The position numbers were made by a program, and so were the translations under genes. A model generated the notes under the pieces. That model did no database searches. It saw nothing but the letters and a program-made list of their open reading frames with translations, and was not told the DNA's origin. Below are positions 1 to 64,000 of a DNA stretch of 64,000 nucleotides, one piece after another. The stretch spans positions 461,253 through 525,252 of the forward strand of contig OZ242257.1 in NCBI GenBank assembly GCA_965207015.1, given 5' to 3'. Numbering within the stretch: position 1 is the stretch's first letter; the number at the start of each line of letters is the position of its first letter. This DNA comes from Nitrospirales bacterium (GTDB lineage: Bacteria > Nitrospirota > Nitrospiria > Nitrospirales > UBA8639).

Positions 1-101
1 ATTCGGCATGCTAACCCTCTGCCTGTTGACGAACGAAAGGCTTCACACAGAATAACCGGGAAGAAAAGGGGAATGGAAGGGGGGAAGCTTGCCGCGTAGG
101 C

Positions 102-332
102 CTAACTTTGAACGGATGTAACCTGAACGGGGGTGCAATGGCGCTTGTGTTCGCGCGAGGCAATGGTGACCAACTCATTCATGTTGTCGAGACAGCGCCC
201 GCAACAATTGTCTTCGTCGTCGATACCCAGCGTGGCGGCCAGTTTCTTCGGGCAGGTAATCCCGGCGCGACCGAGGTCTTCAACGTCCGACTCTTTAATG
301 CCTTTACAAACACAAATGTACATGACAATCAC
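102..332 (-). CDS. bfd: BFD-like (2Fe-2S)-binding protein (bacterioferritin-associated ferredoxin family)
   Basis: 76-aa ORF. MYICVCKGI N-terminus plus a later CCGRC pair give the C-x-C...C-x2-C pattern of Bfd domains. The true start is probably the MYICVC Met at 320. Confidence 0.7.
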   Translation of the reverse strand: MIVMYICVCKGIKESDVEDLGRAGITCPKKLAATLGIDDEDNCCGRCLDNMNELVTIASREHKRHCTPVQVTSVQS

Positions 333-339
333 CGAATGC

Positions 340-358
340 GATATTGATTTCCGTTATC
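340..358. promoter_or_regulatory. Fur-box-like site upstream of bfd
   Basis: GATATTGATTTCCGTTATC matches about 14/19 positions of the GATAATGATAATCATTATC consensus by eye. It lies immediately 5' of the iron-storage-linked bfd gene. Confidence 0.3.
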
Positions 359-508
359 ATCTTCACGCATTTTAATCGAGTCGCCGGGAGGTTGTCAAGC
401 CAAAAAAAATGAAAATGAGAAAAATTTTCAGGCTGGGAGGTACGGCCAAGGTTTGCAACGGTCCCGGCCGCTTTTTATAATCCATTTTTCATCTCCCTCT
501 TGTAACCA

Positions 509-3500
509 ATGAACCAACCTTCCTCTCCAGAAGCCCTCCGGTCCCAACTGGCAGACCGGCTGGGTCCCGACAGTGCGATCAAAGTGGCAACGGCGTTGTT
601 TGAGGCGGGCGGAGCCGGCCACGTCTCCGAATTATTGAACGAACTCCAGGAGCGTTCCGCGAAACTCGCGGGACAGGCCATGGACGCGCTTCCCGAGATG
701 GTGGAACGGTGCGATCCCGAGCCGGTTGTCCCGTGGCTGGATGTGGCCGTGACCTTTGCCGGGTTGTCGGGGGCGATTACCTTGAAATATCTGAAAGAAA
801 GCCCGCGTCTTTTAGGGGTTCTGGATTCCCTTGTGCTGCGTCAGGCCGTGCTCGAGACGACGCTGGAACTCGCCGACAACGACTCGGAGTTTGCGGCCAA
901 CTGCGCGTTTGAATTCTTTCGAAAGGCGCCGGAACTGTTGCTCGCGGATTCACAAACCGACTTGGCCCAATGGGCCGGGATTGGCCGGGAACTTACGGAT
1001 TGGAATGACGTGTTGGGCATTGAATTCATCCGGGAATGTCCGAGGGTGGCGGAAGTGTTGGCCTTGGAAGACGTGCGGCCCTGGGTGGCCTTCGGCATGA
1101 AACTGATTACGCAAAATAGTCTGGGAAAACCCGATTACGTGGGGATTCTCGAATTCTTTCGCACGAGCCCAGGCCTGCTCGGGGAAATCCCCGATGCGGA
1201 CTTGCACTCGCACATCGTGAGCGTGGGCTCGACCCTGGCGGATCAATCGCCTGAAACGGCCCTGACCTTTTTGGCCGAAGCGCCGGGGCTGATGGCGCTT
1301 CGGCCGTCGATGGAACGGCGCATGAAAGTCCTTCAATACGGAGGGCTGCTGGCCGAACGGGATGCCGGCGTGACCATGGAGTATTTTCGCCGGGCGCCGG
1401 AGGTGATTCGTCTGTGCGATGGCGCGGAAGGCCGGGACGAGGCCTTTGAAACGTGGTTCCGCGGCGGCATGGAAATATTGGAGTACAGCGCGGAGGGGGC
1501 TCGCGCGTATTTCGCCCTTGAAACATCGAAAGCGTTGAGCGCGATCGAACAGGCGACCAATAACGTGCCCCTTCGACATGTGGCGCGCTCGCTGAAGCTG
1601 CTGGGCCACATGATCTGCGGCCAACCCGTGCAGATCGAATCCCTGGTCGACTCGACCCGGCCGCCGCGTCTGGAGATGAACGCCGAAGGCCCCACGGTGT
1701 ATCTGCCGTCGATCATGAACCGGTTTTCGTCAACGGAGCAGAACGTACGCGGCTATACGGTCACGTTGGCGCATGAAGTGGGACACGTGGAGTTCGGAAC
1801 GTATCGAATCGATCTGCCGTATCTTCGACTTTTGGCGCAACGGGTGGTTGAGCGCTATCAACTCGATGCCGATGTTTCGGACGTCGACAGCCTGACGGAT
1901 TTCTTTGACCTCTATCCGCAAAAAGGGGTGATTCGTGACCTGTGGACCATTCTGGAAGACGCCCGCGTGGAATTTTTGTTGCAGCAGGAATATCCGGGAT
2001 TGCGAAATGATTTGGCCGCTGTGTCCCTTGCCTCGGTGCAGACCCGGTCCTTACTCCATGGCATGACGGCCAGAGAGATGGTCTTGGACCAGTTACTGCT
2101 CCGGTTTACTCAAGCAGCGGATAATCAGCCGGTTCAGGACAACCTTCAGCAAGTCGTGGATCGATCCTGGGACGTGGCACAGGCGATTCGGAACCATGAC
2201 GCGACGAACGAGCATGCCGTCGAGTTGGCCGACGGGATCTATCAGGTGTTGGATGAGATGATCAGCCACGTGGATCCCGTGGTTCCGCATGACGCGGATT
2301 CGACTGCCGAGGAGGAGGAGTTGGGTGCGGGGCCTCGTGCCGCGGAAGAAACCGGGGGCGGTTATCGAGGCATTACGAATTGGGCCTATCGGGGCGAAAT
2401 GAATCCGGATTACGTCCGTGGAGAATCCACGGAATCGGACGAAGGCGAGGACGTCGGGGAACAGCCGGCGCCGGAGTTGGAAAAGACGGGCGCGCCTTCT
2501 CGCTCTCAAGAACGTCGAACCGAAGAACCGGACACACGGGAAGCCCGGCAGGACGACGCCGGCGAATCGGTATCGCAGCGATCAGTCCTGGACGACTATT
2601 TCCACGTGAAAGGCCCCGGCGACGGGGTGTTGCCCGTGCCGTCCGGTCAGGAACAGGCGTACGTCTATCCGGAATGGGACGGCGCGATCCAGGACTATCG
2701 TCTCAAATGGTGCCGGGTGGTCGAGCGTCCCGGCGAGGAGGTCAACCAGGATTTTGCACAACGGATTCTGGAACAACATGCCCCGGCTGTCCGCGTCTTG
2801 CGCCGGTATTTTGAAACCATGCGGCCCACGGGCTTGCAGCGGGTCCACGGCTATGACCACGGCGAGCACTTGGATTTGGATGCCGCGATTCGTCATGTGG
2901 CGGAACGGCGGGCGGGCATCGACCCTTCCGACCGGATCTATGACCGGTGGGACAAACGTGAACGCCAGGTCGCCGTGGCGTTCCTGGTGGATATGAGCGG
3001 CTCCACGGGCCGGCAATTGGAAACGGGACAGCGCCGCGTGATCGACGTGGAGAAGGAAGGCCTGGTGCTACTCACCGAGGCGTTGGAGGCCATCGGGGAC
3101 CAATACGCGTTATACGGATTTTCCGGCCAGGGCCGGCAACAGGTGGATTTCATGGTGCTGAAAGATTTCAACGATACCCGGCGCTATCAGATCGGCCAGC
3201 GCATTGCGGCCATGACGCCGCTGCAGCAAAATCGTGACGGGGCCGCGATACGGCATGCCGTCCAGAAACTGCTGCGCTGCCCGGCCCGGCACCGGTTGCT
3301 CGTTTTGTTGAGTGACGGGCGCCCCCTTGACGGGGATTATGGAGAGGAATATGCCCTGGAGGATACCCGCATGGCGTTGCGAGAAGCGCGGCAGCAGGGG
3401 ATCAGTCCCTTTTGCCTGACCATCGATCAACAGGCAAGCGGCTATCTCAAACGCATGTACGGCGACGTTCAATACCTGGTCCTTGATGACATCCTGACCT

Positions 3501-3550
3501 TGCCTGAACGGTTGCCGCGCGTGTATCAACGATTGACGGGAAGGTCGTGA
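509..3550 (+). CDS. large von Willebrand factor A domain protein, CbbO/NorD-like
   Basis: 1013-aa ORF. C-terminal VWA/MIDAS signature (VAFLVDMSGSTG ... LLVLLSDGRPLDGDY). Central HEVGH zincin-like motif (about nt 1768-1788). Acidic low-complexity linker. Confidence 0.7.
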   Translation: MNQPSSPEALRSQLADRLGPDSAIKVATALFEAGGAGHVSELLNELQERSAKLAGQAMDALPEMVERCDPEPVVPWLDVAVTFAGLSGAITLKYLKESPRLLGVLDSLVLRQAVLETTLELADNDSEFAANCAFEFFRKAPELLLADSQTDLAQWAGIGRELTDWNDVLGIEFIRECPRVAEVLALEDVRPWVAFGMKLITQNSLGKPDYVGILEFFRTSPGLLGEIPDADLHSHIVSVGSTLADQSPETALTFLAEAPGLMALRPSMERRMKVLQYGGLLAERDAGVTMEYFRRAPEVIRLCDGAEGRDEAFETWFRGGMEILEYSAEGARAYFALETSKALSAIEQATNNVPLRHVARSLKLLGHMICGQPVQIESLVDSTRPPRLEMNAEGPTVYLPSIMNRFSSTEQNVRGYTVTLAHEVGHVEFGTYRIDLPYLRLLAQRVVERYQLDADVSDVDSLTDFFDLYPQKGVIRDLWTILEDARVEFLLQQEYPGLRNDLAAVSLASVQTRSLLHGMTAREMVLDQLLLRFTQAADNQPVQDNLQQVVDRSWDVAQAIRNHDATNEHAVELADGIYQVLDEMISHVDPVVPHDADSTAEEEELGAGPRAAEETGGGYRGITNWAYRGEMNPDYVRGESTESDEGEDVGEQPAPELEKTGAPSRSQERRTEEPDTREARQDDAGESVSQRSVLDDYFHVKGPGDGVLPVPSGQEQAYVYPEWDGAIQDYRLKWCRVVERPGEEVNQDFAQRILEQHAPAVRVLRRYFETMRPTGLQRVHGYDHGEHLDLDAAIRHVAERRAGIDPSDRIYDRWDKRERQVAVAFLVDMSGSTGRQLETGQRRVIDVEKEGLVLLTEALEAIGDQYALYGFSGQGRQQVDFMVLKDFNDTRRYQIGQRIAAMTPLQQNRDGAAIRHAVQKLLRCPARHRLLVLLSDGRPLDGDYGEEYALEDTRMALREARQQGISPFCLTIDQQASGYLKRMYGDVQYLVLDDILTLPERLPRVYQRLTGRS

Positions 3551-3565
3551 CGCCTCTCACCAATG

Positions 3566-3730
3566 TGTCATTCCCGACGTTTGTCCCCACTTGATCGGGG
3601 ATTCAGGGGTTTTTGTGGGTTTGTCTCTTTTTGTCATTCCCGACATTTTTAATCGGGAATCCAGGGTCTTTCCTTTTTCCTTTCTTTGCGAAGAGCAAGA
3701 CGCTGGATTCCTGCTTTCGCAGGAATGACA
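3566..3730. repeat. REP-A palindromic interspersed repeats (3 copies, one inverted variant)
   Basis: TGTCATTCCCGAC-n-ATCGGGRATCCAGGGTCTTT core with a CCCGA/TCGGG hairpin. The same element recurs 14 or more times in the window. Confidence 0.85.
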
Positions 3731-3797
3731 GAAGCGGACTGCGGAAATGGACAATGACTGACCGAACATTGACACTGGTCACGGGTGACCCAACCTG

Positions 3798-4211
3798 ATG
3801 AACGCCGAATCCCAAGAACGAACGGTACCGCCCTGGCTGTACAAGCTGTTCACCGGGCACCAGTATCCGTACGTCCGTCGCCTGGCCAAATTCGAGAAAA
3901 AGGACCGGAAGCGCGGCGAGATGAGTGCCGAGCCGTCACGCGAAGAGATTGATGCCAAATTCTGGGAAGTGTATCCTCGATCGTCAGCCAGAATTTTGCA
4001 GGAAGTGAAGCAGGGGATGATCGTGGGCTTCACGGAATTGGGGTCCTATCCACCCGGCGGCTACCAGGAATTGGTGGATACGCCGGAAGAGTTCCTGGCT
4101 AGGGAATACGGCAGAAAAAAAATCAAGGTGAATTTTTACGACGGAGAAAATTTCGTCTGCACCATCAACTTCAAAGTCGGAGGGTGGGCCAGTCACGATG
4201 ATGACGACTAG
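3798..4211 (+). CDS. hypothetical protein
   Basis: 137-aa ORF in an otherwise empty gap. No recognisable motif. Confidence 0.4.
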   Translation: MNAESQERTVPPWLYKLFTGHQYPYVRRLAKFEKKDRKRGEMSAEPSREEIDAKFWEVYPRSSARILQEVKQGMIVGFTELGSYPPGGYQELVDTPEEFLAREYGRKKIKVNFYDGENFVCTINFKVGGWASHDDDD

Positions 4212-4301
4212 GGACGGTCACGTCAGCCGGCCGCGCGCCAGGCTTCTTTACGTTGATGGTTCGTATCAGAATCGAACCAACAATCTAACGTCAGGTGCGT
4301 C

Positions 4302-5243
4302 ATGAGTCGACAGAAAATCACGATCGTCGGGGCGGGCAACGTCGGAGGATCGGTTGCGCAGAGGCTGGCCGAAAAGAGCGGGTACGACATCGTCCTCGTT
4401 GATATTGTGGAAGGCCTGCCGCAGGGCAAGGCCCTGGACCTGGCGCAGGCCGGCGCGGTGTGCGGCTATGACTCGCCGATTCGCGGCACCGACCGGTATG
4501 ACGATACCACGGATTCCGACGTGGTGGTGGTGACCTCAGGGATTGCCCGGAAACCCGGCATGAGCCGGTCCGAATTACTGGAGACCAACACCAACATCGT
4601 GCGATCCGTGGTCCGGGAAGTGGCTACCCGTTCGCCCGAGGCCGTGCTGGTCATCGTGGCCAATCCGTTGGACGCCATGACGTACGTGGCCTACCGGGTG
4701 AGCGGATTTCCCAAACAGCGCGTCGTGGGCATGGCCGGGATTCTGGACTCCGCCCGGTTCTGCACGTTTATCGCCCAAGAGTTGAACGTCTCGGTTCACA
4801 ACGTCCATGCCATGGTACTGGGAGGACATGGAGACGCGATGGTGCCGCTGATCCGGTATACCACCGTGGCCGGTCGCCCCGTGGATCAATGGATGTCGAA
4901 AGAGCGGCTTGACGCCCTGGTGAAGCGAACGCGCGGCGGCGGCGGGGAGATCGTCAGTCTTCTCAAGACCGGGAGCGCCTACTATGCTCCGGCGGCATCC
5001 GTGGTCGAAATGGTCGAGGCCATTATCCGTGATGAACACAAGGTCCTGCCCTGTGCCGCGTTGTGTGACGGCGAGTACGGCCTGAAAGGGACCTATATGG
5101 GCGTGCCGATCCGATTGGGGAAAACCGGCGTCGAAGAAATTCTCGAATATGATCTGACCCCGGACGAAAAAGCCGCGTTCGAGGAGTCGGCCCAAGGCGT
5201 CAGGGAACTCTGCGAAGAGGTCGATAAAATCCTCGGCTTGTAA
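4302..5243 (+). CDS. mdh: malate dehydrogenase (LDH-like type)
   Basis: [12 protein letters not shown] Rossmann N-terminus. Colinear LDH/MDH family sequence, 313 aa. Confidence 0.95.
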
Positions 5244-5247
5244 CCCG

Positions 5248-5745
5248 CTACTGCAATTTTTCAGCCAGCACCTTTTCCGTTTGTTTCCGGCGGAACTCTT
5301 CCAGGTTTTTCTTGATCCCCGAATCCGACAGGGCCAGGATCGCGGCCGCAAATAAGGCGGCGTTGGCTGATCCGGCTTCACCGATGGCCAGGGTGGCGAC
5401 CGGAATGCCTTTGGGCATTTGGACGATGGAGAGAAGGGAATCGAGGCCTTGGAGCGCTTTGGATTGCATGGGTACGCCCAGAACGGGCAGGGTTGTCTTT
5501 GCCGCAATCACGCCCGGCAGGTGCGCCGCTCCGCCGGCGCCCGCGATCATGACGCGGAGCCCGCGTGACTCGGCCTGGCTCACGTAGTCGAACAGGGCAT
5601 CGGGGGCCCGGTGAGCGGAAATCACGCGACATTCATTGGCAATGCCGAGTTGCGTCAGTGTCTCACTGGCCAGCCGCATGACCTCCCAATCGCTTTTACT
5701 ACCCATAATAATGCCGACTAACGGCGTATCGTTTGCTGAAGCCAC
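5248..5745 (-). CDS. purE: 5-(carboxyamino)imidazole ribonucleotide mutase
   Basis: [14 protein letters not shown] ... [11 protein letters not shown] motifs, 165 aa. Confidence 0.95.
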
Positions 5746-5878
5746 AAGCGTTCCTCCTTAACCGAAATGGGGGCGTTGAAGTGGAAGAGAATTCGTCGAT
5801 GACCGGATGAGAGTGTACTCACTCGTCATTTCATTTACAATCTCATTCTGTGGCCACGCGAAACGTGAAAAGCGGGAC

Positions 5879-6027
5879 ATAGCGGCAGATAGCAAAAACA
5901 TAGCAAATCATAGCAAAAACATAGCAGAATATAGCAATGCATAGCAAAATATAGCACAGAACATAGCAAGACATAGCAGATCATAGCAGCCGATAGCTAA
6001 ATATAAATACATATAGCTCGATAGAGC
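5879..6027. repeat. helically phased ATAGCA repeat array (12 regular and 2-3 degenerate units)
   Basis: ATAGC cores start at 5879, 5889, 5900, 5910, 5921, 5931, 5941, 5951, 5963, 5973, 5983 and 5993, with 10-12 bp spacing. Many are followed by A-tracts. Degenerate copies sit at 6013 and 6021. Confidence 0.85.
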
Positions 6028-6242
6028 GTGAAGTGTCATCTATCGCGATGACGTGAGGGTGCAGCTTGTTGAGAACGAACGCGCCCCACGACCGGGAACA
6101 AATAAGCCAATCGGCGGGATGTGCCGGAGTCTAACTCGTTGACGTGCAAAGGGTTTTGGTTCCCGTGTACGGGAGAACGGCTTGACGGAATCAATTAGAG
6201 CCTGTAAATGTTTCCTCATTCGTTGGTAGGATAATCGTTCTA

Positions 6243-6276
6243 CCTCCCCTTGCCCCTCCTTACAAAGGAGGGGAAT
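6243..6276. repeat. REP-B hairpin repeat (inverted orientation)
   Basis: CCTCCCCTTGCCCCTCCTTACAAAGGAGGGGAAT, related to copies at 9152, 23275, 47667 and 47750. Confidence 0.75.
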
Positions 6277-6344
6277 GCCAACGAAGTCGTGAAACCTATG
6301 CAAGGATGACAGCCTGAGCCGTTGCCCGGATTGAAGCATTTTTT

Positions 6345-7658
6345 ATGACTGACAAATTTCCACTTCGATTACTGGCTCCATTCGATGGAGAGCCCTGGGA
6401 TATTGACGGCTACGTCAAACGCGGTGGGTATGAGGCGTGGCAACAAGTGGTTCGAGACGCCGATCCCAATCGCGTGATAGACGAGTTGAAGCGGGCGGGT
6501 CTGCGGGGCCGGGGCGGAGCCGGATTTCCGACGGGCTTGAAATGGGATAAAGTCGTGCATCATCGGGAGACGGAACGATATTTCGTCTGCAACGCCGGCG
6601 AGCACGAGCCGGGCACCTTCAAGGACCGGTACCTGGTCGAGCATCACCCGCATCAGTTGATTGAAGGCTGTTTAATCGGGGCCTTCACCATCGGCGCGCG
6701 GGAAGCCTACATTTATCTGAACGCCGAATTCCTGGCAGCGCGGGCGAGCCTGGAGAAGGCCTTGGAGCAAGCCAAGGCACGTGGATTCCTCGGCCAAAAC
6801 GTGTTGGGGTCCGGGATGGACCTTGACTTGGAGATCTTCGAGGGGCATGGCAGTTACGTCGCCGGCGAAGAGACCGCGATGCTGGAATCCATGCAGGGCC
6901 GCCCGGCGCAACCCAAGGAAAAGCCGCCGTTTTACCCCACCGAGTTCGGGCTTCACGGAAAACCGACCCTGGTGAACAACGTCGAAACCCTGTCCCACGT
7001 GCCGCACCTGCTGCGCAACGGGGCACAATGGTTTACGGCAGTGGGTACGGAAAAGAGTCCGGGAACCATGTTGTTTTCGTTGAGCGGGGCCGTCAATCGT
7101 CCGGGTGTGTATGAATTGCCGTTGGGGACGCCGTTGCGCCATCTGATCGAAGAATGCGGAGGGGGGATTCCGCATGGCCGCGGGATCAAAGCCATCTTTC
7201 CGGGGGGACCGTCCTTTGCCATGATGGGGCCTGAAGCCTTGGATCTGCCCATGGATTTCGATGCCTTGAAGCAGGCCGGGACCGGGTTGGGGTCGGCCGG
7301 GGTGATTGTCGTGGATGATGCCACCAGCATGGTGACTCAGACCCGCAAGCTCTCGACGTTTTTTCGGGAGGAGAGTTGCGGGCAATGTCCACCCTGCAGG
7401 ATCGGCACGGAGCATCTCGAAGAACTGGTGGCGAAAATCGAGGAGGGGAACGGGACACGGGAAGATCTGGATAAACTCCTGCAGATTTGCGGGTTCGTCA
7501 AAGGCACGGGCTATTGCACGTTGGTGACGGGCGCGGCCGTCCTGGTCCAAAACAGTCTGCGGCTGTTCCGGCACGAATTCGAGGAGCGCGTCGCCACGCG
7601 AGCGTGTCCGCCCGACCGCCACGGAACCGGCGATTGCCGTGGGGTGAGCGATTCCTGA
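6345..7658 (+). CDS. NuoF-like NAD(H)-binding FMN/[4Fe-4S] flavoprotein
   Basis: GLRGRGGAGFPTGLKW (NADH/FMN site) and SCGQCPPCRIGT (N3-type cluster motif), 437 aa. Confidence 0.85.
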   Translation: MTDKFPLRLLAPFDGEPWDIDGYVKRGGYEAWQQVVRDADPNRVIDELKRAGLRGRGGAGFPTGLKWDKVVHHRETERYFVCNAGEHEPGTFKDRYLVEHHPHQLIEGCLIGAFTIGAREAYIYLNAEFLAARASLEKALEQAKARGFLGQNVLGSGMDLDLEIFEGHGSYVAGEETAMLESMQGRPAQPKEKPPFYPTEFGLHGKPTLVNNVETLSHVPHLLRNGAQWFTAVGTEKSPGTMLFSLSGAVNRPGVYELPLGTPLRHLIEECGGGIPHGRGIKAIFPGGPSFAMMGPEALDLPMDFDALKQAGTGLGSAGVIVVDDATSMVTQTRKLSTFFREESCGQCPPCRIGTEHLEELVAKIEEGNGTREDLDKLLQICGFVKGTGYCTLVTGAAVLVQNSLRLFRHEFEERVATRACPPDRHGTGDCRGVSDS

Positions 7659-8005
7659 TGCCGCGCGTCACCTTTATTCATCCTGAAGGCACGAGCGGCG
7701 AGGTGCCGGAGAACGTCTCCCTGCTCGATGCCGCGGAACAGTTGGGGTTTCCGCTCAACCATGATTGCGGAGGGAGCGCCTCGTGTTCGACCTGCCGCGT
7801 CGAAGTGATTATGGGCGGAGAGCATTTATCCGAAATAGATTTTGAAGAGCAGGACCTGCTCGATCGCGAAGCCTTAACCGAACCCTATCACCGTCTGGGT
7901 TGCCAGGCTTTGATCCTGGGAGACGTTGTCGTGCAGGTGCCCGAAGAAAAATGGGCGTCCGCGGCTGCCGATCAGCCGGACTCCTCGAATGCCGCGGAAA
8001 GTTGA
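7658..8005 (+). CDS. 2Fe-2S ferredoxin
   Basis: The internal Met of ORF 7487..8005 lies in a TGATG overlap with the NuoF-like stop. Motif CGGSASCSTCRV ... C. Confidence 0.85.
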   Translation: MPRVTFIHPEGTSGEVPENVSLLDAAEQLGFPLNHDCGGSASCSTCRVEVIMGGEHLSEIDFEEQDLLDREALTEPYHRLGCQALILGDVVVQVPEEKWASAAADQPDSSNAAES

Positions 8006-8037
8006 CCCGTGAGCCGGAGCGGAACAGGTCGAAACCG

Positions 8038-8475
8038 ATGAACGAAACAATCTGCGTGACCCGTCCATACCGGTTCTGTGCGGCGCACCGGTTGCATACC
8101 AATGCCTTGCCCGATGACGTCAATCGAAAAATCTACGACAAGTGCAACAATCCCAATGGACATGGCCACAACTACACCGTATTCATCACCGTCACCGGCG
8201 AAGTGGATCTCAAGACCGGCGACGTGACGGACGTCGAGGCCCTGGACCGGCTGGTGAACCGGAAAATCGTGGAACGGTTCGATCACCGTCATCTGAATCA
8301 CGACCCGGCGTTTCAGCAACTCGTGACCACCGGCGAAAATCTCGTCAAATTCATTTGGGACGAGTTGGTACACCACATCCCAATGGGACGGTTGGAAAAA
8401 GTCGGGCTGATTGAAACGCGTGACAATTATTTCGAATACCGGGAGTCCGTGTCACCTGAACATCAATCAGCCTGA
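8038..8475 (+). CDS. queD: 6-carboxytetrahydropterin / 6-pyruvoyl-tetrahydropterin synthase
   Basis: FCAAHRL ... [11 protein letters not shown] motifs. Start taken at MNETICV. Confidence 0.85.
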
Positions 8476-8494
8476 GAAAGGGTCTTCCTCCTCT

Positions 8495-9142
8495 ATGGAC
8501 AAACGCCGTTCTTCCAAGGCGCCAACGCGACGACGCGCGTGGGCAACAAAGGTCGCCCCGGACTTCGACGTCAACCCCGGCGACGGCCAAGCCATCCAAC
8601 CGCTGATCACGCAACTCCTGAAAGCCCTGGGAGAAGATCCCAAGCGTGTCGGCTTGGAAAAAACGCCCGAGCGTATCGCCAAGGCCCTCACGTTTTTGAC
8701 GAAAGGATACGATCAGGACATCAAAGAGATCATCAACGGGGCCCTGTTTCCGCTCGAATATGACGAGATGGTCATTGTCCGCGACATCGACTTTTACAGT
8801 TTATGCGAACATCACCTGCTCCCGTTTTTCGGAAAGTGTCACATCGGGTACATCCCGAACAAACAGGTCGTCGGCCTGAGCAAACTGCCGAGGATCGTCG
8901 AAGTGCTGAGCCGGCGGCTTCAAGTGCAGGAACGTCTGACGGTGGAAATCGCTGAGACGCTCAAGACGGCGCTGAAACCCTTGGGGGTGGGGGTCGTCAT
9001 CGAAGCCCAGCACCTGTGCATGATGATGCGCGGCGTCGAGAAACAAAATACCATAGCCGTCACCAGTCACATGCTGGGAGGGTTTCGCAAGCAACAACAA
9101 ACCCGCGAAGAATTTCTGAAGCTCATCGGCCGCTCCGTCTGA
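8495..9142 (+). CDS. folE: GTP cyclohydrolase I
   Basis: [22 protein letters not shown] signature. Start taken at MDKRR to avoid overlapping queD. Confidence 0.95.
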
Positions 9143-9151
9143 GCCATCCGT

Positions 9152-9200
9152 TCCCTCCCCTTTGTAAGGGGAGGGCAGGGTGGGGTAGAACCGCCCCTAC
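9152..9200. repeat. REP-B hairpin repeat
   Basis: CCTCCCCTTTGTAAGGGGAGGGCAGGGTGGGGTAG. Confidence 0.75.
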
Positions 9201-10000
9201 AAATCCGAATTTTCCACCGACTTCAAGAAACTCAAGAGCGCCTCGTTAAAGGCGCCGGGGTTTTCCATGTTCGAGAGATGCCCGGCCTGAGGGATACGCA
9301 CAAAGGTCGCGCCGGGGATCTCTTTGGCCATGCTCTCCACTTCCTCGGGCGGCGAGGCGAGGTCCTCTTCGCCGGCCAGCACCAACGTCGGAACGGCAAT
9401 GGTGCTCAACAGCGAAGTGGAATCCGGCCGCTCTTCCATGGCCATGAGATCGCCCGCGATTCCGGACACCTGGTTGCCGGTGATGATCGTACGCACGTGC
9501 TCCCGCAGGTCCGTGCGGTGTTCACATGCAGCCGGACTCAATAATTTGGGCAACATGAGTTCGGCGATAGCCGACGCTCCCCGGCGATACGCGATCTGAG
9601 CCATGGAAAACCGAGCGTCCCTGGCGTCAGGCGTATCGGCTGAGGCCCTGGTATCGGCCAAGACAAGAGCGTGAAACAGTTCGGGGTGCGTTCGATACAG
9701 CGCAAAGAGAATATACCCGCCCATGGACAGGCCCACGAACGTCGCCCGCGCAATACCCAGGTGTTCCAGCAAACCATTGACGTCCTCCGCAAACCGGTCC
9801 AGGGTATAGCGCCACATCGGCGCATCGGATTCGCCGTGCCCGCGCAGATCAATCGTGACAACGCGATGCCGGTCCGATAGTCCGGCCACCTGCGAAGCCC
9901 ACATCGTCCGATTGAGCGGAAACGCGTGGAGAAGAACAACCGGAGGCCCTTGGCCTTCATCGGAATAGGCAAGATTGATGTCGTTAATGCGTGCTTTCAT
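9197..10000 (-). CDS. alpha/beta-fold hydrolase
   Basis: VVLLHAFP ... nucleophile elbow GLSMGG, 267 aa. Confidence 0.85.
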   Translation of the reverse strand: MKARINDINLAYSDEGQGPPVVLLHAFPLNRTMWASQVAGLSDRHRVVTIDLRGHGESDAPMWRYTLDRFAEDVNGLLEHLGIARATFVGLSMGGYILFALYRTHPELFHALVLADTRASADTPDARDARFSMAQIAYRRGASAIAELMLPKLLSPAACEHRTDLREHVRTIITGNQVSGIAGDLMAMEERPDSTSLLSTIAVPTLVLAGEEDLASPPEEVESMAKEIPGATFVRIPQAGHLSNMENPGAFNEALLSFLKSVENSDL

Positions 10001-10012
10001 AGTCAGGGAAGA

Positions 10013-10220
10013 TGTCGGGTTACGCTACGCCTGTCCTGAGCGTAGTCGAAGGGCTAACCCGACCTATGCAAGACTGTCTTTCCTCTTTCTGTCATCCCCG
10101 ACTTGATCGGGGATCCAGGGTCTTTGCTTTGTCTTTATCTGTCATTCTCGACGCTTGTCCCCGACGTTCTTAATCGGGGATCCAGGCGATACCCGAGAAT
10201 CCAGAGTCTTTGCTTTTTCC
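10013..10220. repeat. repeat cluster: one REP-C copy followed by REP-A copies
   Basis: GTCGGGTTACGC...GCTAACCCGAC (REP-C), then GTCATCCCCGACTTGATCGGGGATCCAGGGTCTTTG and nested variants. Confidence 0.85.
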
Positions 10221-10335
10221 TCGGACGAGATGTGCTTATTTTACCGCGACGAAATACATCCAGTACCCGTCATTTCATTTGCACCGGGTTTCAATGGCGT
10301 TATAGCATGCCAATAACGTAGGCTTCAGGAAAAAC

Positions 10336-11640
10336 GTGATGTCCGACGAGACTCCACCTGACCTGTTCTCTACCGCTCCACGGCCGAATCCTAAGTCAAA
10401 ACGCACACCGGCGCAAATCGCGTCCGCTCCGCTGGCCGAGCGGCTTCGTCCCCAAACGTTCGACGAATTCGTCGGCCAGGACCACGTGCTCGCCGGGCAT
10501 CAATCGCTCCGGCAGGCGATCGACAACGACCGGGTTCCGTCGCTGATTCTGTGGGGGCCGCCCGGGTCCGGGAAAACCACGCTGGCCCACATCATCGCCC
10601 AAAAGACGAAAGCGGCATTCGTGGCGTTTTCCGCGGTGGTCAGCGGCGTGCCCGAGTTGCGAGGGATCATCAAGGAAGCCGTGCAGCGGCGTCGCATTCA
10701 TGACCAGTCCACGATTCTGTTCGTGGATGAAATTCACCGGTTCAACAAAGCGCAGCAGGACGCCTTTCTGCCCCACGTCGAGAAGGGGGAGATCGTTCTC
10801 ATCGGCGCGACCACACAGAACCCGTCCTTTGAGGTCATTGCCCCGCTCCTGTCCCGGTCTATGGTCGTGACGCTCAATGCGTTGGAGGATGAAGCGATGG
10901 GCATGATCCTGGACCGGGCCTTGAACGACGGCGAGCGCGGGCTGGAAAAATCCAAGGCAACCCTGACCGACGAGGCGCGGCAATACGTGATCCGGTACGG
11001 GAACGGCGACGCCCGGTCAATGCTGACGGCTCTGGAATACGTGGTCCGGCAGGCGGCTCCCTCCGCCGATAAGCCGACCACCCTGGATCGTCCGCAACTG
11101 GAGGAAATCCTTCAGCAACGCGTGAGATACGACAAGGACGGCGAAGAGCATTACAACCTGATCTCCGCCTACATCAAGAGCATGCGGGATTCCGATGCCG
11201 ATGCCGCGTTGTATTGGTTGGCCCGGATGCTGGAAGGCGGGGAAGATCCCAAGTTCATCGCGCGGCGCATGGTCATCTTCGCCTCGGAAGACGTGGGCAA
11301 CGCCGAGCCCATGGCCGTGGTCGTGGCCACCTCGATTTTCCACGCCGTGGAAATGATCGGGCTGCCCGAAGCCCAAATCAATTTGGCGCAGGGCACCACG
11401 TACTTGGCGTCCTGCCCCAAGAGCAACGCGTCCTACGCCGGGCTGATCGAAGCGCGAAAGGATGCCAAGGCGTTCGGCAACCTGCCCGTCCCCTTGCATT
11501 TACGGAACGCTGTGACGTCGCTGATGAAAGACCTGGGATATGGGAAAGGGTATCGCTACGTCCATCACGATCAAAAGGCCCGAACCGAACAGACCCATCT
11601 GCCGAAAGAACTGGACAAGAAAAAGTATTACCGGCCCTGA
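10336..11640 (+). CDS. rarA: replication-associated recombination protein A (AAA+ ATPase)
   Basis: LWGPPGSGKTTLA Walker A, FVDEIHRFNK, C-terminal MgsA domain. Confidence 0.9.
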   Translation: MMSDETPPDLFSTAPRPNPKSKRTPAQIASAPLAERLRPQTFDEFVGQDHVLAGHQSLRQAIDNDRVPSLILWGPPGSGKTTLAHIIAQKTKAAFVAFSAVVSGVPELRGIIKEAVQRRRIHDQSTILFVDEIHRFNKAQQDAFLPHVEKGEIVLIGATTQNPSFEVIAPLLSRSMVVTLNALEDEAMGMILDRALNDGERGLEKSKATLTDEARQYVIRYGNGDARSMLTALEYVVRQAAPSADKPTTLDRPQLEEILQQRVRYDKDGEEHYNLISAYIKSMRDSDADAALYWLARMLEGGEDPKFIARRMVIFASEDVGNAEPMAVVVATSIFHAVEMIGLPEAQINLAQGTTYLASCPKSNASYAGLIEARKDAKAFGNLPVPLHLRNAVTSLMKDLGYGKGYRYVHHDQKARTEQTHLPKELDKKKYYRP

Positions 11641-11645
11641 ATGCT

Positions 11646-13487
11646 CTACCCCACCTTCGCCAGTTGATCCTTGAGTTCCGCGAGTTCGGTGGACAAGGTT
11701 GACCACCGGTTGGTCAGGGCGTCCAGTTCCTCTTTCCAGCGTTCATGTTCCTGATGCAACTCGTTCCATCGGGGAAAATCTCCGTAGAGTTCCGGCGTTG
11801 CGAGTTCTTCCGTCCGGGCTTTGATCCGGTCTTCCAGGGCCGTAATGTCCTCTTCCGACCGGGCGACCTGTTTCTCCAGCCGGTTGATCGTTTTGGTCAT
11901 GTCGCGGCGAGTGAGTTTCTTCGACGGGGGGATTGCCTCAGCCGTGGGGGCGAGTTTCCGGGATTTTTGGCTTTTGGGTCCGGTGCGCGTCCGGGTTTCT
12001 TCCTGCGCTTTCAAGGTCTCGAATTCCTGTGACCGCTTCCACAAATAATATTCATAATCGCCCAGGTAATCCTTGACGCGGCCGTCTTCGATCTCCACGA
12101 CACGCGTCGCGACGCGGCTCAGAAACACCGGATCATGGGAGATGAACACGATCGTGCCTTGAAAGTCGATGAGCGCATCGGTAAGCACGTCCACGGAGAC
12201 CGGGTCCAGGTGATTCGTGGGCTCGTCTAACAGGAGCGTGTTCGCCGGTTCCACGAGCATGCGAGCCAGGGCCACCCGGTTGCGTTCCCCGCCGCTCAGG
12301 GCCTTGATCGGTTTTTTCTGATCCTGTCCGGAAAACAGGAAGACCCCGGCCGTGCTTCGCAAATAATTCGTCTCGGCTTGCGGCGCGGCTTCAGTCAGGG
12401 ACTCCAGGATCGAATGTTCGGGGTTCAAAATGTCGGCCTGGTGCTGGGCGAAATAATGCAGTGTCACGCCGTGGCCTTCCTGCCGCGTGCCGGCCTCGAA
12501 CGGCAACACGCCGGCGAGCATTTTCAACAGGGTGCTTTTCCCCGCGCCGTTCTCGCCGACCAACGCGACCCGTTGTCCGCAGTCCACGGAAAAGTGCAAC
12601 CCCTCATAGACGACGTTGTCGCCGTATTGTTTGCGAACGTCGTGCAGTTCCAACACCCGGATCCCGCTCTTCGCGGGTTGTGGAAACTTGAACCGGAGCC
12701 GTTTGGGGTCACGCTGGGTTTCCAGGAGTTTGATTTTTTCCAACTGTTTGATGCGCGACTGCACCTGTTTGGCTTTGGTCGCCTTATACCGGAATCGATC
12801 CACAAATTTTTGAACGCGTGCGACCTCCTTGGCCTGACGTTGGGCGGCCGCGGCTTGTTGCGTATCGAGCTGAGCCCGCTGTGTCTGGAAGGTTTGGTAA
12901 TTGCCGCGATATTCCTGGATCTGACGATGACGGATTTCCCAGATGTGCGTGGTCATCCGGTCGAGGAATTTCGTATCATGGCTGATGATCAGCATGGTCA
13001 TGTTCGAGGCGAGCAGGAAGGCTTCGAACCAGGCTTGCGTGGGTTTGTCCAGGTGGTTCGTGGGCTCGTCCAGCAGCAGCACGTCGGGGTTGGTCAGTAG
13101 CAGATGCCCGAGAGCCACCCGCATGCGATAGCCGCCCGAATAGGTGTGCAGGGGTCGATGCCAGTCCGCCTCGCCGAACCCGAGGCCCGACAAAATCCGT
13201 TTGGCTTCATGTTCGGGATATTGCTCGCGATGAGCCGCCTGCAACACGGTCAGGTCCGTGGGAGCGTCGAGTTCCTGGGGAAGATAGCCGATACGGAGCC
13301 AGGGCCGTTTGCGAATGGTCCCGTCGTCGGGCGAATCCTCGCCGATGATCATCCGGAGCAGGGTGGTTTTCCCCGTGCCGTTTCGGCCCACGAGGCCGAC
13401 CCGGGCTTCCGGACGCAGGTGGGCCGACGCCTCGGAAAAAAGCGTCTTCGTCGGGTACTGTTTGGTCAAGGATTCAATGTGAATCAT
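11646..13487 (-). CDS. ABC-F family ATPase (two ABC domains plus C-terminal coiled coil)
   Basis: Two Walker A motifs (GRNGTGKTT, GENGAGKST), two LSGG signatures, no transmembrane domain, 613 aa. Confidence 0.9.
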   Translation of the reverse strand: MIHIESLTKQYPTKTLFSEASAHLRPEARVGLVGRNGTGKTTLLRMIIGEDSPDDGTIRKRPWLRIGYLPQELDAPTDLTVLQAAHREQYPEHEAKRILSGLGFGEADWHRPLHTYSGGYRMRVALGHLLLTNPDVLLLDEPTNHLDKPTQAWFEAFLLASNMTMLIISHDTKFLDRMTTHIWEIRHRQIQEYRGNYQTFQTQRAQLDTQQAAAAQRQAKEVARVQKFVDRFRYKATKAKQVQSRIKQLEKIKLLETQRDPKRLRFKFPQPAKSGIRVLELHDVRKQYGDNVVYEGLHFSVDCGQRVALVGENGAGKSTLLKMLAGVLPFEAGTRQEGHGVTLHYFAQHQADILNPEHSILESLTEAAPQAETNYLRSTAGVFLFSGQDQKKPIKALSGGERNRVALARMLVEPANTLLLDEPTNHLDPVSVDVLTDALIDFQGTIVFISHDPVFLSRVATRVVEIEDGRVKDYLGDYEYYLWKRSQEFETLKAQEETRTRTGPKSQKSRKLAPTAEAIPPSKKLTRRDMTKTINRLEKQVARSEEDITALEDRIKARTEELATPELYGDFPRWNELHQEHERWKEELDALTNRWSTLSTELAELKDQLAKVG

Positions 13488-13580
13488 CGTTCAATCCGGC
13501 ATTCCGAACATCGGCTTGGGCTTCAAAACCGGGAGAAAAAATACGGGAAAGCGAGGCGGGATCCGATCACTACGAGGAGT

Positions 13581-13656
13581 TGGTGGAGCTGGCCGGGATT
13601 GAACCGGCGACCTCGTGAATGCCATTCACGCGCGCTCCCAACTGCGCCACAGCCCC
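13581..13656 (-). tRNA. tRNA-Ala (anticodon GGC), CCA encoded
   Basis: Hand-folded cloverleaf: acceptor GGGGCTG/CAGCTCC with the G3:U70 alanine identity pair, anticodon loop ATGGCAT, TTCAATC T-loop. Confidence 0.9.
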
Positions 13657-13805
13657 ACTCAGCAGTGTTTTCGGAAAGAACAGACAACAAGCAGGGAATC
13701 TAACATGCAGGTCAGGATCGGTCAAGGTTGCGGGTGCGGTCGGTCTCTCGTTCTGTACCAACCATGCATAAAAAATAAAGTGGCAACCGGACGGCACACT
13801 TTGAT

Positions 13806-15233
13806 ATGAAGAAAGGCATGAGCGACGTCAGAGTTCGTTTTGCGCCCAGTCCCACGGGGTATCTCCACATCGGAGGTCTGCGGACGGCTTTGTTCAACTG
13901 GTTGTTCGCACGACGGCATGGCGGCACATTCATTTTGCGGATTGAAGACACGGATCGCGACCGGTCAACCGACGCCGCCATCGAGGCGATTCTGGATGGA
14001 CTGCGCTGGGCCGGACTGGATTGGGATGAGGGCCCGCATCGTCAAAGTGACCGGTTGGATCTCTACCGGCAAAAAGCCATGGAACTGCTCGACCGGGGGC
14101 AGGCCTATTGGTGCGTGTGTACGCCGGAAGAACTCGAAGCGCGCAGGAAGGAAGCCCAGGCCAAAGGGGAATCCGTTAAATACGATTGCCGGTGTCGGGA
14201 GCGAAGCCTGACCGCTCCCACGGAACCCGCGGCGCTCAGGTTTCGATCCCCGCAAGAAGGGCAAACCGTTGTCGAGGACCTGATCAAAGGCGCCATCACG
14301 TTCGACAACGCCGTCCTGGACGACCTCATCATTCTTCGGTCGAACGGCTATCCCACGTACAATTTGTCCGTGGTGATCGATGACGCCCTCATGGGGATCA
14401 CGCACGTGATTCGCGGTGACGATCACGTCAACAACACCCCGCGCCAAGTGTCCCTGTTCGAAGCGTTGGAGTATCCGGTGCCCAAGTTTGCCCACGTGCC
14501 GATGATTTTGGGTGAAGATAAATCCAGACTGTCCAAACGACACGGCGCGACGTCGGTGCTGGCGTATCAGGAAATGGGATATTTGCCGCAAGCCCTGGTG
14601 AACTACCTGGTCAGGCTGGGATGGTCACACGGTGACCAGGAAATCTTTTCGATTCGGGAGATGATCGAAAAATTTTCATTTGACCACGTGCAATCGTCCG
14701 CCGCGGTGTTCAACCCGGAAAAATTGCAGTGGCTCAACGCGGAATACATCAAACAAGGTGACCCCGGGCACCTCGCGGAACTGTTAGGTCCCTTTTTGGA
14801 AAAGCAGGGATACGACCCGAACGGAGTCGTTCAGCCACGCGGTGGCATTGAGGCGGTGGTCCCGCACCTGCGCGAGCGCGCCAAAACGCTGGTCGAAATG
14901 GCGGACTGGACCATGCCCTATGTGACGGAACCCGTGGCGATGGACGAAGCCGCGGCCGGCAAGTTTCTCACCCCCGCAATTGCGCCCAGTCTGCACACAT
15001 TCGCCGAACGGGTGAAGACGGTCGAGCCCTTTTCCAAAGAGACGCTCGAACCCGTGGTGCACACCATCCTGGAGGAAGAGCGGTTGAAGATGGGGAAATT
15101 CGCCCAACCTCTTCGCGTCGCTCTCACCGGAAGAACCTTCAGCCCGGGCATTTATGAAGTTATGGAATTACTGGGCAGGGACCAGACCCTCAAACGCCTT
15201 GAACAGGCTCTGAGGCGAATCGGTTCGCAATAG
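13806..15233 (+). CDS. gltX: glutamate--tRNA ligase
   Basis: RFAPSPTGYLHIGG (HIGH) and KLSKR motifs, 475 aa. Confidence 0.95.
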   Translation: MKKGMSDVRVRFAPSPTGYLHIGGLRTALFNWLFARRHGGTFILRIEDTDRDRSTDAAIEAILDGLRWAGLDWDEGPHRQSDRLDLYRQKAMELLDRGQAYWCVCTPEELEARRKEAQAKGESVKYDCRCRERSLTAPTEPAALRFRSPQEGQTVVEDLIKGAITFDNAVLDDLIILRSNGYPTYNLSVVIDDALMGITHVIRGDDHVNNTPRQVSLFEALEYPVPKFAHVPMILGEDKSRLSKRHGATSVLAYQEMGYLPQALVNYLVRLGWSHGDQEIFSIREMIEKFSFDHVQSSAAVFNPEKLQWLNAEYIKQGDPGHLAELLGPFLEKQGYDPNGVVQPRGGIEAVVPHLRERAKTLVEMADWTMPYVTEPVAMDEAAAGKFLTPAIAPSLHTFAERVKTVEPFSKETLEPVVHTILEEERLKMGKFAQPLRVALTGRTFSPGIYEVMELLGRDQTLKRLEQALRRIGSQ

Positions 15234-15246
15234 AAAAACGCCTGCG

Positions 15247-15921
15247 TCAGGCCACGCAACTTGTGGTGTCTGAATAAAGTTGGTCGCGACGAACGTCTGA
15301 GGCGAGGGAAGGGGCTGCCTGATCGCCAGGGGGTAAAAGGCCCTCTGCCTGCTTGGCGATTGACTCCAGCAAGAGTTTCTCGGGGCGGCTGCGGGAGAGC
15401 ACAACCAACCCGATGAGCAGACTCAGCAAGGCGCGCGCGGTGGAGGTTGGCACGACCGATTTATCAATTTCCCCCATGGCTCGGCCCTTTTCGATCATTT
15501 TGCGGAAGAATTTTTGCTCCATGTGGGTGAAAGCTTCTCTGACAACCTCGGCCACTTCCGGGTCGTGAGGCGCCAATTCCAGAGCCGTATTGATCAAAAA
15601 GCAGCCATTGCGCGACCCATGCTTCACCACCTCAGTGACCGCATCCTGGAACAGGCCGAGAATGGCTTGACGGGGCGACGGCAATTGCATCCGCCTCGCG
15701 ACATCGGCGCGGCGGCAGACGATGTCGTATCGGCGCAAGGTCTCGAGGAAGAGAGAGTGCTTATCGCCAAACGCGTTATACAGGCTGGCTCGTTGGATCT
15801 CCATGCAGTCGAGGAGGTCGTTCAGGGACGTCGCTTCATAGCCACGTTTCCAAAAGGCTTTCATTGCCCTGTCCAAGACGAGATCGACGTTAAATTCTTT
15901 TTTCCTGGGCACGACTATCAC
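15247..15921 (-). CDS. TetR/AcrR family transcriptional regulator (paralog 1)
   Basis: N-terminal HTH (AFWKRGYEATSLNDLLDCMEIQRASLYNAFGDK). Confidence 0.85.
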   Translation of the reverse strand: MIVVPRKKEFNVDLVLDRAMKAFWKRGYEATSLNDLLDCMEIQRASLYNAFGDKHSLFLETLRRYDIVCRRADVARRMQLPSPRQAILGLFQDAVTEVVKHGSRNGCFLINTALELAPHDPEVAEVVREAFTHMEQKFFRKMIEKGRAMGEIDKSVVPTSTARALLSLLIGLVVLSRSRPEKLLLESIAKQAEGLLPPGDQAAPSLASDVRRDQLYSDTTSCVA

Positions 15922-16065
15922 CGTAATATTAAAAATGACAGCACAAAGTGCAAACTATAAACATAAGTGACACATAATTACAAGCAAACTGGAATGATTA
16001 TTCTGAAACGATTAGTCTTGAATAATAAAAATGACGGCACAAATGACCAATTGTAGGTGCAAGGG

Positions 16066-16695
16066 TCACATAATCGGAGGTTGGATAAGGGAAGGGGGTT
16101 GGGCTGCCTTATCGCCGGGGGGTAAAAGGGCTTCCGCTTGTTTCGCGATCGACTGCAGCAAATTTTTTTCAGGTCGGCTGCGGGAGAGCACCCGCAATCC
16201 GATACACAAACTCAGCAAGGCGCGCGCAGTCGGGGCTGCCACCACCGACTTGGCAATCTCGCCGTTGTCTCGGCCCTTATCGATCATTTTTCGGAAGAAG
16301 CGTTCTCTCTTCTCGAAGGCTTGACCAACGAGTTTCGCGACGTCTTTGTCGTGCGGCGATAGCTCCAAGGCCGTATTGACCAGAAAACATCCCTCGCGTG
16401 CCCCATCGTTCACCACTGCGGTGATAATTTCCTGGAATAGGCGGAGGATGGCTTGGCGGGGCGAATGCGCTTTGGCTATCGCCAGGAATTCGTCTTGGCG
16501 GGCGACTTCATATCGACGTAAGGTCTCGAGAAAGAGCGTGCGCTTATCGCCGAACGCGTTGTACAAACTGGCGCGCTGGATCTGCATGCAGTCCAGGAGA
16601 TCGTTCAAGGATGTGGCCTCATACCCTCGGCTCCAGAAGGCAGTCATAGCCTTGTCTAAGACCATGTCGACGTCGAATTCTTTTTTTCTGGGCAT
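16066..16695 (-). CDS. TetR/AcrR family transcriptional regulator (paralog 2)
   Basis: Highly similar to paralog 1 along its whole length. Start taken at MPRKKEF. Confidence 0.85.
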   Translation of the reverse strand: MPRKKEFDVDMVLDKAMTAFWSRGYEATSLNDLLDCMQIQRASLYNAFGDKRTLFLETLRRYEVARQDEFLAIAKAHSPRQAILRLFQEIITAVVNDGAREGCFLVNTALELSPHDKDVAKLVGQAFEKRERFFRKMIDKGRDNGEIAKSVVAAPTARALLSLCIGLRVLSRSRPEKNLLQSIAKQAEALLPPGDKAAQPPSLIQPPIM

Positions 16696-16868
16696 GGTAG
16701 GCCACCTTGGGAGAGGTGCACACAAGCAACACTATCTGAAAACACCATGACTCGCAAGCATGTTGGAATAAGCATAAGAAGGCTTAAGGGCTCAATGATC
16801 GTGAAGTTTGCGGATTCGGATCAGATCTTGACTCCCGGAAAAGACTCCGTTTAAGCTTTTTGACGGCT

Positions 16869-16942
16869 TGGGGGATCGTCTAAGGGTAGGACATCAGATT
16901 CTGGATCTGAGCGTGAGGGTTCGAATCCTTCTCCCCCAGCCA
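16869..16942 (+). tRNA. tRNA-Gln (anticodon CUG), CCA encoded
   Basis: Hand-folded: acceptor TGGGGGA/TCCCCCA with the U1:A72 pair typical of bacterial tRNA-Gln, anticodon loop TTCTGGA. Confidence 0.9.
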
Positions 16943-17062
16943 ATCTTCGCCGAAATTACCAGGTCAACGTTAATGACGCGTGACCGCGCTCTTCACCGTA
17001 GCGGGCAAGCCTCATGGGAGGCCTTGACACCTCCGGTCATTTTTCCTAGGTTTCGTCCGGTG

Positions 17063-17443
17063 ATGGCAACGACGATCAAACGCTTCGCTTTCTCGCTCTG
17101 TCTTCTCCTGACCCTGACGGTGCTGCTCGTCCCGGTTCACGGCTTTGGGTACCAAAGCGAGGTTGACTGGATGTGGAACGATACGAAACCCACGTCCAAG
17201 GGACGGTGCAAAACGTTTGTGGTCAAAGCCGGGCCTCCGAAGATTGTGCGGGGGACCGTCTCGGGTCGCACGTGCCTGACCCACGCCATTCAGGCCTATC
17301 GCAAAGGCGACCATGAAAAAGCATTCGGCTGGATCCTGGCGGGTCAATGCCATGATCGCGACGCCCGGGAAACCTTGATCAAGAACGCGCCGCACGTGCT
17401 GAAATACCTGCTCGAGCAGTACGGACCACACGTGTCCGAGTAA
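17063..17443 (+). CDS. small secreted hypothetical protein
   Basis: The internal Met gives the signal-peptide-like MATTIKRFAFSLCLLLTLTVLLVPVHG. The upstream part of the ORF overlaps tRNA-Gln. Confidence 0.5.
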   Translation: MATTIKRFAFSLCLLLTLTVLLVPVHGFGYQSEVDWMWNDTKPTSKGRCKTFVVKAGPPKIVRGTVSGRTCLTHAIQAYRKGDHEKAFGWILAGQCHDRDARETLIKNAPHVLKYLLEQYGPHVSE

Positions 17444-17478
17444 CGTGAAATTCTCTCGGCTACCCCGACCTGCTATTT

Positions 17479-17580
17479 CTGTCATCCTCGACGTTTGTAA
17501 TCGAGGATCCAGGGTTTTTGTTTTTTCCTGCCTTTGTGAGGAGAACGACACTGGATCCTCGCTTTCGCAAGGATGACAGC
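17479..17580. repeat. REP-A copies (direct plus inverted variant)
   Basis: GTCATCCTCGACGTTTGTAATCGAGGATCCAGGG and CTGGATCCTCGCTTTCGCAAGGATGACAG. Confidence 0.85.
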
Positions 17581-17607
17581 AGGGGAAGGGCAAAGATGAC
17601 AGTTTTT

Positions 17608-17876
17608 CGTAGGTCGGATTAGCGGAGCGTAATCCGACATGGAGCCGGACCGCCGCGTGAAGAACGGAATCCGGGAGGGGCGATGATGGATGACCAATAT
17701 TTGTTTTATGGCGCGTTGTTGCTGATCGTCGGGGTGATCGGCTTGTGGGTGTTGCTCAAGGGCAAGAAACCTTATTAGTTTTGCGTAGGTCGGATTAGCG
17801 GAGCGTAATCCGACATGGAGCATCGACCGTTGCGCGGGTTGATTGTCGGGTTACGCCTGCGGCTAACCCGACCTAC
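17608..17876. repeat. REP-C copies: perfect 37-nt direct repeat pair (17608-17644 and 17784-17820) plus a third copy (17843-17876)
   Basis: CGTAGGTCGGATTAGCGGAGCGTAATCCGACATGGAG occurs twice identically. It has an internal hairpin, GTCGGATTA...TAATCCGAC. Confidence 0.9.
17683..17778 (+). CDS. candidate 31-aa hydrophobic peptide (MMDDQYLFYGALLLIVGVIGLWVLLKGKKPY)
   Basis: Below the cutoff of the ORF track. GGGAGGGG Shine-Dalgarno 4-11 nt upstream. One predicted TM helix with a Lys-rich tail. Confidence 0.3.
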   Translation: MMDDQYLFYGALLLIVGVIGLWVLLKGKKPY

Positions 17877-17932
17877 TCGCTTGCCTTGAATCGTCGCAGC
17901 AGCATCGTAATGGAATAGAAAGACTCCTGAGC

Positions 17933-19612
17933 ATGTCCAATCCTCAGCAGGTTTCCCGGGATTTCATTCGCGCGATCGTGGCGCAGGACCGGGAGAGCGG
18001 GAAATTCGACGGCGTCGTGCATACGCGGTTTCCGCCGGAACCCAACGGCTATCTGCATATCGGCCACGCCAAATCCATCTGTTTGAATTTCGGCATTGCG
18101 CAGGAATTTGCCGGGGGGCTGTGCAATTTGCGGTTCGACGACACCAACCCGGCCAAGGAAGACGTGGAATACGTGGAGTCCATTCAGGAAGACGTGCGCT
18201 GGCTGGGATTCGACTGGGAGGACCGGCGTTTCTTCGCCTCGGATTATTTCGAGAAGTTGTACGAGTATGCGGTGTTGCTGATCAGGAAAGGGAAGGCCTA
18301 CGTGGACAGTCTGACCGCGGACGAGATCCGATCCTACCGGGGGACCTTGACGGAGCCGGGCAAGGAGAGCCCGTATCGAGCGCGACCGGTGGAGGAGAAT
18401 CTTGACCTGTTCTCACGGATGCGTGCCGGCGACTACGAAGAAGGGGCGCACGTGCTCCGCGCCAAAATCGACATGGCCTCGCCCAACATCAATATGCGCG
18501 ATCCCACGCTCTACCGGATCCGGCGGGTGCCGCATCACCGCACGGGCACGGCGTGGAACATCTATCCCACGTATGATTTCGCGCATCCCCTGTCCGATTC
18601 CCTCGAAGGGGTGACGCATTCGCTGTGTACCTTGGAGTTCGAGGATCACCGTCCCTTATACGACTGGCTGCTCGATGAGTGTGAGGTGGCGTGCCATTCC
18701 CAGCAGATCGAGTTCGCGCGCCTGAACCTGACTCACACGGTGATGAGCAAGCGGAAGCTGTTGGAACTCATCGAGGAGGGGCACGTGTCGGGCTGGGACG
18801 ACCCGCGCCTCCCCACGCTGATGGGCTTGCGGCGCCGCGGGTATCCCCCGGAGGCGGTCCGGCGGTTTTGCGAGCATATCGGGGTGGCGAAACGCGACAG
18901 CGTGGTGGAGGTCAACCTGCTGGAGCATTTCGTCAGGGAGAACCTGAACGCGGGCGCGCAACGGGTCATGGCGGTGCTCCGGCCCCTGCGCGTGGTCATC
19001 ACCAATTACCCGGAAGACCGGGTGGAAGAATTACAGGCGGTGAACAACCCCGAAGATCCCGCGATGGGGAGCCGGGCGGTGCCGTTTTCCCGCGTCCTGT
19101 ATATCGAGCGGGATGATTTTCGTGAAGATCCGCCGAAAAAATACTTCCGGCTTGCGCCCGGCCAGGAGGTGCGGTTGCGCTACGCCTACATCATGCGATG
19201 CGAGGACGTGGTCAAGGACGAGCAGGGAGAGGTCATCGAAGTCCGGTGCACGTATGACCCGGAGACGAAAAGCGGGTCGGGGCAGGCGACACGGAAGGTG
19301 AAGGGCACCATTCATTGGGTCTCCGCGGCGCATGCGCTCGAAGCCGAAGTGCGGCTGTTCGATCACCTGTTTTCCGTCCCGGACCCCGAAAAGGACGGCC
19401 GGGATTACCGCACCGCGCTCAATCCGGACTCGGTGGAACGGGTCCAGGGCTGCCGGATCGAACCGGCGTTAAAGGACTCGACCGTCGGCCAACGGTTTCA
19501 GTTCGAACGGCAGGGCTATTTTTGCGTCGATCCCGATTCGACCGGGCAACAACTTGTCTTCAACCGCACCGTCGCCCTCCGCGATTCCTGGTCGAAACTC
19601 GAAAAGAAGTAG
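17933..19612 (+). CDS. glnS: glutamine--tRNA ligase
   Basis: [13 protein letters not shown] (HIGH) and VMSKR motifs, 559 aa. Confidence 0.95.
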
Positions 19613-19618
19613 TTCTCT

Positions 19619-19752
19619 TGTCGGATTACGCTACGCTAATCCGACCTACGCAAAGCCCGGACAGGCACGGGGGCCTGTCCCTACAGGAAGAACGAACCGT
19701 AGGACTGTAGGTCGGGTTAGCCCTGAGCTTGTCGAAGGGCGTAACCCGACAA
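19619..19752. repeat. REP-C copies flanking a GGACAGGC/GCCTGTCC hairpin (REP-D)
   Basis: GTCGGATTACGCTACGCTAATCCGAC; GGACAGGCACGGGGGCCTGTCC; GTCGGGTTAGCC...GTAACCCGAC. Confidence 0.8.
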
Positions 19753-19760
19753 TCTCGTTC

Positions 19761-20648
19761 CTATTCCATCGGCATGTCGACGCGCTGGAGTCCCAGCGTT
19801 TCGTAGATCTGTAACGAGGCTCTGGATCTGTTCAGGGTATAGAGATGCACCCCAAGGACCTTGTTATCCAAGAGGTCCAGGACCTGTTCCGTGGCCCAGT
19901 GGGTGCCGATCTTTTCGGCTTGGGCATCATCCTTCGCGCTCGCCAGGGCGCGAAGCAGCCGTCCCGGAAAGCGCGCGCCCAGGGCGAGTTCCGCCATCCG
20001 CTTCATCCCTTTCAGTGAGGTAATCGGCATGATGCCCGCGATGATGGGGACGCGGATCCCGGCCAGCCGGCACCGTTCGCAGAAATCGTAAAAGTCGCGA
20101 TTGTCGAAAAAAAGTTGCGTGCAGATGTAGTCGGCGCCGGCGTCGATTTTGGCCTTGAGATACTCGATTTCGTGGAGCCGGTTGGGCGTGTCGGGATGGC
20201 CTTCGGGGAACCCGGCCACCCCGATCCCCATATGGGGAAAGTGTTCTTTGATGAAGGCCACCAGTTCCACGGCGTGGCGGAAGTCCTGCTCGGCCGGATC
20301 CCACGGCTCCTGGGTGGGCGGGTCGCCGCGCAGGGCCATGATGTTCCGGACGCCGTGTTCGTCATATCGTTGGAGAATCTTGAAGATTTCATCCCGTCTC
20401 GACTTCACGCACGTCAGGTGCGACACGATCGTCAGATTTGTCTCATTGTGCAACTTGACGACCAGGTCATGAGTCAACTCACGCGTTGATCCACCCGCTC
20501 CATAGGTGACGCTGACGTAGGCGGGTTTCAGCGGAATCAACTTCTGAATCGTATGAAACAACGACTCGGACGCGGCCTCACTCTTTGGGGGGAAAAACTC
20601 GAAACTGATTGCAGGCTGGCTTTGCCGAAACACTTCTGCTATATGCAT
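19761..20648 (-). CDS. metF: methylenetetrahydrofolate reductase
   Basis: SFEFFPPKS N-terminus. Start taken at MHIAEVF. Confidence 0.9.
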   Translation of the reverse strand: MHIAEVFRQSQPAISFEFFPPKSEAASESLFHTIQKLIPLKPAYVSVTYGAGGSTRELTHDLVVKLHNETNLTIVSHLTCVKSRRDEIFKILQRYDEHGVRNIMALRGDPPTQEPWDPAEQDFRHAVELVAFIKEHFPHMGIGVAGFPEGHPDTPNRLHEIEYLKAKIDAGADYICTQLFFDNRDFYDFCERCRLAGIRVPIIAGIMPITSLKGMKRMAELALGARFPGRLLRALASAKDDAQAEKIGTHWATEQVLDLLDNKVLGVHLYTLNRSRASLQIYETLGLQRVDMPME

Positions 20649-20750
20649 GCGGGACTCGTTTCGTGAATAATGCGTTCTGTTTTGCCCAAGACTACTAGAC
20701 CAGGGGAAATGAGGCAACACTGAATGGGGTATGACCGCCGTGAAGACCTG

Positions 20751-20828
20751 CGGGACGGCACGGGGGCCGTCCCCTACGGGACCAATGAGGTCTTCCTCCC
20801 TGTAGGGGCAACCCCCCGTGGTTGCCCG
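20751..20828. repeat. REP-D GC-rich hairpins
   Basis: GGGACGGCACGGGGGCCGTCCC and GGGCAACCCCCCGTGGTTGCCC. Confidence 0.7.
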
Positions 20829-20839
20829 TGAGAGCGGAT

Positions 20840-22183
20840 ATGGTAAAGATCATCTGTCTGCAAGGCAGCCTTCTCGACGTTGAGGCGCAGGTCATCGTCA
20901 ACGCCGCGAACAGTCACGGCCTCATGGGCGGAGGCGTGGCCGGGATCATCCGGCGCGCCGCGGGATCCATCGTGGAAGACGAGGCGCGCGAACAGGCGCC
21001 GATACCCGTAGGGCAGGCCGTGCTGACGTCGGGCGGCCGCACCCGCTTTGCGGGGATCATTCACGCGCCGACCATGCCCGAACCGTCGATGCGCATTCCC
21101 GTCGAAAACGTGAAATTGGCCACGCGGGCCGCGCTCCGGCTGGCCGATGAACAGGGCTTTATCTCCCTCGCCATTCCCGGCATGGGCACGGGAGTGGGCC
21201 GCGTCGTTCCGGAGGAAGCCGCGCAAGGGATGGTTGAGGAAATTCGCGAGTTTCAACCCCGCTTCCTGCAATCGGTTATCCTGGTGGACGTCGATCCCGT
21301 GATGGTCCGGGCCTGGCAGGCTGTACTGTCGCGGCCAGTGGTACTCGAAGACGAATTCTGTGACATCGTGAAAAAGGCACGGAAGGGGCTTGGACAATCC
21401 GTCGCCGGAGCGGCGGAAACCGCTCAGCTTCGCAAAGACGAGTGGGAACGATTGGAACAGGGCGCCCGTGCCCCATCGGAACACGAAGTCCAAGCCATGG
21501 CCCGGGTTCTGACCCTCAGAGCGGAGGCGCTGAGCGCGGTGTCCATAGGGGGATGGGTGCCGGAGCCGTCTCCGGCGTGGGTTTCGACGCTGGCCGTGAC
21601 GGTGCTCGGCGACATCGGGGGCTACGAGGTCAAAGGGTATGTCCTGATCGACCCGCAAACCAAACAAGCGGTCTTTATCGATACGGCGTACAATGCGGAG
21701 GCCATGCTGGCCGTGCTTGACGCGCACCACGCGACGTTGACCGGCGTGTGCCTCACGCATGGGCATATGGATCACGCCGGAGGCCTGGATCGGATTTTGT
21801 CCGAATGGCCCGTGCCGGTGTATCTTGGAGAAGGAGATTTCCCGTTGTTGCCCTGGAAGCCGCCGCAAGAATCGGTCGTTGTTCCCGAGGATGGCCGGAT
21901 CATTGCCGCGGGAGACCTGAAGGTCGAGTGTCTCACCACGCCCGGCCATACTCCCGGCGGGATTTGCTACAGGGTGCAATCGCAAGACCAGGCCCTCTGT
22001 TTCGTCGGGGATACGCTGTTTGCCGGGTCCGTGGGCGGGTCCAATCCGCTGTCGTTGTATGCGGAGCATTTGACGTCGGTTCGCGGGCGCGTGTTGCAGT
22101 GGGACCCGGACACGGTGTTGCTCCCCGGGCACGGGCCGCCGACCACGGTCAAGGAAGAACGCGTCATGAACCCCTTTGGATGA
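20840..22183 (+). CDS. macro domain / metallo-beta-lactamase-fold hydrolase fusion protein
   Basis: N-terminus: VNAANSHGLMGGGVAGII plus GMGTGVG (macro). C-terminus: THGHMDHAGG, TPGHTPG, GDTLF, LPGHG (glyoxalase II-like MBL). Confidence 0.8.
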   Translation: MVKIICLQGSLLDVEAQVIVNAANSHGLMGGGVAGIIRRAAGSIVEDEAREQAPIPVGQAVLTSGGRTRFAGIIHAPTMPEPSMRIPVENVKLATRAALRLADEQGFISLAIPGMGTGVGRVVPEEAAQGMVEEIREFQPRFLQSVILVDVDPVMVRAWQAVLSRPVVLEDEFCDIVKKARKGLGQSVAGAAETAQLRKDEWERLEQGARAPSEHEVQAMARVLTLRAEALSAVSIGGWVPEPSPAWVSTLAVTVLGDIGGYEVKGYVLIDPQTKQAVFIDTAYNAEAMLAVLDAHHATLTGVCLTHGHMDHAGGLDRILSEWPVPVYLGEGDFPLLPWKPPQESVVVPEDGRIIAAGDLKVECLTTPGHTPGGICYRVQSQDQALCFVGDTLFAGSVGGSNPLSLYAEHLTSVRGRVLQWDPDTVLLPGHGPPTTVKEERVMNPFG

Positions 22184-22215
22184 TATGATATTTCGCCGCT
22201 GAATCGTCGTCGCTT

Positions 22216-23202
22216 ATGGATCAACCACCGTTTCCGCCCGAACAGAAGTCGGGGTTTCCCGATGACCCCTCGGAAGACGACCGGCCGCATGCACACGAGG
22301 AATGGTCGCCGGATTGGGAACGTTCCGAACCCGAGCCGGAAAGCGCGGTGTCGGTCCTGTATCTGCCGCTCGGCTTATTTGTCGTCACCGTTTTCACCAC
22401 GTTTTGGGCTGGCGCGTATCAGGTCAATACCGAGCCGGTGTCGGGCGCCTGGGATTTCCTCGTGCGCTATCCCGGCAGCCTGTGGAACGGGTGGCCGTTC
22501 GCCTGTACGTTGTTGGGGATTCTCGTCACGCACGAATTCGGGCACTTTTACTTGTCGCGCGTACACCGGGTCCCGGCGTCTCTGCCGCTGTTCATTCCCG
22601 GTCCTCCGCAATTTATCGGGACGTTCGGCGCCGTCATTCGTATGCGCTCCCCGATTATGAACCGCCGGGCCTTGTTCGACATCGGCGTCGCCGGCCCGAT
22701 CGCGGGATTCATCGTGGCCGTCCCGGCCTTTCTGATCGGCCTGTCCTATTCAAAGGTCGAACCCACGCTGGGCCTCTATGGTTTGAAATTCGGGGAGCCG
22801 TTGTTGCTGCAATTTTGCACGTGGCTCATGTTTGGGCCGCTCCCCGAGACTTCCGACGTCCTGTTGCATCCCGTGGCCTTTGCCGCGTGGTTCGGTTTTT
22901 TCATTACCGCGTTGAATTTGATCCCGATCGGACAACTCGACGGCGGACACGTAGCCTATGCGCTGTTGGGCCATCGACAACGGACTTTGGCGTTGGCCGC
23001 GATTCCCATCCTGCTCGTGTTGGGGCTGTGGGGGTGGCCGGGGTGGATTTTGTGGACGTTTCTGGCCGGCTTGGTTGGGATCAGCCATCCGCCGGTGATC
23101 GATCCGGCAACGGAATTGGGCCGCGGCCGGATCTGGGTGGGCTGGGGCGCCCTTGTCATTTTTCTCGTCAGCTTTTCCCCGGTCCCCTTTTATTTCGGCT
23201 GA
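22216..23202 (+). CDS. site-2 protease family (M50) membrane metalloprotease
   Basis: HEFGHF and NLIPIGQLDGGH motifs, multiple TM helices. Confidence 0.85.
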   Translation: MDQPPFPPEQKSGFPDDPSEDDRPHAHEEWSPDWERSEPEPESAVSVLYLPLGLFVVTVFTTFWAGAYQVNTEPVSGAWDFLVRYPGSLWNGWPFACTLLGILVTHEFGHFYLSRVHRVPASLPLFIPGPPQFIGTFGAVIRMRSPIMNRRALFDIGVAGPIAGFIVAVPAFLIGLSYSKVEPTLGLYGLKFGEPLLLQFCTWLMFGPLPETSDVLLHPVAFAAWFGFFITALNLIPIGQLDGGHVAYALLGHRQRTLALAAIPILLVLGLWGWPGWILWTFLAGLVGISHPPVIDPATELGRGRIWVGWGALVIFLVSFSPVPFYFG

Positions 23203-23225
23203 GGAATGCTGACAAAGGAAAAGGC

Positions 23226-23312
23226 TGTCATCCCCGACCCCGATCGGGGATCCAGTGTCTTTGCCTTTTTCTATTCCTCCCCTTTGTAAGGGGAGGATAG
23301 GTGGGGTAGAGT
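23226..23312. repeat. REP-A followed by REP-B
   Basis: GTCATCCCCGACCCCGATCGGGGATCCAGTGTCTTTG; CCTCCCCTTTGTAAGGGGAGGATAGGTGGGGTAG. Confidence 0.85.
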
Positions 23313-23331
23313 TGAGAAAGAGAGCACCTCG

Positions 23332-24681
23332 ATGAAATATCTGGAAGCCTATATCCGGTCGGTCCGGCCGCAGTTTGAAGACATGCTCGGGCAGGCGGTA
23401 GAGATCCCGTCGGTGAGTTCCGATCCTGGGCGAAAGAAGGATATTGACCGGATGGCTGCCGTCGCGGCGCAGTATCTGCGCGGCCTCGGCGCGCGGGCGC
23501 GGGTCGTCACGACCAAGGGCAATCCCGTGGTGTTGGGCGGCTGGCAGGCCGGGAAGTCGTCTCCCACGTTGACGATTTACAATCATCTGGACGTGCAACC
23601 CGCCCAGGAACCGGAGTGGAAACAGGACCCGTTCGTCTTTCGCAAACAGGGGGAGACCTATCGAGGCCGGGGGACCACCGATGATAAAGGCCCGGCGCTG
23701 GCCGCGCTCCTGGCGGCCCGGTATGCCGTGGAGCAGGGCGTTGCGTTGAACATCCGGTTTCTCTGGGAATTGGAGGAGGAAATCGGCAGCCCGAATTTTC
23801 AGGATGCCCTGGATCAACGGGCGGCGGTGCCGCGCCCGGATTCGGTCCTGGTGTCGGATACCATTTGGGTGTCGCGCCAACGCCCGGCGATTTCCACGGG
23901 CTTGCGTGGGATGCTGGCCGTCCGGCTGACCCTGCGCACGGGAACCACCGACGTGCATTCCGGGTTGACCGGCGGCGGGGCCAGAAACCCGTTGACCGAA
24001 CTCTGCGAGGCCGCGCAGTCGTGCGTGGATGCGCGAACCGGCCGCGTGACCATTCCCGGGTTCTACGATGAGGTGGTGCCGCCCACCAATGCTGAAATGA
24101 AGCAGTTTCTTTCCTCGGGCTTTCAGGTGGACCGGTTCAAAAAGGCCTACGGGTTCCGGTCGATCCGGACACAAAACCGTGCAGAGTTGATCCGACGGAT
24201 CTGGGCAGCCCCCACCTTCGAAGTACATGGGTTGGTGGGCGGGTACATGGGGCCCGGCGTGAAAACCGTGGTCCCGCCATCCGGGGAATTGAAGGTGAGC
24301 ATGCGGCTGGTCCCGAACCAGAAGCCTGCGACGATCCTCGCCCGGCTCAAGGCCCATCTCAAGAAACTGAATCCCGACATCCGGGTCGAAGCCGACGGGC
24401 AACTCGAACCGTTTAAGGGTGTGACGCGGGGCCCGTACGCCGACGCGCTCCGCCAAGCGATGCGGGCAGGCTTCGGAAAGGACCCTGCGCTGGTCCGGGA
24501 AGGGGGATCGATCGGCGCGATTTCTCTGATGGAGCGGGCGTGGCAGGTGCCTATTCTCTTCTGCGGGCTGAGCCTGCCCGAGCACGGCTACCATGCGCCG
24601 AATGAAAACTTCGATTGGGGCCAAGCCTCCGGCGGCATCCGTACCTTCGTCGACTACTTCACCCGCGTGGCGGCACTGTAG
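23332..24681 (+). CDS. M20 family dipeptidase/deacylase
   Basis: YNHLDVQPA...W..DPF, GRGTTDDKG, EEEIGS motifs, 449 aa. Confidence 0.85.
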   Translation: MKYLEAYIRSVRPQFEDMLGQAVEIPSVSSDPGRKKDIDRMAAVAAQYLRGLGARARVVTTKGNPVVLGGWQAGKSSPTLTIYNHLDVQPAQEPEWKQDPFVFRKQGETYRGRGTTDDKGPALAALLAARYAVEQGVALNIRFLWELEEEIGSPNFQDALDQRAAVPRPDSVLVSDTIWVSRQRPAISTGLRGMLAVRLTLRTGTTDVHSGLTGGGARNPLTELCEAAQSCVDARTGRVTIPGFYDEVVPPTNAEMKQFLSSGFQVDRFKKAYGFRSIRTQNRAELIRRIWAAPTFEVHGLVGGYMGPGVKTVVPPSGELKVSMRLVPNQKPATILARLKAHLKKLNPDIRVEADGQLEPFKGVTRGPYADALRQAMRAGFGKDPALVREGGSIGAISLMERAWQVPILFCGLSLPEHGYHAPNENFDWGQASGGIRTFVDYFTRVAAL

Positions 24682-24713
24682 GCGGGCGCGGCTGAAAATA
24701 ACTGTGAAAGCTC

Positions 24714-24741
24714 TTGACAAAGCATACAATGTACATACAGT
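24714..24741 (+). promoter_or_regulatory. candidate sigma70 promoter/operator of brnTA
   Basis: TTGACA-N16-TACAGT ends about 7 nt before the ATG, implying a near-leaderless transcript. An imperfect ACATAC..GTATGT palindrome overlaps it. Confidence 0.3.
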
Positions 24742-24747
24742 ATATGT

Positions 24748-25035
24748 ATGATTACATTTAGTTGGGATCAGGACAAAGCGAAGTCCAATCTCAGGAAGCA
24801 TGGGATTTCTTTCGAGGAAGCCCGATCTGTCTTCTACGACGAGTTCGCAAGACAATTCTATGATGAGAGTGCCGTTGTCGAAGACAGGTTCATTCTACTT
24901 GGCATGAGCAATCAAGCCCGTGTTCTGGTCGTCGTACATGGTGAGCGAGGGAAAGATGGTGAAGAACTTCGTATTATTTCAGCACGGAAGGCCACAAAGA
25001 AAGAACAGCAGCACTACCGAGGTGATGTGTCATGA
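24748..25035 (+). CDS. brnT: BrnT family toxin
   Basis: Colinear by eye with the BrnT pattern (F.WD..KA..N..KHG.SF.EA..VF ... RIISARKATKKE). Confidence 0.8.
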   Translation: MITFSWDQDKAKSNLRKHGISFEEARSVFYDEFARQFYDESAVVEDRFILLGMSNQARVLVVVHGERGKDGEELRIISARKATKKEQQHYRGDVS

Positions 25036-25250
25036 AAAGAGAGTATGATTTTTCCAAAATGAAATCTCGTAAGAACCCTTACGTGTCCAAGTTGAAAAAA
25101 CCGGTAACGATCCGTCTCAGCGAGGACGTGATTGCGTATTTCAAGGAAATGGCTGAGGCGTCGGGGATGCCCTATCAGAGTTTAATCAACCTGTATCTGC
25201 GCGATTGTGTACAGGGACGCCGGAAGGTCGATATCCAGTGGCAGCTTTGA
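25032..25250 (+). CDS. brnA: BrnA antitoxin (ribbon-helix-helix)
   Basis: 4-nt overlap with brnT. VTIRL...A...GMPYQSLIN motif. Confidence 0.75.
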   Translation: MKREYDFSKMKSRKNPYVSKLKKPVTIRLSEDVIAYFKEMAEASGMPYQSLINLYLRDCVQGRRKVDIQWQL

Positions 25251-25278
25251 CTGACCCTCGCCCCTAACCCTTCTCTTT

Positions 25279-25320
25279 CTGTCATCCTCGACATCTGTAA
25301 TCGAGGATCCAGCGTCTTTG
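25279..25320. repeat. REP-A copy
   Basis: GTCATCCTCGACATCTGTAATCGAGGATCCAGCGTCTTTG. Confidence 0.85.
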
Positions 25321-25351
25321 CCCTGTGTCTTTCTCTCTCGCCTCCGACCCT

Positions 25352-26731
25352 TCACGCTTTCTTCCGCACCAAAATCCTCAACGGCGTGCCCTCGAACCCG
25401 AACGTGGCCCGGAGTTGGTTTTCCAGGTACCGCAGGTAGGCGGGGGTCACCACCGCCGATTTGCCTGCAAACAGCGCGAACGTGGGCGGTTTGGTCGCGA
25501 CTTGGGTCATATAGAGCGATTTCGGCGGATTTCCTTTTTTCACGGTCAGGGGATTGTCGGTCAACGCCTTTTGGAGGAATTGATTGAGACGCCCGGTTGG
25601 TACCCGATACGAGAACGCGTCCATCACCCGGGTGACCGCGGCGAACACCTGATCGACGGTCTTGGGCGCCAGCGCCGATCCGAAGAGTACGGGCACGAAG
25701 GTGAAGAAAGGAAACTGTCGCTGCAACTCCAGAGTAAATTTCTTCTTGGCCTCGCGTTGATCCCGACGCAGGTCCCATTTATTGACGAGCATGACGCAAC
25801 CCCGTCCCTGCCGTTGGATGAGCCCCGCGATCTTGGTGTCCTGGTCCGTGACGCCCTCGACGCCATCAAGTAACAACACGCCGATATCCGACCGCCCCAA
25901 CGCCCTCATGGTCCTGGCCACGCTGTAGCCTTCGATGCCGGGCTCCACGCGGCCGCGACGCCGCAACCCCGCGGTATCCGTCAACAGAAACGGCCGGCCG
26001 TCGCGTTCCAGGTGCGTGTCGATGGGATCTCGCGTGGTGCCGGGCACGTCGCTGACGAGGGCGCGTTCCTCGCCCAGGATGGTGTTCACCAGCGTGGACT
26101 TGCCCACGTTGGGACGGCCGACCACGGCCACCCGGGTCGTGGCGGTTTCCGTCAGGTCCTCGTCATGCGCCGGCAGGAGATGCAGGAACGCCTCCAGCAG
26201 GTCATCCACCCCGTTGCCGTGCTCCGCCGAAACGGGGAACAGCATGTCCTTCCCGAGTTGATAAAAATCCGCCAACAGGGGTTCCGACTTCGGGGTATCG
26301 ATTTTATTGATGACCCAGAACGTGGGTTTGTCCACCCCGTGGAGCCCGTCCACGATCTCGCGGTCCACGGGCGTGAGCCCGGCGCGGCCGTCCATGATGA
26401 CGAGCAGAATATCCGCGGCGGCGAGCGCGGTCTGCGATTGCCGGCGGATGAGTCCGAGCATGCCGTCGTCGGCGGTGGGATCGAGCCCGCCAGTATCGAC
26501 GAGCTGGAAGCGGCGGCCCTGGTACGTGCACTCGGCGTAAATCCGGTCGCGCGTCACCCCCGGCCGGTCATCCACGATGGCGTTCCTGGTCCCCAGAATC
26601 CGGTTGAACAGGGTCGATTTCCCCACATTCGGCCGCCCGATCACCGCCACCAGCGGCACCCCCGACGGCCTGAGGCCCGGCAGAAACGCCTGCCGACTCG
26701 ATCGCGCTGTTGATTTCCGTTTCATGGCCAA
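25352..26731 (-). CDS. der: ribosome-associated GTPase Der (EngA)
   Basis: Two G domains (GRPNVGKST twice) plus a KH-like C-terminus. Confidence 0.95.
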   Translation of the reverse strand: MAMKRKSTARSSRQAFLPGLRPSGVPLVAVIGRPNVGKSTLFNRILGTRNAIVDDRPGVTRDRIYAECTYQGRRFQLVDTGGLDPTADDGMLGLIRRQSQTALAAADILLVIMDGRAGLTPVDREIVDGLHGVDKPTFWVINKIDTPKSEPLLADFYQLGKDMLFPVSAEHGNGVDDLLEAFLHLLPAHDEDLTETATTRVAVVGRPNVGKSTLVNTILGEERALVSDVPGTTRDPIDTHLERDGRPFLLTDTAGLRRRGRVEPGIEGYSVARTMRALGRSDIGVLLLDGVEGVTDQDTKIAGLIQRQGRGCVMLVNKWDLRRDQREAKKKFTLELQRQFPFFTFVPVLFGSALAPKTVDQVFAAVTRVMDAFSYRVPTGRLNQFLQKALTDNPLTVKKGNPPKSLYMTQVATKPPTFALFAGKSAVVTPAYLRYLENQLRATFGFEGTPLRILVRKKA

Positions 26732-26759
26732 GGCGGTTTTCTCTTTCTTTTGTCTTTAT

Positions 26760-26801
26760 CTGTCATCCTCGACATTCCTAATCGAGGATCCAGTGTCTTT
26801 G
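26760..26801. repeat. REP-A copy
   Basis: GTCATCCTCGACATTCCTAATCGAGGATCCAGTGTCTTTG. Confidence 0.85.
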
Positions 26802-26820
26802 TCTTTTCCTTTTGTATTCG

Positions 26821-26973
26821 TAGCCCCGCCATGTCATGGCGCATTCCTCCAAGTAGCATAGGACATTGCCGCTATAACGTGAAAAAGAATGTTCTCCGGC
26901 AGGCAGAGGAAAAGAAGAACCGAAAATCCAGTCTACGAGCGGGTAAGGGGAAAAGACAAGTCGTTACATGTGG
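26821..26973 (+). repeat. 153-bp direct repeat, copy 1 (flanks higBA)
   Basis: Aligns by eye with 27624-27776 at high identity over its whole length. It begins with the hairpin CGCCATGTCATGGCG. Confidence 0.85.
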
Positions 26974-27011
26974 TCATAAAGCGAGACAGGCCGACGCAGC
27001 CTGCATGCGGG

Positions 27012-27302
27012 CTATCCCAACATCGCAGCCGGTTGGACACCGACGGTCAGCCGGTGCTTCTCTCCGGCCAGCTTCCGAAAATCACACTCGACTTGGATGC
27101 CGTGCCAGAATTGCTCTGACTGGCCGAAGAAGGCGCCGAAGCGAATCGACATGGCAGGCGTGATCGACCGGCGGCCATGCACGATTTCATTGATCGCACG
27201 CGGGGCCACACCGATGGCGCGCGCCATGGCGTTCTGCGAAATCCCCATGGGCTTGAGGTATTCCTCAAGCAAAATCTCGCCGGGTGTGATGGGCGTGTCC
27301 AT
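27012..27302 (-). CDS. higA: HigA family antitoxin (XRE HTH)
   Basis: [29 protein letters not shown] signature. Confidence 0.85.
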
Positions 27303-27334
27303 ATCCGTATCCTATAACGTTATAGGGATATTTT

Positions 27335-27613
27335 TCAATGATAATCCGTGATGGCCACCTGTTCTGGCCCGGAATCCGTCCACCTGAAGACGATGCGCCA
27401 TTGGTCGTTGATGCGAATGGAATGAAAGCCCGAAAGCCTCCCGCTCAGAGCTTCAAGCCGGTTGCCGGGTGGCACGGCCAGGTCGCCAAGAGTACCGGCT
27501 TGATTCATCTGAATCAGTTTTCGTAACGCAACTCGTGATAGCACGGCAAACCGCCGGTTGCGTTCCGACCTGAACAGTTCTTCCGTATCCCTATCCGCAA
27601 AGGATTGGATCAT
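27335..27613 (-). CDS. higB: HigB / plasmid-maintenance killer toxin (RelE/ParE superfamily)
   Basis: [14 protein letters not shown]...[11 protein letters not shown]...[14 protein letters not shown]...ITDYH. The toxin gene lies upstream of the antitoxin, as in higBA. Confidence 0.85.
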
Positions 27614-27623
27614 GGCTAGCGCC

Positions 27624-27776
27624 TAGCCGCGCCATCTCATGGCGCTCTCCTCCAAGCAGCATTAGACGCTTTCGCTACAACGTGAAAAAGAATGTACTCC
27701 GGCAGGCAGAGGAAATAAAAAACCGAAAATCCAGTCTACGGGCGGGTAGAGGGGAAAGACAAGTCGTTACATGGGG
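27624..27776 (+). repeat. 153-bp direct repeat, copy 2 (left edge of island)
   Basis: See copy 1. Its first 23 nt (TAGCCGCGCCATCTCATGGCGCT) recur inverted at 38139-38161. Confidence 0.85.
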
Positions 27777-27962
27777 AGGGGCTTTATGGCGACGGTCTCT
27801 TGTCTGATAACGAATGAATGCTCGTTAAATGGGCGTTGCAAGTTTGTCGTCTCGCCATTGATGGGGGGGAGGGACACAGCCGACAGAATTCACTAAAAGC
27901 CAAAATTTTAGTTTTGAACTGTCTCCTTGACAAATAAGCTTGAGCTTTGAGGCAAAATTCCT

Positions 27963-28718
27963 TTACTCAAGCATCTCGTCATCTGTGAAAATCAGCAGCG
28001 TGAGAATCTCGTCGTTGCCTGGAATGTAACGCGACTCTTCATAAATTTCGTAGTTCTCTGCACCTCTGCGGTCAAACCAAATATCCGCACTAATCGGTAT
28101 ACGGTCGCTACATTCAGCCTCGTCCATAGCATAACGGGTTGGGTCGAGATCGTTGCGGGGAAACCACCGGTCTGGAATATAGTGCGATCGATAGAACCAT
28201 TTTCGGTTCCTTACGGTGTGACAGAGCAGGATAGCAGGCTCAGGTCCATACTCTATCAACCGAAGAGCGGTCGCAGTGATGCTAGTCTGGAATTCCGTCC
28301 GCAGGGTTTCCACGGCCTGAAAGGAGACTTTGCCAATTTCAAGCGCCATCGGTTCAAAGAGGTATTCAGGCATCAGGAGATCAGCAGCGTAACCATCAGC
28401 GATGCGTTCCGGGTCCGGAAAACTTTTCTTCGGGTTATTAATGTCATCTGATAAGCAGATCAAGGAGCGTCCTCGATCGTAATGCCAGTGACCCAACTCG
28501 TGTGCTGCCGAAAATCTCCGCCTAGCGGAAGTCGCTTGGCTATTGACCGTGATTACTGCGCGGTTGTTTGAACCAATAATACGGCCTTCGCAGCCGTTGA
28601 GCGGGCGATACTTAATGGTTGCTCCGACATGATAAGCGATTGCTTCAATGTCAATGTCCTTGGCAGCTGTGACACTAAGCTCTTTGAGGAGTTTTTCCGC
28701 TGGTGAAAGTTGATTCAC
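27963..28718 (-). CDS. ImmA/IrrE family (DUF955) zinc metallopeptidase
   Basis: HEXXH in RRFSAAHELGHWHYD and downstream ERIADGYAADLLMPEY. A C-terminal domain of about 110 aa of unknown role follows. Confidence 0.85.
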   Translation of the reverse strand: MNQLSPAEKLLKELSVTAAKDIDIEAIAYHVGATIKYRPLNGCEGRIIGSNNRAVITVNSQATSARRRFSAAHELGHWHYDRGRSLICLSDDINNPKKSFPDPERIADGYAADLLMPEYLFEPMALEIGKVSFQAVETLRTEFQTSITATALRLIEYGPEPAILLCHTVRNRKWFYRSHYIPDRWFPRNDLDPTRYAMDEAECSDRIPISADIWFDRRGAENYEIYEESRYIPGNDEILTLLIFTDDEMLE

Positions 28719-29152
28719 TTTACGTTGCCCTCGTCATCAATCATGCCAAGGTCAATGAGATCTTCAATAAAGCTGTCCATATCTGCTTCGGAGTCTTTCT
28801 CTTGACGCGCGGCAAGGGTTAACTTTTGTTTTAGTGTGTCGTTGTTCTGCGCGAAGTGCTGGATTAGCTGGTGTTTGCGACTCAACGGCCAGTACAATAC
28901 CTTATTCCCATGACCGGTTTGGTGCATCTCAGCTTCATAACCAGCACGCGCTGTTTCCATTTTCTGGCGGCCAAACTTTGCAATGGCATCAGCAATTAGC
29001 CCTCTCGTCCGCTTGGCAATCGCATCGGTGTCTTCGCCAGCTTCTTGCAGTTCGGCCATTAGTTCTTTATCACTCATGGCGTCTACATCGTCGGCCAATG
29101 CGTTGCAAAGTCGCTCCAACTTTTCAATTGCCTCATTCTGATTCTTATTCAT
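28715..29152 (-). CDS. acidic, predicted all-helical hypothetical protein (candidate partner/anti-sigma)
   Basis: 145-aa ORF. It overlaps the upstream gene by 8 nt and the downstream gene by 4 nt. No HTH or known motif is recognised. Confidence 0.6.
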   Translation of the reverse strand: MNKNQNEAIEKLERLCNALADDVDAMSDKELMAELQEAGEDTDAIAKRTRGLIADAIAKFGRQKMETARAGYEAEMHQTGHGNKVLYWPLSRKHQLIQHFAQNNDTLKQKLTLAARQEKDSEADMDSFIEDLIDLGMIDDEGNVK

Positions 29153-29726
29153 GGGTCAGGCCTTTCGGAAATTCGCGTAGAAGCTTGCGTTGCACGCGCT
29201 TTCGCGCTGCTGCGTACTCTTTCTCGCTCATGGACTCCATTTCACGGATTTCGTGCGGAGTCCAATCTTCCATAATGCCGATCACAATCGCCTGGGCCTT
29301 AGGGTCTTCGCTGAACATCGCCTCGATTCCGGCAAGTGCCTTGCCATAGTCGAGATGTCCTACGACAACCTCTTCCAGCGACATTGCCGGGTCAGGTGCG
29401 TTGACAATGGGATCGTCTCCATCACCCTCGCTAGAATTGCTGGGTGTTTCCCGCTTCCACTTCTCACGTGCATGGGAAGCAATGCTCTTCATCACGTTGC
29501 ACAAGAAAGTCGCTAGCTTCACGTCACGGGGGCAGTTACGGCCACCGTTCTCTTCAAGGGAACGCATCACAGCTTCCTGCAGGAGGTCGTTTGGTTCCAT
29601 GCCGGTGCCTGGTGCTAAGAAAGATGCCTCTTTCTGGAGGCGTGTCAGATCGGTCGGTTGCAAAGCCTCAAGCGCCGACCGCATCTCGGCAGGAGAGAGC
29701 ACTTCACGCTGTGGAATGGCTTCCAC
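29145..29726 (-). CDS. ECF sigma-70-like protein (regions 2 and 4 recognisable)
   Basis: DLLQEAVMRSLE...TFLCNVMKSIASHAREK resembles sigma region 2. TPHEIREMESMSEKEYAAARKRVQRKLLREF resembles the region 4 HTH. Confidence 0.5.
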   Translation of the reverse strand: MEAIPQREVLSPAEMRSALEALQPTDLTRLQKEASFLAPGTGMEPNDLLQEAVMRSLEENGGRNCPRDVKLATFLCNVMKSIASHAREKWKRETPSNSSEGDGDDPIVNAPDPAMSLEEVVVGHLDYGKALAGIEAMFSEDPKAQAIVIGIMEDWTPHEIREMESMSEKEYAAARKRVQRKLLREFPKGLTHE

Positions 29727-30036
29727 CGATTCAAAATCCTCCTTTCAACTCTTTAGGCCGAATTCAACGGGCCTTCCGGACAATTTTCTGAAATTTTTCT
29801 GGATTCTTGTGTCCGAGACGGCGGCTTTCGGCGGCCTAAGGTAATAGAGGCACAAGTCTCGGCCATTATTGAGTCCCAAATTGGGGAAGCGGCAGCGTAC
29901 CACCTGATAGGGATGAAGCGTAACACACATAAACGGCCATCTGGAAGTCCAAGAGTCGAGACATGCCTCTTTCTTTATCTTTTGAAAGCATATCGTTAAC
30001 CGGAAACCCTTTGGGGCCATTTTTAAGGAGGAAGCA

Positions 30037-30783
30037 ATGCCAGAAGTAACTGAAAGAAATGAGGTCGAAGATTTGGAGGAATGCGCGCGTGAGGATCGCA
30101 CACCGCGAGTCGGACATTGGTTTCGGGTGCGGATCAATGACAATAGATTCGTCGTCACCGATCCCGTTATTACGGGGCGACAGCTTCTCGACGAAGCTGG
30201 GAATCGGCCGGTCGAAGATTTTTTAATCTTTCTGAAACTGCGCAATGGGCTGCTGGAGGAGATCAGGCTTGACGAAACCGTTGATCTACGAAAGCTAGGC
30301 GTAGAGAGGTTCCTGGTGTTCAAGAGCGACCGGAGCTTCCGTTTCGAGTTGGATGGTCGGCGATTCGAATGGGGGGCGACCCTTATTACTGGGCGAACGC
30401 TGAAGAACCTTGCGGATGTGGACTTGGAAAGGTATGGGGTCTGGCGTGAAGTCCGTGGTGGCGAGGACCTCCCTATTGGTGACGATGAGTTTGTCGATCT
30501 CAGCGAGGAAGGGTTAGAGCGATTCTTCACGGCATCCCACCCTACCGCCACATTCGAGATCATCGTGAACGCACGTCCGCATACGGTAACAGGTCGGAAG
30601 GTGACCTTCGAACAGGTGGTAGAGTTGGCGTTTCCCAACTATCAACCAAATCCAAACATCGTGTTTTCGATGACCTATCGCCACGCCGCTTCTAAACCTC
30701 ATGCTGGCGAGCTTGGTGCTGGGGGTGTCGTCGAAGTGGACAATGGAACCGTTTTCAATGTCTCAAGAACTGATAAGTCGTAG
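30037..30783 (+). CDS. multiubiquitin-type protein with three tandem beta-grasp repeats
   Basis: AAGGAGG SD 7 nt upstream. Three internal repeats of about 70 aa (about nt 30118-30336, 30337-30540 and 30550-30780) share the F.[VFI].[IL][ND]...F/H.[VW]...ITGR..L pattern. Confidence 0.75.
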   Translation: MPEVTERNEVEDLEECAREDRTPRVGHWFRVRINDNRFVVTDPVITGRQLLDEAGNRPVEDFLIFLKLRNGLLEEIRLDETVDLRKLGVERFLVFKSDRSFRFELDGRRFEWGATLITGRTLKNLADVDLERYGVWREVRGGEDLPIGDDEFVDLSEEGLERFFTASHPTATFEIIVNARPHTVTGRKVTFEQVVELAFPNYQPNPNIVFSMTYRHAASKPHAGELGAGGVVEVDNGTVFNVSRTDKS

Positions 30784-31936
30784 TCCCGATTTGAAGCGTC
30801 TTCGTGATGAAGGATACTTCGTGCAGATACGAGGAGGTCTCCTCATCATGCGCGGAGTGCCCTACGTCAATGCGCTACGGCAGGTGCAGGAGGGAGTGCT
30901 GATCTCCAGCCTCACGCTCGCCGGCGACATCACCTCGCGACCGGACACGCATGTCGTCCACTTCGACGGCGACTACCCTTGTGGAGCAGATGGTACGCCT
31001 ATCCAGCAGATTATGAATCAAAGTGGAGACTTCGACCTTGGTAATGGCGTAACAGCAAAACACATGTTCTCAAGCAAGCCTAGTGAGGGATACCCCGACT
31101 ATTACCAAAAGATGACCACCTATGCCAATATCCTTTCAGGGCCTGCAACGACTTTGAAGCCCGGGGTCACCGCACGGATATTCCGCAATCCTGAAGACGA
31201 GGAAGATAGCATCTTCAGGTACGCAGAGACCGCATCCGATCGAGTGGGTATCGGCAGGCTAACTGAGCGGTTGGCAGAAGAAAAAATGGCTATCGTTGGC
31301 CTTGGCGGTACTGGGTCTTACGTGCTTGACCTCGTGGCCAAGACGCCGGTCCGAGAGATTCGACTTTTTGACGGCGATGAATTCTTGCAGCATAACGCCT
31401 TCCGTTCGCCGGGCGCTCCGTCCATTGAAGAACTGCGCGATGCACCGATGAAAGTCAATTACCTAAAGAATATTTATTCAAGAATGCACAGCAAAATCAT
31501 CGCCCATCCCGCTCCTATTGACGCAAGTAACGTCAACCTGCTGGACGGTATCACTTTCTCCTTCATATGCATGGACGGAAATGAAACCAAACGACTCGTC
31601 GTCGAAAAGCTTGAGGCTCTTAACGTGCCCTTCGTCGATACTGGTATGGGTCTCAACCTGAGTGACGACTCGTTGGGCGGTATTTTGAGGGTCACCGCGA
31701 GCACGCCAGCGAAGCGCGACCACATTCAGCGCCGCATATCTTTCGCTGTCGACGGGCAGGATGACATCTACGCGTCAAACATTCAGGTCGCCGATCTGAA
31801 CGCGCTGAATGCGGCAATGGCCGTCATCAAGTGGAAGAAAATTCGGGGTTTCTACCGAGATGATGATGGTGAGCATCATAGCACCTACACGATCGACGGC
31901 AACATGCTGCTGAATTGTGATTGCCGACAGCAATGA
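30758..31936 (+). CDS. E2-like N-terminal domain fused to a ThiF/MoeB/E1-type adenylyltransferase
   Basis: GLGGTGS nucleotide loop (31298-31318) and ThiF-like core. The N-terminal domain of about 190 aa has HVVHFDGDYPCG (Cys codon 30980-30982). The start is ambiguous (30743 or 30758), and both overlap the upstream gene. Confidence 0.8.
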   Translation: MSQELISRSPDLKRLRDEGYFVQIRGGLLIMRGVPYVNALRQVQEGVLISSLTLAGDITSRPDTHVVHFDGDYPCGADGTPIQQIMNQSGDFDLGNGVTAKHMFSSKPSEGYPDYYQKMTTYANILSGPATTLKPGVTARIFRNPEDEEDSIFRYAETASDRVGIGRLTERLAEEKMAIVGLGGTGSYVLDLVAKTPVREIRLFDGDEFLQHNAFRSPGAPSIEELRDAPMKVNYLKNIYSRMHSKIIAHPAPIDASNVNLLDGITFSFICMDGNETKRLVVEKLEALNVPFVDTGMGLNLSDDSLGGILRVTASTPAKRDHIQRRISFAVDGQDDIYASNIQVADLNALNAAMAVIKWKKIRGFYRDDDGEHHSTYTIDGNMLLNCDCRQQ

Positions 31937-32373
31937 TGCGATATTCTTATCTCAAACATCAGTTCGTACGGCACATTCCGCGTGACCTCGATCCAGGGGT
32001 GCTCTACATTTCAGTGGAATACGGTACAGCCGCACATAGTTGCTGTTGCGGGTGCGGTGAAGAAATCGTAACACCCTTTACACCAACCGACTGGGAAATG
32101 ACGTTCAATGGCGAGACGATTTCGTTATGGCCGTCGGTTGGCAACTGGAATCTAGCTTGTCGCTCCCACTACGTGATACAGCGCGGACAGGTGATCAAGG
32201 CCACGCCATGGAGCGATAGGCAAATCGTAGCGGGGCGTAGAAGGGACAAAGCGGCAAAGGCTCGCTACTTCGGCACAGGGGAGGTGCCTGCGGAAGCTGG
32301 ACGTGTGTTAACTCGCCCGGGAACTAGAGGCTTATGGTCTATGATCTTGCGCTGGATCTCCAAATCCAATTAA
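31933..32373 (+). CDS. Cys-rich DUF6527-like protein
   Basis: ATGA overlap with the E1 stop. AAHSCCCGCGEE (32041-32055) plus LACRSHY, a probable Zn site. The pattern matches my recollection of DUF6527 proteins next to ThiF/multiubiquitin genes. Confidence 0.6.
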   Translation: MMRYSYLKHQFVRHIPRDLDPGVLYISVEYGTAAHSCCCGCGEEIVTPFTPTDWEMTFNGETISLWPSVGNWNLACRSHYVIQRGQVIKATPWSDRQIVAGRRRDKAAKARYFGTGEVPAEAGRVLTRPGTRGLWSMILRWISKSN

Positions 32374-32393
32374 GGCACTATTTCCATGGTCAA

Positions 32394-34142
32394 TTAATCC
32401 CTTTTCTTTTCTCCTCTCGCTGGCTCTTCACTGTCCAGCACCAACGCCTCATGCAACATCGACTCAATCAATCGACCCCGCGCCTCGTCACCTGTGACAA
32501 GACTCGCCTCCAGCCGGTTACATAGGGTCATGAGTTCATCGACTTTGGCGACGATGCGGTGCTGTTCGGCGAGTGGGGGGAGATGAATAGAGAGTGGATA
32601 AATATCCTTATTGTTTATCTGAGGAACGGAAGTCCCAGAATTTAGCTTCCACAAATCCAGGTTGCTGAACCACAACTCCAAAAACGGAAGGAGATCGTTC
32701 ACAAATGGCTTCATAGCCATGATATTACTGTCGCAAACAATATTTACATGCAACCTGCGTTTTCGATTCGTTGCAATAGCCCCGCCCCTTTTTGGAAAAA
32801 CAATGCTTCCACTTTCGATCACGGCATCTTTCAGATCGTGACCAACAAATCTTGAGGATGTAACTATACCTTTATCGTTCTCAGTCAAGCTCAAATCCGA
32901 AACTTTCAAATATGGAAGGTCTCCAACAGCCTGCTCTTCACCGTGCTTAAGAGCTATACCGCTTCTCAGGTAGGCTATCTGGGAGATTGAGGTTTTGCTC
33001 CAATTTTGTGGCAACTGACGTGCAAATTTTTCATTCAAACCCCTGACAGTTGATTTTGCGCGGGGTATTTCCCCCGTCTTTACTAGCCGATCTTTCTCCG
33101 CCGCGATTCGCTTCAACAGCTCCGATGCTGGTTCGTCGTTCGGGTCTTGTGGGACGAGCTTGCCGCGTACGGCGAGGTTGAGGATGGTCTGGCGCAATGC
33201 TTTGATTTGGTCTGGGCGGGTGGTGAGCGGGGTGAGGTTGTTGAGAGCGAAGCGTGCGTGGTTCTGAAATGTCGCCGGGTCCGGGTCGGGTTCGTTGAGA
33301 CGGGCGAGGCTCGCTGTCGCCATCCGGTCGCGTGTCGCCTCTCGTTTCGCTCGCGTTTCCTCTAGTTGTTCGCAGAGGGCCATGAATTCGTCGACTTTGG
33401 CGACGATGCGGTGTTGTTCGGCGAGCGGAGGGAGGGGGATCAATGACTCATATAACTGATGGGCTTTAACATTTTGCACCGTCATCTTAGCTGTCTCGTC
33501 TTTCCACTTCTCGATGCGAGTATTGACGCCAAAGAGCAGCCATACGGAAAGCAAATCATTTGAGGCAGGAGTGATTCGAGCTATTCGTTGATTCAGGAGT
33601 GCTGTAGGTCCCTCCCATATGGCGCACTTGATTGAACCACTCAACCCGACAAGGATATCGCCACGATTTACCACGAAGGCTAGATCATACGGTCCCCTGA
33701 GAAAAACCGTTGGTGTGTTCGTTCCGATATCGCCTATCTTGATAAGTGGATACCCCGTGTTCGGGTCATTTGAGAAATTTCCTGAGGAAAAAGCAAAGCC
33801 TTGCACGATGATTGCGCTTGATCCGAGACGTATCCACTCCCAGTTGTGTGGAGTGTCGAAGGGGATTTCATCGAGTGCGATTTCAGGAAGAAGTTTTTCC
33901 TTTTTGATTTCCCCCGCCGCCATTTTCCGCTTTTTTTCTGCCGCAATCCGTTTCAACAACTCCGAGGCCGGTTCGTCGTTTGAGTCTTGTGAGACGAGCT
34001 TGCCGCGGACGGCGAGGTCGAGAATGAAACGGCGCAGGCGAGGGATGGCGTTGGGCGTGTCGGCGATGCGGTCGAAGTGTGTGAGGAGGTGTTCGACGGG
34101 AGCTGGATTCCCGCTTTCGCGGAAATGACAGTTGGGCTTCAC
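32394..34142 (-). CDS. hsdS: type I restriction-modification specificity subunit
   Basis: Two target-recognition halves separated by duplicated conserved helices (LPPLAEQHRIVAKVDEFMALCEQLE and LPPLAEQHRIVAKVDELMTLCNRLE). GTGA overlap with hsdM. Confidence 0.9.
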   Translation of the reverse strand: MKPNCHFRESGNPAPVEHLLTHFDRIADTPNAIPRLRRFILDLAVRGKLVSQDSNDEPASELLKRIAAEKKRKMAAGEIKKEKLLPEIALDEIPFDTPHNWEWIRLGSSAIIVQGFAFSSGNFSNDPNTGYPLIKIGDIGTNTPTVFLRGPYDLAFVVNRGDILVGLSGSIKCAIWEGPTALLNQRIARITPASNDLLSVWLLFGVNTRIEKWKDETAKMTVQNVKAHQLYESLIPLPPLAEQHRIVAKVDEFMALCEQLEETRAKREATRDRMATASLARLNEPDPDPATFQNHARFALNNLTPLTTRPDQIKALRQTILNLAVRGKLVPQDPNDEPASELLKRIAAEKDRLVKTGEIPRAKSTVRGLNEKFARQLPQNWSKTSISQIAYLRSGIALKHGEEQAVGDLPYLKVSDLSLTENDKGIVTSSRFVGHDLKDAVIESGSIVFPKRGGAIATNRKRRLHVNIVCDSNIMAMKPFVNDLLPFLELWFSNLDLWKLNSGTSVPQINNKDIYPLSIHLPPLAEQHRIVAKVDELMTLCNRLEASLVTGDEARGRLIESMLHEALVLDSEEPARGEKKRD

Positions 34143-35596
34143 CGGATCAACGCCTCCGCCAGGATCTTCTTCAATTGGTCGCGCAGGTCGGCGGTTTCGG
34201 CTTCGGTCTTGCTCAGCTTTGCCAGCAATTCCTGCGGGTCACCGTGGTTGTCTTCGGCGGTATGTGGGTTTTTGATGTCGAGGTTGTAGCCGCGTGCCTT
34301 GATCTCTTCAGCAGTCACCTTCCAGGCGCGGTCAGTTTCCTTGCGGCCTTTGCGGTCTGCGCCGCCCCACCAGTCGATGCAGGGTTGCAGGTGTTCCAGT
34401 TTGATGGGTTTGGTCATGGAATAGGCTTTCTGGCCTTCGGGGACGCGGTGTTCGTAGAACCAGATATCTTTGGTCGCTTCGCCTTTCTCGAAGAACAGCA
34501 GGTTGGTGCCGATGGAGGCGTAGGGCCTGAACACGGAGTTGGGCAGGCGGACGATGGTGTGCAAGTTGCACTCCTCCATGAGATGTTCCTTGAGCCGCGT
34601 CTTGACGCCTTCGCCGAACAGCGAGCCGTCTGGCAGGACGACCGCGGCGCGCCCTCCCGGCTTCAACAGCCGGACGATCAGGGCAAGGAACAGGTCTGCG
34701 GTCTCCCTGGTACGGAAGTGCTGGGGGAAGTTGGTCTCGATGCCGTCTTCTTCCTTGCCGCCAAAGGGCGGGTTGGTCAGCACAACGTCCACCCGGTCCT
34801 TCTTCTCCCAACCGATGTAGGGCTTTGCCAAGGTGTTGTCGTGGCGTACGAAGCCTGGGTCCTCGATGCCGTGCAACAGCATATTGGTGACGCATAGCAT
34901 GTGCGGCAGTTGTTTTTTCTCAACGGCGCGCAGTGCGGCTTGCATTTTCCGTTCGTCTGAGGGCCGCTTGACGTAGCGGTCGCGCATGTGGCGTATCGAA
35001 CAGGTCAGGAAGCCGCCCGTGCCGCAGGCGGGATCGAACAGAGTTTCACCGGGCTTGGGATCGATGCGGTCGGCCATGAAGGCGGTGACGGCGCGCGGCG
35101 TGTAGTATTCGCCCGCGTTTCCTGCGGATTGCAGGTCGTTGAGGATTTGTTCATAGATGTCGCCGAAGTGCTGGCGCTCGGTGAGGTTGTTGAAGTCGAT
35201 GCCGTTGATCTTGTTGACCACCTGGCGCATCAATTGGCCGGACTTCATGTAGTTATTGGCGTCCTCGAACACGTCGCGCACCACGCGGCCTCGGTCTTCC
35301 GCATGGCTGGTCGTCCGGAGATCCTTCAGGGCCGGGAACAGGTCGTTGTTGATGAAGGTGAGCAATGCTTCACCGGTGATGCCCTCGGGGTCGGCTGCCC
35401 AGGCGCGCCACCGGAAGCGCGCCGGGATCGGGGAGGCATAGTCCGACTTCATCAGTTCTAGTTCCTGATCCTGATCGTCGATGATTTTGAGGAAGAACAT
35501 CCAGCACAACTGGCTGATGCGCTGGGCGTCGCCGTCCACGCCGGAGTCCTGGCGCATGATATCCTGAACGGATTTGACGAGAGTGCGGACGGACAC
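34139..35596 (-). CDS. hsdM: type I R-M N6-adenine DNA methyltransferase subunit
   Basis: LTNPPFGGK (motif IV) and DPACGTGGFL (motif I). Confidence 0.95.
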   Translation of the reverse strand: MSVRTLVKSVQDIMRQDSGVDGDAQRISQLCWMFFLKIIDDQDQELELMKSDYASPIPARFRWRAWAADPEGITGEALLTFINNDLFPALKDLRTTSHAEDRGRVVRDVFEDANNYMKSGQLMRQVVNKINGIDFNNLTERQHFGDIYEQILNDLQSAGNAGEYYTPRAVTAFMADRIDPKPGETLFDPACGTGGFLTCSIRHMRDRYVKRPSDERKMQAALRAVEKKQLPHMLCVTNMLLHGIEDPGFVRHDNTLAKPYIGWEKKDRVDVVLTNPPFGGKEEDGIETNFPQHFRTRETADLFLALIVRLLKPGGRAAVVLPDGSLFGEGVKTRLKEHLMEECNLHTIVRLPNSVFRPYASIGTNLLFFEKGEATKDIWFYEHRVPEGQKAYSMTKPIKLEHLQPCIDWWGGADRKGRKETDRAWKVTAEEIKARGYNLDIKNPHTAEDNHGDPQELLAKLSKTEAETADLRDQLKKILAEALIR

Positions 35597-35599
35597 GGG

Positions 35600-38032
35600 C
35601 TACGCGGTCTCCTGATAGAGCGCGGCTTGCAGGTCGCGGACTGCGGCAACGAATTTGTCCTTGCCGCCGAAGGCGTTGATCAACTGCACCGGGGTGCCGA
35701 GTTCGGTCAACGGCGGGATGCGCAGTACGCTGACGTCATCCAAGTTGAACATTCCCTCGTCGGCGTATTTGACAAGCAGGGCGTCGAGCACGGCGCGGGC
35801 CTGTTCTCCGTATTTGTTGAACACATCGCGTTTCTTGACGTTCGCGGCGCGCTCGCGGCGGGTGAGCGGCTTGGCGTCAAAGGCGACATGGCAGATGAGA
35901 TCGAAGGGGTCGAGATCCCTGCCAAGCTCTTGGGCGATGGCGTCGAGAGGCAGATCCGCGTCCTCCAATTCTTCGACAATCGCCTGCTTGCGCTCTGCCG
36001 CTCCCCAGCGCCGGAGGAAATCGTCGAGGCTGGCGAAGCGCTTTTTCAGAGCCTTCTTGGTGAAGTCGCGCAAGGACTCGGTGACGAGCTTGCCGTACTC
36101 GTCCAGAAATTCCACCCGCTCACCTATGACTGTGGCCTCGATACCATCCACGTACACTTTGCGCGGACTATCACGAGGGTACGGCGGGGGAGGGTCATCG
36201 ATAATGGTTTCATCCTCCCCAGGTTCCGCCGGAATGGGATCGTCGTCATCGTCTTGAGGTGGCACGTCGTCAGGCGGCACGATGGAATCGCCTCCACCCG
36301 GTTCGTAAGTCTGTACCGGTTCACCGTCGAAATCCGGGTCGGCGAAGTGATTGGTCGCGCCGCGAAAATCCATCAGGGTGAAGTAAAGTTTGTGTGTGTC
36401 GTCGTGTACGCGGGTGCCACGTCCGAGTATCTGCTTGAACTCGGTCATGGATCCGACTTCACGGTCGAGCACGATCAGCCTGCACGTTTGCACATCGACA
36501 CCCGTGGACAGCAGCCGCGAGGTAGTGACCAGCACGGGGTATCTGGATTCCGGGTCGATGAAGTTGCCCAACTCCGCTTGGCCTTCGGGGTCGTCGCCGG
36601 TGATGCGCATCACGTAGCGATGGTTTTGGTCCACCAAGTCGGCGTTCTGGTTGACGAGCGTCTGCCGCATGCGCGTGGCGTGTTCTTGGTCGACGCAGAA
36701 GATGATTGTCTTGTTGAAGCGACCGCCGCTTTCCTTCAGGAATTCCGTCACCTTTTCGGCGACGACTTTGGTCCGGCCGTCCAGCACTAGGTTACGATCG
36801 AAGTCCTTGGTGTTGTAGATGCGGTCTTCGACTTCCTTGCCGCTCCGGTCGCGTTGGCCTTTCTCCGGCCGGTAGCCTGCTACGTCGCGGTCGATATGGA
36901 CCTTGATGACTTTGTAGGGGGCGAGGAAGCCGTCCCTGATTCCCTGTTTCAGGGAGTAGGAGTAGACCGGCTCGCCGAAGTAATGGATGTTGGACACGTA
37001 GCGAGTTTCCTTGGGCGTGGCGGTGAGACCGATCTGCGTGGCTGTGGTGAAATATTCCAGGATTTCCCGCCAAGCTGAGTCGTCGGCGGCACTGCCGCGA
37101 TGACACTCGTCGATCACGATGAGGTCGAAGAAGGTGCGTGAAAATTCGCGGAATATTTTTTGACGTTCTTCTGGTCCAGTGATCGCTTGGTACAGGCTGA
37201 GATAGACCTCGTACGCTTTATCGATACGCCCGACGGTGGCAGGCGAGTCCTCTGAGGAACCGTCGTCGCGTTCGATGGTTCCCGCTCTGGTCGAAAGTTT
37301 GGTCATAGCCGGACCAAAGGGCCGGAAGTCGTTGACCATGGTTTGGTCCACCAGCACGTTGCGGTCAGCCAGGAACAGGATTCGTTTTTTGCGCCCTGCC
37401 TTCCACAGTCGCCAGATGATCTGAAAGGCTGTGTAGGTTTTGCCGGTTCCCGTCGCCATGACAAGCAGAATGCGGTTGCGTCCTTTGGCGATGGCTTCGA
37501 TGGCGGCGTTGATGGCATTGACCTGATAGTAGCGCGGGGTTTTGCCGCTGCCATCGTCAAAATAATCCTGAAGGACGATTGCCTCTTCTTCGGAGGTTAG
37601 GCCTTTCCACGCGCAATAGCGTGCCCACAGGTCTTTTGGCGAGGGGAAGGAATCGTTATCGAGCGTGGTTTCTTTTTCAACGCCGGTGCCGCTCCGGTCA
37701 TGGAAGACGAACCCATCACCGTTGGAGGAGAAGACGAAGGGCACCTGCAACGTTTCGGCATAGTCGAAGGCCTGTTGCATGCCGTCGCCGATGGCATGAG
37801 TATTGTCTTTGGCTTCGATCACCGCAATGGGGACGTTGGGCTTGTAACAGAGGATGTAGTCGGCCCGCTTGGCCTTGCCCCTGCTGACCAACTTCCCGCG
37901 CACGATGATGCGGCCCTTGGTGAAACTGACCTCCTCGCGGATTTGCGTCATCTCGTCCCAGCCTGCCTTGCGAAGGGCGGGCGTGATGAACTTGGTGCAG
38001 ATGTCGCGCTCGCTCAGGTCTTTCTTATTCAT
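35600..38032 (-). CDS. hsdR: type I restriction endonuclease subunit (EcoAI/EcoEI-like, probably family IB)
   Basis: Nuclease N-terminus (ADYIL...IEAKD), MATGTGKTYTAFQ, VIDECHRGS (DEAH), and a C-terminal EcoEI-R-like tail, 810 aa. Confidence 0.95.
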   Translation of the reverse strand: MNKKDLSERDICTKFITPALRKAGWDEMTQIREEVSFTKGRIIVRGKLVSRGKAKRADYILCYKPNVPIAVIEAKDNTHAIGDGMQQAFDYAETLQVPFVFSSNGDGFVFHDRSGTGVEKETTLDNDSFPSPKDLWARYCAWKGLTSEEEAIVLQDYFDDGSGKTPRYYQVNAINAAIEAIAKGRNRILLVMATGTGKTYTAFQIIWRLWKAGRKKRILFLADRNVLVDQTMVNDFRPFGPAMTKLSTRAGTIERDDGSSEDSPATVGRIDKAYEVYLSLYQAITGPEERQKIFREFSRTFFDLIVIDECHRGSAADDSAWREILEYFTTATQIGLTATPKETRYVSNIHYFGEPVYSYSLKQGIRDGFLAPYKVIKVHIDRDVAGYRPEKGQRDRSGKEVEDRIYNTKDFDRNLVLDGRTKVVAEKVTEFLKESGGRFNKTIIFCVDQEHATRMRQTLVNQNADLVDQNHRYVMRITGDDPEGQAELGNFIDPESRYPVLVTTSRLLSTGVDVQTCRLIVLDREVGSMTEFKQILGRGTRVHDDTHKLYFTLMDFRGATNHFADPDFDGEPVQTYEPGGGDSIVPPDDVPPQDDDDDPIPAEPGEDETIIDDPPPPYPRDSPRKVYVDGIEATVIGERVEFLDEYGKLVTESLRDFTKKALKKRFASLDDFLRRWGAAERKQAIVEELEDADLPLDAIAQELGRDLDPFDLICHVAFDAKPLTRRERAANVKKRDVFNKYGEQARAVLDALLVKYADEGMFNLDDVSVLRIPPLTELGTPVQLINAFGGKDKFVAAVRDLQAALYQETA

Positions 38033-38138
38033 AAGCGCATGATTTTATATGTTGCGTTGAAGTTGCACAATGTGCGGTATGGAGCCGCCTGACTTTACAT
38101 CCTTACTCCGGCTTTTTCCTGGTGGAGGAGGAGTGAAG

Positions 38139-38161
38139 CGCCATGAGATGGCGCGGCTACG
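38139..38161 (-). repeat. inverted copy of the 23-nt head of the 153-bp repeat (right edge of island)
   Basis: The reverse complement, TAGCCGCGCCATCTCATGGCGCT, is identical to 27624-27646. Confidence 0.8.
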
Positions 38162-38177
38162 ATAGGAAAGGAAAAGG

Positions 38178-38215
38178 CAAAGACGCTGGATCCCTGATCA
38201 GATCGGGGATGACAG
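38178..38215. repeat. REP-A copy (inverted)
   Basis: CAAAGACGCTGGATCCCTGATCAGATCGGGGATGACAG. Confidence 0.85.
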
Positions 38216-38244
38216 AAGGGGAGAGGGTGGTTTTATTTAGTTCG

Positions 38245-38526
38245 TTACTCGATACTCTTCAATTTTCCCGTTACGAATTTGTGGAGGGTGCTGGAGATGA
38301 GGGTTTGGTAGGGCATCCCTTCCTTTGCCGCTTTTTTTTGCAGACTGTTCAAATCGCGTGACGAGATCCGAATGTTGATTCGCTTGTCCTTTTGAAGGAA
38401 CTCGTGGGCCGCCTCTTCCAGTTGACGCTTCGCTTCTTTGAAATTGTTGATACTGGTCAGTTCCCCCCGTTCAAAGTCCTGGAGGATCTTCATCTCTTCC
38501 CTGTCTAATTTGAGAGCGTTCTTCAT
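38245..38526 (-). CDS. ribbon-helix-helix (BrnA/CopG-like) antitoxin, apparently orphan
   Basis: AAGGAG SD 8 nt before the internal Met. RINIRISSRDLNSLQKKAAKEGMPYQTLIS matches the RHH 'PYQ[ST]LI' pattern. No intact toxin ORF lies upstream. Confidence 0.6.
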   Translation of the reverse strand: MKNALKLDREEMKILQDFERGELTSINNFKEAKRQLEEAAHEFLQKDKRINIRISSRDLNSLQKKAAKEGMPYQTLISSTLHKFVTGKLKSIE

Positions 38527-38644
38527 TTGAGGTACTCCTTTGTCGGTTCCATTCTGAATATGAAAGAGGATGGCTTGAATCTCATGTTGTGTGCCTTTTG
38601 TCAACGCCAATGTCGTCATAACTACGAGATTCCTCGCTACGCTC

Positions 38645-38752
38645 GGAATGACAAATGACGCTGGATCCCCGATCAGGTCGGGGATGACAGACAAGAAACA
38701 AAGGCAAAGACAAAGACACTGGATTCCCGATTAAGGATGTCGGGAATGACAG
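38645..38752. repeat. two REP-A copies (inverted)
   Basis: CTGGATCCCCGATCAGGTCGGGGATGACAG and CTGGATTCCCGATTAAGGATGTCGGGAATGACAG. Confidence 0.85.
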
Positions 38753-38773
38753 AGAGAGGCAAAGGAGGGGAAC

Positions 38774-39301
38774 TTATAAATGCAAATGTTTCATGGCAGC
38801 GGCGCAGAGGATGATGAAGATGCCCATCCAGAGGCCGGCTTTTTGGAAGGGGATGGGTTCGACGATTTGTTCTTCTTTTTCCTGTTCGTCTTCCTCGCCC
38901 GTGGGTTCGATGCGGAAGATGACGGTGTAGAGGAACAGGGTCAGGATGCCGAGTACCAGGGTGAGCTTGATGAAGAAGACCGTCAAATACTTGGCGTTGT
39001 TGGACAGGCCGAAGCCGGTCTGCATTTCCATGGCTTCGCTCACGTAATGCAGATTGATGCCGCCCGTGAAGAGGATCACCACCAGCAGCATGCCCACCAC
39101 CTTGCGATACTGCTTGTAGAAGGTGTCGCAGATGGGTTTGATGTATTCCTTGGGCACGGACGATTGCAGCCCGGGCGTCACCGCCATGACCAGGAAGGCC
39201 AGCCCGCCGATCCACACGACGGCCGAGAGCAGGTGCAGCCAGTGATTGACAATGGGAATGATTTTGTTGATATCGGACAGCGTGGCCAGCAGGGCATCCA
39301 T
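38774..39301 (-). CDS. integral membrane protein (CopD-like 4-TM)
   Basis: The internal Met lies in an ATGA overlap with the radical-SAM stop. WLHLLSAVVWIGGLAFLVM and further TM helices. Confidence 0.55.
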   Translation of the reverse strand: MDALLATLSDINKIIPIVNHWLHLLSAVVWIGGLAFLVMAVTPGLQSSVPKEYIKPICDTFYKQYRKVVGMLLVVILFTGGINLHYVSEAMEMQTGFGLSNNAKYLTVFFIKLTLVLGILTLFLYTVIFRIEPTGEEDEQEKEEQIVEPIPFQKAGLWMGIFIILCAAAMKHLHL

Positions 39302-40665
39302 CAGAATTTGAACACCGGTTTTTCGTTGCCGAAGCGTTTTTGCCGAAGCTCTTCCATCAACTCCACGGTGATGCGTGGGATGTTGTGTTCGCGGGCGTGC
39401 CGTTCGGTGCCTTTTTTCACCATGGCGCGCAGGAAGTAGGGGATCCGGCTCAACCGCGCCTGCGCGGCTTCGTCCCATTCCACCTCGACCTCCTCGGGCA
39501 CGTTGAACGCGACCTGGATTTTTTCCCCGCCCTTGGGCGTGTACAGGCACCACTGATCCTCATCCATCCAGTCCCCGTGATCCACGTAGGGCCGCGCCCG
39601 GCAGCCGCCGCAGATCTCGCTGTATTCGCAGTCGCCGCATTTGCCCTTCAGGTGGGGATACCGGAACGAGTCGAAGATGTCCGACTTCTCCCACAGGTCC
39701 ACGAAACTGGTGTCCCGGATGTTCCCGGCCGACAGGGGCATGTAGGGACACGGGGTCAGGTCCCCGTTGGGGGTGACCCGCGCGTAGTTCGTCCCGGCCA
39801 GGCAGCCCCCGCCCATGTATCCCTGGGCCTTGGTGATCGGAGAGTCGGGGTCCTTTTCATAGGCTAGGCGTTTGAAGTGCGGGGCGCACCGCGCGCGCAC
39901 CAGCATGTCCGAATACCGGTCCTGGCTTTCCACCAGGAAGGCCAGCACCTCCTCGTACTGTTCGGGGGTAATGTCGGTTAGTTCTTCGCCGCGGCCCGTG
40001 CAGACCATGAAGAAGACGTTCAGCACGCGCGCGCCCAGGCCGTGGGCCCAGTCGATCACGTCCGGCAGTTCCTTGTAGTTCATGGGTTGGGCGCTGAAGT
40101 GCACCTGGAATTGCAAGCCGTTCCGTTTGCAGGCTTCGATGCCCGCGACCGCCGCTTCCCAGGCCCCGGGAATGCCGCGAAACGCGTCGTGTTTGGCCGC
40201 GTCGAGGGAGTCGATGCTGATGCCCATGCCCATGACGCCGATCTCCACGAGTTCGCGGGCCAGGCGGTCGTTGATGAGCATGCCGTTGGTGCCGAAGACG
40301 ACCATGAACCCCTGGCTCACGGCGTGACGCGCGATGTCCAGGATGTCTGGCCTGACGAGGGGTTCGCCCCCGGTGATGACCAGCAGGCAGCCTTTATTGA
40401 CTTCGGCGATCTGATCGATGAGCCGGTAGCATTCCTCGGTCGAGAGCTCGTCCGAGCCGCCCCCGGCCTTGGTGGTGGCGTCCAGATAGCAGTGATCGCA
40501 TTTCAGATTGCAGCGTTTGGTCAGGTTCAGAGCGACGAGGTAGGGCTTGAAATCATCGACGGTTCGGCCGTCGCCGGGACCAACTCCGGGAGACGTAAAC
40601 CCGGTGACGCGGGAGTCGAGCCCTTCCCCTTGGGGGGCATTGATGACAGGGAGTGATTTGCCCAT
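39301..40665 (-). CDS. radical SAM/SPASM protein with a C-terminal PCP-reductase-like domain
   Basis: CNLKCDHCY (CX3CX2C) and a SPASM Cys cluster (GKCGDCEYSEICGGCRARPY). The C-terminal EVEWDEAAQARLSRIPYFLRAMVKK... matches the repeats in the next gene. Confidence 0.85.
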   Translation of the reverse strand: MGKSLPVINAPQGEGLDSRVTGFTSPGVGPGDGRTVDDFKPYLVALNLTKRCNLKCDHCYLDATTKAGGGSDELSTEECYRLIDQIAEVNKGCLLVITGGEPLVRPDILDIARHAVSQGFMVVFGTNGMLINDRLARELVEIGVMGMGISIDSLDAAKHDAFRGIPGAWEAAVAGIEACKRNGLQFQVHFSAQPMNYKELPDVIDWAHGLGARVLNVFFMVCTGRGEELTDITPEQYEEVLAFLVESQDRYSDMLVRARCAPHFKRLAYEKDPDSPITKAQGYMGGGCLAGTNYARVTPNGDLTPCPYMPLSAGNIRDTSFVDLWEKSDIFDSFRYPHLKGKCGDCEYSEICGGCRARPYVDHGDWMDEDQWCLYTPKGGEKIQVAFNVPEEVEVEWDEAAQARLSRIPYFLRAMVKKGTERHAREHNIPRITVELMEELRQKRFGNEKPVFKF

Positions 40666-40671
40666 GGCTCC

Positions 40672-42723
40672 CTATTGCTGGGCGCCCGCGCCGGTCAGTT
40701 TGGCGATGATTTCCTTGACGTTGCCGGACTTCATGGCTTCTTCCATGGTCTGCTTGGCCTGTTCGATCCCTTCGTTCGCCACGTCGATGGTGATCCGGGT
40801 GGTGCCCAGCTTGTCGGCGTGCTTGATGATGAGGGCCCGGGTGCAATCGCGCATGAAGCCTTCCGGCGCGCGTTCCAACCGTTTCAAGGCCTCGGGTTCC
40901 CAATCGTAGGGAGAGTCGGGCTTCGGCCCGTTCGGCTGAGGGGCAGGTTGTTCCATTTCCGCCTCCTTGTTGGCGAAAATCGGCGTGTAGTCTTCGTTGG
41001 CGGCTTCGTCGATCATGGGCGAGGCATACTCCAGGGTGATCGTGGTCATGCCGAGTTTTCTCGCGGTCTTTTCGATCTTGGCTTTGGCGCGGCGGCGCTG
41101 GAACCCCGCGGGCACCGCCCGGATGGCTTCCTTGGCGTCCTTGGTCCATTGCATGGGCACGTCGTCGTATGCCAGTTGCGTTTCCAGGACCCCCTCCTGC
41201 TTGGCCGCGGCGTCGAACATGCTCTTGTCGACGGTTTTGAATCCGTCGCCCGCGCCCCCGCAAATCGGACATTTCACGGGTTGGGCGCCCTTCCCGATGT
41301 ACCCGCATCCGTCGCAGACGTAATACGGCTGGGCCATGCGGTCCAGATAGGATTGCGTGGACGGGCTGACCGCGGGATTCGCCGCGGGCTCCTTTTCCTC
41401 GACCACCTGGTTGACCATGCCGCTGAGGGTCGAGCCCATCAGGTCCTGGGCCACGGAGTCGTCGGCCTGCATCTTGTCGCGGTCGATGCCCGCCTCGTCG
41501 AGTTGGCCGCCCAGGGCTTTCATCGCGTCCATGGCGCCTTTGGGCAGGATGTCGCCGACCGCGTCGTCCACCACCGAATTGCTGATGATAGTATGCCCTT
41601 TCTCAATGGCATAGCGGTGAATGGCGGTTTTGGCGACGCCGCGCGCGAACACCGGCACCTTTTCCATGCGCAGCAGGGCTTCCTCGGTCCAGGCAATGGT
41701 GTATTCCGCCTGGGTGTCGATCGGCGGCACGAATTTCCTGTTGGAAACCAGGACGTTACAGGTGGCCGCCCGGAGCAGGTTCTCGGTGTTGCTGCCGATA
41801 TCCATGTCGTCGTCGCTGTGCACGCCGATGCGCCCGACGATCAGGAGCCAGGGTTGTTCCTTGCGCACGTACTGGAGGACTTTCTCGAAGACCTTGCCGT
41901 CCAGGAGCGTGGTGCGGACGTCCGATCCCTCTTCCTGGGCCACTTCCCGGGAAATGTCCAAATGCGACTGGTAGATTTTGGCCAGCCCGCTGTCGATGAC
42001 TTCCTCATGGAGTTTTTCCTGTTCCTTGAACCGGAAGACCTTGCCGGCCTCTTCGTTCAGGACCCCGGAAATGCTGTGGAACGCGGCATAGTGGAAGTAC
42101 GGATCGAACGCGGAAATGGCCTCGACCGGCTTGTTCAGCGCTTTCCCTAGGGCCAGGCCGGTTTTCAGGCCGCCGAAGCTGTACGGGCTGCCGTCCACGG
42201 CCACGACGATTTTCCCGCCGTTCATGGGCTTCAGGTCTTTCACGATGAACATGTCCGAATTGCGAACCCGGCGCAGGACCCGTTCGGTATTGCTGCCGAT
42301 CACGGAATCTTTCACGGCGCCCACCCCGAGCGAGCCCATGATGGTCAGGTCGTAGGCGTTGGCGTTGATGTCCTCGGCCAGCACCTTCCAATTGCGACCT
42401 TCGAGGGACCGGCGCTCCAGGGGGAGATTCGACTCGGTACATCTCTGATCCACGTAGTCCAGATAGGAATCGGTGATGATCTGGAGCCCGCGCGTGATGA
42501 GGGAGTCGTGAATCTTGCGTTGGCGGTCGAGTTCTTTTTCGTCGTGATATTCCTCGGGCAGGCCCGCTTCCATCTGCTTGAACCGCTTGTCGTGCATCTT
42601 GGCGGCATAGACGTGGCTGCCGACGATTTTCGATCCGAATTCCTGTGCCAACCGCACACCCAGGTCGACGGCCATATTGGAATGGTCGGAATTGTCGACC
42701 GGGATGTAGATGGTTTTATACAT
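40672..42723 (-). CDS. multidomain universal stress protein: 2 USP domains, 3 PCP-reductase-like domains and a rubredoxin-like zinc knuckle
   Basis: USP N-terminus (KTIYIPVDNSDHS, KIVVAVDGSPYS). The W.E.A...L...P.F.R motif is repeated three times. YYVCDGCGY...KCPICG. Confidence 0.8.
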   Translation of the reverse strand: MYKTIYIPVDNSDHSNMAVDLGVRLAQEFGSKIVGSHVYAAKMHDKRFKQMEAGLPEEYHDEKELDRQRKIHDSLITRGLQIITDSYLDYVDQRCTESNLPLERRSLEGRNWKVLAEDINANAYDLTIMGSLGVGAVKDSVIGSNTERVLRRVRNSDMFIVKDLKPMNGGKIVVAVDGSPYSFGGLKTGLALGKALNKPVEAISAFDPYFHYAAFHSISGVLNEEAGKVFRFKEQEKLHEEVIDSGLAKIYQSHLDISREVAQEEGSDVRTTLLDGKVFEKVLQYVRKEQPWLLIVGRIGVHSDDDMDIGSNTENLLRAATCNVLVSNRKFVPPIDTQAEYTIAWTEEALLRMEKVPVFARGVAKTAIHRYAIEKGHTIISNSVVDDAVGDILPKGAMDAMKALGGQLDEAGIDRDKMQADDSVAQDLMGSTLSGMVNQVVEEKEPAANPAVSPSTQSYLDRMAQPYYVCDGCGYIGKGAQPVKCPICGGAGDGFKTVDKSMFDAAAKQEGVLETQLAYDDVPMQWTKDAKEAIRAVPAGFQRRRAKAKIEKTARKLGMTTITLEYASPMIDEAANEDYTPIFANKEAEMEQPAPQPNGPKPDSPYDWEPEALKRLERAPEGFMRDCTRALIIKHADKLGTTRITIDVANEGIEQAKQTMEEAMKSGNVKEIIAKLTGAGAQQ

Positions 42724-42975
42724 GAGAAGCCTCCTTACGAAACTTCACGAGCCGAATCGCGTCTCACACCTTCAGTGGGATTCAAGAAGTCACACCAAGA
42801 GCGTCAAAAAATTGAAAGGCGATCTTAGCACCTGGCATTTGGGCAATGCAACCTGATTGACGGATGGAGGGACCGATCATTTTTTGTATGGAATGATCGT
42901 TCTTTTTCGAAAATTGCCGTCAGCCCGTCTGCGCATGTCAGCCGCCGGTTTGGTCAGGAGAAAGATGGCCGTGGC

Positions 42976-43332
42976 TCAGCCTTCGAAGGCTCTGAGGAAT
43001 TGCAGGAGTGATCTGCGCAGCTTGCCGGGCATCCGGCGGATCTGATGCAGCAGGGCTTTTTCTTCGCTGGTCAGGGCCCCATAGTCCGGTTTCGGCGACT
43101 TTGCCACCGACTCACGCCCGCGGGAATGCATCCTGCCGGTGGCGAGCCATCGTGGTTCCTGGCCCAGCAGACTGGCGAGGGCGAAGAAGTGATTCAACTT
43201 CATATTCTTGGTCAAGCCCTGCTCCCATTGATTGACTGCAGACGGAGAGATATGCAGCGCCTTGGCGACGTCCGCCTGAGACAAACCCGCCTCTTTCCGG
43301 GCGGTACGAATTCTTTCGGTCAACGTATTCAT
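42976..43332 (-). CDS. XRE-family HTH regulator, tandem paralog 1
   Basis: LTERIRTARKEAGLSQADVAKALHISPSAVNQWE plus a conserved C-terminal LL.QIRRMP..LR..L.FL motif. Confidence 0.8.
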   Translation of the reverse strand: MNTLTERIRTARKEAGLSQADVAKALHISPSAVNQWEQGLTKNMKLNHFFALASLLGQEPRWLATGRMHSRGRESVAKSPKPDYGALTSEEKALLHQIRRMPGKLRRSLLQFLRAFEG

Positions 43333-43473
43333 GAAAGAATGTTTCTTTTGAGGGCATCAGTATGCTTCCTTTTCAGGAAAGTATGACTTATTTCATGAAG
43401 TCAGCATGGAGAATATTTCGGGTCCTGGTTCGGTCGTGTGAGGGCGTCGGGGTGCGCCGCTGCGTTATCAGGC

Positions 43474-43854
43474 TCAGTGGCGGGGTGTGTTGGGCGGGAC
43501 GTCGAGGTTGTGCAGACCTTTCAGAAACCGAAACACCAGTTTTCGCAGGGTGTCCGGCATTTGGCGAATATAATGCAGCAGCGTTCTTTCTTCGGTACTG
43601 AGTATCGGACCCTGTCCTGCCGGCTGCCCTTTCTCTCGCGCTCGCGGGTGCACCTTGCCGGTCGCCAGCCATTGCGGGTCCTGGCCCAGCAAATGGGCCA
43701 GGGCGAAGAAATACTCCAGTTTGATGTTTTTGGTGAAACCGTGCTCCCACTGATTGACCGCTGACGCCGAAATCCGTAGCGCCTTGGCCACATCCACTTG
43801 GGACAAGCCCGCCTCTTCCCGGGCCGTGCGAATCCTTTCGGGTAGTGTCTTCAT
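43474..43854 (-). CDS. XRE-family HTH regulator, tandem paralog 2
   Basis: Same architecture and closely related sequence. Confidence 0.8.
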   Translation of the reverse strand: MKTLPERIRTAREEAGLSQVDVAKALRISASAVNQWEHGFTKNIKLEYFFALAHLLGQDPQWLATGKVHPRAREKGQPAGQGPILSTEERTLLHYIRQMPDTLRKLVFRFLKGLHNLDVPPNTPRH

Positions 43855-44092
43855 GGCAAGAATCTTTCCCCCCTTTGTTCAGATGGGACCAAGTATCCGC
43901 CATTTTTGACTAAGTATGCTTGAATAAAGTGTTTGTGTGCAGATTTTTTCATGACGCCGGGCAGGGCACGTGGGGCGTGACGGGGGCTTCGAACAGTTCT
44001 GAAGCCCAGTGCCGGGTCCCCGGCCCAGGTCACGAATTTCGAAGACATGTGTTGGGAGTGACAACAAGCGGAAAGGGGGCGGTGGAGAGGTA

Positions 44093-44479
44093 TCAGGTTC
44101 CGCGTTCGGGTTTGTCCGGGGAACAATAAATGTTGGTCAACCCCCTCAGAAACCGGAGTACGAGTATTCGCATCGTGTCGGGCATTTGACCGACATAGTA
44201 CAGGAGTGCTCTTTCTTCGCTTGTGGTGGGGTGAGGATTCGGCGACGGTGGCGTTGTCGTTCGTGCTTGGGGGTGCGACTTGCCGGTCGCGAGCCATAGT
44301 GGGTCCTGGCCCAGTAAACTGGCCAGCGCAAAGAAATGTGTCAGTTTGATGTTCTTGCTGAAGCCGTGCTCCCACTGATTGACCGCTGACGCCGAAATCC
44401 GTAGCGCCTTGGCGACGTCCGTTTGCGTCAACCCCGCCTGTTCCCTGGCTGCTCGAATTCTCTCAGTCAATGTGTCCAT
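44093..44479 (-). CDS. XRE-family HTH regulator, tandem paralog 3
   Basis: Same architecture and closely related sequence. Confidence 0.8.
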   Translation of the reverse strand: MDTLTERIRAAREQAGLTQTDVAKALRISASAVNQWEHGFSKNIKLTHFFALASLLGQDPLWLATGKSHPQARTTTPPSPNPHPTTSEERALLYYVGQMPDTMRILVLRFLRGLTNIYCSPDKPERGT

Positions 44480-44914
44480 ATTGAAATCGTTACCCTCCTA
44501 CTATTATTATCCACCATTCCTGTAACGTGCGTTGCACTATTTTACAATATGGGATTTTTGTATAAGTATACTTTATTACATAAATTAACGTGAAAATTAT
44601 TTTATCAAGTTTCGCGACAAAAAAAAGAGCTTTTGGCCGGTCAGGTGGGTCCGGTTTCCGGTATCAAGTCGTTTTTGCAATCATGCGATTCCTGTCGGCA
44701 TTGAAAAATTTTTGAAATCCGTTTAGTATCTGCCGCATCCGTTCACGGCGGGAAGGTAGGGGAGACTCCTGGGGGTGCGAGGAGGGGGGTCTCTTTGTCC
44801 ATATCGAGAGAGGATCCGCGAGGACTCTTGAGTTCGTTCCGTTCCCACCTATATGAGAAATGCTGTCAACTATTTGAAAATACTTGATTTTTTTTCAATG
44901 CGAGAATGTTGTGT

Positions 44915-44945
44915 TTGACAAACCTGCCTCGTTTTTCTTTATGGT
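44915..44945 (+). promoter_or_regulatory. candidate sigma70 promoter of metK-ahcY
   Basis: TTGACA (44915-44920) with TTTATG/TATGGT 17-19 nt downstream. A leader of about 130 nt contains an 8-bp GGGTTGCC/GGCAACCC hairpin. Confidence 0.3.
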
Positions 44946-45077
44946 AGGCGGTCTTTGGGTTGCCATCCGTGGTGTTCCGGGCAACCCGATTCTTTAACAG
45001 TTCAACAAGGCACTCCTCTCCGACGGGATGGACAGGGGCTGCCTTTTTGTTTATTGAGCCAGGGAAAGGTGACCGTA

Positions 45078-46235
45078 ATGAGTCAACAGAATTTTTTGTT
45101 TACCTCCGAGTCCGTGACCGAGGGACATCCGGACAAAATCGCCGACCAGATATCCGATGGCATCCTGGATGCCATTATGGCCAAGGATAAAAATTGCCGC
45201 GTGGCGTGTGAGACGATTCTGACGACCGGTTTGGCGTTCGTGGCGGGAGAAATTTCCACGAAGGCCTACGTGGAAATCCCCGATATTATTCGGGAAACCA
45301 TCCGTGACGTGGGCTATACCGATGCCACCTGGGGCTTCGATCACCGGACCTGCTCGGTGCTGACGGCGATCGACGCCCAGTCGGGCGATATCGCCATGGG
45401 TGTGGATACGGGGGGCGCGGGGGACCAGGGGTTGATGTTCGGCTACGCCACCAACGAGACGAGCGAATTGATGCCCATGCCGATTGTGTTGGCCCATCGC
45501 CTGACGAAACGGCTGGCCGAGGTCAGAAAAACGAACCTGTTACCGTGGGTACGCCCGGACGGGAAGGCGCAGGTGACCGTCGAGTACAAGAACGGCAAAC
45601 CGGTCCGCATTGATACGATCGTGGTTTCCACGCAGCACAGCGACAAGGTGACATCCAAGAAGATCGAGCAGGAAATCAAGGAAAAAGTCATTAAACCCGT
45701 GATGCCGAAAGGGATCTTCAACCCGAACAAAGTCACGTTTCACATCAACCCGACGGGCCGGTTCGTGACGGGGGGGCCCATGGGCGATACCGGGTTGACC
45801 GGGCGCAAGATCATCGTTGATACCTATGGAGGCGTGGGAAGTCACGGCGGCGGGGCCTTTTCCGGCAAGGATCCCAGCAAGGTGGACCGGTCCGCATCGT
45901 ACATGGCCCGGTATATTGCCAAGAATATCGTGGCGGCGAAATTGGCCGGGAAATGCGAAGTGCAATTGGCGTACGCGATCGGGGTACCGGAACCCGTCTC
46001 CGTGCTGGTCGACGCCAAAGGGACGGAGAAAGTCGCGATTGAGGTCATCGACAAATTGGTCCGGAAACATTTCCCGATGACCCCGCGTGGCATTATCGAT
46101 TATTTGAAACTGCGACGTCCGATTTATAAGCAGACGGCTGCCTACGGGCATTTTGGGCGAAGCGGCCCGGGATTCACCTGGGAAAAAACGGATAAGGCCT
46201 CGATTTTGAAACAGGCCGTCGACGTGTACCTGTGA
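45078..46235 (+). CDS. metK: S-adenosylmethionine synthase
   Basis: [23 protein letters not shown]-terminus, GGGAFSGKD. Start taken at MSQQNF. Confidence 0.95.
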
Positions 46236-46270
46236 CGTTGAGGGAGTCCAAGCAGAAGGGAGCGATAAGC

Positions 46271-47653
46271 ATGAGTACAACTGCGCAACTGGAGAACACG
46301 GTGTGTGATTATAAGGTAGCGGATATCAGCTTGGCTGACTGGGGCCGGAAAGAGATTCAGATTGCCGAAACGGAAATGCCCGGCTTGATGGCCTTGAGGG
46401 AGAAGTATCGGGCGACGCAACCCCTCAAGGGCGCCAGGATTCTGGGGTGCATTCACATGACGATCCAGACGGCCGTCCTGATTGAAACCTTGATGGAATT
46501 GGGGGCCGAAGTGCGGTGGTCCTCCTGCAACATTTTCTCCACACAGGATCACGCCGCGGCCGCGATCGCGGCCCGGGGCATTCCGGTGTACGCCTGGAAA
46601 GGCGAGACGCTCGAAGAATATGACTGGTGCATCGAGCAGACCATTTTGAAGGATGGCCGGCCCTGGGACGCGAACATGGTCCTGGATGACGGGGGTGATT
46701 TGACCCTGATGCTCCACGAAAAGTATCCGGCGATGTTGGATAAAATCCACGGCATCACGGAAGAGACCACCACGGGGGTGCACCGGCTGCAGGAGCGGAT
46801 GGAAAACGGCACCCTGAAAGTGCCGGTCATCAACGTCAACGATTCCGTCACGAAATCGAAAAACGACAATAAATACGGCTGCCGGCACAGTTTGAACGAC
46901 GCGGTGAAGCGTGGCACGGACCACCTCTTATCCGGGAAAAAAGCCCTGGTGGTCGGGTATGGCGACGTGGGGAAAGGGTCGGCCCAATCCCTGCGCCAGG
47001 AAGGCATGATCGTGCGCGTGTCGGAAATCGACCCCATTTGCGCGATGCAGGCCTGCATGGACGGCTTTGAGGTCGTGTCGCCCTACAACGCTGGAATCAA
47101 TACGGGGAAAGTGGAAGACATCAACACGGCGGTGTTGGGCAATACGGACCTGGTCGTGACGGCCACCGGCAATTACAACGTCTGTGACGCCGCCATGTTG
47201 CAAACGCTCAAACCGGGCGCCGTGGTCTGCAATATCGGCCATTTCGACAATGAAATCGATACGGCCTACATGCGGAAACATTGGGAGTGGGAGGAAGTCA
47301 AGCCGCAAGTGCATAAAGTCTATCGGAGCGCACTCGCCAACGACCACCTGATCCTCCTGTCCGAAGGGCGTCTGGTCAATCTGGGCAATGCCACCGGTCA
47401 TCCCTCCCGGATTATGGACGGGTCCTTTTCCAACCAGGTCCTGGCGCAAATTTATCTGTTCGGGAAAAAATTCGCCGACACGCCTGGGGCTTCGGTCACG
47501 GTCGAAGTGCTGCCGAAGAAGCTGGATGAAGAAGTGGCCGCCCATATGGTGCGCGGGTTCGGTGGGATGTTGACCAGACTCACCGAAGAGCAGGCCTCCT
47601 ACATCAATGTGACTGTCGAAGGCCCGTTCAAACCGGAAACCTACCGGTACTGA
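46271..47653 (+). CDS. ahcY: adenosylhomocysteinase
   Basis: [17 protein letters not shown]..., [11 protein letters not shown] site. Start taken at MSTTAQ. Confidence 0.95.
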
Positions 47654-47666
47654 TTGTCGCGCGTTT

Positions 47667-47787
47667 TCCTCCCCTTTGTAAGGGAAGCTGGGTGGGGTAG
47701 AGCCACCCGTCCATGGAGGACAGAGGTTTGCCGTCTTGGTCCCTGCCTCTACCTCCCCTCGCCCCTCCTTACGAAGGAGGGGAATAG
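47667..47787. repeat. two REP-B copies in opposite orientation
   Basis: CCTCCCCTTTGTAAGGGAAGCTGGGTGGGGTAG and CCTCCCCTCGCCCCTCCTTACGAAGGAGGGGAAT. Confidence 0.8.
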
Positions 47788-47817
47788 GAAGAGTGCGAGG
47801 CATACCCTGTCTGCGCA

Positions 47818-47847
47818 TTGACAGCCCATCCCGGAAATTTCTATAGT
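47818..47847 (+). promoter_or_regulatory. candidate sigma70 promoter of the oxidoreductase operon
   Basis: TTGACA-N18-TATAGT, about 190 nt upstream of 48038. Confidence 0.4.
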
Positions 47848-48037
47848 GATTCGCTGGAATTGCAGCGTGGAATGCTGGGTCAAAAGCCTCATGCAGCCGG
47901 TCTGGACAATGGCCTAAATATCCGGCCTGTTGGGGCTTTTTCCAGGTTGCGAAATTCCGTACACCGGCATACAGTAATCCGACAACTGCGTTATCAGGAC
48001 ACATTTATATTCTGTCAGGAATTGAGGAATTAAGCCT

Positions 48038-48652
48038 ATGTCGACAATGTATGAGGTTCTACCAGGTCCGGAGCATTTTCTGCCCCCGGCGGCAGCCAGT
48101 ATGGGCGTTCGTTTGCCGGATCCGGGGCAGGCACATATTCACGGAAAAATCGTCAATGAGGATGAGGCCATGGAAGTCGCGGCCCGTCAGTTCCTGTCGG
48201 CCAAAGTTCCGACGATCTTCCCCGGTCCGCTGGTTCTGTGGGCCTGGAATGAAAAAGCGGCCAAGAAGGCCACGGCAATCAGGCATCTCTATGAAACGAT
48301 CAAGGAAAGCGTCGCCCCGTCCCAACAGGCGATGCTCATTCCCATGCCCGATTACCGGCCCAAATATCCGAAGATCAACCCTGAAATCGAAATCAATCCC
48401 AACCATCCCAACCTCACGATTTGGCATAACAAGATCGATGCCTGTATGTTCGTCGGGGTGCATTGCCATCAGGCGAACCTGTCCCTCAAGATTATCCGGG
48501 GCGGCACGTATTGTTATACCATCGCCATGTGCGCCCAGGCCGGGCATGAAGACGCCATGGTGTCGTTCCGGGATGCGACGGCCGACAAGATCATGAAATT
48601 GGCCGATTGGGTGAAAAAGTTAAAAGGGTCGGTCGAGCCGCCGAAAGATTGA
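48038..48652 (+). CDS. putative fifth (delta-type) subunit of the five-subunit 2-oxoacid:ferredoxin oxidoreductase
   Basis: 204-aa ORF leading the alpha-beta-gamma-ferredoxin genes. Assigned by position and size only. Confidence 0.5.
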   Translation: MSTMYEVLPGPEHFLPPAAASMGVRLPDPGQAHIHGKIVNEDEAMEVAARQFLSAKVPTIFPGPLVLWAWNEKAAKKATAIRHLYETIKESVAPSQQAMLIPMPDYRPKYPKINPEIEINPNHPNLTIWHNKIDACMFVGVHCHQANLSLKIIRGGTYCYTIAMCAQAGHEDAMVSFRDATADKIMKLADWVKKLKGSVEPPKD

Positions 48653-48776
48653 GGACAACGGTATTTTTTATTTATTTCACGTGCTTGAAACGCTACAATA
48701 GAGAAACACGAGAGAAACACGCGGTTCACATGAAACGCCCTGTGAGAAGAAGCCGGTAGCAGAAGGAGGCGCAATC

Positions 48777-49985
48777 ATGGCAACGCAATCATTAGTCGGG
48801 ACAAAAAACAGAGCCGGGCAGGTCGTGGAAGACCCCTGGAAGATGATGCATGAAGCCGAACGAACTCCCTGTTTTTTTACGGGTAGTGAGGTCATCAAGG
48901 AAGCCATCCGTCGGGCCAATTGCGACGTCATGATCGCCTATCCGATTACCCCGCAAAGTGAAGCCGCGGCGTTGATCGGTGAGTTGTTTGCCGAAGGGTT
49001 TATCGGTGACTACTTCCGCGGGGAAAGCGAGTTCGCGGTCATGTCCCAATGCGCGGGGGCGGCGTTCGGCGGCGCGCGCGTGTTTACCACGACCGCGGGT
49101 CCGGGCACCATGCGGGCCATGGAGAACTTTCCGATGTGGGCCGGGGCCCGGCTGCCCATTCAAATGATCGTGACCTGCCGGGGCATCAACTCCCCCCTCT
49201 CCATCCAGCCCGACACGTTGGAAATCTCGTACCTGCTGAACACGGGGATGCTGGTCTGGCACGCCGAGACGGCTCAGGACTTTTATGACTGGATTTTGAA
49301 GGGCTACATGGTGTCGGAAGAGCCGGACGTGCATTTGCCCCTGGCGCTGTGCTGTGACGGGTTTTTCGTGACCCACACGAAGGACGTGGTGAATCTGACG
49401 CCGGCGGACATGTGCCTGCCGCCCTATGACCCGTACCGGTCGCCGGTGCCGTGCATGGACATGGAATGCCCGCCGGTCCGCATGATGCGTGACCCGTTCG
49501 TGATGAAGAGCAACTATATCAGTTATGCCACCCATGCGAGCTGGCAGCAGGAGGTCTGGGCGGCGATCGAGCGGTCCCGGAAGCACACCATCCGGTGGTT
49601 GGACGGTCTGATTGAAGTGGACCGGCCCGATGCCGAGATTCTGATCGTCTCGTCCGGCACCGCGGTTTCCCAGGGCCGAGAAGCCCAGGCGCTGCTGGAA
49701 GAGGACGGCATCGACGTGGGCATCGTCAAAGTCAAAACCCTGCGGCCGTGGCCGGGAGAGGAAATCCGGGAGGCCACCAAGAAGGCCAAGCACATCATCG
49801 TGCCGGAATTCAACGTCACGGGTTGGCTGGCCAAAGAAATCCGTGCCACGATTGATGATGGAGACCGCGTATTTGCCGGTCCTCACGTCTGCGGGGGCAT
49901 GACCATGCCGCCTGAGGTCATCGCGGCAGATCTCAAGAAGCATTTGGGCCTGAAATCCGAAAGCCTGGCCGGACGAGGAAGCTGA
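48777..49985 (+). CDS. 2-oxoacid:ferredoxin oxidoreductase alpha subunit
   Basis: MIAYPITPQSE and colinear PorA/KorA-type sequence, 402 aa. Confidence 0.9.
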   Translation: MATQSLVGTKNRAGQVVEDPWKMMHEAERTPCFFTGSEVIKEAIRRANCDVMIAYPITPQSEAAALIGELFAEGFIGDYFRGESEFAVMSQCAGAAFGGARVFTTTAGPGTMRAMENFPMWAGARLPIQMIVTCRGINSPLSIQPDTLEISYLLNTGMLVWHAETAQDFYDWILKGYMVSEEPDVHLPLALCCDGFFVTHTKDVVNLTPADMCLPPYDPYRSPVPCMDMECPPVRMMRDPFVMKSNYISYATHASWQQEVWAAIERSRKHTIRWLDGLIEVDRPDAEILIVSSGTAVSQGREAQALLEEDGIDVGIVKVKTLRPWPGEEIREATKKAKHIIVPEFNVTGWLAKEIRATIDDGDRVFAGPHVCGGMTMPPEVIAADLKKHLGLKSESLAGRGS

Positions 49986-50057
49986 CGCAACGTACGTCCG
50001 TCACACCCGGCATGCGGAATGAACGTGATTATTCTGAATATGCGCTAGGAGGCGACC

Positions 50058-50993
50058 ATGAGCAAGGAACGCATTAAGATAGCTCCTGAGATGTTCGATA
50101 TTATGCCCGAGGAGTACCAGGATCTGGTTGAACGCGCCACGTACGGGAAGGATGGCCGCGGGTGGAAGGATATCGGGACCTCGAAGGAATTGATTGAAGA
50201 GCATTCGTTGTGTGCCGGGTGTCCCGAGTCCATGGCGTTCCGGTACATCCTGGCGTCGTTGCCCGCCCCCGAGGATACCGTGATGGTGGGGTCCACCGGC
50301 TGCACCAGCTTGGTCTTTCCGCACGTGGGCGTCCACAATATTCATTCGCTCTTCGGCAACCAGAACGCGATCGCGTCCGGGTTGAAACGCGCGCTCAGCG
50401 TGCGGTTCCCGGGACAGGTCAAGGACGTGGTGGTGTTGGCCGGCGACGGGGCCACGGTGGATATCGGCCTCGATATGACGCTGCAAGCCTGGTTCCGGCA
50501 GGAGAAATTCACGACCATTTGTTTCGACAACGAACTGTACGCCAACACGGGCGGCCAGGAGAGCGGCCTGATGCAAAAGGGGTTCGTGGCCAAGATGGCG
50601 CCCGTGGGCAAAACGTTTGAAAAGGTCAAATTGCCGGAAATCGCGCGTGAGTCCGGCTGCCACTACGTGGTGAATTGTACGGTCAGCAAACCGAACCTGG
50701 TGGAAAAGGTCATCAAGAACGCGATCCACGTGGCCCGTGAGATCGGCCCCACCTACTTGCAACTCTACACCCCGTGCATCCTCGAAATCGGGAAGAACAG
50801 CATGGAAGGCTTGCAGGAAATGCGGGACTCTGAAAAGCCGACCGAACGGTTTGCGTATAAAGAGTACGTCAGCGATGAAGCCAAGGAGTTGTTGACCGAA
50901 TTGGCGGCAAAGGAAAAAGAGCGCAAGGCCGCATTGAAGAAGCAATTGGCGGACAAGCAAGCGGCGGAAAAGGAATTGGCTGCAAAGGCCTGA
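50058..50993 (+). CDS. 2-oxoacid:ferredoxin oxidoreductase beta subunit (TPP-binding)
   Basis: CAGCPES..., GSTGCTS, LAGDGATVDIG, NELYANTGGQ motifs. Confidence 0.9.
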   Translation: MSKERIKIAPEMFDIMPEEYQDLVERATYGKDGRGWKDIGTSKELIEEHSLCAGCPESMAFRYILASLPAPEDTVMVGSTGCTSLVFPHVGVHNIHSLFGNQNAIASGLKRALSVRFPGQVKDVVVLAGDGATVDIGLDMTLQAWFRQEKFTTICFDNELYANTGGQESGLMQKGFVAKMAPVGKTFEKVKLPEIARESGCHYVVNCTVSKPNLVEKVIKNAIHVAREIGPTYLQLYTPCILEIGKNSMEGLQEMRDSEKPTERFAYKEYVSDEAKELLTELAAKEKERKAALKKQLADKQAAEKELAAKA

Positions 50994-51021
50994 GCCCTCC
51001 CTACGGAAAGGGGAACACGTC

Positions 51022-51717
51022 ATGATCAAGCGGAGATTGAATATTCGCATGTCGGGTCTTGGAGGACAGGGTGCCGTGACGGCCGCGCACGTGCTGGCCA
51101 TGGCGGCGTCCCGGGATGGCAAGTTTGCCATCTCGAATCCCTTTTTCGGCGCGGAAAAGCGCATGGCGCCGGCCGAGAGTTATTGCCGGATCGGCGTGAG
51201 CCGGATCTACGACCGGGGGGAGTTGGTGTTCCCCGACGTGATCGAAGTGTTTCACCCGCAGGTGATCACAATGGGCAAGAGCTACACCATGCCGTTTTAT
51301 TCGGGCATCAAGGAAAACGGCGTCGTCGTCATCAATTCGGACGTGCCGCTGTTGTCGGACGAGGACGTGAAGCGGTTGAAGGATCTGAACGTGGCGGTGT
51401 TCTATATCAAAGGCACCCAGGTCGCGTTGGAAGTGGCGGGCACGGAGTTGTCCACGAATATGACCATGATCGGGTCGGTATCCGGCATTACCAAGTGCGT
51501 CTCCCTGGAGGCGCTCGAGGGCGCGCTGCAGGAGCGGTTCGGGAAAAAATTCGTGGCCTCCGGTGGTACGGCCACCCTGGACGAAGCCATCAAAAAGAAA
51601 TTCGCCAAGAAAGAAATGCTCTTGAAGAAAAACCTGGAGACGGTCGTCAAATCATACGAAATGGCGTCGGAATGGGCGGAAAAGAACAACATCGAACTGG
51701 CCGTTGCCGCGGCATAA
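51022..51717 (+). CDS. 2-oxoacid:ferredoxin oxidoreductase gamma subunit
   Basis: IRMSGLGGQGAVTAAHVLA N-terminus typical of gamma subunits. Confidence 0.85.
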   Translation: MIKRRLNIRMSGLGGQGAVTAAHVLAMAASRDGKFAISNPFFGAEKRMAPAESYCRIGVSRIYDRGELVFPDVIEVFHPQVITMGKSYTMPFYSGIKENGVVVINSDVPLLSDEDVKRLKDLNVAVFYIKGTQVALEVAGTELSTNMTMIGSVSGITKCVSLEALEGALQERFGKKFVASGGTATLDEAIKKKFAKKEMLLKKNLETVVKSYEMASEWAEKNNIELAVAAA

Positions 51718-51738
51718 AGAAGAAAGACAGGAGTATTC

Positions 51739-52017
51739 ATGTATAACGTAGCGCAAGTCACCGATGAAAAATGTGTCGCCAAAAAGGGGTGCCGGTTGTG
51801 CATCATGTACTGCCCCGAGGCCAACACCCTGGACCTGAACGTCGAGAAAATGGTGGCGGAAGTTTTTATCAATCGGTGTAAGGGTTGTGAGTTGTGCAAG
51901 GTTGTGTGCGACGCGGCCAAACATGAAGCCATCGACATGGTGGCGGTGAGCGCCAACGGACAATTGATGGACCAGGCCGGCGAAGCCGCGGAGTTGGGAC
52001 AAGCCTATCAGGGGTAA
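51739..52017 (+). CDS. 2x[4Fe-4S] ferredoxin-type subunit of the oxidoreductase
   Basis: CVAKKGCRLCIMYCP and CKGCELCKVVCD cluster motifs, 92 aa. Confidence 0.85.
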   Translation: MYNVAQVTDEKCVAKKGCRLCIMYCPEANTLDLNVEKMVAEVFINRCKGCELCKVVCDAAKHEAIDMVAVSANGQLMDQAGEAAELGQAYQG

Positions 52018-52061
52018 TCTCACACGTCAGATATCGGAATAGGGCCCTGCGGCAGACGCCT

Positions 52062-52391
52062 TTGTCGCGGGGCTTTATTTTTTTCGATGGCGACCCGCGC
52101 GATTCGGATGAACCAGAGGGTGCGGACATGAGCGATGACCTCAGAGAACTCATGGGCGAGATCAACCAGAGCATGACCAAGTTCCATGACCGGCTGGAGA
52201 GTCGTGCCACGGAAATGGAACTGACGGGCGGGGACCCCGACGTCGTCAAGAAATTGACCCTCGGCGCCGATGCCATGAAAGACAGCGCCAACATCTACAT
52301 GTCGTGGGCGCGGCATTACGTCGCGTTGTCCGAAGGCGGCGCGGCCGAAGCCGAAGAAGGCGAAGAAGACTCCGACGATTTTCAGTTTTAA
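52062..52391 (+). CDS. acidic hypothetical protein
   Basis: 109-aa ORF (alternative start MSDDLREL at 52128) with an EEGEEDSDDFQF tail. Confidence 0.4.
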   Translation: MSRGFIFFDGDPRDSDEPEGADMSDDLRELMGEINQSMTKFHDRLESRATEMELTGGDPDVVKKLTLGADAMKDSANIYMSWARHYVALSEGGAAEAEEGEEDSDDFQF

Positions 52392-52549
52392 GACTGCAAA
52401 AGATCACCGCCAGGCCAAGCCGAATAATCTCTCCAGTCCATGGCCGTTATTGCTCAACTCACATGCCAAGTATATGATGACGATTGTTACGAGGAGATTG
52501 ATCCGGCGCAAAACACGAATTGATTTAGTCATCAGCCCGATATAGACGT

Positions 52550-52625
52550 TCCTCGGTAGCTCAGTTGGTAGAGCGGTCGGCTGTTAACCGATTGGTCGCA
52601 GGTTCGAGTCCTGCCCGGGGAGCCA
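52550..52625 (+). tRNA. tRNA-Asn (anticodon GUU), CCA encoded
   Basis: Hand-folded: acceptor TCCTCGG/CCGGGGA, anticodon loop CTGTTAA, TTCGAGT T-loop. Confidence 0.9.
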
Positions 52626-52631
52626 ATTTTC

Positions 52632-52652
52632 AGCCGCTCATCTGAGCGGCTT
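52632..52652 (+). terminator. hairpin downstream of tRNA-Asn
   Basis: 9-bp stem AGCCGCTCA/TGAGCGGCT with a 3-nt loop. No clear U-tract. Confidence 0.3.
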
Positions 52653-52942
52653 ATGAGTGCAAGCGAGACTCCGAAGGGTAACTCGCATCGGGGTTTTCCA
52701 GAGGTAAACCTCGCCGGCGACGGCATCCGTCGCCGCTCGCTCGACGCCCTGCTTCAGGGCGCGGGTCTTGGAATGGCGATGCCTTGAGAAAGGCCAGGTT
52801 TCGCCAAAACTGCATGGCTGTACCCGCCTGCTTGATCGCGGATCAGAATACAGTGATATGAGGTGAACCACCTTGGGGGTGCCGGTAGGCGACTGCCATG
52901 TAGGTTCTGAGAGATTTCAATAACCAAGGAGTTTGTTTACGT

Positions 52943-54325
52943 ATGTCTGTTAAGTCTTTTTCAACCCGTCCACGTCCATCCAGCCGAACACGGCGCCACC
53001 AAGCCGTTTGCGCTGATTGCGAGACGTCTACAACCGTTCCCTTCCGGCCGGGCCCGGAAAGGCCGGTGTACTGCTCGCCATGCTTCAAAACCCGTCGCAG
53101 CGGTCTGTCCTCGGCGGTCAATGCACCGGTGAGTGAGTCATTTTCTGCAAAAATCCCCCCTGCCGACGGCGCCCACGCCGATGGCGCCGCATTTTCCGGC
53201 ATGGCGTTGAATGGTGCCACCAAGGCGGCCATTTCCAGGATGAACATATCGGAGCCCACGCCCATTCAAGAGCAGTCCATCCCCCATCTCCTGGCGGGTC
53301 AGGACTTGATCGGGCAGGCGCGTACGGGGTCCGGAAAGACGCTGGCGTTTGCCGTACCCCTGGCGGAGCAGTGTGATCCGTCGGTCCGGCAGGTCCAGGC
53401 GCTGGTCCTGGTTCCCACCCGGGAACTGGCCATCCAGGTATCCGGAGTCATGAAGGCCTTGGCGTCGGCACAGCGGCTGCGCGTGACGTTACTCTACGGC
53501 GGCCGGTCGTTGAGGCCGGAGTTCACGGCGTTGCGAAACGGAGCCCAGATCATCATCGGCACGCCGGGCCGCACGCTGGACCATCTGCGGCAGGGCACAC
53601 TTGACCTGCGGTCCGTGCGATTCCTGGTGTTGGATGAAGCGGACGAAATGCTGGACAGGGGATTTGCCCACGACGTTGAAGCCATTCTGAGCCGGACGCC
53701 CTCCGGACGGCAGACGGCGCTTCTTTCCGCAACCATGCCGGAGTGGGTGGCGAAGACCGCGAAGAAATACCTGCGCAACCCCGTCTCGGTAAAGGTGGAT
53801 GCAGACCTGCAGGCGCTGCCTACTGTGGAGCACGTGGTCTATACCATTCAGAAGAGCGACAAGATCGAAGCCCTCAAAACCCTGTTGAACCAGCGGGACG
53901 ACGCTCCGGTTATCGTCTTCGGCAAAACCAAGCACGGCGTCACCAAGCTGGCCAAGAAGCTCGACACATTGGGCTATCCGGTCGGCGCGCTCCAAGGCAA
54001 TCTCAGCCAGAACGCACGTGAGCGGGTGATGCTGAACTTCCGGTCCGGCGCCGCGCCGATTTTGGTCGCGACCAATGTGGCCGCTCGAGGCTTGGACGTT
54101 CAAGGCATCGGTCAAGTCATCAACTATGACCTGCCGGACTCGGAACAACTCTTCACGCACCGGGTCGGACGGACCGGTCGCATGGGCCGCTCCGGAGAGG
54201 CGATCACGTTCATCACGTCTGACGAAGAGCGGAAATGGCGTGAAATTGAGCGAAGCCTGGGCCGCCGGTTTGCCCGCAAGGCATGGAGTGCTGACCGTAA
54301 GCCGGAGCACCGTCGAGGGAGGTAA
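52943..54325 (+). CDS. DEAD-box RNA helicase with an N-terminal CxxC-x17-CxxC zinc ribbon
   Basis: CADC-x17-CSPC at the N-terminus. AQARTGSGKT, VLDEADEML, SAT, HRVGRTGR motifs. Confidence 0.9.
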   Translation: MSVKSFSTRPRPSSRTRRHQAVCADCETSTTVPFRPGPERPVYCSPCFKTRRSGLSSAVNAPVSESFSAKIPPADGAHADGAAFSGMALNGATKAAISRMNISEPTPIQEQSIPHLLAGQDLIGQARTGSGKTLAFAVPLAEQCDPSVRQVQALVLVPTRELAIQVSGVMKALASAQRLRVTLLYGGRSLRPEFTALRNGAQIIIGTPGRTLDHLRQGTLDLRSVRFLVLDEADEMLDRGFAHDVEAILSRTPSGRQTALLSATMPEWVAKTAKKYLRNPVSVKVDADLQALPTVEHVVYTIQKSDKIEALKTLLNQRDDAPVIVFGKTKHGVTKLAKKLDTLGYPVGALQGNLSQNARERVMLNFRSGAAPILVATNVAARGLDVQGIGQVINYDLPDSEQLFTHRVGRTGRMGRSGEAITFITSDEERKWREIERSLGRRFARKAWSADRKPEHRRGR

Positions 54326-54390
54326 GACCGCCCTTCATGGCGCGGTCGTCCGGAGGCGTTGCCGGTTTGCGGGCAACTGAACGTTTTTAC

Positions 54391-54415
54391 GAAGCACCGC
54401 GCGAGGCGGTGCTTC
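54391..54415 (+). terminator. hairpin between the helicase and csp genes
   Basis: 10-bp stem GAAGCACCGC/GCGGTGCTTC with a 5-nt loop, followed by GCTTATT. Confidence 0.35.
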
Positions 54416-54447
54416 GCTTATTCACTATGTCGTGAAAGGAAATAATC

Positions 54448-54657
54448 ATGGCCACCGGTACAGTAAAATGGTTCAATGCAACCAAGGGCTTCGGCTTTAT
54501 CGAGCCTGAAGACGGCTCGAAAGACGCCTTTGTGCACATCAGCGCCGTAGAAAAGGCTGGGTTGTCGGGTCTCAATGAGGGTCAACGGGTTTCTTTTGAC
54601 CTCGTTCCCGGCAAGGACGGCAAAATGTCGGCGGATAATCTTTCCATCGCTAACTGA
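54448..54657 (+). CDS. cspA: cold-shock protein (CspA family)
   Basis: [15 protein letters not shown] (RNP1) and DAFVHIS (RNP2). Confidence 0.95.
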
Positions 54658-54708
54658 ATTGGTTCTGGAGCGGTCTGGAAACGCTCCATTGCTTTATGAG
54701 GACCTGCT

Positions 54709-54909
54709 TTGCCCCGCAAACCCAATTACAAATTCGCTCGCCAAGAACGTGAACGGGCGAAGGCAAAAAAGAAAGCAGAGCGCTTAGAGGCCAAGTTGAA
54801 GCAAAAGGCCGAAAAAGAAACTTCCGATTCTGCCGAACATGAAGCCAACGCCGACTTCTCTGCGGAGAACCCGTCAGACACATCCCGCGTAGACGACGAA
54901 ATCGTTTAA
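54709..54909 (+). CDS. small Lys/Glu-rich hypothetical protein
   Basis: 66-aa ORF MPRKPNYKFARQERERAKAKKKAE... No family recognised. Confidence 0.35.
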   Translation: MPRKPNYKFARQERERAKAKKKAERLEAKLKQKAEKETSDSAEHEANADFSAENPSDTSRVDDEIV

Positions 54910-54953
54910 CCGGCGATCACAAGACTCTGCAAGGCGACGACGATGATATCGTG

Positions 54954-56759
<1,806 letters not shown>

Positions 56760-56961
56760 GGTACGGAAAGAAAGCCCCCGGCAGGTGCGTGCATCTTGCG
56801 ATCAGGCACGGTATCATCTTGGGGTTGCTCATGTCACATAAACCCCCGATTACACAAGCGAAACGTTCGGTTCTGCTTTTGGCCTCAGCGTTGTGGTCGC
56901 TATACTTCTGTCACGTCGTGTTGTATGTTCACTTTTTTCATACGAGCGGTAGGAGGAACTC

Positions 56962-57323
56962 ATGAGCGATCAGACCAATCCCGTGAATTGGTTCGAAATT
57001 CCCGTGAATGATTTGGAGCGAGCAAAGCAATTCTACGAAACCGTGTTCGGTCTCCAACTCAGCCTGAACGAAATGGGCCCCATGAAGATGGCTTGGTTCC
57101 CCATGACCCAGGGAAGTCCCGGAGCCACGGGGACGTTGATAAAATCCGAGGGGTACACGCCGTCCCATGCCGGGACTTTGATCTACTTTACCGTGACCGA
57201 CATCGAGGGACCCTGGACAAGGTTAATGCCAACGGCGGCAAGACGCTGATGCCCAAGACCGGCATCGGTGAACATGGGTACATCGCCCACTTCCAGGACT
57301 GCGAGGGAATCGACACGCCATGA
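56962..57323 (+). pseudogene. VOC/glyoxalase-family gene disrupted by a frameshift
   Basis: The N-terminal 83 aa are in frame 1 (WFEIPVNDLERAKQFYETVFG...). The continuation TLDKVNANGGKTLMPKTGIGEHGYIAHFQDCEG lies in another frame, with the switch at about 57208-57211. The 3' end is abnormal and partly duplicated downstream. Confidence 0.6.
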
Positions 57324-57639
57324 CGTAACGGAGCCTTAGTTACCGCGATGCGCTTTTCTCCAACGTCTGCCTAATCCAGCTATTCAGGCTCAAGCCGCTC
57401 TGCCCAAGCAACCGTTGGTGCAGGTCGGGGCCGAGCCGCACGTTCCTTGAATATGGGATGGACATCGCCCACTTCCACGTGGGACTGCGAGGGACGAATC
57501 GTCGGTGGCGTTACACGCCATGACGTCGCACACCGTCGCTCTCCCGGTCTCTGTTTCGTGGGGCCGGTGAATCACGATCCGTTCCTCTCCCTTCTTCAGA
57601 ACGACTGCCCGGCGAGTGTTTCATTGACCGGCCTAGGAT

Positions 57640-58053
57640 CTAGTGCCCTTCCTTGACCAGGTTCTTATTCCATTCGGGGATTTCGACGACGAGGTTGGTT
57701 GAGCCGTCTGGAACGCATTGGCAGGCCAGGCGGGATTGCAGCGTAATCGCGGGGGCTTCGTCCAACTGATCCAGTTCGTCGTCCGTGGCTTCGCTGCACG
57801 AATCCAGTCCCTCTTTCACGACAACGTGACAGGTCGAACAGGCGCAGACGCCGCCGCAGGCATGTTCGACGTCGAGTCCCGCGCCCATCGCAATGTCCAG
57901 GAGGCTGCCGGGCTGGCCGGTCGGTCCATATGGGATTTTGCTTGGATCCACCGCAACCGCAAGGGTTTCGTCCGGCATACGAAAGGTCACGGTGAAGGGT
58001 TCTGTGGCTGTTTTGACTTCGACTTGCTCGATATATGGATTACTGCCTCCCAT
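57640..58053 (-). CDS. fdx: 2Fe-2S ferredoxin (ISC/adrenodoxin type) with an N-terminal extension
   Basis: CGGVCACSTCHVVV ... LACQ motifs. Divergent from iscR. Confidence 0.85.
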   Translation of the reverse strand: MGGSNPYIEQVEVKTATEPFTVTFRMPDETLAVAVDPSKIPYGPTGQPGSLLDIAMGAGLDVEHACGGVCACSTCHVVVKEGLDSCSEATDDELDQLDEAPAITLQSRLACQCVPDGSTNLVVEIPEWNKNLVKEGH

Positions 58054-58145
58054 CTGGTCTCCTTTTCCCTAGGATATGGAAAGAAAAATTATTGAATTAT
58101 GAAGTACTTTCAATAAGATAGCCAATAGAACGGCTTGAAGGCTCT

Positions 58146-58236
58146 ATCTCCGACCCTTTTAATCTCCGACTAAAATACTCTTGACTAGAAAGAAATGTCA
58201 ATGCTAGAATTTGCTCCGATGGTTTTGGTCGGAGAT
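58146..58236. promoter_or_regulatory. fdx/iscR divergent control region: TTGACT-N18-TAGAAT promoter flanked by three ATCTCCGAC motifs
   Basis: ATCTCCGAC at 58146-58154 and 58162-58170, with an inverted GTCGGAGAT at 58228-58236. Promoter hexamers at 58181-58186 and 58205-58210. Confidence 0.4.
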
Positions 58237-58265
58237 TCATTAGCTCCGCGTTTATGTGAGGGGTC

Positions 58266-58748
58266 ATGCTGAAGTTTTCAAAGAAAGCCGATTACGCCTT
58301 GCTGTCGCTCCAGTACATGGCCACGGTTCAATGCGGCATCGAGGCCAACCCGCGTGTGGTGAACACCAAGGAAATTGCCGAAGAGCATAATATTCCCGTG
58401 GAATTGTTGGCGAAAGTGCTTCAGACCCTGGCCAGGCATCAATTGGTCGAAAGTCACCATAACGGACCCAAGGGCGGCTACGCATTGGGGCGGGAGCCCA
58501 AGGACATTACCCTGGCGCAAGTGCTTGAAGCCATTGAGGGTCCCTTGGGCTTGACGGATTGTTCTCATGAAAAAAATGACCATTCCCAGTGTGAGCAAAT
58601 GAACCACTGCAATATTCGCACCCCGCTGTTCAAGATCCAGGAAAGTATCTACCAATTGCTGAACAGCATGTCCATCGAAGACTTATTGGTCGAAGAAACA
58701 CCCATGATTTTCGTCGAATCTTTAAAGCCACAAGGAGTGCCATCATGA
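58266..58748 (+). CDS. iscR: Rrf2-family Fe-S cluster regulator
   Basis: [16 protein letters not shown]-terminus. Three-Cys cluster ligand set (C-x10-C-x5-C). Confidence 0.85.
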
Positions 58749-59959
58749 AATTACCCATTTATATGGACAACCATTCGACCACGCCCTGCGATCCTCGCGT
58801 GGTGGATGCGATGCTCCCGTACTTCACCGAAAAATTCGGCAATTCCGCGAGCCGGAACCATTCCTTCGGGTGGGAAGCCGAAGAAGGCGTGGATCAGGCG
58901 AGGAAACACATCGCGAGCCTCATCAATGCCGACGCCAAGGAGATCGTGTTCACGAGCGGCGCGACCGAGTCCGACAATCTGGCGCTGAAAGGCGTGGTGG
59001 AAATGTACAAGGAGAAGGGTGATCACATCATCACCAGTTCGACCGAGCATCGCGCGGTGATCGACGCGGCGAAGTCATTGGAGAAAAAAGGCATCAAGGT
59101 CACGTACCTGCCCGTGGATAAAGCCGGCCGGGTCGATCCGGACGACGTGCGGAAGGCTATCACCGACAAGACCATTTTGATTTCGATCATGCTGGCGAAC
59201 AATGAAATCGGCACGATCCATCCCATCGCGGAGATCGGCAAGATCGCGAAGGAAAAGGGCGTGCTCTTTCATTGCGACGCCACGCAAGGCGTGGGGAAAA
59301 TCCCGGTTGACGTCCAGGCACTGGGGGTGGACCTGATGGCCTTTACCGCGCACAAGATTTACGGACCCAAGGGCATCGGGGCGCTGTACGTGCGCCGGAA
59401 AGCGCCGCGCGTCCGGTTGGCGCCGATGATTGACGGCGGCGGGCATGAGCGGGGCATGCGGTCTGGCACGTTGCCGGTGCCGCTCGTGGTCGGGTTCGGC
59501 AAAGCCGTCGAGTTGTGCGCGCAGGAAATGCCGGAGGAATCCGTTCGCACGATGGCCCTGCGCGATCGCCTGCAAGACGGCATCATGGGCGCCTTGGAAG
59601 AGGTGTACCTCAACGGCCACGAGACGGAGCGGCTTCCCGGGAACCTGAACATCAGTTTCGCGTACGTCGAAGGCGAAGCCCTGTTGATGGGCGTCAAGGA
59701 AATCGCCTTGTCGTCGGGCTCGGCTTGTACCTCGGCCACCCTCGAGCCGTCGTACGTGCTGCGGGCGCTGGGCGTGGGGTCCGACTTGGCGCATTCATCC
59801 ATCCGGTTCGGCATCGGCCGGTTTACGACGCCGGAAGAAGTGGAATATACTATCGATAGGATGATCAAGGCGGTCAATCATCTGCGTGAAATGTCGCCGC
59901 TCTATGAAATGGCGAAGGAAGGCATTGATCTCAAAACCGTCCAATGGGCGGTGCACTAA
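58745..59959 (+). CDS. iscS: cysteine desulfurase
   Basis: [34 protein letters not shown] motifs. Confidence 0.95.
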
Positions 59960-60017
59960 GTCAAGCATGCAAGACGTACTGTATTTATAAATTATCGGAC
60001 AGAAGGAGGATGGTGTC

Positions 60018-60431
60018 ATGGCGTACAGTGAAAAAGTGATCGACCATTACAACAATCCGCGTAACATGGGGTCGTTCAAGAAAGACGAAGATGGCGTGGG
60101 GACCGGCATCGTCGGGGCTCCCGAATGCGGCGACGTGATGAAACTGCAGATCAAGGTGGAAGACGACACCATCGTGGATGCGAAATTCAAAACCTTCGGG
60201 TGCGGGTCGGCGATCGCCAGTTCCAGCTTGGCCACGGAGTGGTTGAAGGGCAAAACCGTGGATGAAGCGGGCCAGATCAAGAATACCGAGATCGTTCAGG
60301 AATTGAACCTGCCCCCGGTCAAGATCCACTGTTCCGTGTTGGCGGAAGATGCGATCAAAGCCGCGTTGAACGATTACAAAAAGAAAGCCGATACCGAAGG
60401 CGCGCCCGAAGAAGCGGCGACGCCGGCCTGA
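60018..60431 (+). CDS. iscU: Fe-S cluster scaffold protein
   Basis: YSEKVIDHYNNPRN, GAPECGDV, TFGCGSAIASS, LPPVKIHCS. Confidence 0.95.
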   Translation: MAYSEKVIDHYNNPRNMGSFKKDEDGVGTGIVGAPECGDVMKLQIKVEDDTIVDAKFKTFGCGSAIASSSLATEWLKGKTVDEAGQIKNTEIVQELNLPPVKIHCSVLAEDAIKAALNDYKKKADTEGAPEEAATPA

Positions 60432-60450
60432 CCCGGCAAGGAGTGAAGCC

Positions 60451-60798
60451 ATGGAAACGACACAACAAACCCCGCTTGTCACGCTGACGGAGGCCGCGGT
60501 GGCCGAAGTCAAACGGCTCATGGACGTGCAGGACCTGACCGAAGGCGGCCTGCGCCTTGGCGTCAAGGGCGGCGGGTGTTCCGGGTTGAGTTACACGATC
60601 AACTTCGACGAGAAAATCGGCGAGTTCGACACCGTGTGCGAGCAGGGCGGCGTGAAAGTCATCGTCGATGCGAAGAGCGCCATTTACCTCGAAGGCATGC
60701 AGATTGACTATCAAAAGGACATGGTCAGCGGGGGATTCAAATTCATCAATCCCAACGCGTCCAAAACCTGCGGGTGCGGAGAATCGTTTTCGGCGTAA
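60451..60798 (+). CDS. iscA: A-type Fe-S carrier
   Basis: GGGCSGLSY ... CGCGESF. Confidence 0.9.
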   Translation: METTQQTPLVTLTEAAVAEVKRLMDVQDLTEGGLRLGVKGGGCSGLSYTINFDEKIGEFDTVCEQGGVKVIVDAKSAIYLEGMQIDYQKDMVSGGFKFINPNASKTCGCGESFSA

Positions 60799-60878
60799 CG
60801 CGTTGAACGGCGTCGCGCGACAAACGAACCAACGGGCATGGTGAAGTCCTACCATGCCCGTTGTGCGAGAGAGGAAGG

Positions 60879-61640
60879 ATGAGCGAACACACACATCATG
60901 AGGATTCAGGGCGGAGCCGCGACCTGCCGATGGCCCGCAGCATGTGCTGGCATTGTCAGTCTGAAATGACCGGCGAATACTTCTGCGGCCGGTGCGTCAA
61001 GGTGCAACCCTTGTCCAAGGAACTCGACTATTTCACCTGCCTCAACCTGCCTCGCAAATTGAACCTCGACGAACAGGCGTTGGAAGAAACCTTCTATGCC
61101 TTGAGCCGGAGCTTTCATCCCGACTACTACGCCACGAAAGACGAGAGTGAAAAAGCCATCAGTCTCGGCAACACCGCGTTATTGAACACGGCGTATCGTA
61201 CGTTGAAAGACCCCGTGCAACGAGCCGAGTATCTCATTCGTCTGGAAGCGGGGTCGGCCAAGGATATTCGGACTTCCCCTCCGGCAGACCTGTTCGATGA
61301 AATCCTGGAACTGCAAGAGGACCTGGAAGAGTTCCGGTCGCTGTCCGCTGCGGAGTCCGACGCACGCCGGCAGGAACTTCTGGAGAAATTGCAGGACGAT
61401 CGCCGGACGCTCGAAGCACGAAAAGCAGAAATGGAAAATCGACTGCGTGAGCAATTCAGCCGCTGGGACGCCCTGCCGGCCGAAGCCGAAGAGAACCCCG
61501 CCGTGCAGGCGCAAAAAGACGCGGTGCTCACCGGTATGCAGGAAATTCTATCCAACCGCACGTACGTCAAGAATATCGTGAATGACCTGGTGGCGGCGAC
61601 GAGTCCCACGGGCGACGACGGACGGAACATATGGCACTGA
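60879..61640 (+). CDS. hscB: J-type co-chaperone HscB with an N-terminal tetracysteine domain
   Basis: GAGGAAGG SD before the ATG at 60879. CWHC-x9-CGRC, then a J-domain (DYFTCLNL...HPDYY) and a C-terminal helical domain. Confidence 0.85.
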   Translation: MSEHTHHEDSGRSRDLPMARSMCWHCQSEMTGEYFCGRCVKVQPLSKELDYFTCLNLPRKLNLDEQALEETFYALSRSFHPDYYATKDESEKAISLGNTALLNTAYRTLKDPVQRAEYLIRLEAGSAKDIRTSPPADLFDEILELQEDLEEFRSLSAAESDARRQELLEKLQDDRRTLEARKAEMENRLREQFSRWDALPAEAEENPAVQAQKDAVLTGMQEILSNRTYVKNIVNDLVAATSPTGDDGRNIWH

Positions 61641-63454
61641 TCGTCGGTATCGACCTCGGCACCACGAATTCATTGGTCGCGCACATGGCCGGCGACGGCC
61701 CGCGGGTCATTCCCGGAGCCCGCGGCCAAACCAAAGTTCCGTCGATCGTGGGCCTCACGGACAACGGCCTCCTGGTCGGGGACCCCGCCAAGGAATATCT
61801 CGTCCGCGATCCGTCCCGCACGATTTATTCCGTGAAACGGTTCATGGGCAAAGCCGTGGCCGACGTGGCGGATGAATTGAAATATTTCCCGTACACCTTG
61901 CAGGAGAAGGGCGGCGTGATCCGTATCCAGGTGGGTGACAAAACCTATTCTCCCCCGCAAGTCTCGGCCATGATCCTGAAAGAACTCAAGCTTCGGGCGG
62001 AAGCGCATCTGGGCGAGGAAATTACCAAGGCCGTCATCACGGTCCCGGCCTATTTCAACGACAGCCAGCGACAGGCGACGAAGGACGCCGGCCTCATTGC
62101 CGGCCTGGAAGTGCTGCGGATCATCAATGAACCCACCGCGGCGTCATTGGCCTATGGATTGCAAAAGAACACGCAGGGAAATATCGCCGTCTACGATCTC
62201 GGAGGCGGAACCTTCGACATCTCCATTCTGAAACTCAAGGACGGCATCTTCGAGGTGCTGGCGACCAATGGGAACACGCATCTCGGCGGGGATGATTTCG
62301 ACAGGCGGCTGGTGGACGCGGTCATCCGGGACATTGACGCCCGGCATGGCGTCAAAGTCGAAGATTCACCGGAACTCATGCAAACCGTGCGGCTTGAGGC
62401 CGAAAAAACCAAGATCCGGTTGTCGGACGAACCTCAGGCGCACATGGCCGTCACCCTTCCCGACGGCAAGGGGACATACGAACGTACCTGGTCGCGCGAT
62501 GAATTCGAAGCCCTGGTCCTGGACCTGGTCGAACAAACCATGACGCCGTGCCGTCACGCGTTGAGCGACGCGGGCCTGGAAACCGGTCAGATCGACGAAG
62601 TGGTTTTGGTCGGCGGTAGTACCAGGATGCCGGTGATTCGATCCCGCGTGCAGGCGCTGTTCGGCCAGACGCCCCACTGTGACCTGAATCCCGATGAGGT
62701 CGTCGCGCTCGGGGCCGCGGTCCAGGCCGGCATACTGGCGGGGGAAAACACGGAGATGCTCCTGCTCGACGTGACCCCGCTGTCTCTGGGTATTGAAACC
62801 ATGGGCAACGTCATGAGCGCGTTGATTCGCCGGAATACGACCATCCCGACGAGCGCCAAGGAAATGTTCACCACCTACGTGGACGGTCAAACCGGCGTGG
62901 ATATTCACGTATTGCAAGGCGAACGCGAACTGGTGAAAGACAACAGGAGCCTGGCCCGATTCCAACTCAAGGTCCCGCCGCTACCCGCGGCCGTGCCTCG
63001 CATTGAAGTGACGTTTCTGATCGACGCCAACGGCATTCTCAACGTCACGGCCTCCGATATCCGGACCGGCGAATCGCAATCCGTCCAAGTCAAACCTTCT
63101 TACGGGTTGACCGATGACGAAGTCGAAACCATGATTCGGGAATCCTTCCAATTCGCGGCAGAGGACATTAAGGCGCGTCAGGTGATCGAGGCGAAGACGG
63201 AGGCCGACGCCATCATCATGGCCACCGAAAAGGCGCTGACACGCGGTGCGGATTTGATCCCGGCGGATGAGATCCAGTCCATTCGCAACACCATCGAGGA
63301 ACTGCGCGCCGCCCTGAAACAGGAAGATCATCGACTCATCCGGGCCAGGATTGCCGACATGGAAAAAGTGACCCATCACCTGGCCGAGGTGTTGATGGAC
63401 GCCACGCTCAAAGAAGCCCTCGAAAGCAAAAAACTCTCCGAAGTCACGGATTGA
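61631..63454 (+). CDS. hscA: Fe-S cluster chaperone HscA (Hsp70)
   Basis: [21 protein letters not shown] motifs, 607 aa. Confidence 0.95.
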
Positions 63455-63486
63455 TCCCACGGCTGTCCGCCGGAGGAGCACTACAT

Positions 63487-63702
63487 ATGTCTCAAGAATT
63501 GAACTGGGCTATGGCCGAAGACATTGCGATTCGGCTTCACGAAGAGCATCCGGACATCGATCCGTTGACGGTCCGTTTCACCGACCTGCACGCCTGGATC
63601 GTCGCCTGGCCGGAATTCACCGACGACCCCAAGGGCTCCGACGAAAAAAAACTCGAAGCCATTCAGATGGCCTGGCACGAAGAATACCAGGACGCGCAAT
63701 AG
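63487..63702 (+). CDS. iscX: Fe-S assembly protein IscX
   Basis: HPDIDPLTVRFTDLHAWIV...DDP...EKKLEAIQMAW, colinear with E. coli IscX as I recall it. Confidence 0.85.
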   Translation: MSQELNWAMAEDIAIRLHEEHPDIDPLTVRFTDLHAWIVAWPEFTDDPKGSDEKKLEAIQMAWHEEYQDAQ

Positions 63703-63753
63703 CAAGACCTTCGCCCCCTGCCGGCATCCCGGAGGCTTCCGTCTCATTTTCGA

Positions 63754-64000
63754 TTACCGCGGCTCAACGGTTTCGTCGAGTTGATCAAATTCGTAAAAAT
63801 CCAAAGGATCGGCCGGTTGGCGAACGGGTGGGTGGGGAACCGTTCCGTCTGCAAAGACTTCGGTCGTCGTCCCTTGTGAGGGTTCGGCGACGAGGGTGCC
63901 GGTTGTCCGATCGACCTCGACGAACTGGATGCCATCCGGAACCGCGAAGGTCCGGACGGGGAGGAGGTTGAGACTCTTGCGCATGAAGTCTGTCCAGATG
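63754..64000 (-). CDS. 3' end of a gene running off the window (possibly a class A penicillin-binding protein)
   Basis: The frame is open to the window edge. F.VPDGI.FVEVDRTTGTL resembles PBP1A C-terminal regions. Weak call. Confidence 0.4.
   Translation of the reverse strand, partial: IWTDFMRKSLNLLPVRTFAVPDGIQFVEVDRTTGTLVAEPSQGTTTEVFADGTVPHPPVRQPADPLDFYEFDQLDETVEPR

Follow-up and report, generated by a model that had tools for sequence, protein, structure and literature searches.

StbA, a small HTH protein of plasmid R388, binds 9-bp repeats that recur every 11 bp, both in front of its own gene and at other promoters (10.1101/2022.04.29.490116). Its site, stbDR, is built of direct repeats with a conserved core, 9 bp of repeat and 2 bp of spacer together making one helical turn of 11 bp; the autoregulated gene itself is preceded by the largest of its arrays (2 × 5 repeats), further arrays occur on the same replicon, binding is thought to be one-faced and cooperative, and no dedicated motor NTPase is needed (10.1101/2022.04.29.490116). 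The arrays that we describe here, taken together with the small protein that we propose as their binder, would resemble this system in these respects. StbA is encoded on a plasmid, folds like a PadR or homeodomain protein and serves plasmid segregation and the control of conjugation, and its secondary arrays have 2–5 units and are located in promoters (10.1101/2022.04.29.490116). The arrays here, in contrast, are chromosomal, the secondary ones are as long as the founder (10–17 units) and lie mostly between convergent genes, and the candidate binder is a HARE-type winged helix that is unrelated to StbA in sequence.

A second likeness is to the plasmid centromeres parC (bound by ParR; R1, pSK41, pB171) and tubC (bound by TubR), in which iterons of ~ 10–12 bp upstream of the gene for the binding protein are coated cooperatively to give a curved, ring-like or helical structure that represses the promoter (PMC6009700). 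TubR, like our candidate, is a winged-helix protein (PMC6009700). In these systems, a gene for the cytomotive ParM or TubZ lies adjacent, the site occurs once per plasmid or prophage, and its role is in partition (PMC6009700), whereas we find 10–25 sites per chromosome and no adjacent motor gene. Direct-repeat arrays are also acted on by BldC of Streptomyces (PMC5859096). Both BldC and the Xis-type or RdfS-type proteins (PMC11963761) are small, polymerise head-to-tail on variable direct repeats and bend the DNA, and like the arrays here their targets are found at many chromosomal loci. BldC is a developmental regulator with a MerR-like fold that binds 2–6 repeats in promoters (PMC5859096), and recombination directionality factors work at attachment sites together with an integrase (PMC11963761). 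Long, dispersed arrays of 10–17 units at gene ends, as seen here, are a feature of neither.

Two further classes of element share part of this design. The Pho and GlnR boxes of the OmpR/PhoB family are direct repeats with 6–7 conserved bases, an A/T-rich spacer and an 11-bp period. They comprise 2–6 units that overlap the −35 element of regulated promoters and are bound by response regulators; the arrays here are much longer, lie mostly outside promoters and co-occur with a protein that is not of the OmpR family. REP/BIME and BOX elements are, like our arrays, multi-copy, intergenic, restricted to a clade, enriched at 3′ ends and convergent junctions, and patchy at orthologous loci. Their units are palindromic hairpins and REPs are mobilised by RAYT transposases, whereas the arrays here are direct repeats only, with a helical-turn period and no hairpin potential.

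The array at the purE–nuoF locus

The locus was noticed in a 64,000-nt stretch of the chromosome of a Nitrospirales bacterium (the window; Table 1), for which an initial annotation made from the letters alone had listed twelve ATAGC cores spaced by 10–12 bp and a few decayed units after them. The twelve cores and their spacings were confirmed exactly. Cores start at 5879, 5889, 5900, 5910, 5921, 5931, 5941, 5951, 5963, 5973, 5983, 5993 and 6013, and the intervals between these 13 are 10, 11, 10, 11, 10, 10, 10, 12, 10, 10, 10 and 20 bp; the last core lies in the decayed tail and is followed by a decayed GATAGAG. A similar AT-rich tail is also present at the orthologous loci of array-bearing relatives. 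Tandem Repeats Finder reported periods of 10, 21, 32, 42 and 52 over 5877–6005, and the two-unit pattern ATAGCA-N4-ATAGCA had 6 matches in the window, all within the array, against an expectation of 0.00 from 100 shuffles. Over the array the GC content falls to 36% (57% for the genome) and the AT skew rises to +0.48.

Table 1. Features of the purE–nuoF region and the gene for the candidate binder. Positions are those of the window except in the last line.
Feature	Position	Strand	Description and evidence
purE (AIR carboxylase), left flank	5248..5745	-	Pfam PF00731, E = 1.1e-63
Putative purE promoter	5812..5840	-	TTGTAA-N17-TACACT; by eye; 38 bp from first array unit
Array, regular part	5879..5998	+	12 (C)ATAGC(A) units, 10–12 bp spacings, A-rich spacers; sequence, TRF, pattern statistics
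Array, decayed tail	5999..6027	+	AT-rich TAAATATAAATACAT, ATAGCT at 6013, then GATAGAG
Block upstream of nuoF, conserved genus-wide	6141..6210	+	TTGACGTGCAAAGGGTTTTGG ... CTTGACGG-N-TGTAAAT
REP-like palindrome	6243..6277	.	CCCCTCCTTACAAAGGAGGGG; separate multi-copy repeat family, outside the array
NuoF-like gene, right flank	6345..7658	+	Nuo51 FMN-binding, SLBB, 4Fe-4S; Pfam PF01512, PF10531, PF10589
Candidate binder gene, 143 aa	G000:C1:1983425-1983853		outside the window

The divergent purE and NuoF-like flanks named in the initial annotation are borne out by Pfam matches, and the array lies 134 bp upstream of the purE start codon, close to the ~ 130 bp given there. Its statement that nothing coding fits in the array also stood: no ORF with family support was found in the array region, and an Rfam search of 5000–7000 returned only a chance miRNA match (21 bits, cut-off 90). 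Folding of the RNA from both array strands was not better than that of shuffles (z = −0.24 and +1.21), and promoter and terminator scans of this locus and of the founder locus (see below) gave no excess over shuffled sequence. The putative purE promoter is absent from the output of the promoter consensus scan; the block that contains it is retained in almost every one of 28 orthologous intergenic regions, whether or not an array is present. The block at 6141–6210 is likewise found at array-bearing and array-free orthologous loci and is a putative nuoF promoter or operator independent of the array. Dozens of copies of the REP-like palindrome are scattered across the genome (blastn), and its presence varies among orthologous loci.

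Copies of the array across the genome and the genus

The genome is a single contig of 2,354,732 bp, and a search for chains of five or more cores at 9–12 bp spacings found exactly ten arrays in it. All are intergenic, at ~ 33, 259, 467 (purE–nuoF), 964, 981, 1248, 1352, 1595, 1983 and 2073 kb, and their neighbours are unrelated housekeeping genes. When the ten were compared by blastn together with 800-bp flanks, homology was confined to the array itself except for two pairs that additionally have ~ 85–130 bp of flank in common. No common termini, inverted termini or target duplications were seen among the ten in this comparison, and we rejected a mobile-element reading. In genome G010, multi-copy arrays lie beside paralogous genes for surface proteins, autotransporters, TonB receptors, RND proteins and cytochromes, without transposases, and part of the expansion there is segmental duplication along with the paralogous surface-protein genes. 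The genome that holds the window is rich in other repeat families. The arrays share with REP/BIME- or MITE-type elements that they are multi-copy, intergenic and variably present at orthologous loci; their units are direct repeats only, and neither palindromic hairpin units nor terminal inverted repeats were found.

Of the 38 species genomes of the genus, 18 contain a three-unit pattern that was missing from all 16 genomes examined from the order's other genera, and the reversed pattern, used as a control in the same search, gave zero matches. In a scan of ~ 186,000 species genomes, matches came mostly from MAGs named "Nitrospirales bacterium" or "Nitrospira sp. SB06xx_bin". The organism is accordingly an uncultured member of the Nitrospirales, and from these bin names we take it to be a sponge symbiont.

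Array anatomy was examined in 55 arrays with 622 units from three complete genomes. A typical array has 13 unit slots (median; range 5–19) and spans 131 bp (median). The core, C-A-T-A-G-C-A, hardly varies (1.7–2.2 bits per position, 1.1 bits for the leading C) and the A-rich spacer positions are almost free (0.25–0.84 bits). The mean period is 10.40 bp, with spacings of 9 bp (98 cases), 10 bp (221), 11 bp (262) and 12 bp (41). Successive spacings are anticorrelated (lag-1 r = −0.50; r = −0.51 when only exact cores are used), and the cumulative phase drift was below that of all 1000 resamplings. The negative correlation could come in part from an amplified 21-bp double unit rather than from selection for helical phase.

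A dinucleotide wedge model, run with provisional parameter values, predicted a bend of ~ 148° over 130 bp for the purE–nuoF array, far above the 99th percentile of 76° for genomic 130-bp windows (median 27°), as the curvature proposed in the initial annotation would have it. The median for the 55 arrays is 123° per 130 bp, 98% of them exceed the genomic 99th percentile, and base-shuffled arrays have a median of 40°. Helix-phased A-rich tracts with a large net bend place the arrays, by this model and its provisional parameters, among intrinsically curved DNA. Phasing, core and curvature point to double-stranded DNA read on one face.

We then consider where the arrays lie. Both neighbours could be classified for 49 arrays: 22 lie between convergent genes, 9 between divergent genes, and among those between tandem genes 10 are co-oriented with transcription and 8 opposed. 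Convergent junctions make up only 15% of gene junctions, so that their share among arrays (22/49, 45%) is an approximately threefold excess. The arrays thus favour gene ends, and with no bias in the tandem contexts (10 versus 8) the direction in which they point is unrelated to transcription. In Pho boxes the repeats overlap or abut the −35 element; this arrangement is not found here, with 22 of 49 arrays convergent and no orientation bias.

The initial annotation had offered a strongly bent upstream element for the two divergent promoters as one of its readings, and had named absence from close relatives with an otherwise identical locus among the observations that together would refute it. 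Among the 28 purE–nuoF orthologous intergenic regions, 11 carry an array and 17 do not; in the latter, the conserved purE and nuoF blocks are still there and enclose ~ 110 bp of unrelated sequence. The array is therefore an optional insert at this locus. Two genomes without it here (G004 and G049) have arrays elsewhere, and array-bearing loci show rapid turnover of units and spacers even between close species. Orthologous arrays are retained across species with flanks that are ~ 88–90% identical. The bend itself is thus predicted as the annotation expected, but dispersal over nine other loci, the convergent bias and absence from 17 of 28 regions make a dedicated promoter-element role unlikely.

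The A-rich strand is on the leading strand for 9 of the 10 arrays in this genome. Elsewhere the concordance is 18/25 (G010), 12/20 (G003), 6/9 (G018), 4/7 (G015) and 3/4 (G049), giving ~ 54/77 or ~ 70% over seven genomes compared with 61% for genes, figures for which origins and termini were placed by sparse GC-skew sampling (unclear in G007) and orthologous arrays were counted repeatedly. Clustering of the arrays into independent loci was prevented by REP-like flank repeats, which merged 24 arrays into one cluster. The leading-strand orientation is a modest and unproven bias. The arrays are distributed evenly round the chromosome and cluster at neither origin nor terminus.

A winged-helix protein as candidate binder

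A distance of 38 bp separates the array at 1983 kb from the start codon of a divergent 143-aa ORF. This ORF is a solitary gene flanked by an outer-membrane protein gene and nadA, with no adjacent motor gene. An ATAGCA array abuts this gene divergently, directly upstream, in all 17 genomes with a full-length copy, which represents one inherited arrangement; we refer to it as the founder array. It lies 38–160 bp upstream of the start codon and has a conserved inverted pair, ATAGC-N5-GCTAT, at its gene-proximal end. A motif at its distal end, ATAGCAATGCGATGTTTG, recurs at some of the dispersed arrays.

The 143-aa gene is present in 15 of 15 array-rich genomes of the genus (E ≤ 1e-61). Of the 23 genomes that are poor in arrays or free of them, two (G002 and G053) have the full gene (66–69% identity), and G024 retains a 47-aa remnant with a stop codon. 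Apart from the founder array and one partial duplicate, G002 and G053 have practically no arrays. Because these two genomes bear the gene but nearly lack dispersed arrays, the protein alone does not maintain many of them. In a tree built from nuoF, gene-bearing genomes are mixed with gene-less ones inside a clade of 23 genomes. G019, which has the gene and 20 pattern matches, is sister to G044 with support of 100/99; G044 is a complete genome with no 143-aa gene and a single degenerate relic array. The seven clade members that lack the gene each carry no more than one array locus, and G046 lacks the gene yet has a fairly intact array of ~ 10 units. This distribution is the pattern that would be expected if the arrays depended on the protein, as far as related genomes and a single-gene tree allow it to be read; co-occurrence and adjacency within one clade are drawn from samples that are not independent.

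An alignment-based AlphaFold model of the protein (pLDDT 78.7) has a 42-residue N-terminal helix (residues 4–45), a disordered linker and a C-terminal winged helix. In the latter, three helices (71–82, 88–97 and 107–121) and a β-hairpin wing (strands 125–128 and 131–134) give the predicted fold its defining elements at pLDDT > 90; a single-sequence model was discarded (pLDDT 52). The Pfam HARE-HTH model (PF05066) matched over positions 2–71 of 71 with 18.7 bits (E = 0.0023), below the cut-off of 25.9, and several homologues carry a precomputed PF05066 match. Foldseek matches of the model were all winged helices, including 2krc and 8h1t_K, and were weak (E ≥ 0.05). Fold and profile matches in the PDB were similarly weak and generic (BlaI-like Rv1846c, SelB, RNA polymerase delta and ASXL1 HARE), RNA polymerase delta being best in the profile search (E = 0.015). 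In bacteria, HARE-HTH domains are not known to act as sequence-specific DNA binders. Among 18 homologues the winged-helix part hardly varies, in keeping with the invariance of the core motif in the arrays.

All 67 close homologues are "hypothetical proteins" of sponge-associated Nitrospira MAGs. A profile search retrieved 1403 cluster representatives (E ≤ 1e-3) that share this two-part build and are annotated with nothing beyond "winged helix", and no NCBIfam family was found for the protein and nine homologues. No relatives were detected by tblastn in 72,556 plasmid and 50,697 phage records. There was no clean array upstream of the distant family members P0068 and P0070, and in 21 loci that hold distant homologues or a second HARE paralogue TRF detected only coding repeats of the KKAPA type. 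This second, distant paralogue (G000:170815-171345) was considered as a binder and rejected, as it is in every genome of the genus regardless of arrays; it also occurs in most of the Nitrospirales sampled.

These observations bear on the other reading of the initial annotation, a cooperative protein-loading site of the centromere or iteron kind. A candidate for the loading protein emerged from co-occurrence and adjacency, and a loading site is the reading that we prefer (see below). The direct repeats are about one helical turn apart (10.40 bp, 622 units), as in plasmid centromeres, and an array lies upstream of the gene for the predicted binder at the founder locus, the purE–nuoF copy being a secondary one. 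No gene for a motor NTPase (ParM, TubZ or ParA) lies beside the 143-aa gene, although StbA-type systems are also motor-less, and instead of a plasmid- or prophage-borne site present once per replicon there are ten sites on a 2.35-Mb chromosome. Because there is no motor, no plasmid and many sites per replicon, the arrays are not a plasmid partition centromere.

Possible roles of the arrays

Our best explanation, to which we give an even chance of being right, is that the purE–nuoF array is one of a set of lineage-specific, cooperative, curved nucleoprotein docking platforms for the 143-aa protein. We infer the binding, cooperativity and cellular role of this protein from comparative evidence, which suggests that it probably coats the arrays. 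A platform would consist of ~ 10–17 CATAGCA direct repeats set one helical turn apart, so that the cores face one side of a curved stretch of ~ 130 bp. Each winged helix would read one core, and the N-terminal helices may link adjacent subunits, so that binding would be cooperative and one face of the array would be coated as a curved or wrapped filament. The founder array would act as the autoregulatory operator of the 143-aa gene and the dispersed arrays, including the purE–nuoF copy, as secondary landing pads. For these, an architectural effect (a roadblock, an insulator or the pinning of supercoil loops at gene ends) is more likely than gene-specific regulation. More tentatively, and on balance doubtfully, the protein and its (CATAGCA)n sites may form an undescribed, motor-less chromosomal system in which a sequence-specific nucleoid-associated protein uses dedicated, curved landing pads of 10–17 units to mark gene ends.

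The main rival is a functionless minisatellite. The arrays would then be neutral or selfish, of single origin, copied by duplication or recombination and kept uniform by slippage or gene conversion, with no partner, and their association with the winged-helix gene would be a coincidence of phylogeny and linkage. This would account for confinement of the family to a subclade of one genus, for the quick turnover of unit number and spacers between close species, for a threefold excess at convergent junctions, where insertions are least harmful, and for array-bearing and empty alleles at purE–nuoF; some copies did spread with duplicated genes and flanks, in a genome full of other repeat families. 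Slippage, however, would homogenise whole units, and only the 7-bp core is invariant across 622 units from many loci and several species. A 10.4-bp period with phase compensation is also unexpected for a neutral satellite, as is the retention of orthologous arrays across species with ~ 88–90% identical flanks, and array abundance follows the presence of the gene through several apparent independent losses. We therefore regard the minisatellite as rather unlikely. A locus-specific promoter element that tunes purE and nuoF, through A-tract curvature or as an OmpR/PhoB-type operator, is distinctly improbable. The array does start 38 bp upstream of the conserved −35-like hexamer of purE, its predicted curvature is strong, its seven conserved bases, A/T-rich spacer and 10–11 bp period are like those of a Pho box, and its minus strand has TTGCTA and TGCTATGAT, which resemble a −35 and an extended −10 element; the scan gave one promoter-like match. 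Against this, nine further copies sit in unrelated contexts and 45% of arrays are between convergent genes, tandem contexts are evenly divided in orientation (10 co-oriented, 8 opposed), the 17 array-free loci have the same putative promoters, and the promoter scan was no richer than shuffled sequence.

Two further readings assign the arrays to other machinery. The first, which we consider very unlikely, is that they are replication-oriented signals akin to Ter, KOPS or Chi that the machinery of replication, recombination or segregation reads directionally. Their orientation is independent of that of neighbouring genes, and leading-strand concordance, 9 of 10 here and ~ 54 of 77 over seven genomes, is above the 61% of genes; it falls to about 60–72% in other genomes, the repeated counting of orthologous arrays makes the effective sample much smaller, and the origins and termini come from sparse GC-skew samples. 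An even spread without origin or terminus clustering also speaks against such a signal, and known polar signals are single short sites and not arrays of 10–17 units. Least probable of all is that the arrays act as RNA, with transcribed CAUAGCAA repeats in a 3′ UTR or small RNA serving as a sponge or platform for a protein that binds RNA, which may be the winged-helix protein itself. Like protein-sponge RNAs, the repeats are A-rich and lack structure, many arrays lie just downstream of genes, and the weak fold matches include RNA-bound SelB winged-helix domains. A phase-compensated period of 10.4 bp suggests B-form DNA instead, orientation relative to flanking transcription is unbiased (10 versus 8), and we found no promoter or terminator signal, no Rfam match and no folding better than that of shuffles.

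At purE–nuoF, then, the array is an optional insert and not a conserved part of purE or nuoF regulation. Three genome states occur in the genus: the gene with 10–25 arrays, the gene with its own operator only, and loss of the gene with at most one relic array. This natural variation amounts to a comparative experiment on the co-evolution of the candidate binder and its sites. If the reading as a motor-less chromosomal system is correct, it would provide a first function for a large uncharacterised family of small proteins that combines an N-terminal helix, possibly a coiled coil, with a HARE-HTH domain. If the pairing of protein and array is true, a widespread but unannotated family of small HARE-type winged-helix proteins would have a concrete and easily tested DNA target, and the plasmid-style coating of phased iterons by StbA, ParR and TubR would have a chromosomal, dispersed counterpart in uncultured nitrite oxidisers that live, as we take it, as sponge symbionts.

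Surroundings of the arrays

We did not see a consistent association between the helically phased ATAGCA arrays and recombination or modification genes; two copies with such neighbours are listed in the table. In a relative's genome (G010), an array lies 3′ of each of five paralogous large secreted or surface-protein genes (loci L207, L209, L212, L219 and L241), at a distance of ~ 80 bp in four cases and ~ 240 bp in L219. The five products share the C-terminal motif GGFVATR and gave no Pfam match. A leader of ~ 110 bp together with the array is 83–92% similar among these copies, that is, more alike than the genes themselves, for which similarity is ~ 72–79% or undetectable. This suggests gene conversion of, or selection on, the 3′ flank.

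Features and their positions
Feature	Position	Description
Array	G000:C1:1595206-1595308 (single contig of this genome), outside the window	71 bp 3′ of XerD-type tyrosine recombinase-like gene (identity by eye)
Array	2073 kb, G000	~ 390 bp 3′ of Dcm-type methylase and Vsr-type endonuclease-like gene pair (identity by eye)
REP-like palindrome	6243-6277 of the window	Also at many genomic sites
Inverted pair of cores	L246 1445-1462 (extracted locus)	ATAGCAGCACGCTAT
Second HARE-HTH protein	G000:C1:170815-172100 region, outside the window	176 aa; N-terminal helix and HARE-HTH domain

Other repeats

Several families of REP-like palindromes, including CCCCTCCTTACAAAGGAGGGG and GTCATTCCCGAC-type units, are dense across the genome, and their gain and loss among orthologous intergenic regions is independent of the ATAGCA arrays. 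Two more distant species carry a tandem repeat other than ATAGCA at the position of the purE–nuoF array (L159 in G048 and L161 in G024), consisting of 5 to ~ 15 GGCGGGAAGGACGGGAGAGAG-like copies with a period of ~ 21–22 bp. This repeat appears to have grown from a REP-like GTCGGGAATGAC unit, and the purE–nuoF intergenic spot seems to be a hot-spot of repeat expansion.

Founder array and HARE-HTH proteins

The founder array lies directly upstream of the 143-aa HARE-type winged-helix gene, and at its gene-proximal end it carries an inverted pair of cores that is conserved in orthologous founder arrays. This pair could serve as a dimer nucleation site, separate from the direct repeats that make up the body of the array.

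The second HARE-HTH protein is conserved in every genome of the genus and, among the Nitrospirales sampled, in most. Upstream of its gene lies an AT-rich region containing a palindrome, and downstream come one or two small genes whose products contain KKAPAKKAA repeats and resemble histone H1-like proteins. These features hint that the wider family of proteins combining an N-terminal helix with a HARE-HTH domain is nucleoid-associated.

Follow-up and report, generated by a model that had tools for sequence, protein, structure and literature searches.

Palindromic repeats of the GTAG REP/REPIN type, with their RAYT (TnpA_REP) partners, are known (PMC3733652, PMC3337134, PMC3479197, PMC8266576) as short hairpins with a GTAG head, a conserved loop and compensatory variation in the stem, present as tens of dispersed copies and as inverted doublets. 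In REPtrons, arrays of the repeat flank the gene for a Y1 transposase, and in E. coli BIMEs such repeats form mosaics together with another type of REP. All of these features recur, the flanked Y1 genes in congeners, for a hairpin repeat at a locus of a Nitrospirales bacterium (UBA8639; contig OZ242257.1), from which a stretch of 64,000 nt, termed the window, was analyzed. Unlike the described systems, its source genome (G000, 2.35 Mb) lacks a RAYT and copy number is low (~28). In the available part of PMC3733652, Nitrospirota is not among the phyla named and a text search for ‘Nitrospira’ gave no match.

A different type of precedent is provided by CIMEs and elements of the ICESt1/ICESt3 type (review PMC5704250, citing Pavlovic 2004 and Bellanger 2011), which have direct repeats of the 3′ end of a target gene, att sites retained without integration genes, and tandem arrangements in which an att copy lies internally. 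The locus is similar in these respects, but its target is the gene for a Nitrospirales CopD-like membrane protein, no integrase-bearing relative was found at the site, cassettes can be smaller than 1 kb and mobility is putative. With P. aeruginosa cDHS1/2 (PMC10250203) and E. coli defense islands (PMC10121019) it has in common a core-flanked slot in which anti-phage systems differ by genome, with variable size, low GC and frequent absence of MGE marks. For the P. aeruginosa core-flanked hotspots, transduction plus homologous recombination has been proposed (PMC10250203). Unlike in those cases, an att-like scar is identifiable, and the comparison is across species of one uncultured Nitrospirales genus, not between strains. 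Also pertinent are integron cassette arrays and CALINs (attC clusters without an integrase), in which small cassettes, frequently TA modules, follow one another, separated by a repeated boundary sequence and with no integrase beside them. However, the boundary here repeats 28-30 bp of a gene end instead of being an attC hairpin with its R''/L''/L'/R' boxes, and there is no IntI or attI.

Gene content and composition

The slot lies between der and a radical-SAM gene, which are syntenic in all genomes of the genus having both on one contig. Its first genes from the der side (Table 1) are those of a higBA toxin-antitoxin cassette placed between the two copies of a 153-bp repeat; the same cassette is at the same position in G015 and G001, where the left junction keeps more of the att-like core dealt with below. 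Divergent to the ubiquitin-like cassette is the CapP operon, whose ImmA/IrrE gene gives a full-length PADLOC capP match (1e-61). The preliminary description had TA modules on both sides, and Pfam agrees, with higBA on the left and a CopG (RHH) antitoxin on the right. In G018, G017 and G058 a partner gene of 101-107 aa is directly upstream of the CopG antitoxin; in G000 it is reduced to a 65-bp trace at 38580-38644.

Table 1. Features of the locus, with positions in the window
Feature	Position	Strand	Basis or remark
der (EngA GTPase), left core flank of hotspot	25352-26731	-	Pfam MMR_HSR1 x2 and KH_dom-like
REP2 copy (TGTCATCCnCGAC...ATCGnGGATCCAG)	26754-26813	+	
153-bp segment, copy 1, upstream of der	26821-26973	+	Alignment with relatives
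higA	27012-27302	-	Pfam HTH_3
higB	27335-27613	-	Pfam HigB-like_toxin
Left 23-nt motif TAGCCGCGCCATCTCATGGCGCT, GTAG-type REP hairpin	27624-27646	+	Exact copy
Degenerate inverted partner REP	27656-27680	-	Alignment with relatives
Conserved locus-specific element	27681-27766	-	Kept in G012, G015, G001, G018, G010, G008, G002, G013
attL-like scar, left border of inserted DNA	27767-27795	+	Decayed duplicate of last ~29 bp of CopD-like gene
Two-hairpin element of ~60 nt just inside left border	27796-27855	+	
IS right-end relic (rve-transposase IS), ~75 bp	~27860-27934	+	
Three-gene operon, last gene ImmA/IrrE (CapP-like) metallopeptidase	27963-29726	-	Pfam Peptidase_M78
Ubiquitin-like conjugation cassette: Multi_ubiq, DUF6791-ThiF (E1-like), DUF6527	30037-32373	+	Pfam
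Type I restriction-modification hsdS, hsdM, hsdR	32394-38032	-	Pfam and PADLOC
Right 23-nt motif, GTAG REP	38137-38159	-	Exact reverse complement of TAGCCGCGCCATCTCATGGCGCT; z = -4.0
REP2 copy, composite (BIME-like) unit with right GTAG REP	38161-38244	-	
CopG/RHH antitoxin gene, orphan	38245-38526	-	Pfam CopG_antitoxin
Two further REP2 copies, ending a few bases short of CopD-like gene end	38654-38766	-	
CopD-like membrane protein gene, right core flank	38774-39301	-	Pfam, synteny
attR-like core, right border	38774-38802	+	Functional last codons and stop of CopD-like gene
Radical-SAM/SPASM gene, right core flank	39301-40665	-	Pfam, synteny

That 27.9-34.1 kb is AT-richer had been noticed by eye and is borne out, with sliding GC of 0.49-0.55 across 27.5-34.5 kb versus 0.60-0.64 in the flanks, and GC3 of 52-61% in the cargo genes and hsdS (52-59% in the CapP operon) and 81-83% in der and the CopD-like and radical-SAM genes. 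The GC3 of hsdM (81%) and hsdR (74%) is native-looking, and the hsdM-hsdR pair common to G000, G004, G010 and G008 has 88-90% DNA identity, near the level of the flanking core genes.

The island had also been described as free of integrase, transposase and tRNA, and so it proved: Pfam profile searches gave no integrase or transposase gene in the region, and there is no tRNA between 16942 and 52550. There is, though, the relic of an IS end, whose terminal 23 nt recur unchanged in G098 and G007 as an IS end that follows an rve-type transposase ORF. At relatives' copies of the locus a custom HMM and phmmer found no tyrosine recombinase, and no integrase was seen at the hotspot among ~40 genomes and contigs examined. 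The G000 genome has six PF00589 matches, every one outside the window, encodes four non-Xer-like tyrosine recombinases elsewhere, and has no serine recombinase.

Variation of the slot among relatives

In 10-11 basal species of the genus the site is empty, the gap from der to the radical-SAM gene being 620-900 bp including a 527-bp CopD-like gene; der is ~45-410 bp from the CopD-like/radical-SAM operon in basal species and 8 metagenome contigs. In crown species the slot holds 1.3-15 kb of differing cargo. It includes type I R-M, CBASS, SIR2-HerA, DarTG, a Druantia DruA gene, a TIR-STAND protein, a DndB-like protein with Dam methylase, a reverse transcriptase, TA modules (PIN and others), and IS1595, IS110, IS481 and IS3 elements. 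The G000 cargo at 27796-32393 has no DNA match in the other 37 genomes of the genus.

Given the empty sites, the variable cargo and the composition, the region is a real anti-phage defense island, acquired horizontally as had been suggested, in a variable hotspot. As to mechanism, the preliminary description offered either mobilization through the hairpin repeat or an old island that has lost its genes for mobility. The latter fits best, with direct copies of the CopD-like 3′ end bracketing the insert, empty sites in relatives and no integrase, while a role for the hairpin repeat as delimiter or mobilizer is not supported.

Borders of the inserted DNA

The 3′ end of the CopD-like gene is probably a hotspot, now decayed, at which site-specific integration has taken place repeatedly, with the REPs as passengers. 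In G012, an empty site, the der-upstream element abuts the intact CopD-like gene end, and in G000 and 9 other species that element is followed by a pseudo copy of the gene end and then by cargo. By hand count the left scar of G000 matches the ancestral gene end at 22/29 positions; its match to the functional copy is only 17/29, so that the integration reading depends on relatives. Orthologous scars are better preserved in G001, G013, G003, G010, G008, G015, G074 and G095. In the congener G005, three cores of 28-30 bp (96.6-100% identity) bound islets of 4.75 and 3.96 kb, and in a Nitrospiraceae MAG, L065, there are three copies, the first two identical over 31 nt and the third being the functional gene end, with two cassettes bounded by them, Phd/PIN (834 bp) and Uma2 (855 bp). 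When species-representative genomes were scanned with a 23-nt pattern of the core, every match was to a Nitrospira/Nitrospirales record; viral contigs gave no att-like core, and neither set gave a free or attP form.

The ~60-nt element just inside the left border is kept beside the core in G003, G005 and G095, and partly in G074 and G013, despite differing cargo. Though single-copy in G000, it has low-copy relatives at other loci of the genus, none with an integrase near it, and, not being locus-specific there, is not usable as an element arm. Synonymous differences between the pseudo and working copies recur between species at functional gene ends and so are no proof of an element-borne gene end.

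We infer that the gene end was duplicated by a site-specific (tyrosine-type) recombinase, and that events took the following order. Ancestrally, the CopD-like stop codon would have abutted the terminator region and der. Mobile DNA would then have integrated via recombination inside the last ~29 bp of the gene, leaving a decayed gene-end copy on the der side and the working end opposite (att-like features in Table 1). Reuse of the site across lineages would have yielded tandem islets, the recombinase gene having since been lost or having acted in trans throughout. As the interior was remodeled, related genomes would have swapped modules; an old type I R-M would have been retained and the G000-specific CapP/Ubl module added, and the locus would have gathered IS and REP insertions and undergone deletions (orphan antitoxin, IS relic).

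That the 29-bp core instead serves an active system, as attachment site for small integrase-less cassettes (0.8-5 kb, carrying TA or defense genes) inserted serially, like CIMEs, phage satellites or integron cassettes, by a recombinase whose gene lies at another genomic locus or on a helper element, is unlikely. Cassettes of 834-855 bp bounded by near-identical cores are too small to encode their own integrase, the near-perfect cores of G005 number three, the same site is used in two distant Nitrospiraceae lineages (64% identity between their CopD-like proteins), and G000 does have its four recombinases elsewhere. However, no recombinase is linked to the site, no free form turned up in the genomes and viral contigs scanned, well-preserved tandem cores are limited to two genomes, and the decay of most left cores argues that the events are old and not ongoing.

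Homologous recombination alone is similarly doubtful. Cargo would be exchanged via the conserved flanks (der and CopD-like/radical-SAM) after DNA uptake, without any site-specific step, and the duplicated gene end would be a by-product of a single old illegitimate event. The lack of an integrase throughout the locus is consistent with this, as are the P. aeruginosa core-flanked defense hotspots without MGE marks (PMC10250203) and the variation of interior modules among species sharing hsdMR at core-like identity; Campbell-type recombination over the 153-bp segment could, moreover, account for the higBA duplication. What it leaves unexplained are the near-perfect 28-30-bp cores of G005, the independent tandem cores of L065, and the placing of all insertions exactly in the last codons of one gene.

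Dispersed repeats at the locus

The inverted 23-nt pair of the preliminary description is real and exact, with the right copy 2 bp from where it had been put (38139-38161). Shuffled controls gave a match in 0/100, and the inverted match between the copies can be lengthened to 30 nt with 90% identity; at 26821-26843 (+) there is a third copy, differing at 3 positions. The left hairpin, with a 7-bp stem and 3-nt loop, has the head CTAG in place of GTAG and forms with its degenerate partner a REPIN-like doublet (27624-27680). In relatives the partner reads CAGCATAAGATGCTGCCGCTACAA, the reverse complement of which, GTAGCGGCAGCATCTTATGCTG, fits the family consensus. At ≤3 mismatches the motif has 15 copies in the G000 genome. 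A structure-aware census gave ~28 GTAG- or TAG-headed hairpins in the 2.35-Mb genome and none in a reversed-genome control, with six stem variants in which pairing is kept by compensatory changes, and six inverted doublets; among 24 sites picked by head and loop alone, the 5-bp stem is perfect in 20 and has a single mismatch in 3. The hairpin is a dispersed GTAG-headed REP, often paired as a REPIN. In the congeners G079, G086 and G074, Y1_Tnp (RAYT) genes have arrays of the same repeat on both sides, and the GTAG REP family of this genus would belong to this putative RAYT. A Y1_Tnp gene is lacking in G000, so its copies are probably immobile relics.

Nor do the motif copies delimit the island. 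The left one falls beyond the edge of the insert, within a segment upstream of der that the empty-site genome also has, and the right one, 105 bp upstream of the hsdR start, is within the island, ~615 bp inside its right end.

A second family, REP2, is abundant (41 BLAST matches in the genome with a 68-nt copy). GTAG REPs at the locus are often fused to it in intergenic junctions, and the composite at the right motif has an opposite-orientation counterpart at 26754-26843. Ends of inter-species homology blocks, relative to random intergenic positions, are enriched near GTAG REPs 1.8-fold and near either REP 2.3-fold, and with this ~2-fold enrichment, overstated since REP indels themselves break alignments and the genomes are related, REP clusters mark module junctions. 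The clusters may be recombination anchors or may merely be junction fillers.

It is very improbable that the hairpin repeats, singly or in GTAG-REP/REP2 composites, serve as sites of acquisition, inversion or shuffling of islands or modules by a RAYT, another hairpin-recognizing enzyme or short homology anchors: a (+) copy near der and at least one (-) copy CopD-ward do recur in G018, G001, G008, G010 and G003, the motif is the exact end-point of several pairwise blocks (with G010 at window 38160, with G017 at 38135), the first base of the motif is the start of the 153-bp duplication, an IS110 in G102 is inserted in the loop of another palindromic repeat, and there is the block-end enrichment, but that figure is inflated as stated, the left copy (the REPIN upstream of der) is already in empty-site G012 and most close relatives, orthologs of the right copy lie upstream of hsdR in G010 and G008, whose cargo differs, the G000-specific cargo contacts neither copy, no target-site duplication is found outside the two copies, and G000 is without a RAYT.

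The 153-bp direct repeat (copy 2 at 27624-27776, 86% identical to copy 1) has a tail that is unique to the locus in a genome-wide search. Its first copy consists of a degenerate GTAG-REP doublet, a ~90-nt locus-specific element and a stub of the att-like core (TTACATGTGG), with a minus-strand terminator-like hairpin at 26894-26908. The conserved element in the second copy, present at a single locus in the genome, has such a minus-strand hairpin at 27697-27711 and probably represents the 3′ UTR/terminator that the CopD-like/radical-SAM operon originally had, the promoter region of der, or both.

An island at a defence hotspot

The region between der and the radical-SAM gene is an island. Its gene content is as the preliminary description had it, with no integrase, transposase gene or tRNA inside, and the AT-richness that had been judged by eye is borne out by sliding-window GC (0.49-0.55 over 27.5-34.5 kb vs 0.60-0.64 in the flanks) and by codon usage, GC3 being 52-61% in the cargo genes and hsdS vs 81-83% in der, the CopD-like gene and the radical-SAM gene. 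In GC3 hsdM (81%) and hsdR (74%) look native.

Features in and around the island (window coordinates)
Feature	Coordinates	Strand
Third palindromic repeat, five copies	6239, 9154, 23276, 47668, 47748	
brnT/brnA pair, then REP2 copy	24748-25337	
REP2 copy after brnT/brnA	25273-25337	
der	25352-26731	-
153-bp repeat, first copy	26821-26973	
23-nt motif, third copy (3 mismatches)	26821-26843	
10-bp core stub	26964-26973	
higA/higB	27012-27613	-
153-bp repeat, second copy	27624-27776	
23-nt motif, left copy (exact)	27624-27646	+
Decayed gene-end copy (left core)	27767-27795	
~60-nt element	27796-27855	
CapP-like operon plus Ubl cassette, stretch specific to G000	27796-32393	
IS right-end relic	27860-27934	
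Three-gene operon, last gene ImmA/IrrE peptidase	27963-29726	-
Multi_ubiq, DUF6791-ThiF, DUF6527 (Ubl cassette)	30037-32373	+
hsdS, hsdM, hsdR	32394-38032	-
23-nt motif, right copy (exact reverse complement)	38137-38159	-
CopG/RHH antitoxin	38245-38526	-
Trace of CopG partner gene	38580-38644	
Working CopD-like gene end (right core)	38774-38802	
CopD-like gene	38774-39301	
Radical-SAM/SPASM gene	39301-40665	
Three tandem 234-nt repeats	43099-44479	

The order der to radical-SAM gene is syntenic throughout the genus wherever one contig carries both. Comparison over this interval, which the preliminary description had proposed, finds the island absent and an empty site in 11 species, where the gap is 620-900 bp, 527 bp of it the CopD-like gene (these are the ten most distant species, with der 71-77% identical, together with G012 at 82%), and in eight more distant metagenome contigs, where der lies ~45-410 bp after the CopD-like gene. 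In the crown species the gap is 1.3-15.2 kb, and in G000, the genome that holds the window, it is 12.6 kb. Across the ~20 genomes with an occupied slot, different defence systems lie between the same core genes; the locus in this respect behaves like the core defence hotspots (PMC10250203), from which it differs in having an identifiable att-like scar.

Cargo of the same slot in congeners of G000
Genome	Cargo
G018	DndB-like protein + Dam methylase
G013	SIR2 + HerA
G010	CBASS + ImmA-HTH regulator
G058, G095	DarT/DarG, HEPN protein, AbiJ-like protein
G005	DruA + subtilase
G069	762-aa reverse transcriptase
G007	TIR-STAND protein
G017, G015	MmeI-like and other methylases
G001	AAA_21 ATPase
Various relatives	SocA/Panacea, PIN, other TA modules; IS1595, IS110, IS481, IS3

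Type I restriction-modification is also among the slot systems, hsdM-hsdR being common to G000, G004, G010 and G008 at 88-90% DNA identity, about equal to that of the flanking core genes. For the stretch with the CapP-like operon and the Ubl cassette, DNA searches gave no match in 26 relatives at this locus, elsewhere in G000 or in any part of the 37 other genus genomes. With many known systems and unannotated genes lying between two recognisable core genes, this compact hotspot, now mapped in uncultured, small-genome Nitrospirales, is a practical spot in which to mine a nitrifier lineage for new defence genes.

The ImmA/IrrE peptidase is a full-length PADLOC capP match (1e-61), and its operon is divergent from the Ubl cassette. 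In the same slot of G010 an ImmA-HTH fusion and a CBASS operon (SMODS cyclase plus patatin) are divergently oriented, and in G008 the same regulator as in G010 is followed by IS3 and then by a lone DUF6527 gene, 42% identical to that of G000. As the effector operons beside these CapP-type regulators differ in the three genomes, the regulators seem to be retained while the effector operon is exchanged. The CopG antitoxin has been orphaned by deletion: a partner gene of 101-107 aa stands directly upstream in G018, G017 and G058, and in G000 a 65-bp trace of it persists between REP copies.

Borders at a duplicated gene end

The der side of the slot is conserved, a REP doublet and a ~90-nt locus-specific element aligning in most close relatives and in empty-site G012. 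The left 23-nt copy, as part of this der-upstream segment that empty-site G012 also has, is older than the island and external to it. The ~90-nt element of G012 directly abuts the stop codon of the CopD-like gene (TTACAGATGGAGATGCTTCATGGCAGCGG...); its counterpart in G000 leads into a decayed copy of that gene end, TTACATGGGGAGGGGCTTTATGGCGACGG, with cargo after it. That copy agrees with the ancestral gene end at 22/29 positions (hand count on printed sequences). Given that gene-end copies, one decayed and one working, flank the cargo, the inserted DNA in G000 is placed at ~27796-38773. The preliminary description had instead drawn the borders at the inverted 23-nt copies; the right one of these, three copies of REP2 (a second, more abundant repeat family) and the CopG gene all fall inside the inserted DNA and not at or outside its border. 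Exact inverted repeats round an island, tempting as a border call, can be ordinary REPs, and the true scar is visible by comparison with relatives only.

The gene-end core reads ATGSARRTGTTTCATGGCGGCGG. Better-kept scars occupy the same place in G001, G013, G003, G010, G008, G015, G074 and G095, and G005 has three 28-30-bp core copies (96.6-100% identity) with islets of 4.75 and 3.96 kb between them. A distant lineage, represented by the Nitrospiraceae MAG locus L065 (JBBIJI010000011.1, 2802-4513; CopD-like protein 64% identical), likewise has three, copies 1 and 2 being an identical 31-nt stretch and copy 3 the functional gene end, and between these lie a Phd/PIN toxin-antitoxin cassette of 834 bp and a Uma2 cassette of 855 bp. 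Direct repeats of attL/attR type from a gene 3′ end are accordingly present, poorly preserved in G000 and almost perfect in G005 and L065. Site-specific integration and accretion classically leave this combination: a gene-3′-end direct repeat, an empty site and tandem arrays with internal repeats. A 23-nt pattern of the core, sought in 185,579 species-representative genomes, was met in Nitrospira/Nitrospirales records only. An argument that the element had supplied a recoded 3′ end was downgraded, the synonymous differences between scar and working gene end being also seen between species, in outgroup gene ends.

An element of ~60 nt that contains two small hairpins, AACGA...TCGTT and GTTAAA...TTTAAC, adjoins the left core in G000, G003, G005 and G095, though their cargo is unrelated. 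Low-copy relatives of it are at other loci of the genus, with copies recorded for G095, G010, G013, G002 and G018, and G013 has an inverted copy at the far end of its SIR2-HerA cargo. It may be an arm of the inserted element or a small dispersed element; a reading of the ~75-nt ‘arm’ as a conserved element end was downgraded on account of related copies at other loci. At 27860-27934 is the relic of an IS right end. Its last 23 nt (TAGTTTTGAACTGTCTCCTTGAC) match exactly the end of an IS with an rve transposase in G098 and G007, and the ~50 nt that precede them resemble the transposase C-terminus; three copies of this IS end are in the genome.

The 23-nt motif as a member of a REP family

Both copies of the 23-nt sequence TAGCCGCGCCATCTCATGGCGCT that the preliminary description had put at the borders are exact and inverted (0/100 shuffles matched), the right one being 2 bases to the left of where it had been placed, and the inverted match around them reaches 30 nt at 90%. 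The whole genome has 15 copies at ≤3 mismatches, and a structure-aware census yields ~28 sites fitting TTTGTAGCY-GCNNNAT-CTY-ATNNNGC, scattered across the entire 2.35-Mb contig (57.3% GC) in which the window sits; records related to the window are Nitrospirales/Nitrospira MAGs. That the motif might prove a ubiquitous REP had been named in the preliminary description as what would undo its island-border role; the whole-genome search shows a dispersed REP of ~28 copies.

With 7 bp in the stem and 3 nt in the loop, the hairpin folds at -8 kcal/mol (z = -4), and its five variable stem positions covary in compensatory fashion, all six stem variants (GCGCC/GGCGC, GCGGC/GCCGC, GCCGC/GCGGC, GCGCG/CGCGC, GCGTC/GACGC and GCGGG/CCCGC) being able to pair. 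Sites picked by head and loop alone have a perfect stem in 20/24 cases and one mismatch in 3/24. GTAG stands 5′ of the palindrome in 24/28 family members, the right copy in the window included; the left copy has CTAG in its place because the 153-bp duplication begins at the T. Six inverted doublets were counted in the census against none in a reversed-genome control. About half of the GTAG-REP copies are fused to REP2 (TGTCATCCnCGAC...ATCGnGGATCCAG; 41 BLAST matches in the genome), which gives BIME-like composites.

REP/REPIN-RAYT systems are defined by a GTAG head beside a short palindrome, inverted doublets and a link to a Y1 transposase (PMC3733652, PMC3337134). Set against these, the window motif has all the sequence features, with a putative RAYT (the Y1 transposase paired with REPs) in congeners only. 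No Y1_Tnp gene was found in G000. In G079, G086 and G074 (loci L084, L086 and L087) RAYT-like Y1_Tnp open frames of 130-165 aa form REPtrons, each side carrying 4-13 GTAG-REPs that belong to the family of the window motif. From the GTAG head, the doublets and this flanking of Y1_Tnp in congeners, the motif is a REP of a genus-wide REP/RAYT family, documented here for this phylum, and in G000 it is probably immobile.

Other roles for the motif fall away. A permissive Rfam scan of 22-42 kb found no RNA family for it or for the 153-bp repeat, its sole match being a chance lncRNA. As a terminator it is ruled out by the two (+) copies, which point away from any upstream gene, and by a C/T-mixed tail; as a leader peptide (reverse strand GGAGG-N6-ATG AGA TGG CGC GGC TAG), by the genome-wide compensatory variation of the hairpin; and as the ends of an inverted-repeat transposon, by outer bases (CTAGCGCC at left, CGATAGGA at right) that make no target-site duplication and by the lack of a transposase gene inside.

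REPs may have had a minor role in the traffic at the slot, as short homology anchors. A (+) copy near der with one or more (-) copies opposite recurs in G018, G001, G008, G010 and G003, and some pairwise homology blocks stop exactly at the motif. A GTAG-REP is within 40 bp of 33/209 merged interior block ends vs 18.8 expected for random intergenic positions, and a REP of either type is at 81/209 vs 34.9 expected, in counts where REP indels alone break alignments and the ends, coming from related genomes, are non-independent. Yet the (+) copy is ancestral, an orthologous (-) copy stands upstream of hsdR in G010 and G008 with their different cargo, the cargo specific to G000 is in contact with neither 23-nt copy, no target duplication surrounds the pair, and G000 is without a RAYT. 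REPs are here read as passengers that gather at module junctions.

Duplication around higBA

The 153-bp direct repeat of the preliminary description is confirmed at 86% identity; it is ruled out as a dispersed element, its 130-nt tail occurring at this locus alone in a search of the genome. In G015 and G001 higBA comes after the ~90-nt element, and the left junction keeps more of the att-like core than in G000, where a 10-bp stub is all that remains to the left of higBA. After higBA in G000 come a second REP doublet, ~90-nt element and core, and from this recurrence the 153-bp repeats are taken to be two copies of the der-upstream segment. The arrangement would result if a circle with higBA and a der-upstream segment had gone in by a Campbell-type event, and the data are consistent with such a step.

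Cassettes and the search for a recombinase

CIMEs are elements that retain att sites without integration genes (PMC5704250), and the locus is like them in its gene-end direct repeats, its empty sites and its lack of an integrase. With no integrase in it, the island fits a CIME-like decayed or non-autonomous element and not an autonomous island. The locus is not an integron, nor does it match a CALIN: no IntI-like tyrosine recombinase was found, and the boundary repeat, a copy of a gene end, shows no attC-like inverted repeats when judged by eye. A dif/Xer (IMEX) reading of the core is dismissed too, the core being non-palindromic by inspection and cumulative GC skew showing no switch over 18-48 kb.

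Pfam searches of all sizeable G000 ORFs and 67 cargo ORFs of relatives returned transposases and no integrase, and a custom recombinase HMM with phmmer found none at the relatives' loci. The six tyrosine-recombinase matches of the genome are all outside the window, and a serine recombinase is absent from the genome. Four non-Xer tyrosine recombinases are present, their matches beginning at genome positions 196071, 217400, 1675966 and 1777790. No integrase-bearing element sits at the core in 26 genus, 10 metagenome and 29 genome-contig loci, and no recombinase was found at the locus in ~40 genomes and contigs, within 8 kb of the L065 cassettes or, as integrase, in flanks reaching as far as 10 kb from the other ~60-nt copies. 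The core had no match in viral contigs, nor was an attP-bearing contig found.

Overall, the motif and the locus both belong to known kinds, and the serial integrase-less cassettes are the part worth pursuing. They pose a testable question, which recombinase serves the one att core. It is conceivable, though rather improbable, that Nitrospiraceae have an undescribed cassette system without an integrase for which the core is the landing site, with 0.8-5-kb toxin-antitoxin and defence cassettes inserted serially by a recombinase encoded elsewhere; the ~60-nt two-hairpin element could be part of the recognition apparatus. In function such a system would resemble an integron or a satellite that uses a gene end for attachment.

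Other observations

A third palindromic repeat (CCCCTCCTTTGTAAGGAGGGG), also present in the window, has an IS110-family element in its loop in G102 (locus L036, 1410-2620), and REP-like hairpins appear to be targets of IS110 elements here. Across der from the island lies brnT/brnA, a toxin-antitoxin pair of low GC (47%), with a REP2 copy after it, and the region may be a second small insertion beside der. Further along the window, three tandem 234-nt repeats, 74-80% identical and at spacings of 522 and 625 bp, overlap three small minus-strand ORFs.

What the first reader, a model, noticed from the sequence alone, without database searches (positions are those of the whole stretch)
27963..29726. 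Translationally coupled operon of a sigma-like protein, an acidic helical protein and an ImmA/IrrE peptidase: candidate protease-gated switch for the neighbouring Ubl cassette
Seen:
- Three minus-strand ORFs have 8-nt and 4-nt start/stop overlaps, and the first gene diverges from the Ubl cassette.
- The last protein has the HEXXH (AAHELGHWH) and E-x-x-A-x-x-x-A-x-x-LLMP signature of ImmA/IrrE (DUF955) peptidases.
- The first protein resembles ECF sigma regions 2 and 4.
- The middle protein is acidic, helical and has no HTH.

Established: ImmA/IrrE-type peptidases normally cleave a partner HTH repressor on DNA damage or another signal. Examples are ImmR/ImmA of ICEBs1, DdrO/IrrE of Deinococcus and CapH/CapP, which controls CBASS.

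Inference: the usual XRE repressor is replaced here by a sigma/anti-sigma-like pair. This suggests positive control. The peptidase would destroy the 145-aa protein and free the sigma-like factor, which would then transcribe the divergent Ubl operon. Alternatively the peptidase may process the multiubiquitin protein in place of the missing JAB. I do not recognise either wiring as described.
Basis: partly seen in the sequence, partly recalled or inferred. Interest (0 to 1): 0.78.

Follow-up and report, generated by a model that had tools for sequence, protein, structure and literature searches.

The report
Sigma/anti-sigma/CapP switch for defence operons
Three overlapping genes encode a divergent ECF-type sigma factor, a small helical partner and a CapP (ImmA/IrrE) peptidase, and they sit between two matching outward-facing promoters, so this looks like a portable, probably DNA-damage-triggered ON switch for the neighbouring ubiquitin-like (Bub) defence operon.

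Summary
Three minus-strand genes (193, 145 and 251 aa) overlap by 8 and 4 nt and diverge from a Type II Bub operon.

- **Peptidase (251 aa):** a full-length CapP with the catalytic HExxH+E and the cysteine-switch residues.
- **Sigma-like protein (193 aa):** belongs to a large unannotated family (about 2,800 clusters at 50% identity). At family level it is homologous to ECF sigma factors.
- **Middle protein (145 aa):** an orphan helical family with no HTH and no detectable similarity to CapH.
- **Promoters (new):** the 310-bp intergenic region holds two copies of TGTCCG-N17-GGCCTA, one facing each operon. These are the only two in 64 kb.
  - The same pair lies upstream of the sigma gene in nearly all complete trio loci examined, from several phyla, and the -10 hexamer varies by clade.
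  - In a variant with co-directional cargo, the second copy sits directly upstream of the cargo in the same orientation. This marks the motif as a sigma-dependent promoter.
- **Cargo:** it varies (Bub I, Bub II, Bil, CBASS, DUF2188/DUF3892, TIR/caspase), so the trio is a portable controller.

The anti-sigma role, cleavage by CapP and the ssDNA trigger are inferred. The only prior mention found is one sentence in Lau et al. 2022, so I rate this a new variant of a known kind.

The parts
29145..29726 (-). Divergent ECF-type sigma factor, 193 aa. It has a sigma2-like domain (about residues 12-93), an acidic disordered linker (95-125) and a sigma4-like domain (126-185).
   Evidence: - AF2 model gives two helical domains with pLDDT 80-92.
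- Nearly all of the 50 Foldseek PDB hits listed are sigma70-family factors.
- Family profile A4 against E. coli sigmaE by hhalign: E 5.9e-6, probability 85%, 144 columns.
- A4 against PDB: SigH at 1.4e-5.
- Pfam Sigma70_r2 is hit by 62 of 146 family members.
- The family has 2,799 clusters at 50% identity.
28715..29152 (-). 145-aa acidic helical protein, the putative anti-sigma factor and CapP substrate. It carries a LEM-type helix-extension-helix-like motif (about residues 22-52), the invariant A114-A115-R116 (A115 is F in some clades) and a C-terminal amphipathic helix (about 122-134).
   Evidence: - 8-nt overlap with the sigma gene and 4-nt overlap with capP.
- No Pfam or PDB relative.
- Family of 468 clusters, those listed all about 143-147 aa and unannotated.
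- Invariant residues.
- Always lies between sigma and CapP in related loci.
- Its function is inferred, not shown.
27963..28718 (-). CapP-type ImmA/IrrE Zn-metallopeptidase, 251 aa. Key residues are H73, E74, H77 and E104; the cysteine switch C88 with D91 and D92; and R66 and K172/W173, which match ssDNA-contacting residues of E. coli CapP.
   Evidence: - PADLOC capP 1e-61, full length.
- Pfam Peptidase_M78 1.6e-12.
- PDB 7t5t CapP 1.8e-7 and IrrE 4.5e-4.
- Residues conserved across trio-type CapPs, compared with those described for E. coli CapP.
- 26-28% identity to canonical CapP.
29754..29782 (-). Predicted sigma-dependent promoter of the sigma / 145-aa / capP operon: TGTCCG (-35, 29782-29777), 17 nt, GGCCTA (-10, 29759-29754). 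It ends 28 nt before the GTG start, and AAGGAGG lies in between.
   Evidence: - One of only two matches in the 64-kb window; 0.04 expected.
- Conserved at the same position in almost every complete trio locus.
- No sigma70-consensus promoter in the gap.
29810..29838 (+). Predicted sigma-dependent promoter of the Bub operon: TGTCCG (29810-29815), 17 nt, GGCCTA (29833-29838). It lies 198 nt upstream of the BubA ATG.
   Evidence: - for the window match.
- A partner copy faces the cargo in nearly all complete trio loci.
- In L029 the cargo is co-directional, and the copy lies directly upstream of the cargo on the same strand.
29783..29809 (.). AT-rich 27-nt spacer between the two -35 hexamers. It may act as an UP-element-like region.
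   Evidence: The spacer length varies from 17 to 27 nt among the 12 loci measured, and by my reading is 11-14 nt in L020-L022. The -35/-10 spacing stays at 16-17 nt. This argues for two independent promoters and against one operator.
30037..30783 (+). BubA, a multi-ubiquitin (Ubl) protein of 248 aa. It is the first gene of the controlled Type II Bub operon.
   Evidence: Pfam Multi_ubiq 2.1e-59 with 3 stretches. Operon type follows Ye et al..
30701..31936 (+). BubBD, an E2-like (DUF6791) plus E1-like (ThiF) fusion. The true start is probably 30758, which gives a 26-nt overlap with bubA.
   Evidence: - Pfam DUF6791 9e-60 and ThiF 6e-10.
- NCBIfam PRK06153.1-1 at 1.8e-203, aligned from residue 20.
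- The same 26-nt overlap occurs in L012.
31921..32373 (+). BubE, a DUF6527 serine protease. The start is probably the ATG at 31933, overlapping the bubBD stop by 4 nt.
   Evidence: Pfam DUF6527 4.6e-24. The function of this family is taken from Ye et al..

Best explanation
This is a three-gene controller of an adjacent defence operon. It is a CapP-family system in which an ECF-type sigma factor and a cognate inhibitor replace the usual HTH repressor CapH.

Proposed mechanism:
1. At rest, the 145-aa helical protein holds the 193-aa sigma inactive. The two genes are translationally coupled.
2. DNA damage or phage infection produces single-stranded DNA. The ssDNA binds CapP, opens its cysteine-switch loop (C88, D91, D92) and activates the peptidase.
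3. CapP cleaves the 145-aa protein, probably at the invariant A-(A/F)|R116 just before its C-terminal amphipathic helix.
4. The freed sigma recruits RNA polymerase core to two divergent promoters of the form TGTCCG-N17-GGCCTA.
   - One (29810-29838, + strand) drives bubA-bubBD-bubE.
   - The other (29754-29782, - strand) drives the sigma / 145-aa / capP operon itself. This gives positive feedback, and resynthesis of the inhibitor resets the switch.

Shown here: gene order and overlaps, CapP identity and key residues, sigma homology and fold, the conserved and orientation-following promoter pair, and the variability of the cargo.

Inferred: binding of the 145-aa protein to the sigma, its cleavage by CapP, the cleavage position and the ssDNA signal.
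For: **1. CapP identity**
- PADLOC capP 1e-61 over the full length; PDB CapP 7t5t at 1.8e-7.
- HExxH+E, cysteine-switch C+DD, R66 and K172/W173 are conserved in all trio-type CapPs. They correspond to the E. coli CapP residues H97/E98/H101/E128, C114/D117/D118, R90 and K195/W196.

**2. Sigma identity**
- AF2 gives a two-domain helical model.
- Nearly all of the 50 Foldseek hits listed are sigma factors, with ECF SigH, SigL, SigE and RpoE-NepR among the best.
- hhalign of the family profile against sigmaE gives E 5.9e-6, collinear from region 2 to region 4.2.
- The profile against PDB gives 11 of 12 hits as sigma factors.
- Sigma70_r2, Sigma70_ECF and r4_2 are the top Pfam families among members.

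**3. Promoters**
- Exactly two TGTCCG-N17-GGCCTA sites occur in 64 kb, against 0.04 expected. Both lie in the gap, one per strand.
- Exact-pattern hits number 32 in 368 kb of window plus loci, against about 0.3 expected. All lie upstream of the sigma gene.
- The motif is kept at 30-38% protein identity, and the -10 hexamer varies by clade: GGCCTA, AGCCTA, CGCATA, GGCATA.
- The -35/-10 spacing is fixed at 16-17 nt, while the distance between the two units varies from 17 to 27 nt where measured.
- In L029 the cargo is co-directional. Both copies are on the same strand, one upstream of the sigma gene and one upstream of the cargo.
- No sigma70 consensus promoter lies in the gap.
- Canonical CapH/CapP loci lack the motif.

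**4. Modularity**
- The ordered trio sits next to Type II Bub (window, L012), Multi_ubiq+Prok-E2_E+JAB-ThiF (L015, L018), Bil (L016, L017), CBASS (L013, C. sphaeroides 2.4.1 pDE), DUF2188/DUF3892 and DUF2188+TIR+caspase.

**5. Middle protein as substrate**
- It occupies the CapH position immediately upstream of capP.
- R116 is invariant, and the Rhodoferax and Polaromonas versions read A-F-R. CapH is cut at F82|R83, and its R83A mutant is uncleavable.
- The L029 partner shares only the N-terminal part with the 145-aa protein and is paired with a different peptidase. This suggests an N-terminal sigma-binding module and a C-terminal protease-recognition module.
Against: - The 145-aa protein has no detectable similarity to any known anti-sigma domain or to CapH. 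Its AF2 model has low global confidence (pTM 0.33).
- No complex could be modelled here.
- The window's sigma taken alone does not reach any curated sigma threshold.
- Foldseek E-values are weak (best 6.9e-3) because the two domains are oriented differently.
- The resemblance of the proposed cleavage site to CapH is only a 3-residue pattern.
- The ssDNA trigger is extrapolated from E. coli CapP, which is only 26-28% identical.
- A weak helix-extension-helix (LEM-like) signal in the middle protein leaves open that it contacts DNA.
Confidence: 0.58

Rival explanations
1. The 145-aa protein is a DNA-binding repressor, a functional CapH analogue that uses a helix-extension-helix motif instead of an HTH. 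It would occupy the promoter region. CapP cleavage would then relieve repression, and the sigma-like protein would simply be a required specificity factor that is not sequestered.
For: - 34 of 53 family members give a weak LEM-type (HeH) match, best E 7.9e-6.
- The protein occupies the CapH position.
- An AT-rich spacer lies between the two promoters.
Against: - The window protein's LEM score (20.4 bits) is below the cut-off of 24.
- HeH modules usually bind without sequence specificity.
- The protein is strongly acidic, net -10, with the HeH region itself at net -9.
- No conserved element other than the two promoter units is shared across clades.
- The spacer varies in length and sequence.
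Confidence: 0.1
2. The 193-aa protein is not a true sigma subunit. It would be a sigma-fold transcription factor that binds the inverted TGTCCG...CGGACA repeats as an operator and acts as a repressor or activator.
For: In divergent loci the two units form a large inverted repeat. The single-sequence sigma scores are sub-threshold.
Against: - The spacing within each unit is fixed at 16-17 nt, while the distance between units varies from 17 to 27 nt where measured.
- Each unit lies at promoter distance from its gene: 26-42 nt from the sigma start codon in loci where that start is well called.
- In L029 the two units are direct repeats, not inverted, and each precedes a transcription unit.
- Both a sigma2-like and a sigma4-like domain are present.
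Confidence: 0.08
3. CapP acts on the sigma itself, either by pro-sigma processing or by inactivating cleavage. The 145-aa protein would be an adaptor or an inhibitor of CapP.
For: - Some relatives are called as 151-aa proteins that start at the equivalent of M43.
- Pro-sigma processing is known for sporulation sigmas (my own knowledge).
Against: - The first 42 residues align with the normal first helices of sigma2. DLLQEA at 47-52 matches DVVQEAF at 48-54 of sigmaE, so they are not an extension.
- In L013 these codons are retained in frame upstream of the called start.
- The invariant Arg motif and the position next to capP point to the 145-aa protein as the substrate.
Confidence: 0.06
4. This is the first reader's alternative: the peptidase matures or recycles the multiubiquitin protein BubA in place of a missing JAB deubiquitinase.
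For: No JAB gene is present in this cassette.
Against: - Type II Bub operons typically lack a JAB, and all Bub operons carry BubE, a Ser-His protease that removes BubA conjugates.
- The same trio occurs with JAB-containing Ubl operons (L015, L018) and with cargo that has no Ubl at all, namely DUF2188/DUF3892 and TIR/caspase operons.
- CapP is a characterised regulator peptidase.
Confidence: 0.02

Closest known systems
CapH+CapP (Lau et al. 2022, bioRxiv 10.1101/2022.04.27.489752; CapP mechanism preprint 10.64898/2026.05.16.725639)
   Same: - A CapP-type ImmA/IrrE peptidase with peptidase, linker and GAF regions and a cysteine switch.
- Encoded upstream of, and divergent from, a defence operon (CBASS, Bub, DUF2188/DUF3892).
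- The substrate gene lies immediately upstream of capP.
- The signal is expected to be ssDNA from DNA damage.
   Different: - There is no HTH repressor. The partner is an unrelated 145-aa helical protein, and an ECF-type sigma gene is added.
- The output is therefore positive control (release of an activator) rather than derepression.
- The cis elements are two bipartite promoters rather than CapH operators.
- This CapP is only 26-28% identical to the canonical one and is about 37 residues shorter.
- Lau et al. mention 24 CBASS systems with a sigma factor in one sentence and give no analysis.
DdrO/IrrE (Deinococcus) and ImmR/ImmA (ICEBs1, phage phi105)
   Same: An ImmA/IrrE-family metallopeptidase cleaves a neighbouring regulator in response to DNA damage. 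The P1' residue is Arg in CapH; for DdrO this is from my own recollection of Ludanyi et al. 2014.
   Different: Their substrates are XRE-type HTH repressors, and no sigma factor is involved.
DdvS/DdvA, an ECF sigma and transmembrane anti-sigma pair that controls a CBASS-CRISPR island in Myxococcus xanthus (PMC11506125)
   Same: An ECF sigma / anti-sigma pair provides positive transcriptional control of anti-phage systems.
   Different: DdvA is a transmembrane anti-sigma factor and no CapP-type peptidase is involved. Here all three proteins appear to be soluble (my reading of the sequences) and the predicted trigger is intracellular ssDNA.
Classical ECF sigma activation by proteolysis of the anti-sigma factor (sigmaE/RseA with DegS, RseP and ClpXP; sigmaV/RsiV)
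   Same: The logic is the same: sigma is held by a co-transcribed anti-sigma, is freed by proteolysis, and autoregulates its own promoter.
   Different: Those systems use membrane site-1 and site-2 proteases and class I anti-sigma domains. Here the protease is a dedicated cytoplasmic ImmA/IrrE peptidase encoded in the same operon, and the partner has no known anti-sigma domain.
CapK+CapS and CapW/BrxR (PMC13373217)
   Same: They are portable 'controllers of adjacent pathways' that sense ssDNA, are found next to Bub, CBASS and Bil operons, and often lie beside restriction-modification systems.
   Different: Their chemistry differs (phosphorylation of a repressor, or a WYL-domain repressor), and both work by derepression.

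Membership tests
CapP (peptidase of the CapH+CapP regulators; ImmA/IrrE, Peptidase_M78) | Zn-metallopeptidase motif HExxH plus a downstream Glu ligand | tested here: met
   H73, E74, H77 and E104 are present. Pfam PF06114 at 1.6e-12. These residues are invariant in trio-type CapPs. The equivalent E. coli residues are given.
CapP (peptidase of the CapH+CapP regulators; ImmA/IrrE, Peptidase_M78) | Full-length architecture: peptidase, linker and C-terminal GAF-like domain | tested here: met
   The PADLOC capP profile is matched over positions 8-241 of 242 at E 1e-61. PDB CapP 7t5t and IrrE also match. No structure was predicted for this protein.
CapP (peptidase of the CapH+CapP regulators; ImmA/IrrE, Peptidase_M78) | Cysteine-switch loop: a Cys followed by two acidic residues at +3 and +4 | tested here: met
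   C88, D91 and D92 align with E. coli C114, D117 and D118. The paper notes that not all CapPs have this switch.
CapP (peptidase of the CapH+CapP regulators; ImmA/IrrE, Peptidase_M78) | Partner encoded immediately upstream is an HTH (XRE-type) repressor, CapH | tested here: not met
   - The upstream 145-aa protein hits no HTH family.
- It has no PDB relative.
- It shows no similarity to E. coli or Thauera CapH.
CapP (peptidase of the CapH+CapP regulators; ImmA/IrrE, Peptidase_M78) | Located upstream of, and usually divergent from, a defence operon | tested here: met
   True for the window and for the related loci whose cargo side could be read. One variant is co-directional.
CapP (peptidase of the CapH+CapP regulators; ImmA/IrrE, Peptidase_M78) | ssDNA-stimulated cleavage of the partner protein | not testable with these tools
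   Only residue conservation is available: R66 and K172/W173 correspond to E. coli R90 and K195/W196.
ECF (group 4) sigma70-family sigma factor | Two-domain sigma2 + sigma4 architecture with no sigma3 | tested here: met
   AF2 gives helical domains at 12-93 and 126-185 joined by a disordered linker. Foldseek gives full-length alignments to ECF sigmas.
ECF (group 4) sigma70-family sigma factor | Significant sequence homology to sigma70 regions 2 and 4 | tested here: met
   - At family level: hhalign against sigmaE E 5.9e-6; PDB SigH 1.4e-5; Sigma70_r2 hit by 62 of 146 members, Sigma70_ECF by 12, r4_2 by 9.
- The window protein alone is sub-threshold: TIGR02937 at 16.3 bits against 42.9, and no Pfam sigma hit.
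ECF (group 4) sigma70-family sigma factor | Cognate bipartite -35/-10 promoter upstream of its own operon (autoregulation) | tested here: met
   TGTCCG-N17-GGCCTA ends 28 nt before the start codon. It is conserved with a clade-specific -10 hexamer. This is a prediction; no start site has been mapped.
ECF (group 4) sigma70-family sigma factor | Binds RNA polymerase core and directs initiation | not testable with these tools
   Needs biochemistry.
Anti-sigma factor | Recognisable anti-sigma domain (class I ASD/ZAS, NepR, CnrY and similar) | tested here: not met
   No Pfam, NCBIfam or PADLOC family is matched. The family profile finds no relevant PDB hit. Foldseek finds no neighbour.
Anti-sigma factor | Encoded directly downstream of, and co-transcribed with, its sigma | tested here: met
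   There is an 8-nt overlap in the window. The same order holds wherever all three genes were found.
Anti-sigma factor | Binds and inhibits the sigma | not testable with these tools
Type II Bub operon (6E.2 / DUF6527; Ye et al.) | BubA Ubl, BubBD E2-E1 fusion and BubE (DUF6527), with no JAB | tested here: met
   Multi_ubiq 2e-59; DUF6791+ThiF; DUF6527 4.6e-24. PRK06153.1-1 at 1.8e-203.

The most novel reading that the evidence does not exclude
A large, unannotated family of ECF-like sigma factors (about 2,800 clusters at 50% identity) is activated by a mechanism not yet described for sigma factors. A dedicated, operon-encoded, ssDNA-activated cytoplasmic ImmA/IrrE (CapP) peptidase destroys a new class of anti-sigma factor. 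The sigma, its inhibitor, the protease and the two divergent TGTCCG-N17-GGCCTA promoters would together form a self-contained, horizontally mobile positive-control cassette. Defence operons of many kinds are swapped behind it.
Probability: 0.55. Interest if true: 0.78.

Novelty: new variant of a known kind. Interest (0 to 1): 0.7.

Why it matters
- **New output for a known sensor.** CapP-type regulators are known to switch defence operons on by destroying a repressor. Here the same sensor-protease appears rewired to release a dedicated sigma factor. That gives tight OFF-state control, since no promoter is recognised without the sigma, plus positive feedback.
- **New class of ECF regulation.** If confirmed, this adds cytoplasmic ImmA/IrrE proteolysis triggered by ssDNA to the ways ECF sigmas are activated. 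It also adds a new anti-sigma fold.
- **Annotation.** It would assign a function to two sizeable protein families that RefSeq calls 'hypothetical', including genes on plasmid pDE of the model organism Cereibacter sphaeroides 2.4.1.
- **Testable promoter.** It gives a concrete promoter to test, and it could explain how Bub, Bil and CBASS operons that have been silent in heterologous hosts might be induced.
- **Synthetic biology.** It offers a compact, orthogonal, damage-inducible sigma/promoter pair.

Tried and rejected
- **Single-sequence and first-profile PDB searches.** The 193-aa and 145-aa proteins gave nothing. Only the broader sigma profile A4 reached sigma factors.
- **Foldseek of the 145-aa model.** No meaningful neighbour; best E 1.9.
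- **Looking for homology between the 145-aa protein and CapH.**
  - The family profile found no relevant hit in PDB.
  - BLASTP and HMM comparisons with E. coli and Thauera CapH were negative.
  - Only a 3-residue A-F/A-R pattern is shared, so I do not claim homology.
- **Palindromic operator reading of the two motifs.** Rejected because the distance between units varies and because the units are direct repeats in L029.
- **A second conserved element near the BubA ribosome-binding site (TAACCGGAA...GGCC.TTTTT).** It turned out to be shared ancestry. L012 and L013 keep a remnant of an ancestral bubA 5' end in their leaders. It is not a regulatory motif.
- **Pro-sigma idea.** Weakened because the N-terminal 42 residues are ordinary sigma2 helices.
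- **Source organism.** The exact proteins are on record without names, and a look-up of P0063 found no contig.
- **Supplementary tables.** The tables of the Bub paper and the EMBO J version of Lau et al. are not held. I could not check whether their 'CapH' in sigma-containing systems is this 145-aa family.
- **Literature searches.** I found no description of an ECF sigma paired with an ImmA/IrrE/DUF955 peptidase beyond the one sentence in Lau et al..


Full report
**Observation**

The three minus-strand ORFs are as described: 29145..29726 (193 aa, GTG start), 28715..29152 (145 aa, ATG start) and 27963..28718 (251 aa, GTG start). The junctions read ATGAATAA (8-nt overlap) and GTGA (4-nt overlap) in the sequence.

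A 310-bp gap (29727-30036) separates the first gene from a + strand cassette:
- a Multi_ubiq protein (2e-59);
- a DUF6791+ThiF protein;
- a DUF6527 protein.

This cassette is a Type II Bub operon (BubA, BubBD, BubE) as defined by Ye et al. They report that Type II operons normally lack a JAB peptidase and that BubE is a Ser-His protease. The 'missing JAB' is therefore normal and needs no substitute.

**The peptidase**

The 251-aa protein matches the PADLOC capP profile over its whole length (E 1e-61, positions 8-241 of 242). It also matches Pfam Peptidase_M78 (1.6e-12) and the crystal-structure sequences of CapP (7t5t, 1.8e-7) and IrrE.

Its key residues correspond to those described for E. 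coli CapP, and they are conserved in all trio-type CapPs I aligned:

| Window CapP | E. coli CapP | Role |
|---|---|---|
| H73, E74, H77, E104 | H97, E98, H101, E128 | catalytic site and Zn ligands |
| C88, D91, D92 | C114, D117, D118 | cysteine switch |
| R66, K172/W173 | R90, K195/W196 | ssDNA contacts |

The window CapP is only 26-28% identical to canonical E. coli and Thauera CapP, and it is shorter (251 against 288 aa). It therefore belongs to a distinct subfamily.

**The sigma-like protein**

Taken alone, the 193-aa protein is sub-threshold. TIGR02937 gives E 0.0057 at 16 bits against a cut-off of 42.9, and there is no Pfam sigma hit.

Structure:
- The AF2 model has two helical domains, residues 12-93 and 126-185, with pLDDT 80-92. 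An acidic disordered linker joins them.
- Nearly all of the 50 Foldseek PDB matches listed are sigma70-family factors. ECF SigH, SigL, SigE and RpoE-NepR are among the best. Probabilities reach 0.99, but E-values are weak (6.9e-3 and worse) because the domain orientation differs.

Family-level sequence evidence:
- An exhaustive profile search found 2,799 clusters at 50% identity with E up to 1e-3, and 1,567 with E up to 1e-10. The 150 best are mostly about 190 aa long.
- A 146-sequence alignment of this family aligns collinearly with E. coli sigmaE from region 2 to region 4.2 (hhalign E 5.9e-6, probability 85%).
- The same profile hits 12 PDB sequences, 11 of them sigma factors, led by SigH at 1.4e-5.
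- Sigma70_r2 is hit by 62 of 146 members, Sigma70_ECF by 12 and Sigma70_r4_2 by 9.

The protein is therefore a divergent ECF-type sigma. RefSeq annotates its relatives as hypothetical proteins.

**The middle protein**

It is acidic (pI 4.8, net charge -10), with acidic N- and C-terminal segments. AF2 predicts it to be all-helical, with low global confidence (pTM 0.33). Foldseek finds no structural neighbour, and no HTH or anti-sigma family is hit.

Its family has 468 clusters at E up to 1e-3. The members listed are about 143-147 aa long and unannotated. The residues conserved across all clades are:
- an N-terminal 'SDxELxxE...G.D' segment, which gives a weak LEM-type helix-extension-helix match in 34 of 53 members;
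- the invariant A114 and R116, in L(T/G)(L/M)A(A/F)R;
- a C-terminal amphipathic helix, DSFIEDLIDLGxI.

I fetched canonical CapH from E. coli (next to CapP WP_001290439.1) and from Thauera. It is a 107-aa HTH protein that is cut at ...DDAFF|RGY..., and an R83A mutant is not cleaved. The 145-aa family shows no detectable similarity to it. The only parallel is local: a small or aromatic residue followed by Arg, then an amphipathic helix. The Rhodoferax and Polaromonas versions read A-F-R at that position. That parallel is suggestive only.

**The promoters (new)**

The gap contains TGTCCG-N17-GGCCTA twice:
- on the - strand at 29754-29782, ending 28 nt before the sigma GTG, with AAGGAGG in between;
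- on the + strand at 29810-29838, 198 nt before the BubA ATG.

These are the only two matches in the 64-kb window, against 0.04 expected. No sigma70-consensus promoter lies in the gap.

The same divergent pair lies upstream of the sigma gene in nearly all complete trio loci examined, and the -10 hexamer differs by clade:

| Clade | -10 hexamer |
|---|---|
| Window clade | GGCCTA |
| Sphingomonads (30-38% protein identity) | AGCCTA |
| Cereibacter, Rhodoferax and Polaromonas plasmids | CGCATA |
| L029 | GGCATA |

- **Specificity:** exact-pattern matches number 32 in 368 kb of window plus loci, against about 0.3 expected, and every one lies in that intergenic region.
- **Negative control:** canonical CapH/CapP loci have none.
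- **Spacing:** within a unit the spacing is always 16-17 nt. The distance between the two -35 hexamers varies from 17 to 27 nt in the 12 loci measured and is AT-rich. By my reading it is 11-14 nt on the three plasmids.
- **Decisive natural control:** in L029 a distant sigma (33% identical) is followed by a 197-aa protein, a 311-aa HExxH peptidase and a co-directional Bub operon.
  - The N-terminal part of the 197-aa protein is homologous to the 145-aa protein (E 2.5e-4).
  - The peptidase is 27% identical to this CapP.
  - The motif occurs twice on the same strand, upstream of the sigma gene and in the 85-bp gap just before the Multi_ubiq gene.

The motif therefore tracks transcription units and their orientation, as a promoter does and a palindromic operator does not.

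**Portability**

The ordered trio is found next to many kinds of cargo:

| Cargo | Loci |
|---|---|
| Type II Bub | window, L012 |
| Multi_ubiq + Prok-E2_E + JAB-ThiF | L015, L018, L019 |
| Bil (BilA, BilB, BilD) | L016, L017 |
| Type II CBASS | L013/L014; C. sphaeroides 2.4.1 plasmid pDE |
| DUF2188 + DUF3892, or DUF2188 + TIR + TIR + caspase | sphingomonads, Rhodoferax, Polaromonas |

In L013 the CBASS leader still carries a remnant of a bubA 5' end, which is a scar of cargo exchange behind a retained regulator and promoter. It does not refute the switch. [quoted passage not shown]

**Mechanism and status**

The best-supported model has four steps.
1. The sigma is held inactive by the translationally coupled 145-aa protein.
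2. ssDNA from DNA damage or infection opens the CapP cysteine switch.
3. CapP cleaves the 145-aa protein near A115|R116.
4. The sigma then transcribes both promoters. This switches on the Bub operon and amplifies the module itself.

Shown by computation: the identities of CapP and the sigma, the promoter pair, and the modularity. Inferred: the anti-sigma function, the cleavage and its site, and the ssDNA trigger. Rivals are listed with their weights in the Rival explanations section. None explains the orientation-following bipartite motif as well as this model does.

**What is known**

- Lau et al. [quoted passage not shown]
- Bub operons are reported as associated with CapH+CapP in 31% of cases.
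- ECF sigma control of a defence island is known for DdvS/DdvA, which uses a transmembrane anti-sigma factor and no peptidase.
- I found no paper describing an ECF sigma controlled by an ImmA/IrrE peptidase, nor this promoter.

I therefore rate this a new variant of a known kind. It has a known sensor-protease, a known genomic role, and a new output logic with two unannotated protein families.

**Context**

The trio and the Bub operon lie in a defence island of about 12 kb.
- On one side are der (25352-26731) and a BrnT/BrnA pair.
- On the other side are radical-SAM/SPASM and Usp genes (39301-42723).
- The island also holds HigB/HigA and a type I restriction-modification system.
- L012 has the same chromosomal flanks with different island contents.

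Noticed in passing
window 26800-38700 (flanks 23332-26731 and 39301-42723): The trio and Bub operon sit in a variable defence island. It lies between der plus an M20 peptidase gene on one side and radical-SAM/SPASM and Usp/PCP_red genes on the other. Locus L012, from a related genome, has the same flanks but different contents: PIN/RHH, two type IIG RM genes, trio plus Bub II, DarT/Macro and AbiJ.
   Followed up: partly
window 32394-38032 (-); L013 1-4364; L015 1-5161; L017 10960-13572; L012 12392-17166; L018 1181-4541: A restriction system lies beside the trio and its cargo in many loci: type I hsdS/M/R in the window, type IIG or McrBC elsewhere. The CapK/CapS paper reports a similar adjacency to R-M systems. 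This would fit a second-line defence triggered by DNA breakage.
   Followed up: partly
window 27012-27613 (-) and 24748-25250 (+): Two type II toxin-antitoxin pairs flank the module: HigB/HigA-like (HigB-like_toxin 1e-14, HTH_3) and BrnT/BrnA (1.9e-28, 4e-10).
   Followed up: partly
L013 7554-7780 and L012 9747-9890 (cargo leaders): The 5' leaders of the CBASS operon (L013) and of a short BubA gene (L012) contain a degenerate remnant of the bubA ribosome-binding site and N-terminal codons seen intact in the window. These are scars of cargo replacement behind a retained regulator and promoter.
   Followed up: partly
window 29874-29886; L016/L017 7800-7812: A perfect 13-nt palindrome, CCCCAAATTGGGG, lies in the predicted Bub leader. 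It also lies just upstream of the BilA ribosome-binding site in L016/L017, but not in the other loci. It could be an RNA hairpin or a second operator. The 11-nt core has 0.08 matches expected by chance in the window.
   Followed up: partly
window 29008-29089 (residues 22-48 of the 145-aa protein; the Pfam match runs to residue 52): The motif 'MSDxELxAELxEaGED' gives a weak LEM-type helix-extension-helix match in 34 of 53 family members (best E 7.9e-6; the window protein scores 20.4 bits against a cut-off of 24). Whether it contacts the sigma, CapP or nucleic acid is unknown.
   Followed up: partly
L013 7848-8000; proteins P0051-P0057: Several sigma relatives are called as 151-aa proteins starting at the equivalent of M43. 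In L013 the 42 upstream codons are intact and in frame, but the GTG start is replaced by GCG, with a CTG one codon upstream. This could be a non-canonical start or a recent inactivation.
   Followed up: no
L029 7001-11688: A distant variant has sigma (204 aa), a 197-aa partner and a 311-aa HExxH peptidase that hits no Pfam family. A co-directional Multi_ubiq, Prok-E2_E, ThiF and BubE operon follows. Its promoter motif is TGTCC(C/T)-N17-GGCATA.
   Followed up: partly
L002 8700-11160 (Sphingomonas echinoides ATCC 14820): This copy has the 145-aa gene and capP, but no detectable sigma gene and no promoter pair. It is probably a decayed or rearranged module.
   Followed up: no
L020 5004-6789 (Cereibacter sphaeroides 2.4.1 plasmid pDE): A model organism carries the trio next to a CBASS operon. 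RefSeq calls the sigma (WP_227590689.1) and the partner (WP_017208431.1) hypothetical proteins. This would be a convenient system for experiments.
   Followed up: partly
window 30701-30783 and 31921-31936: The longest-ORF starts of bubBD and bubE are probably too far upstream. Profile alignment and the homologous locus suggest starts at 30758 (26-nt overlap with bubA) and 31933 (ATGA overlap with the bubBD stop).
   Followed up: partly
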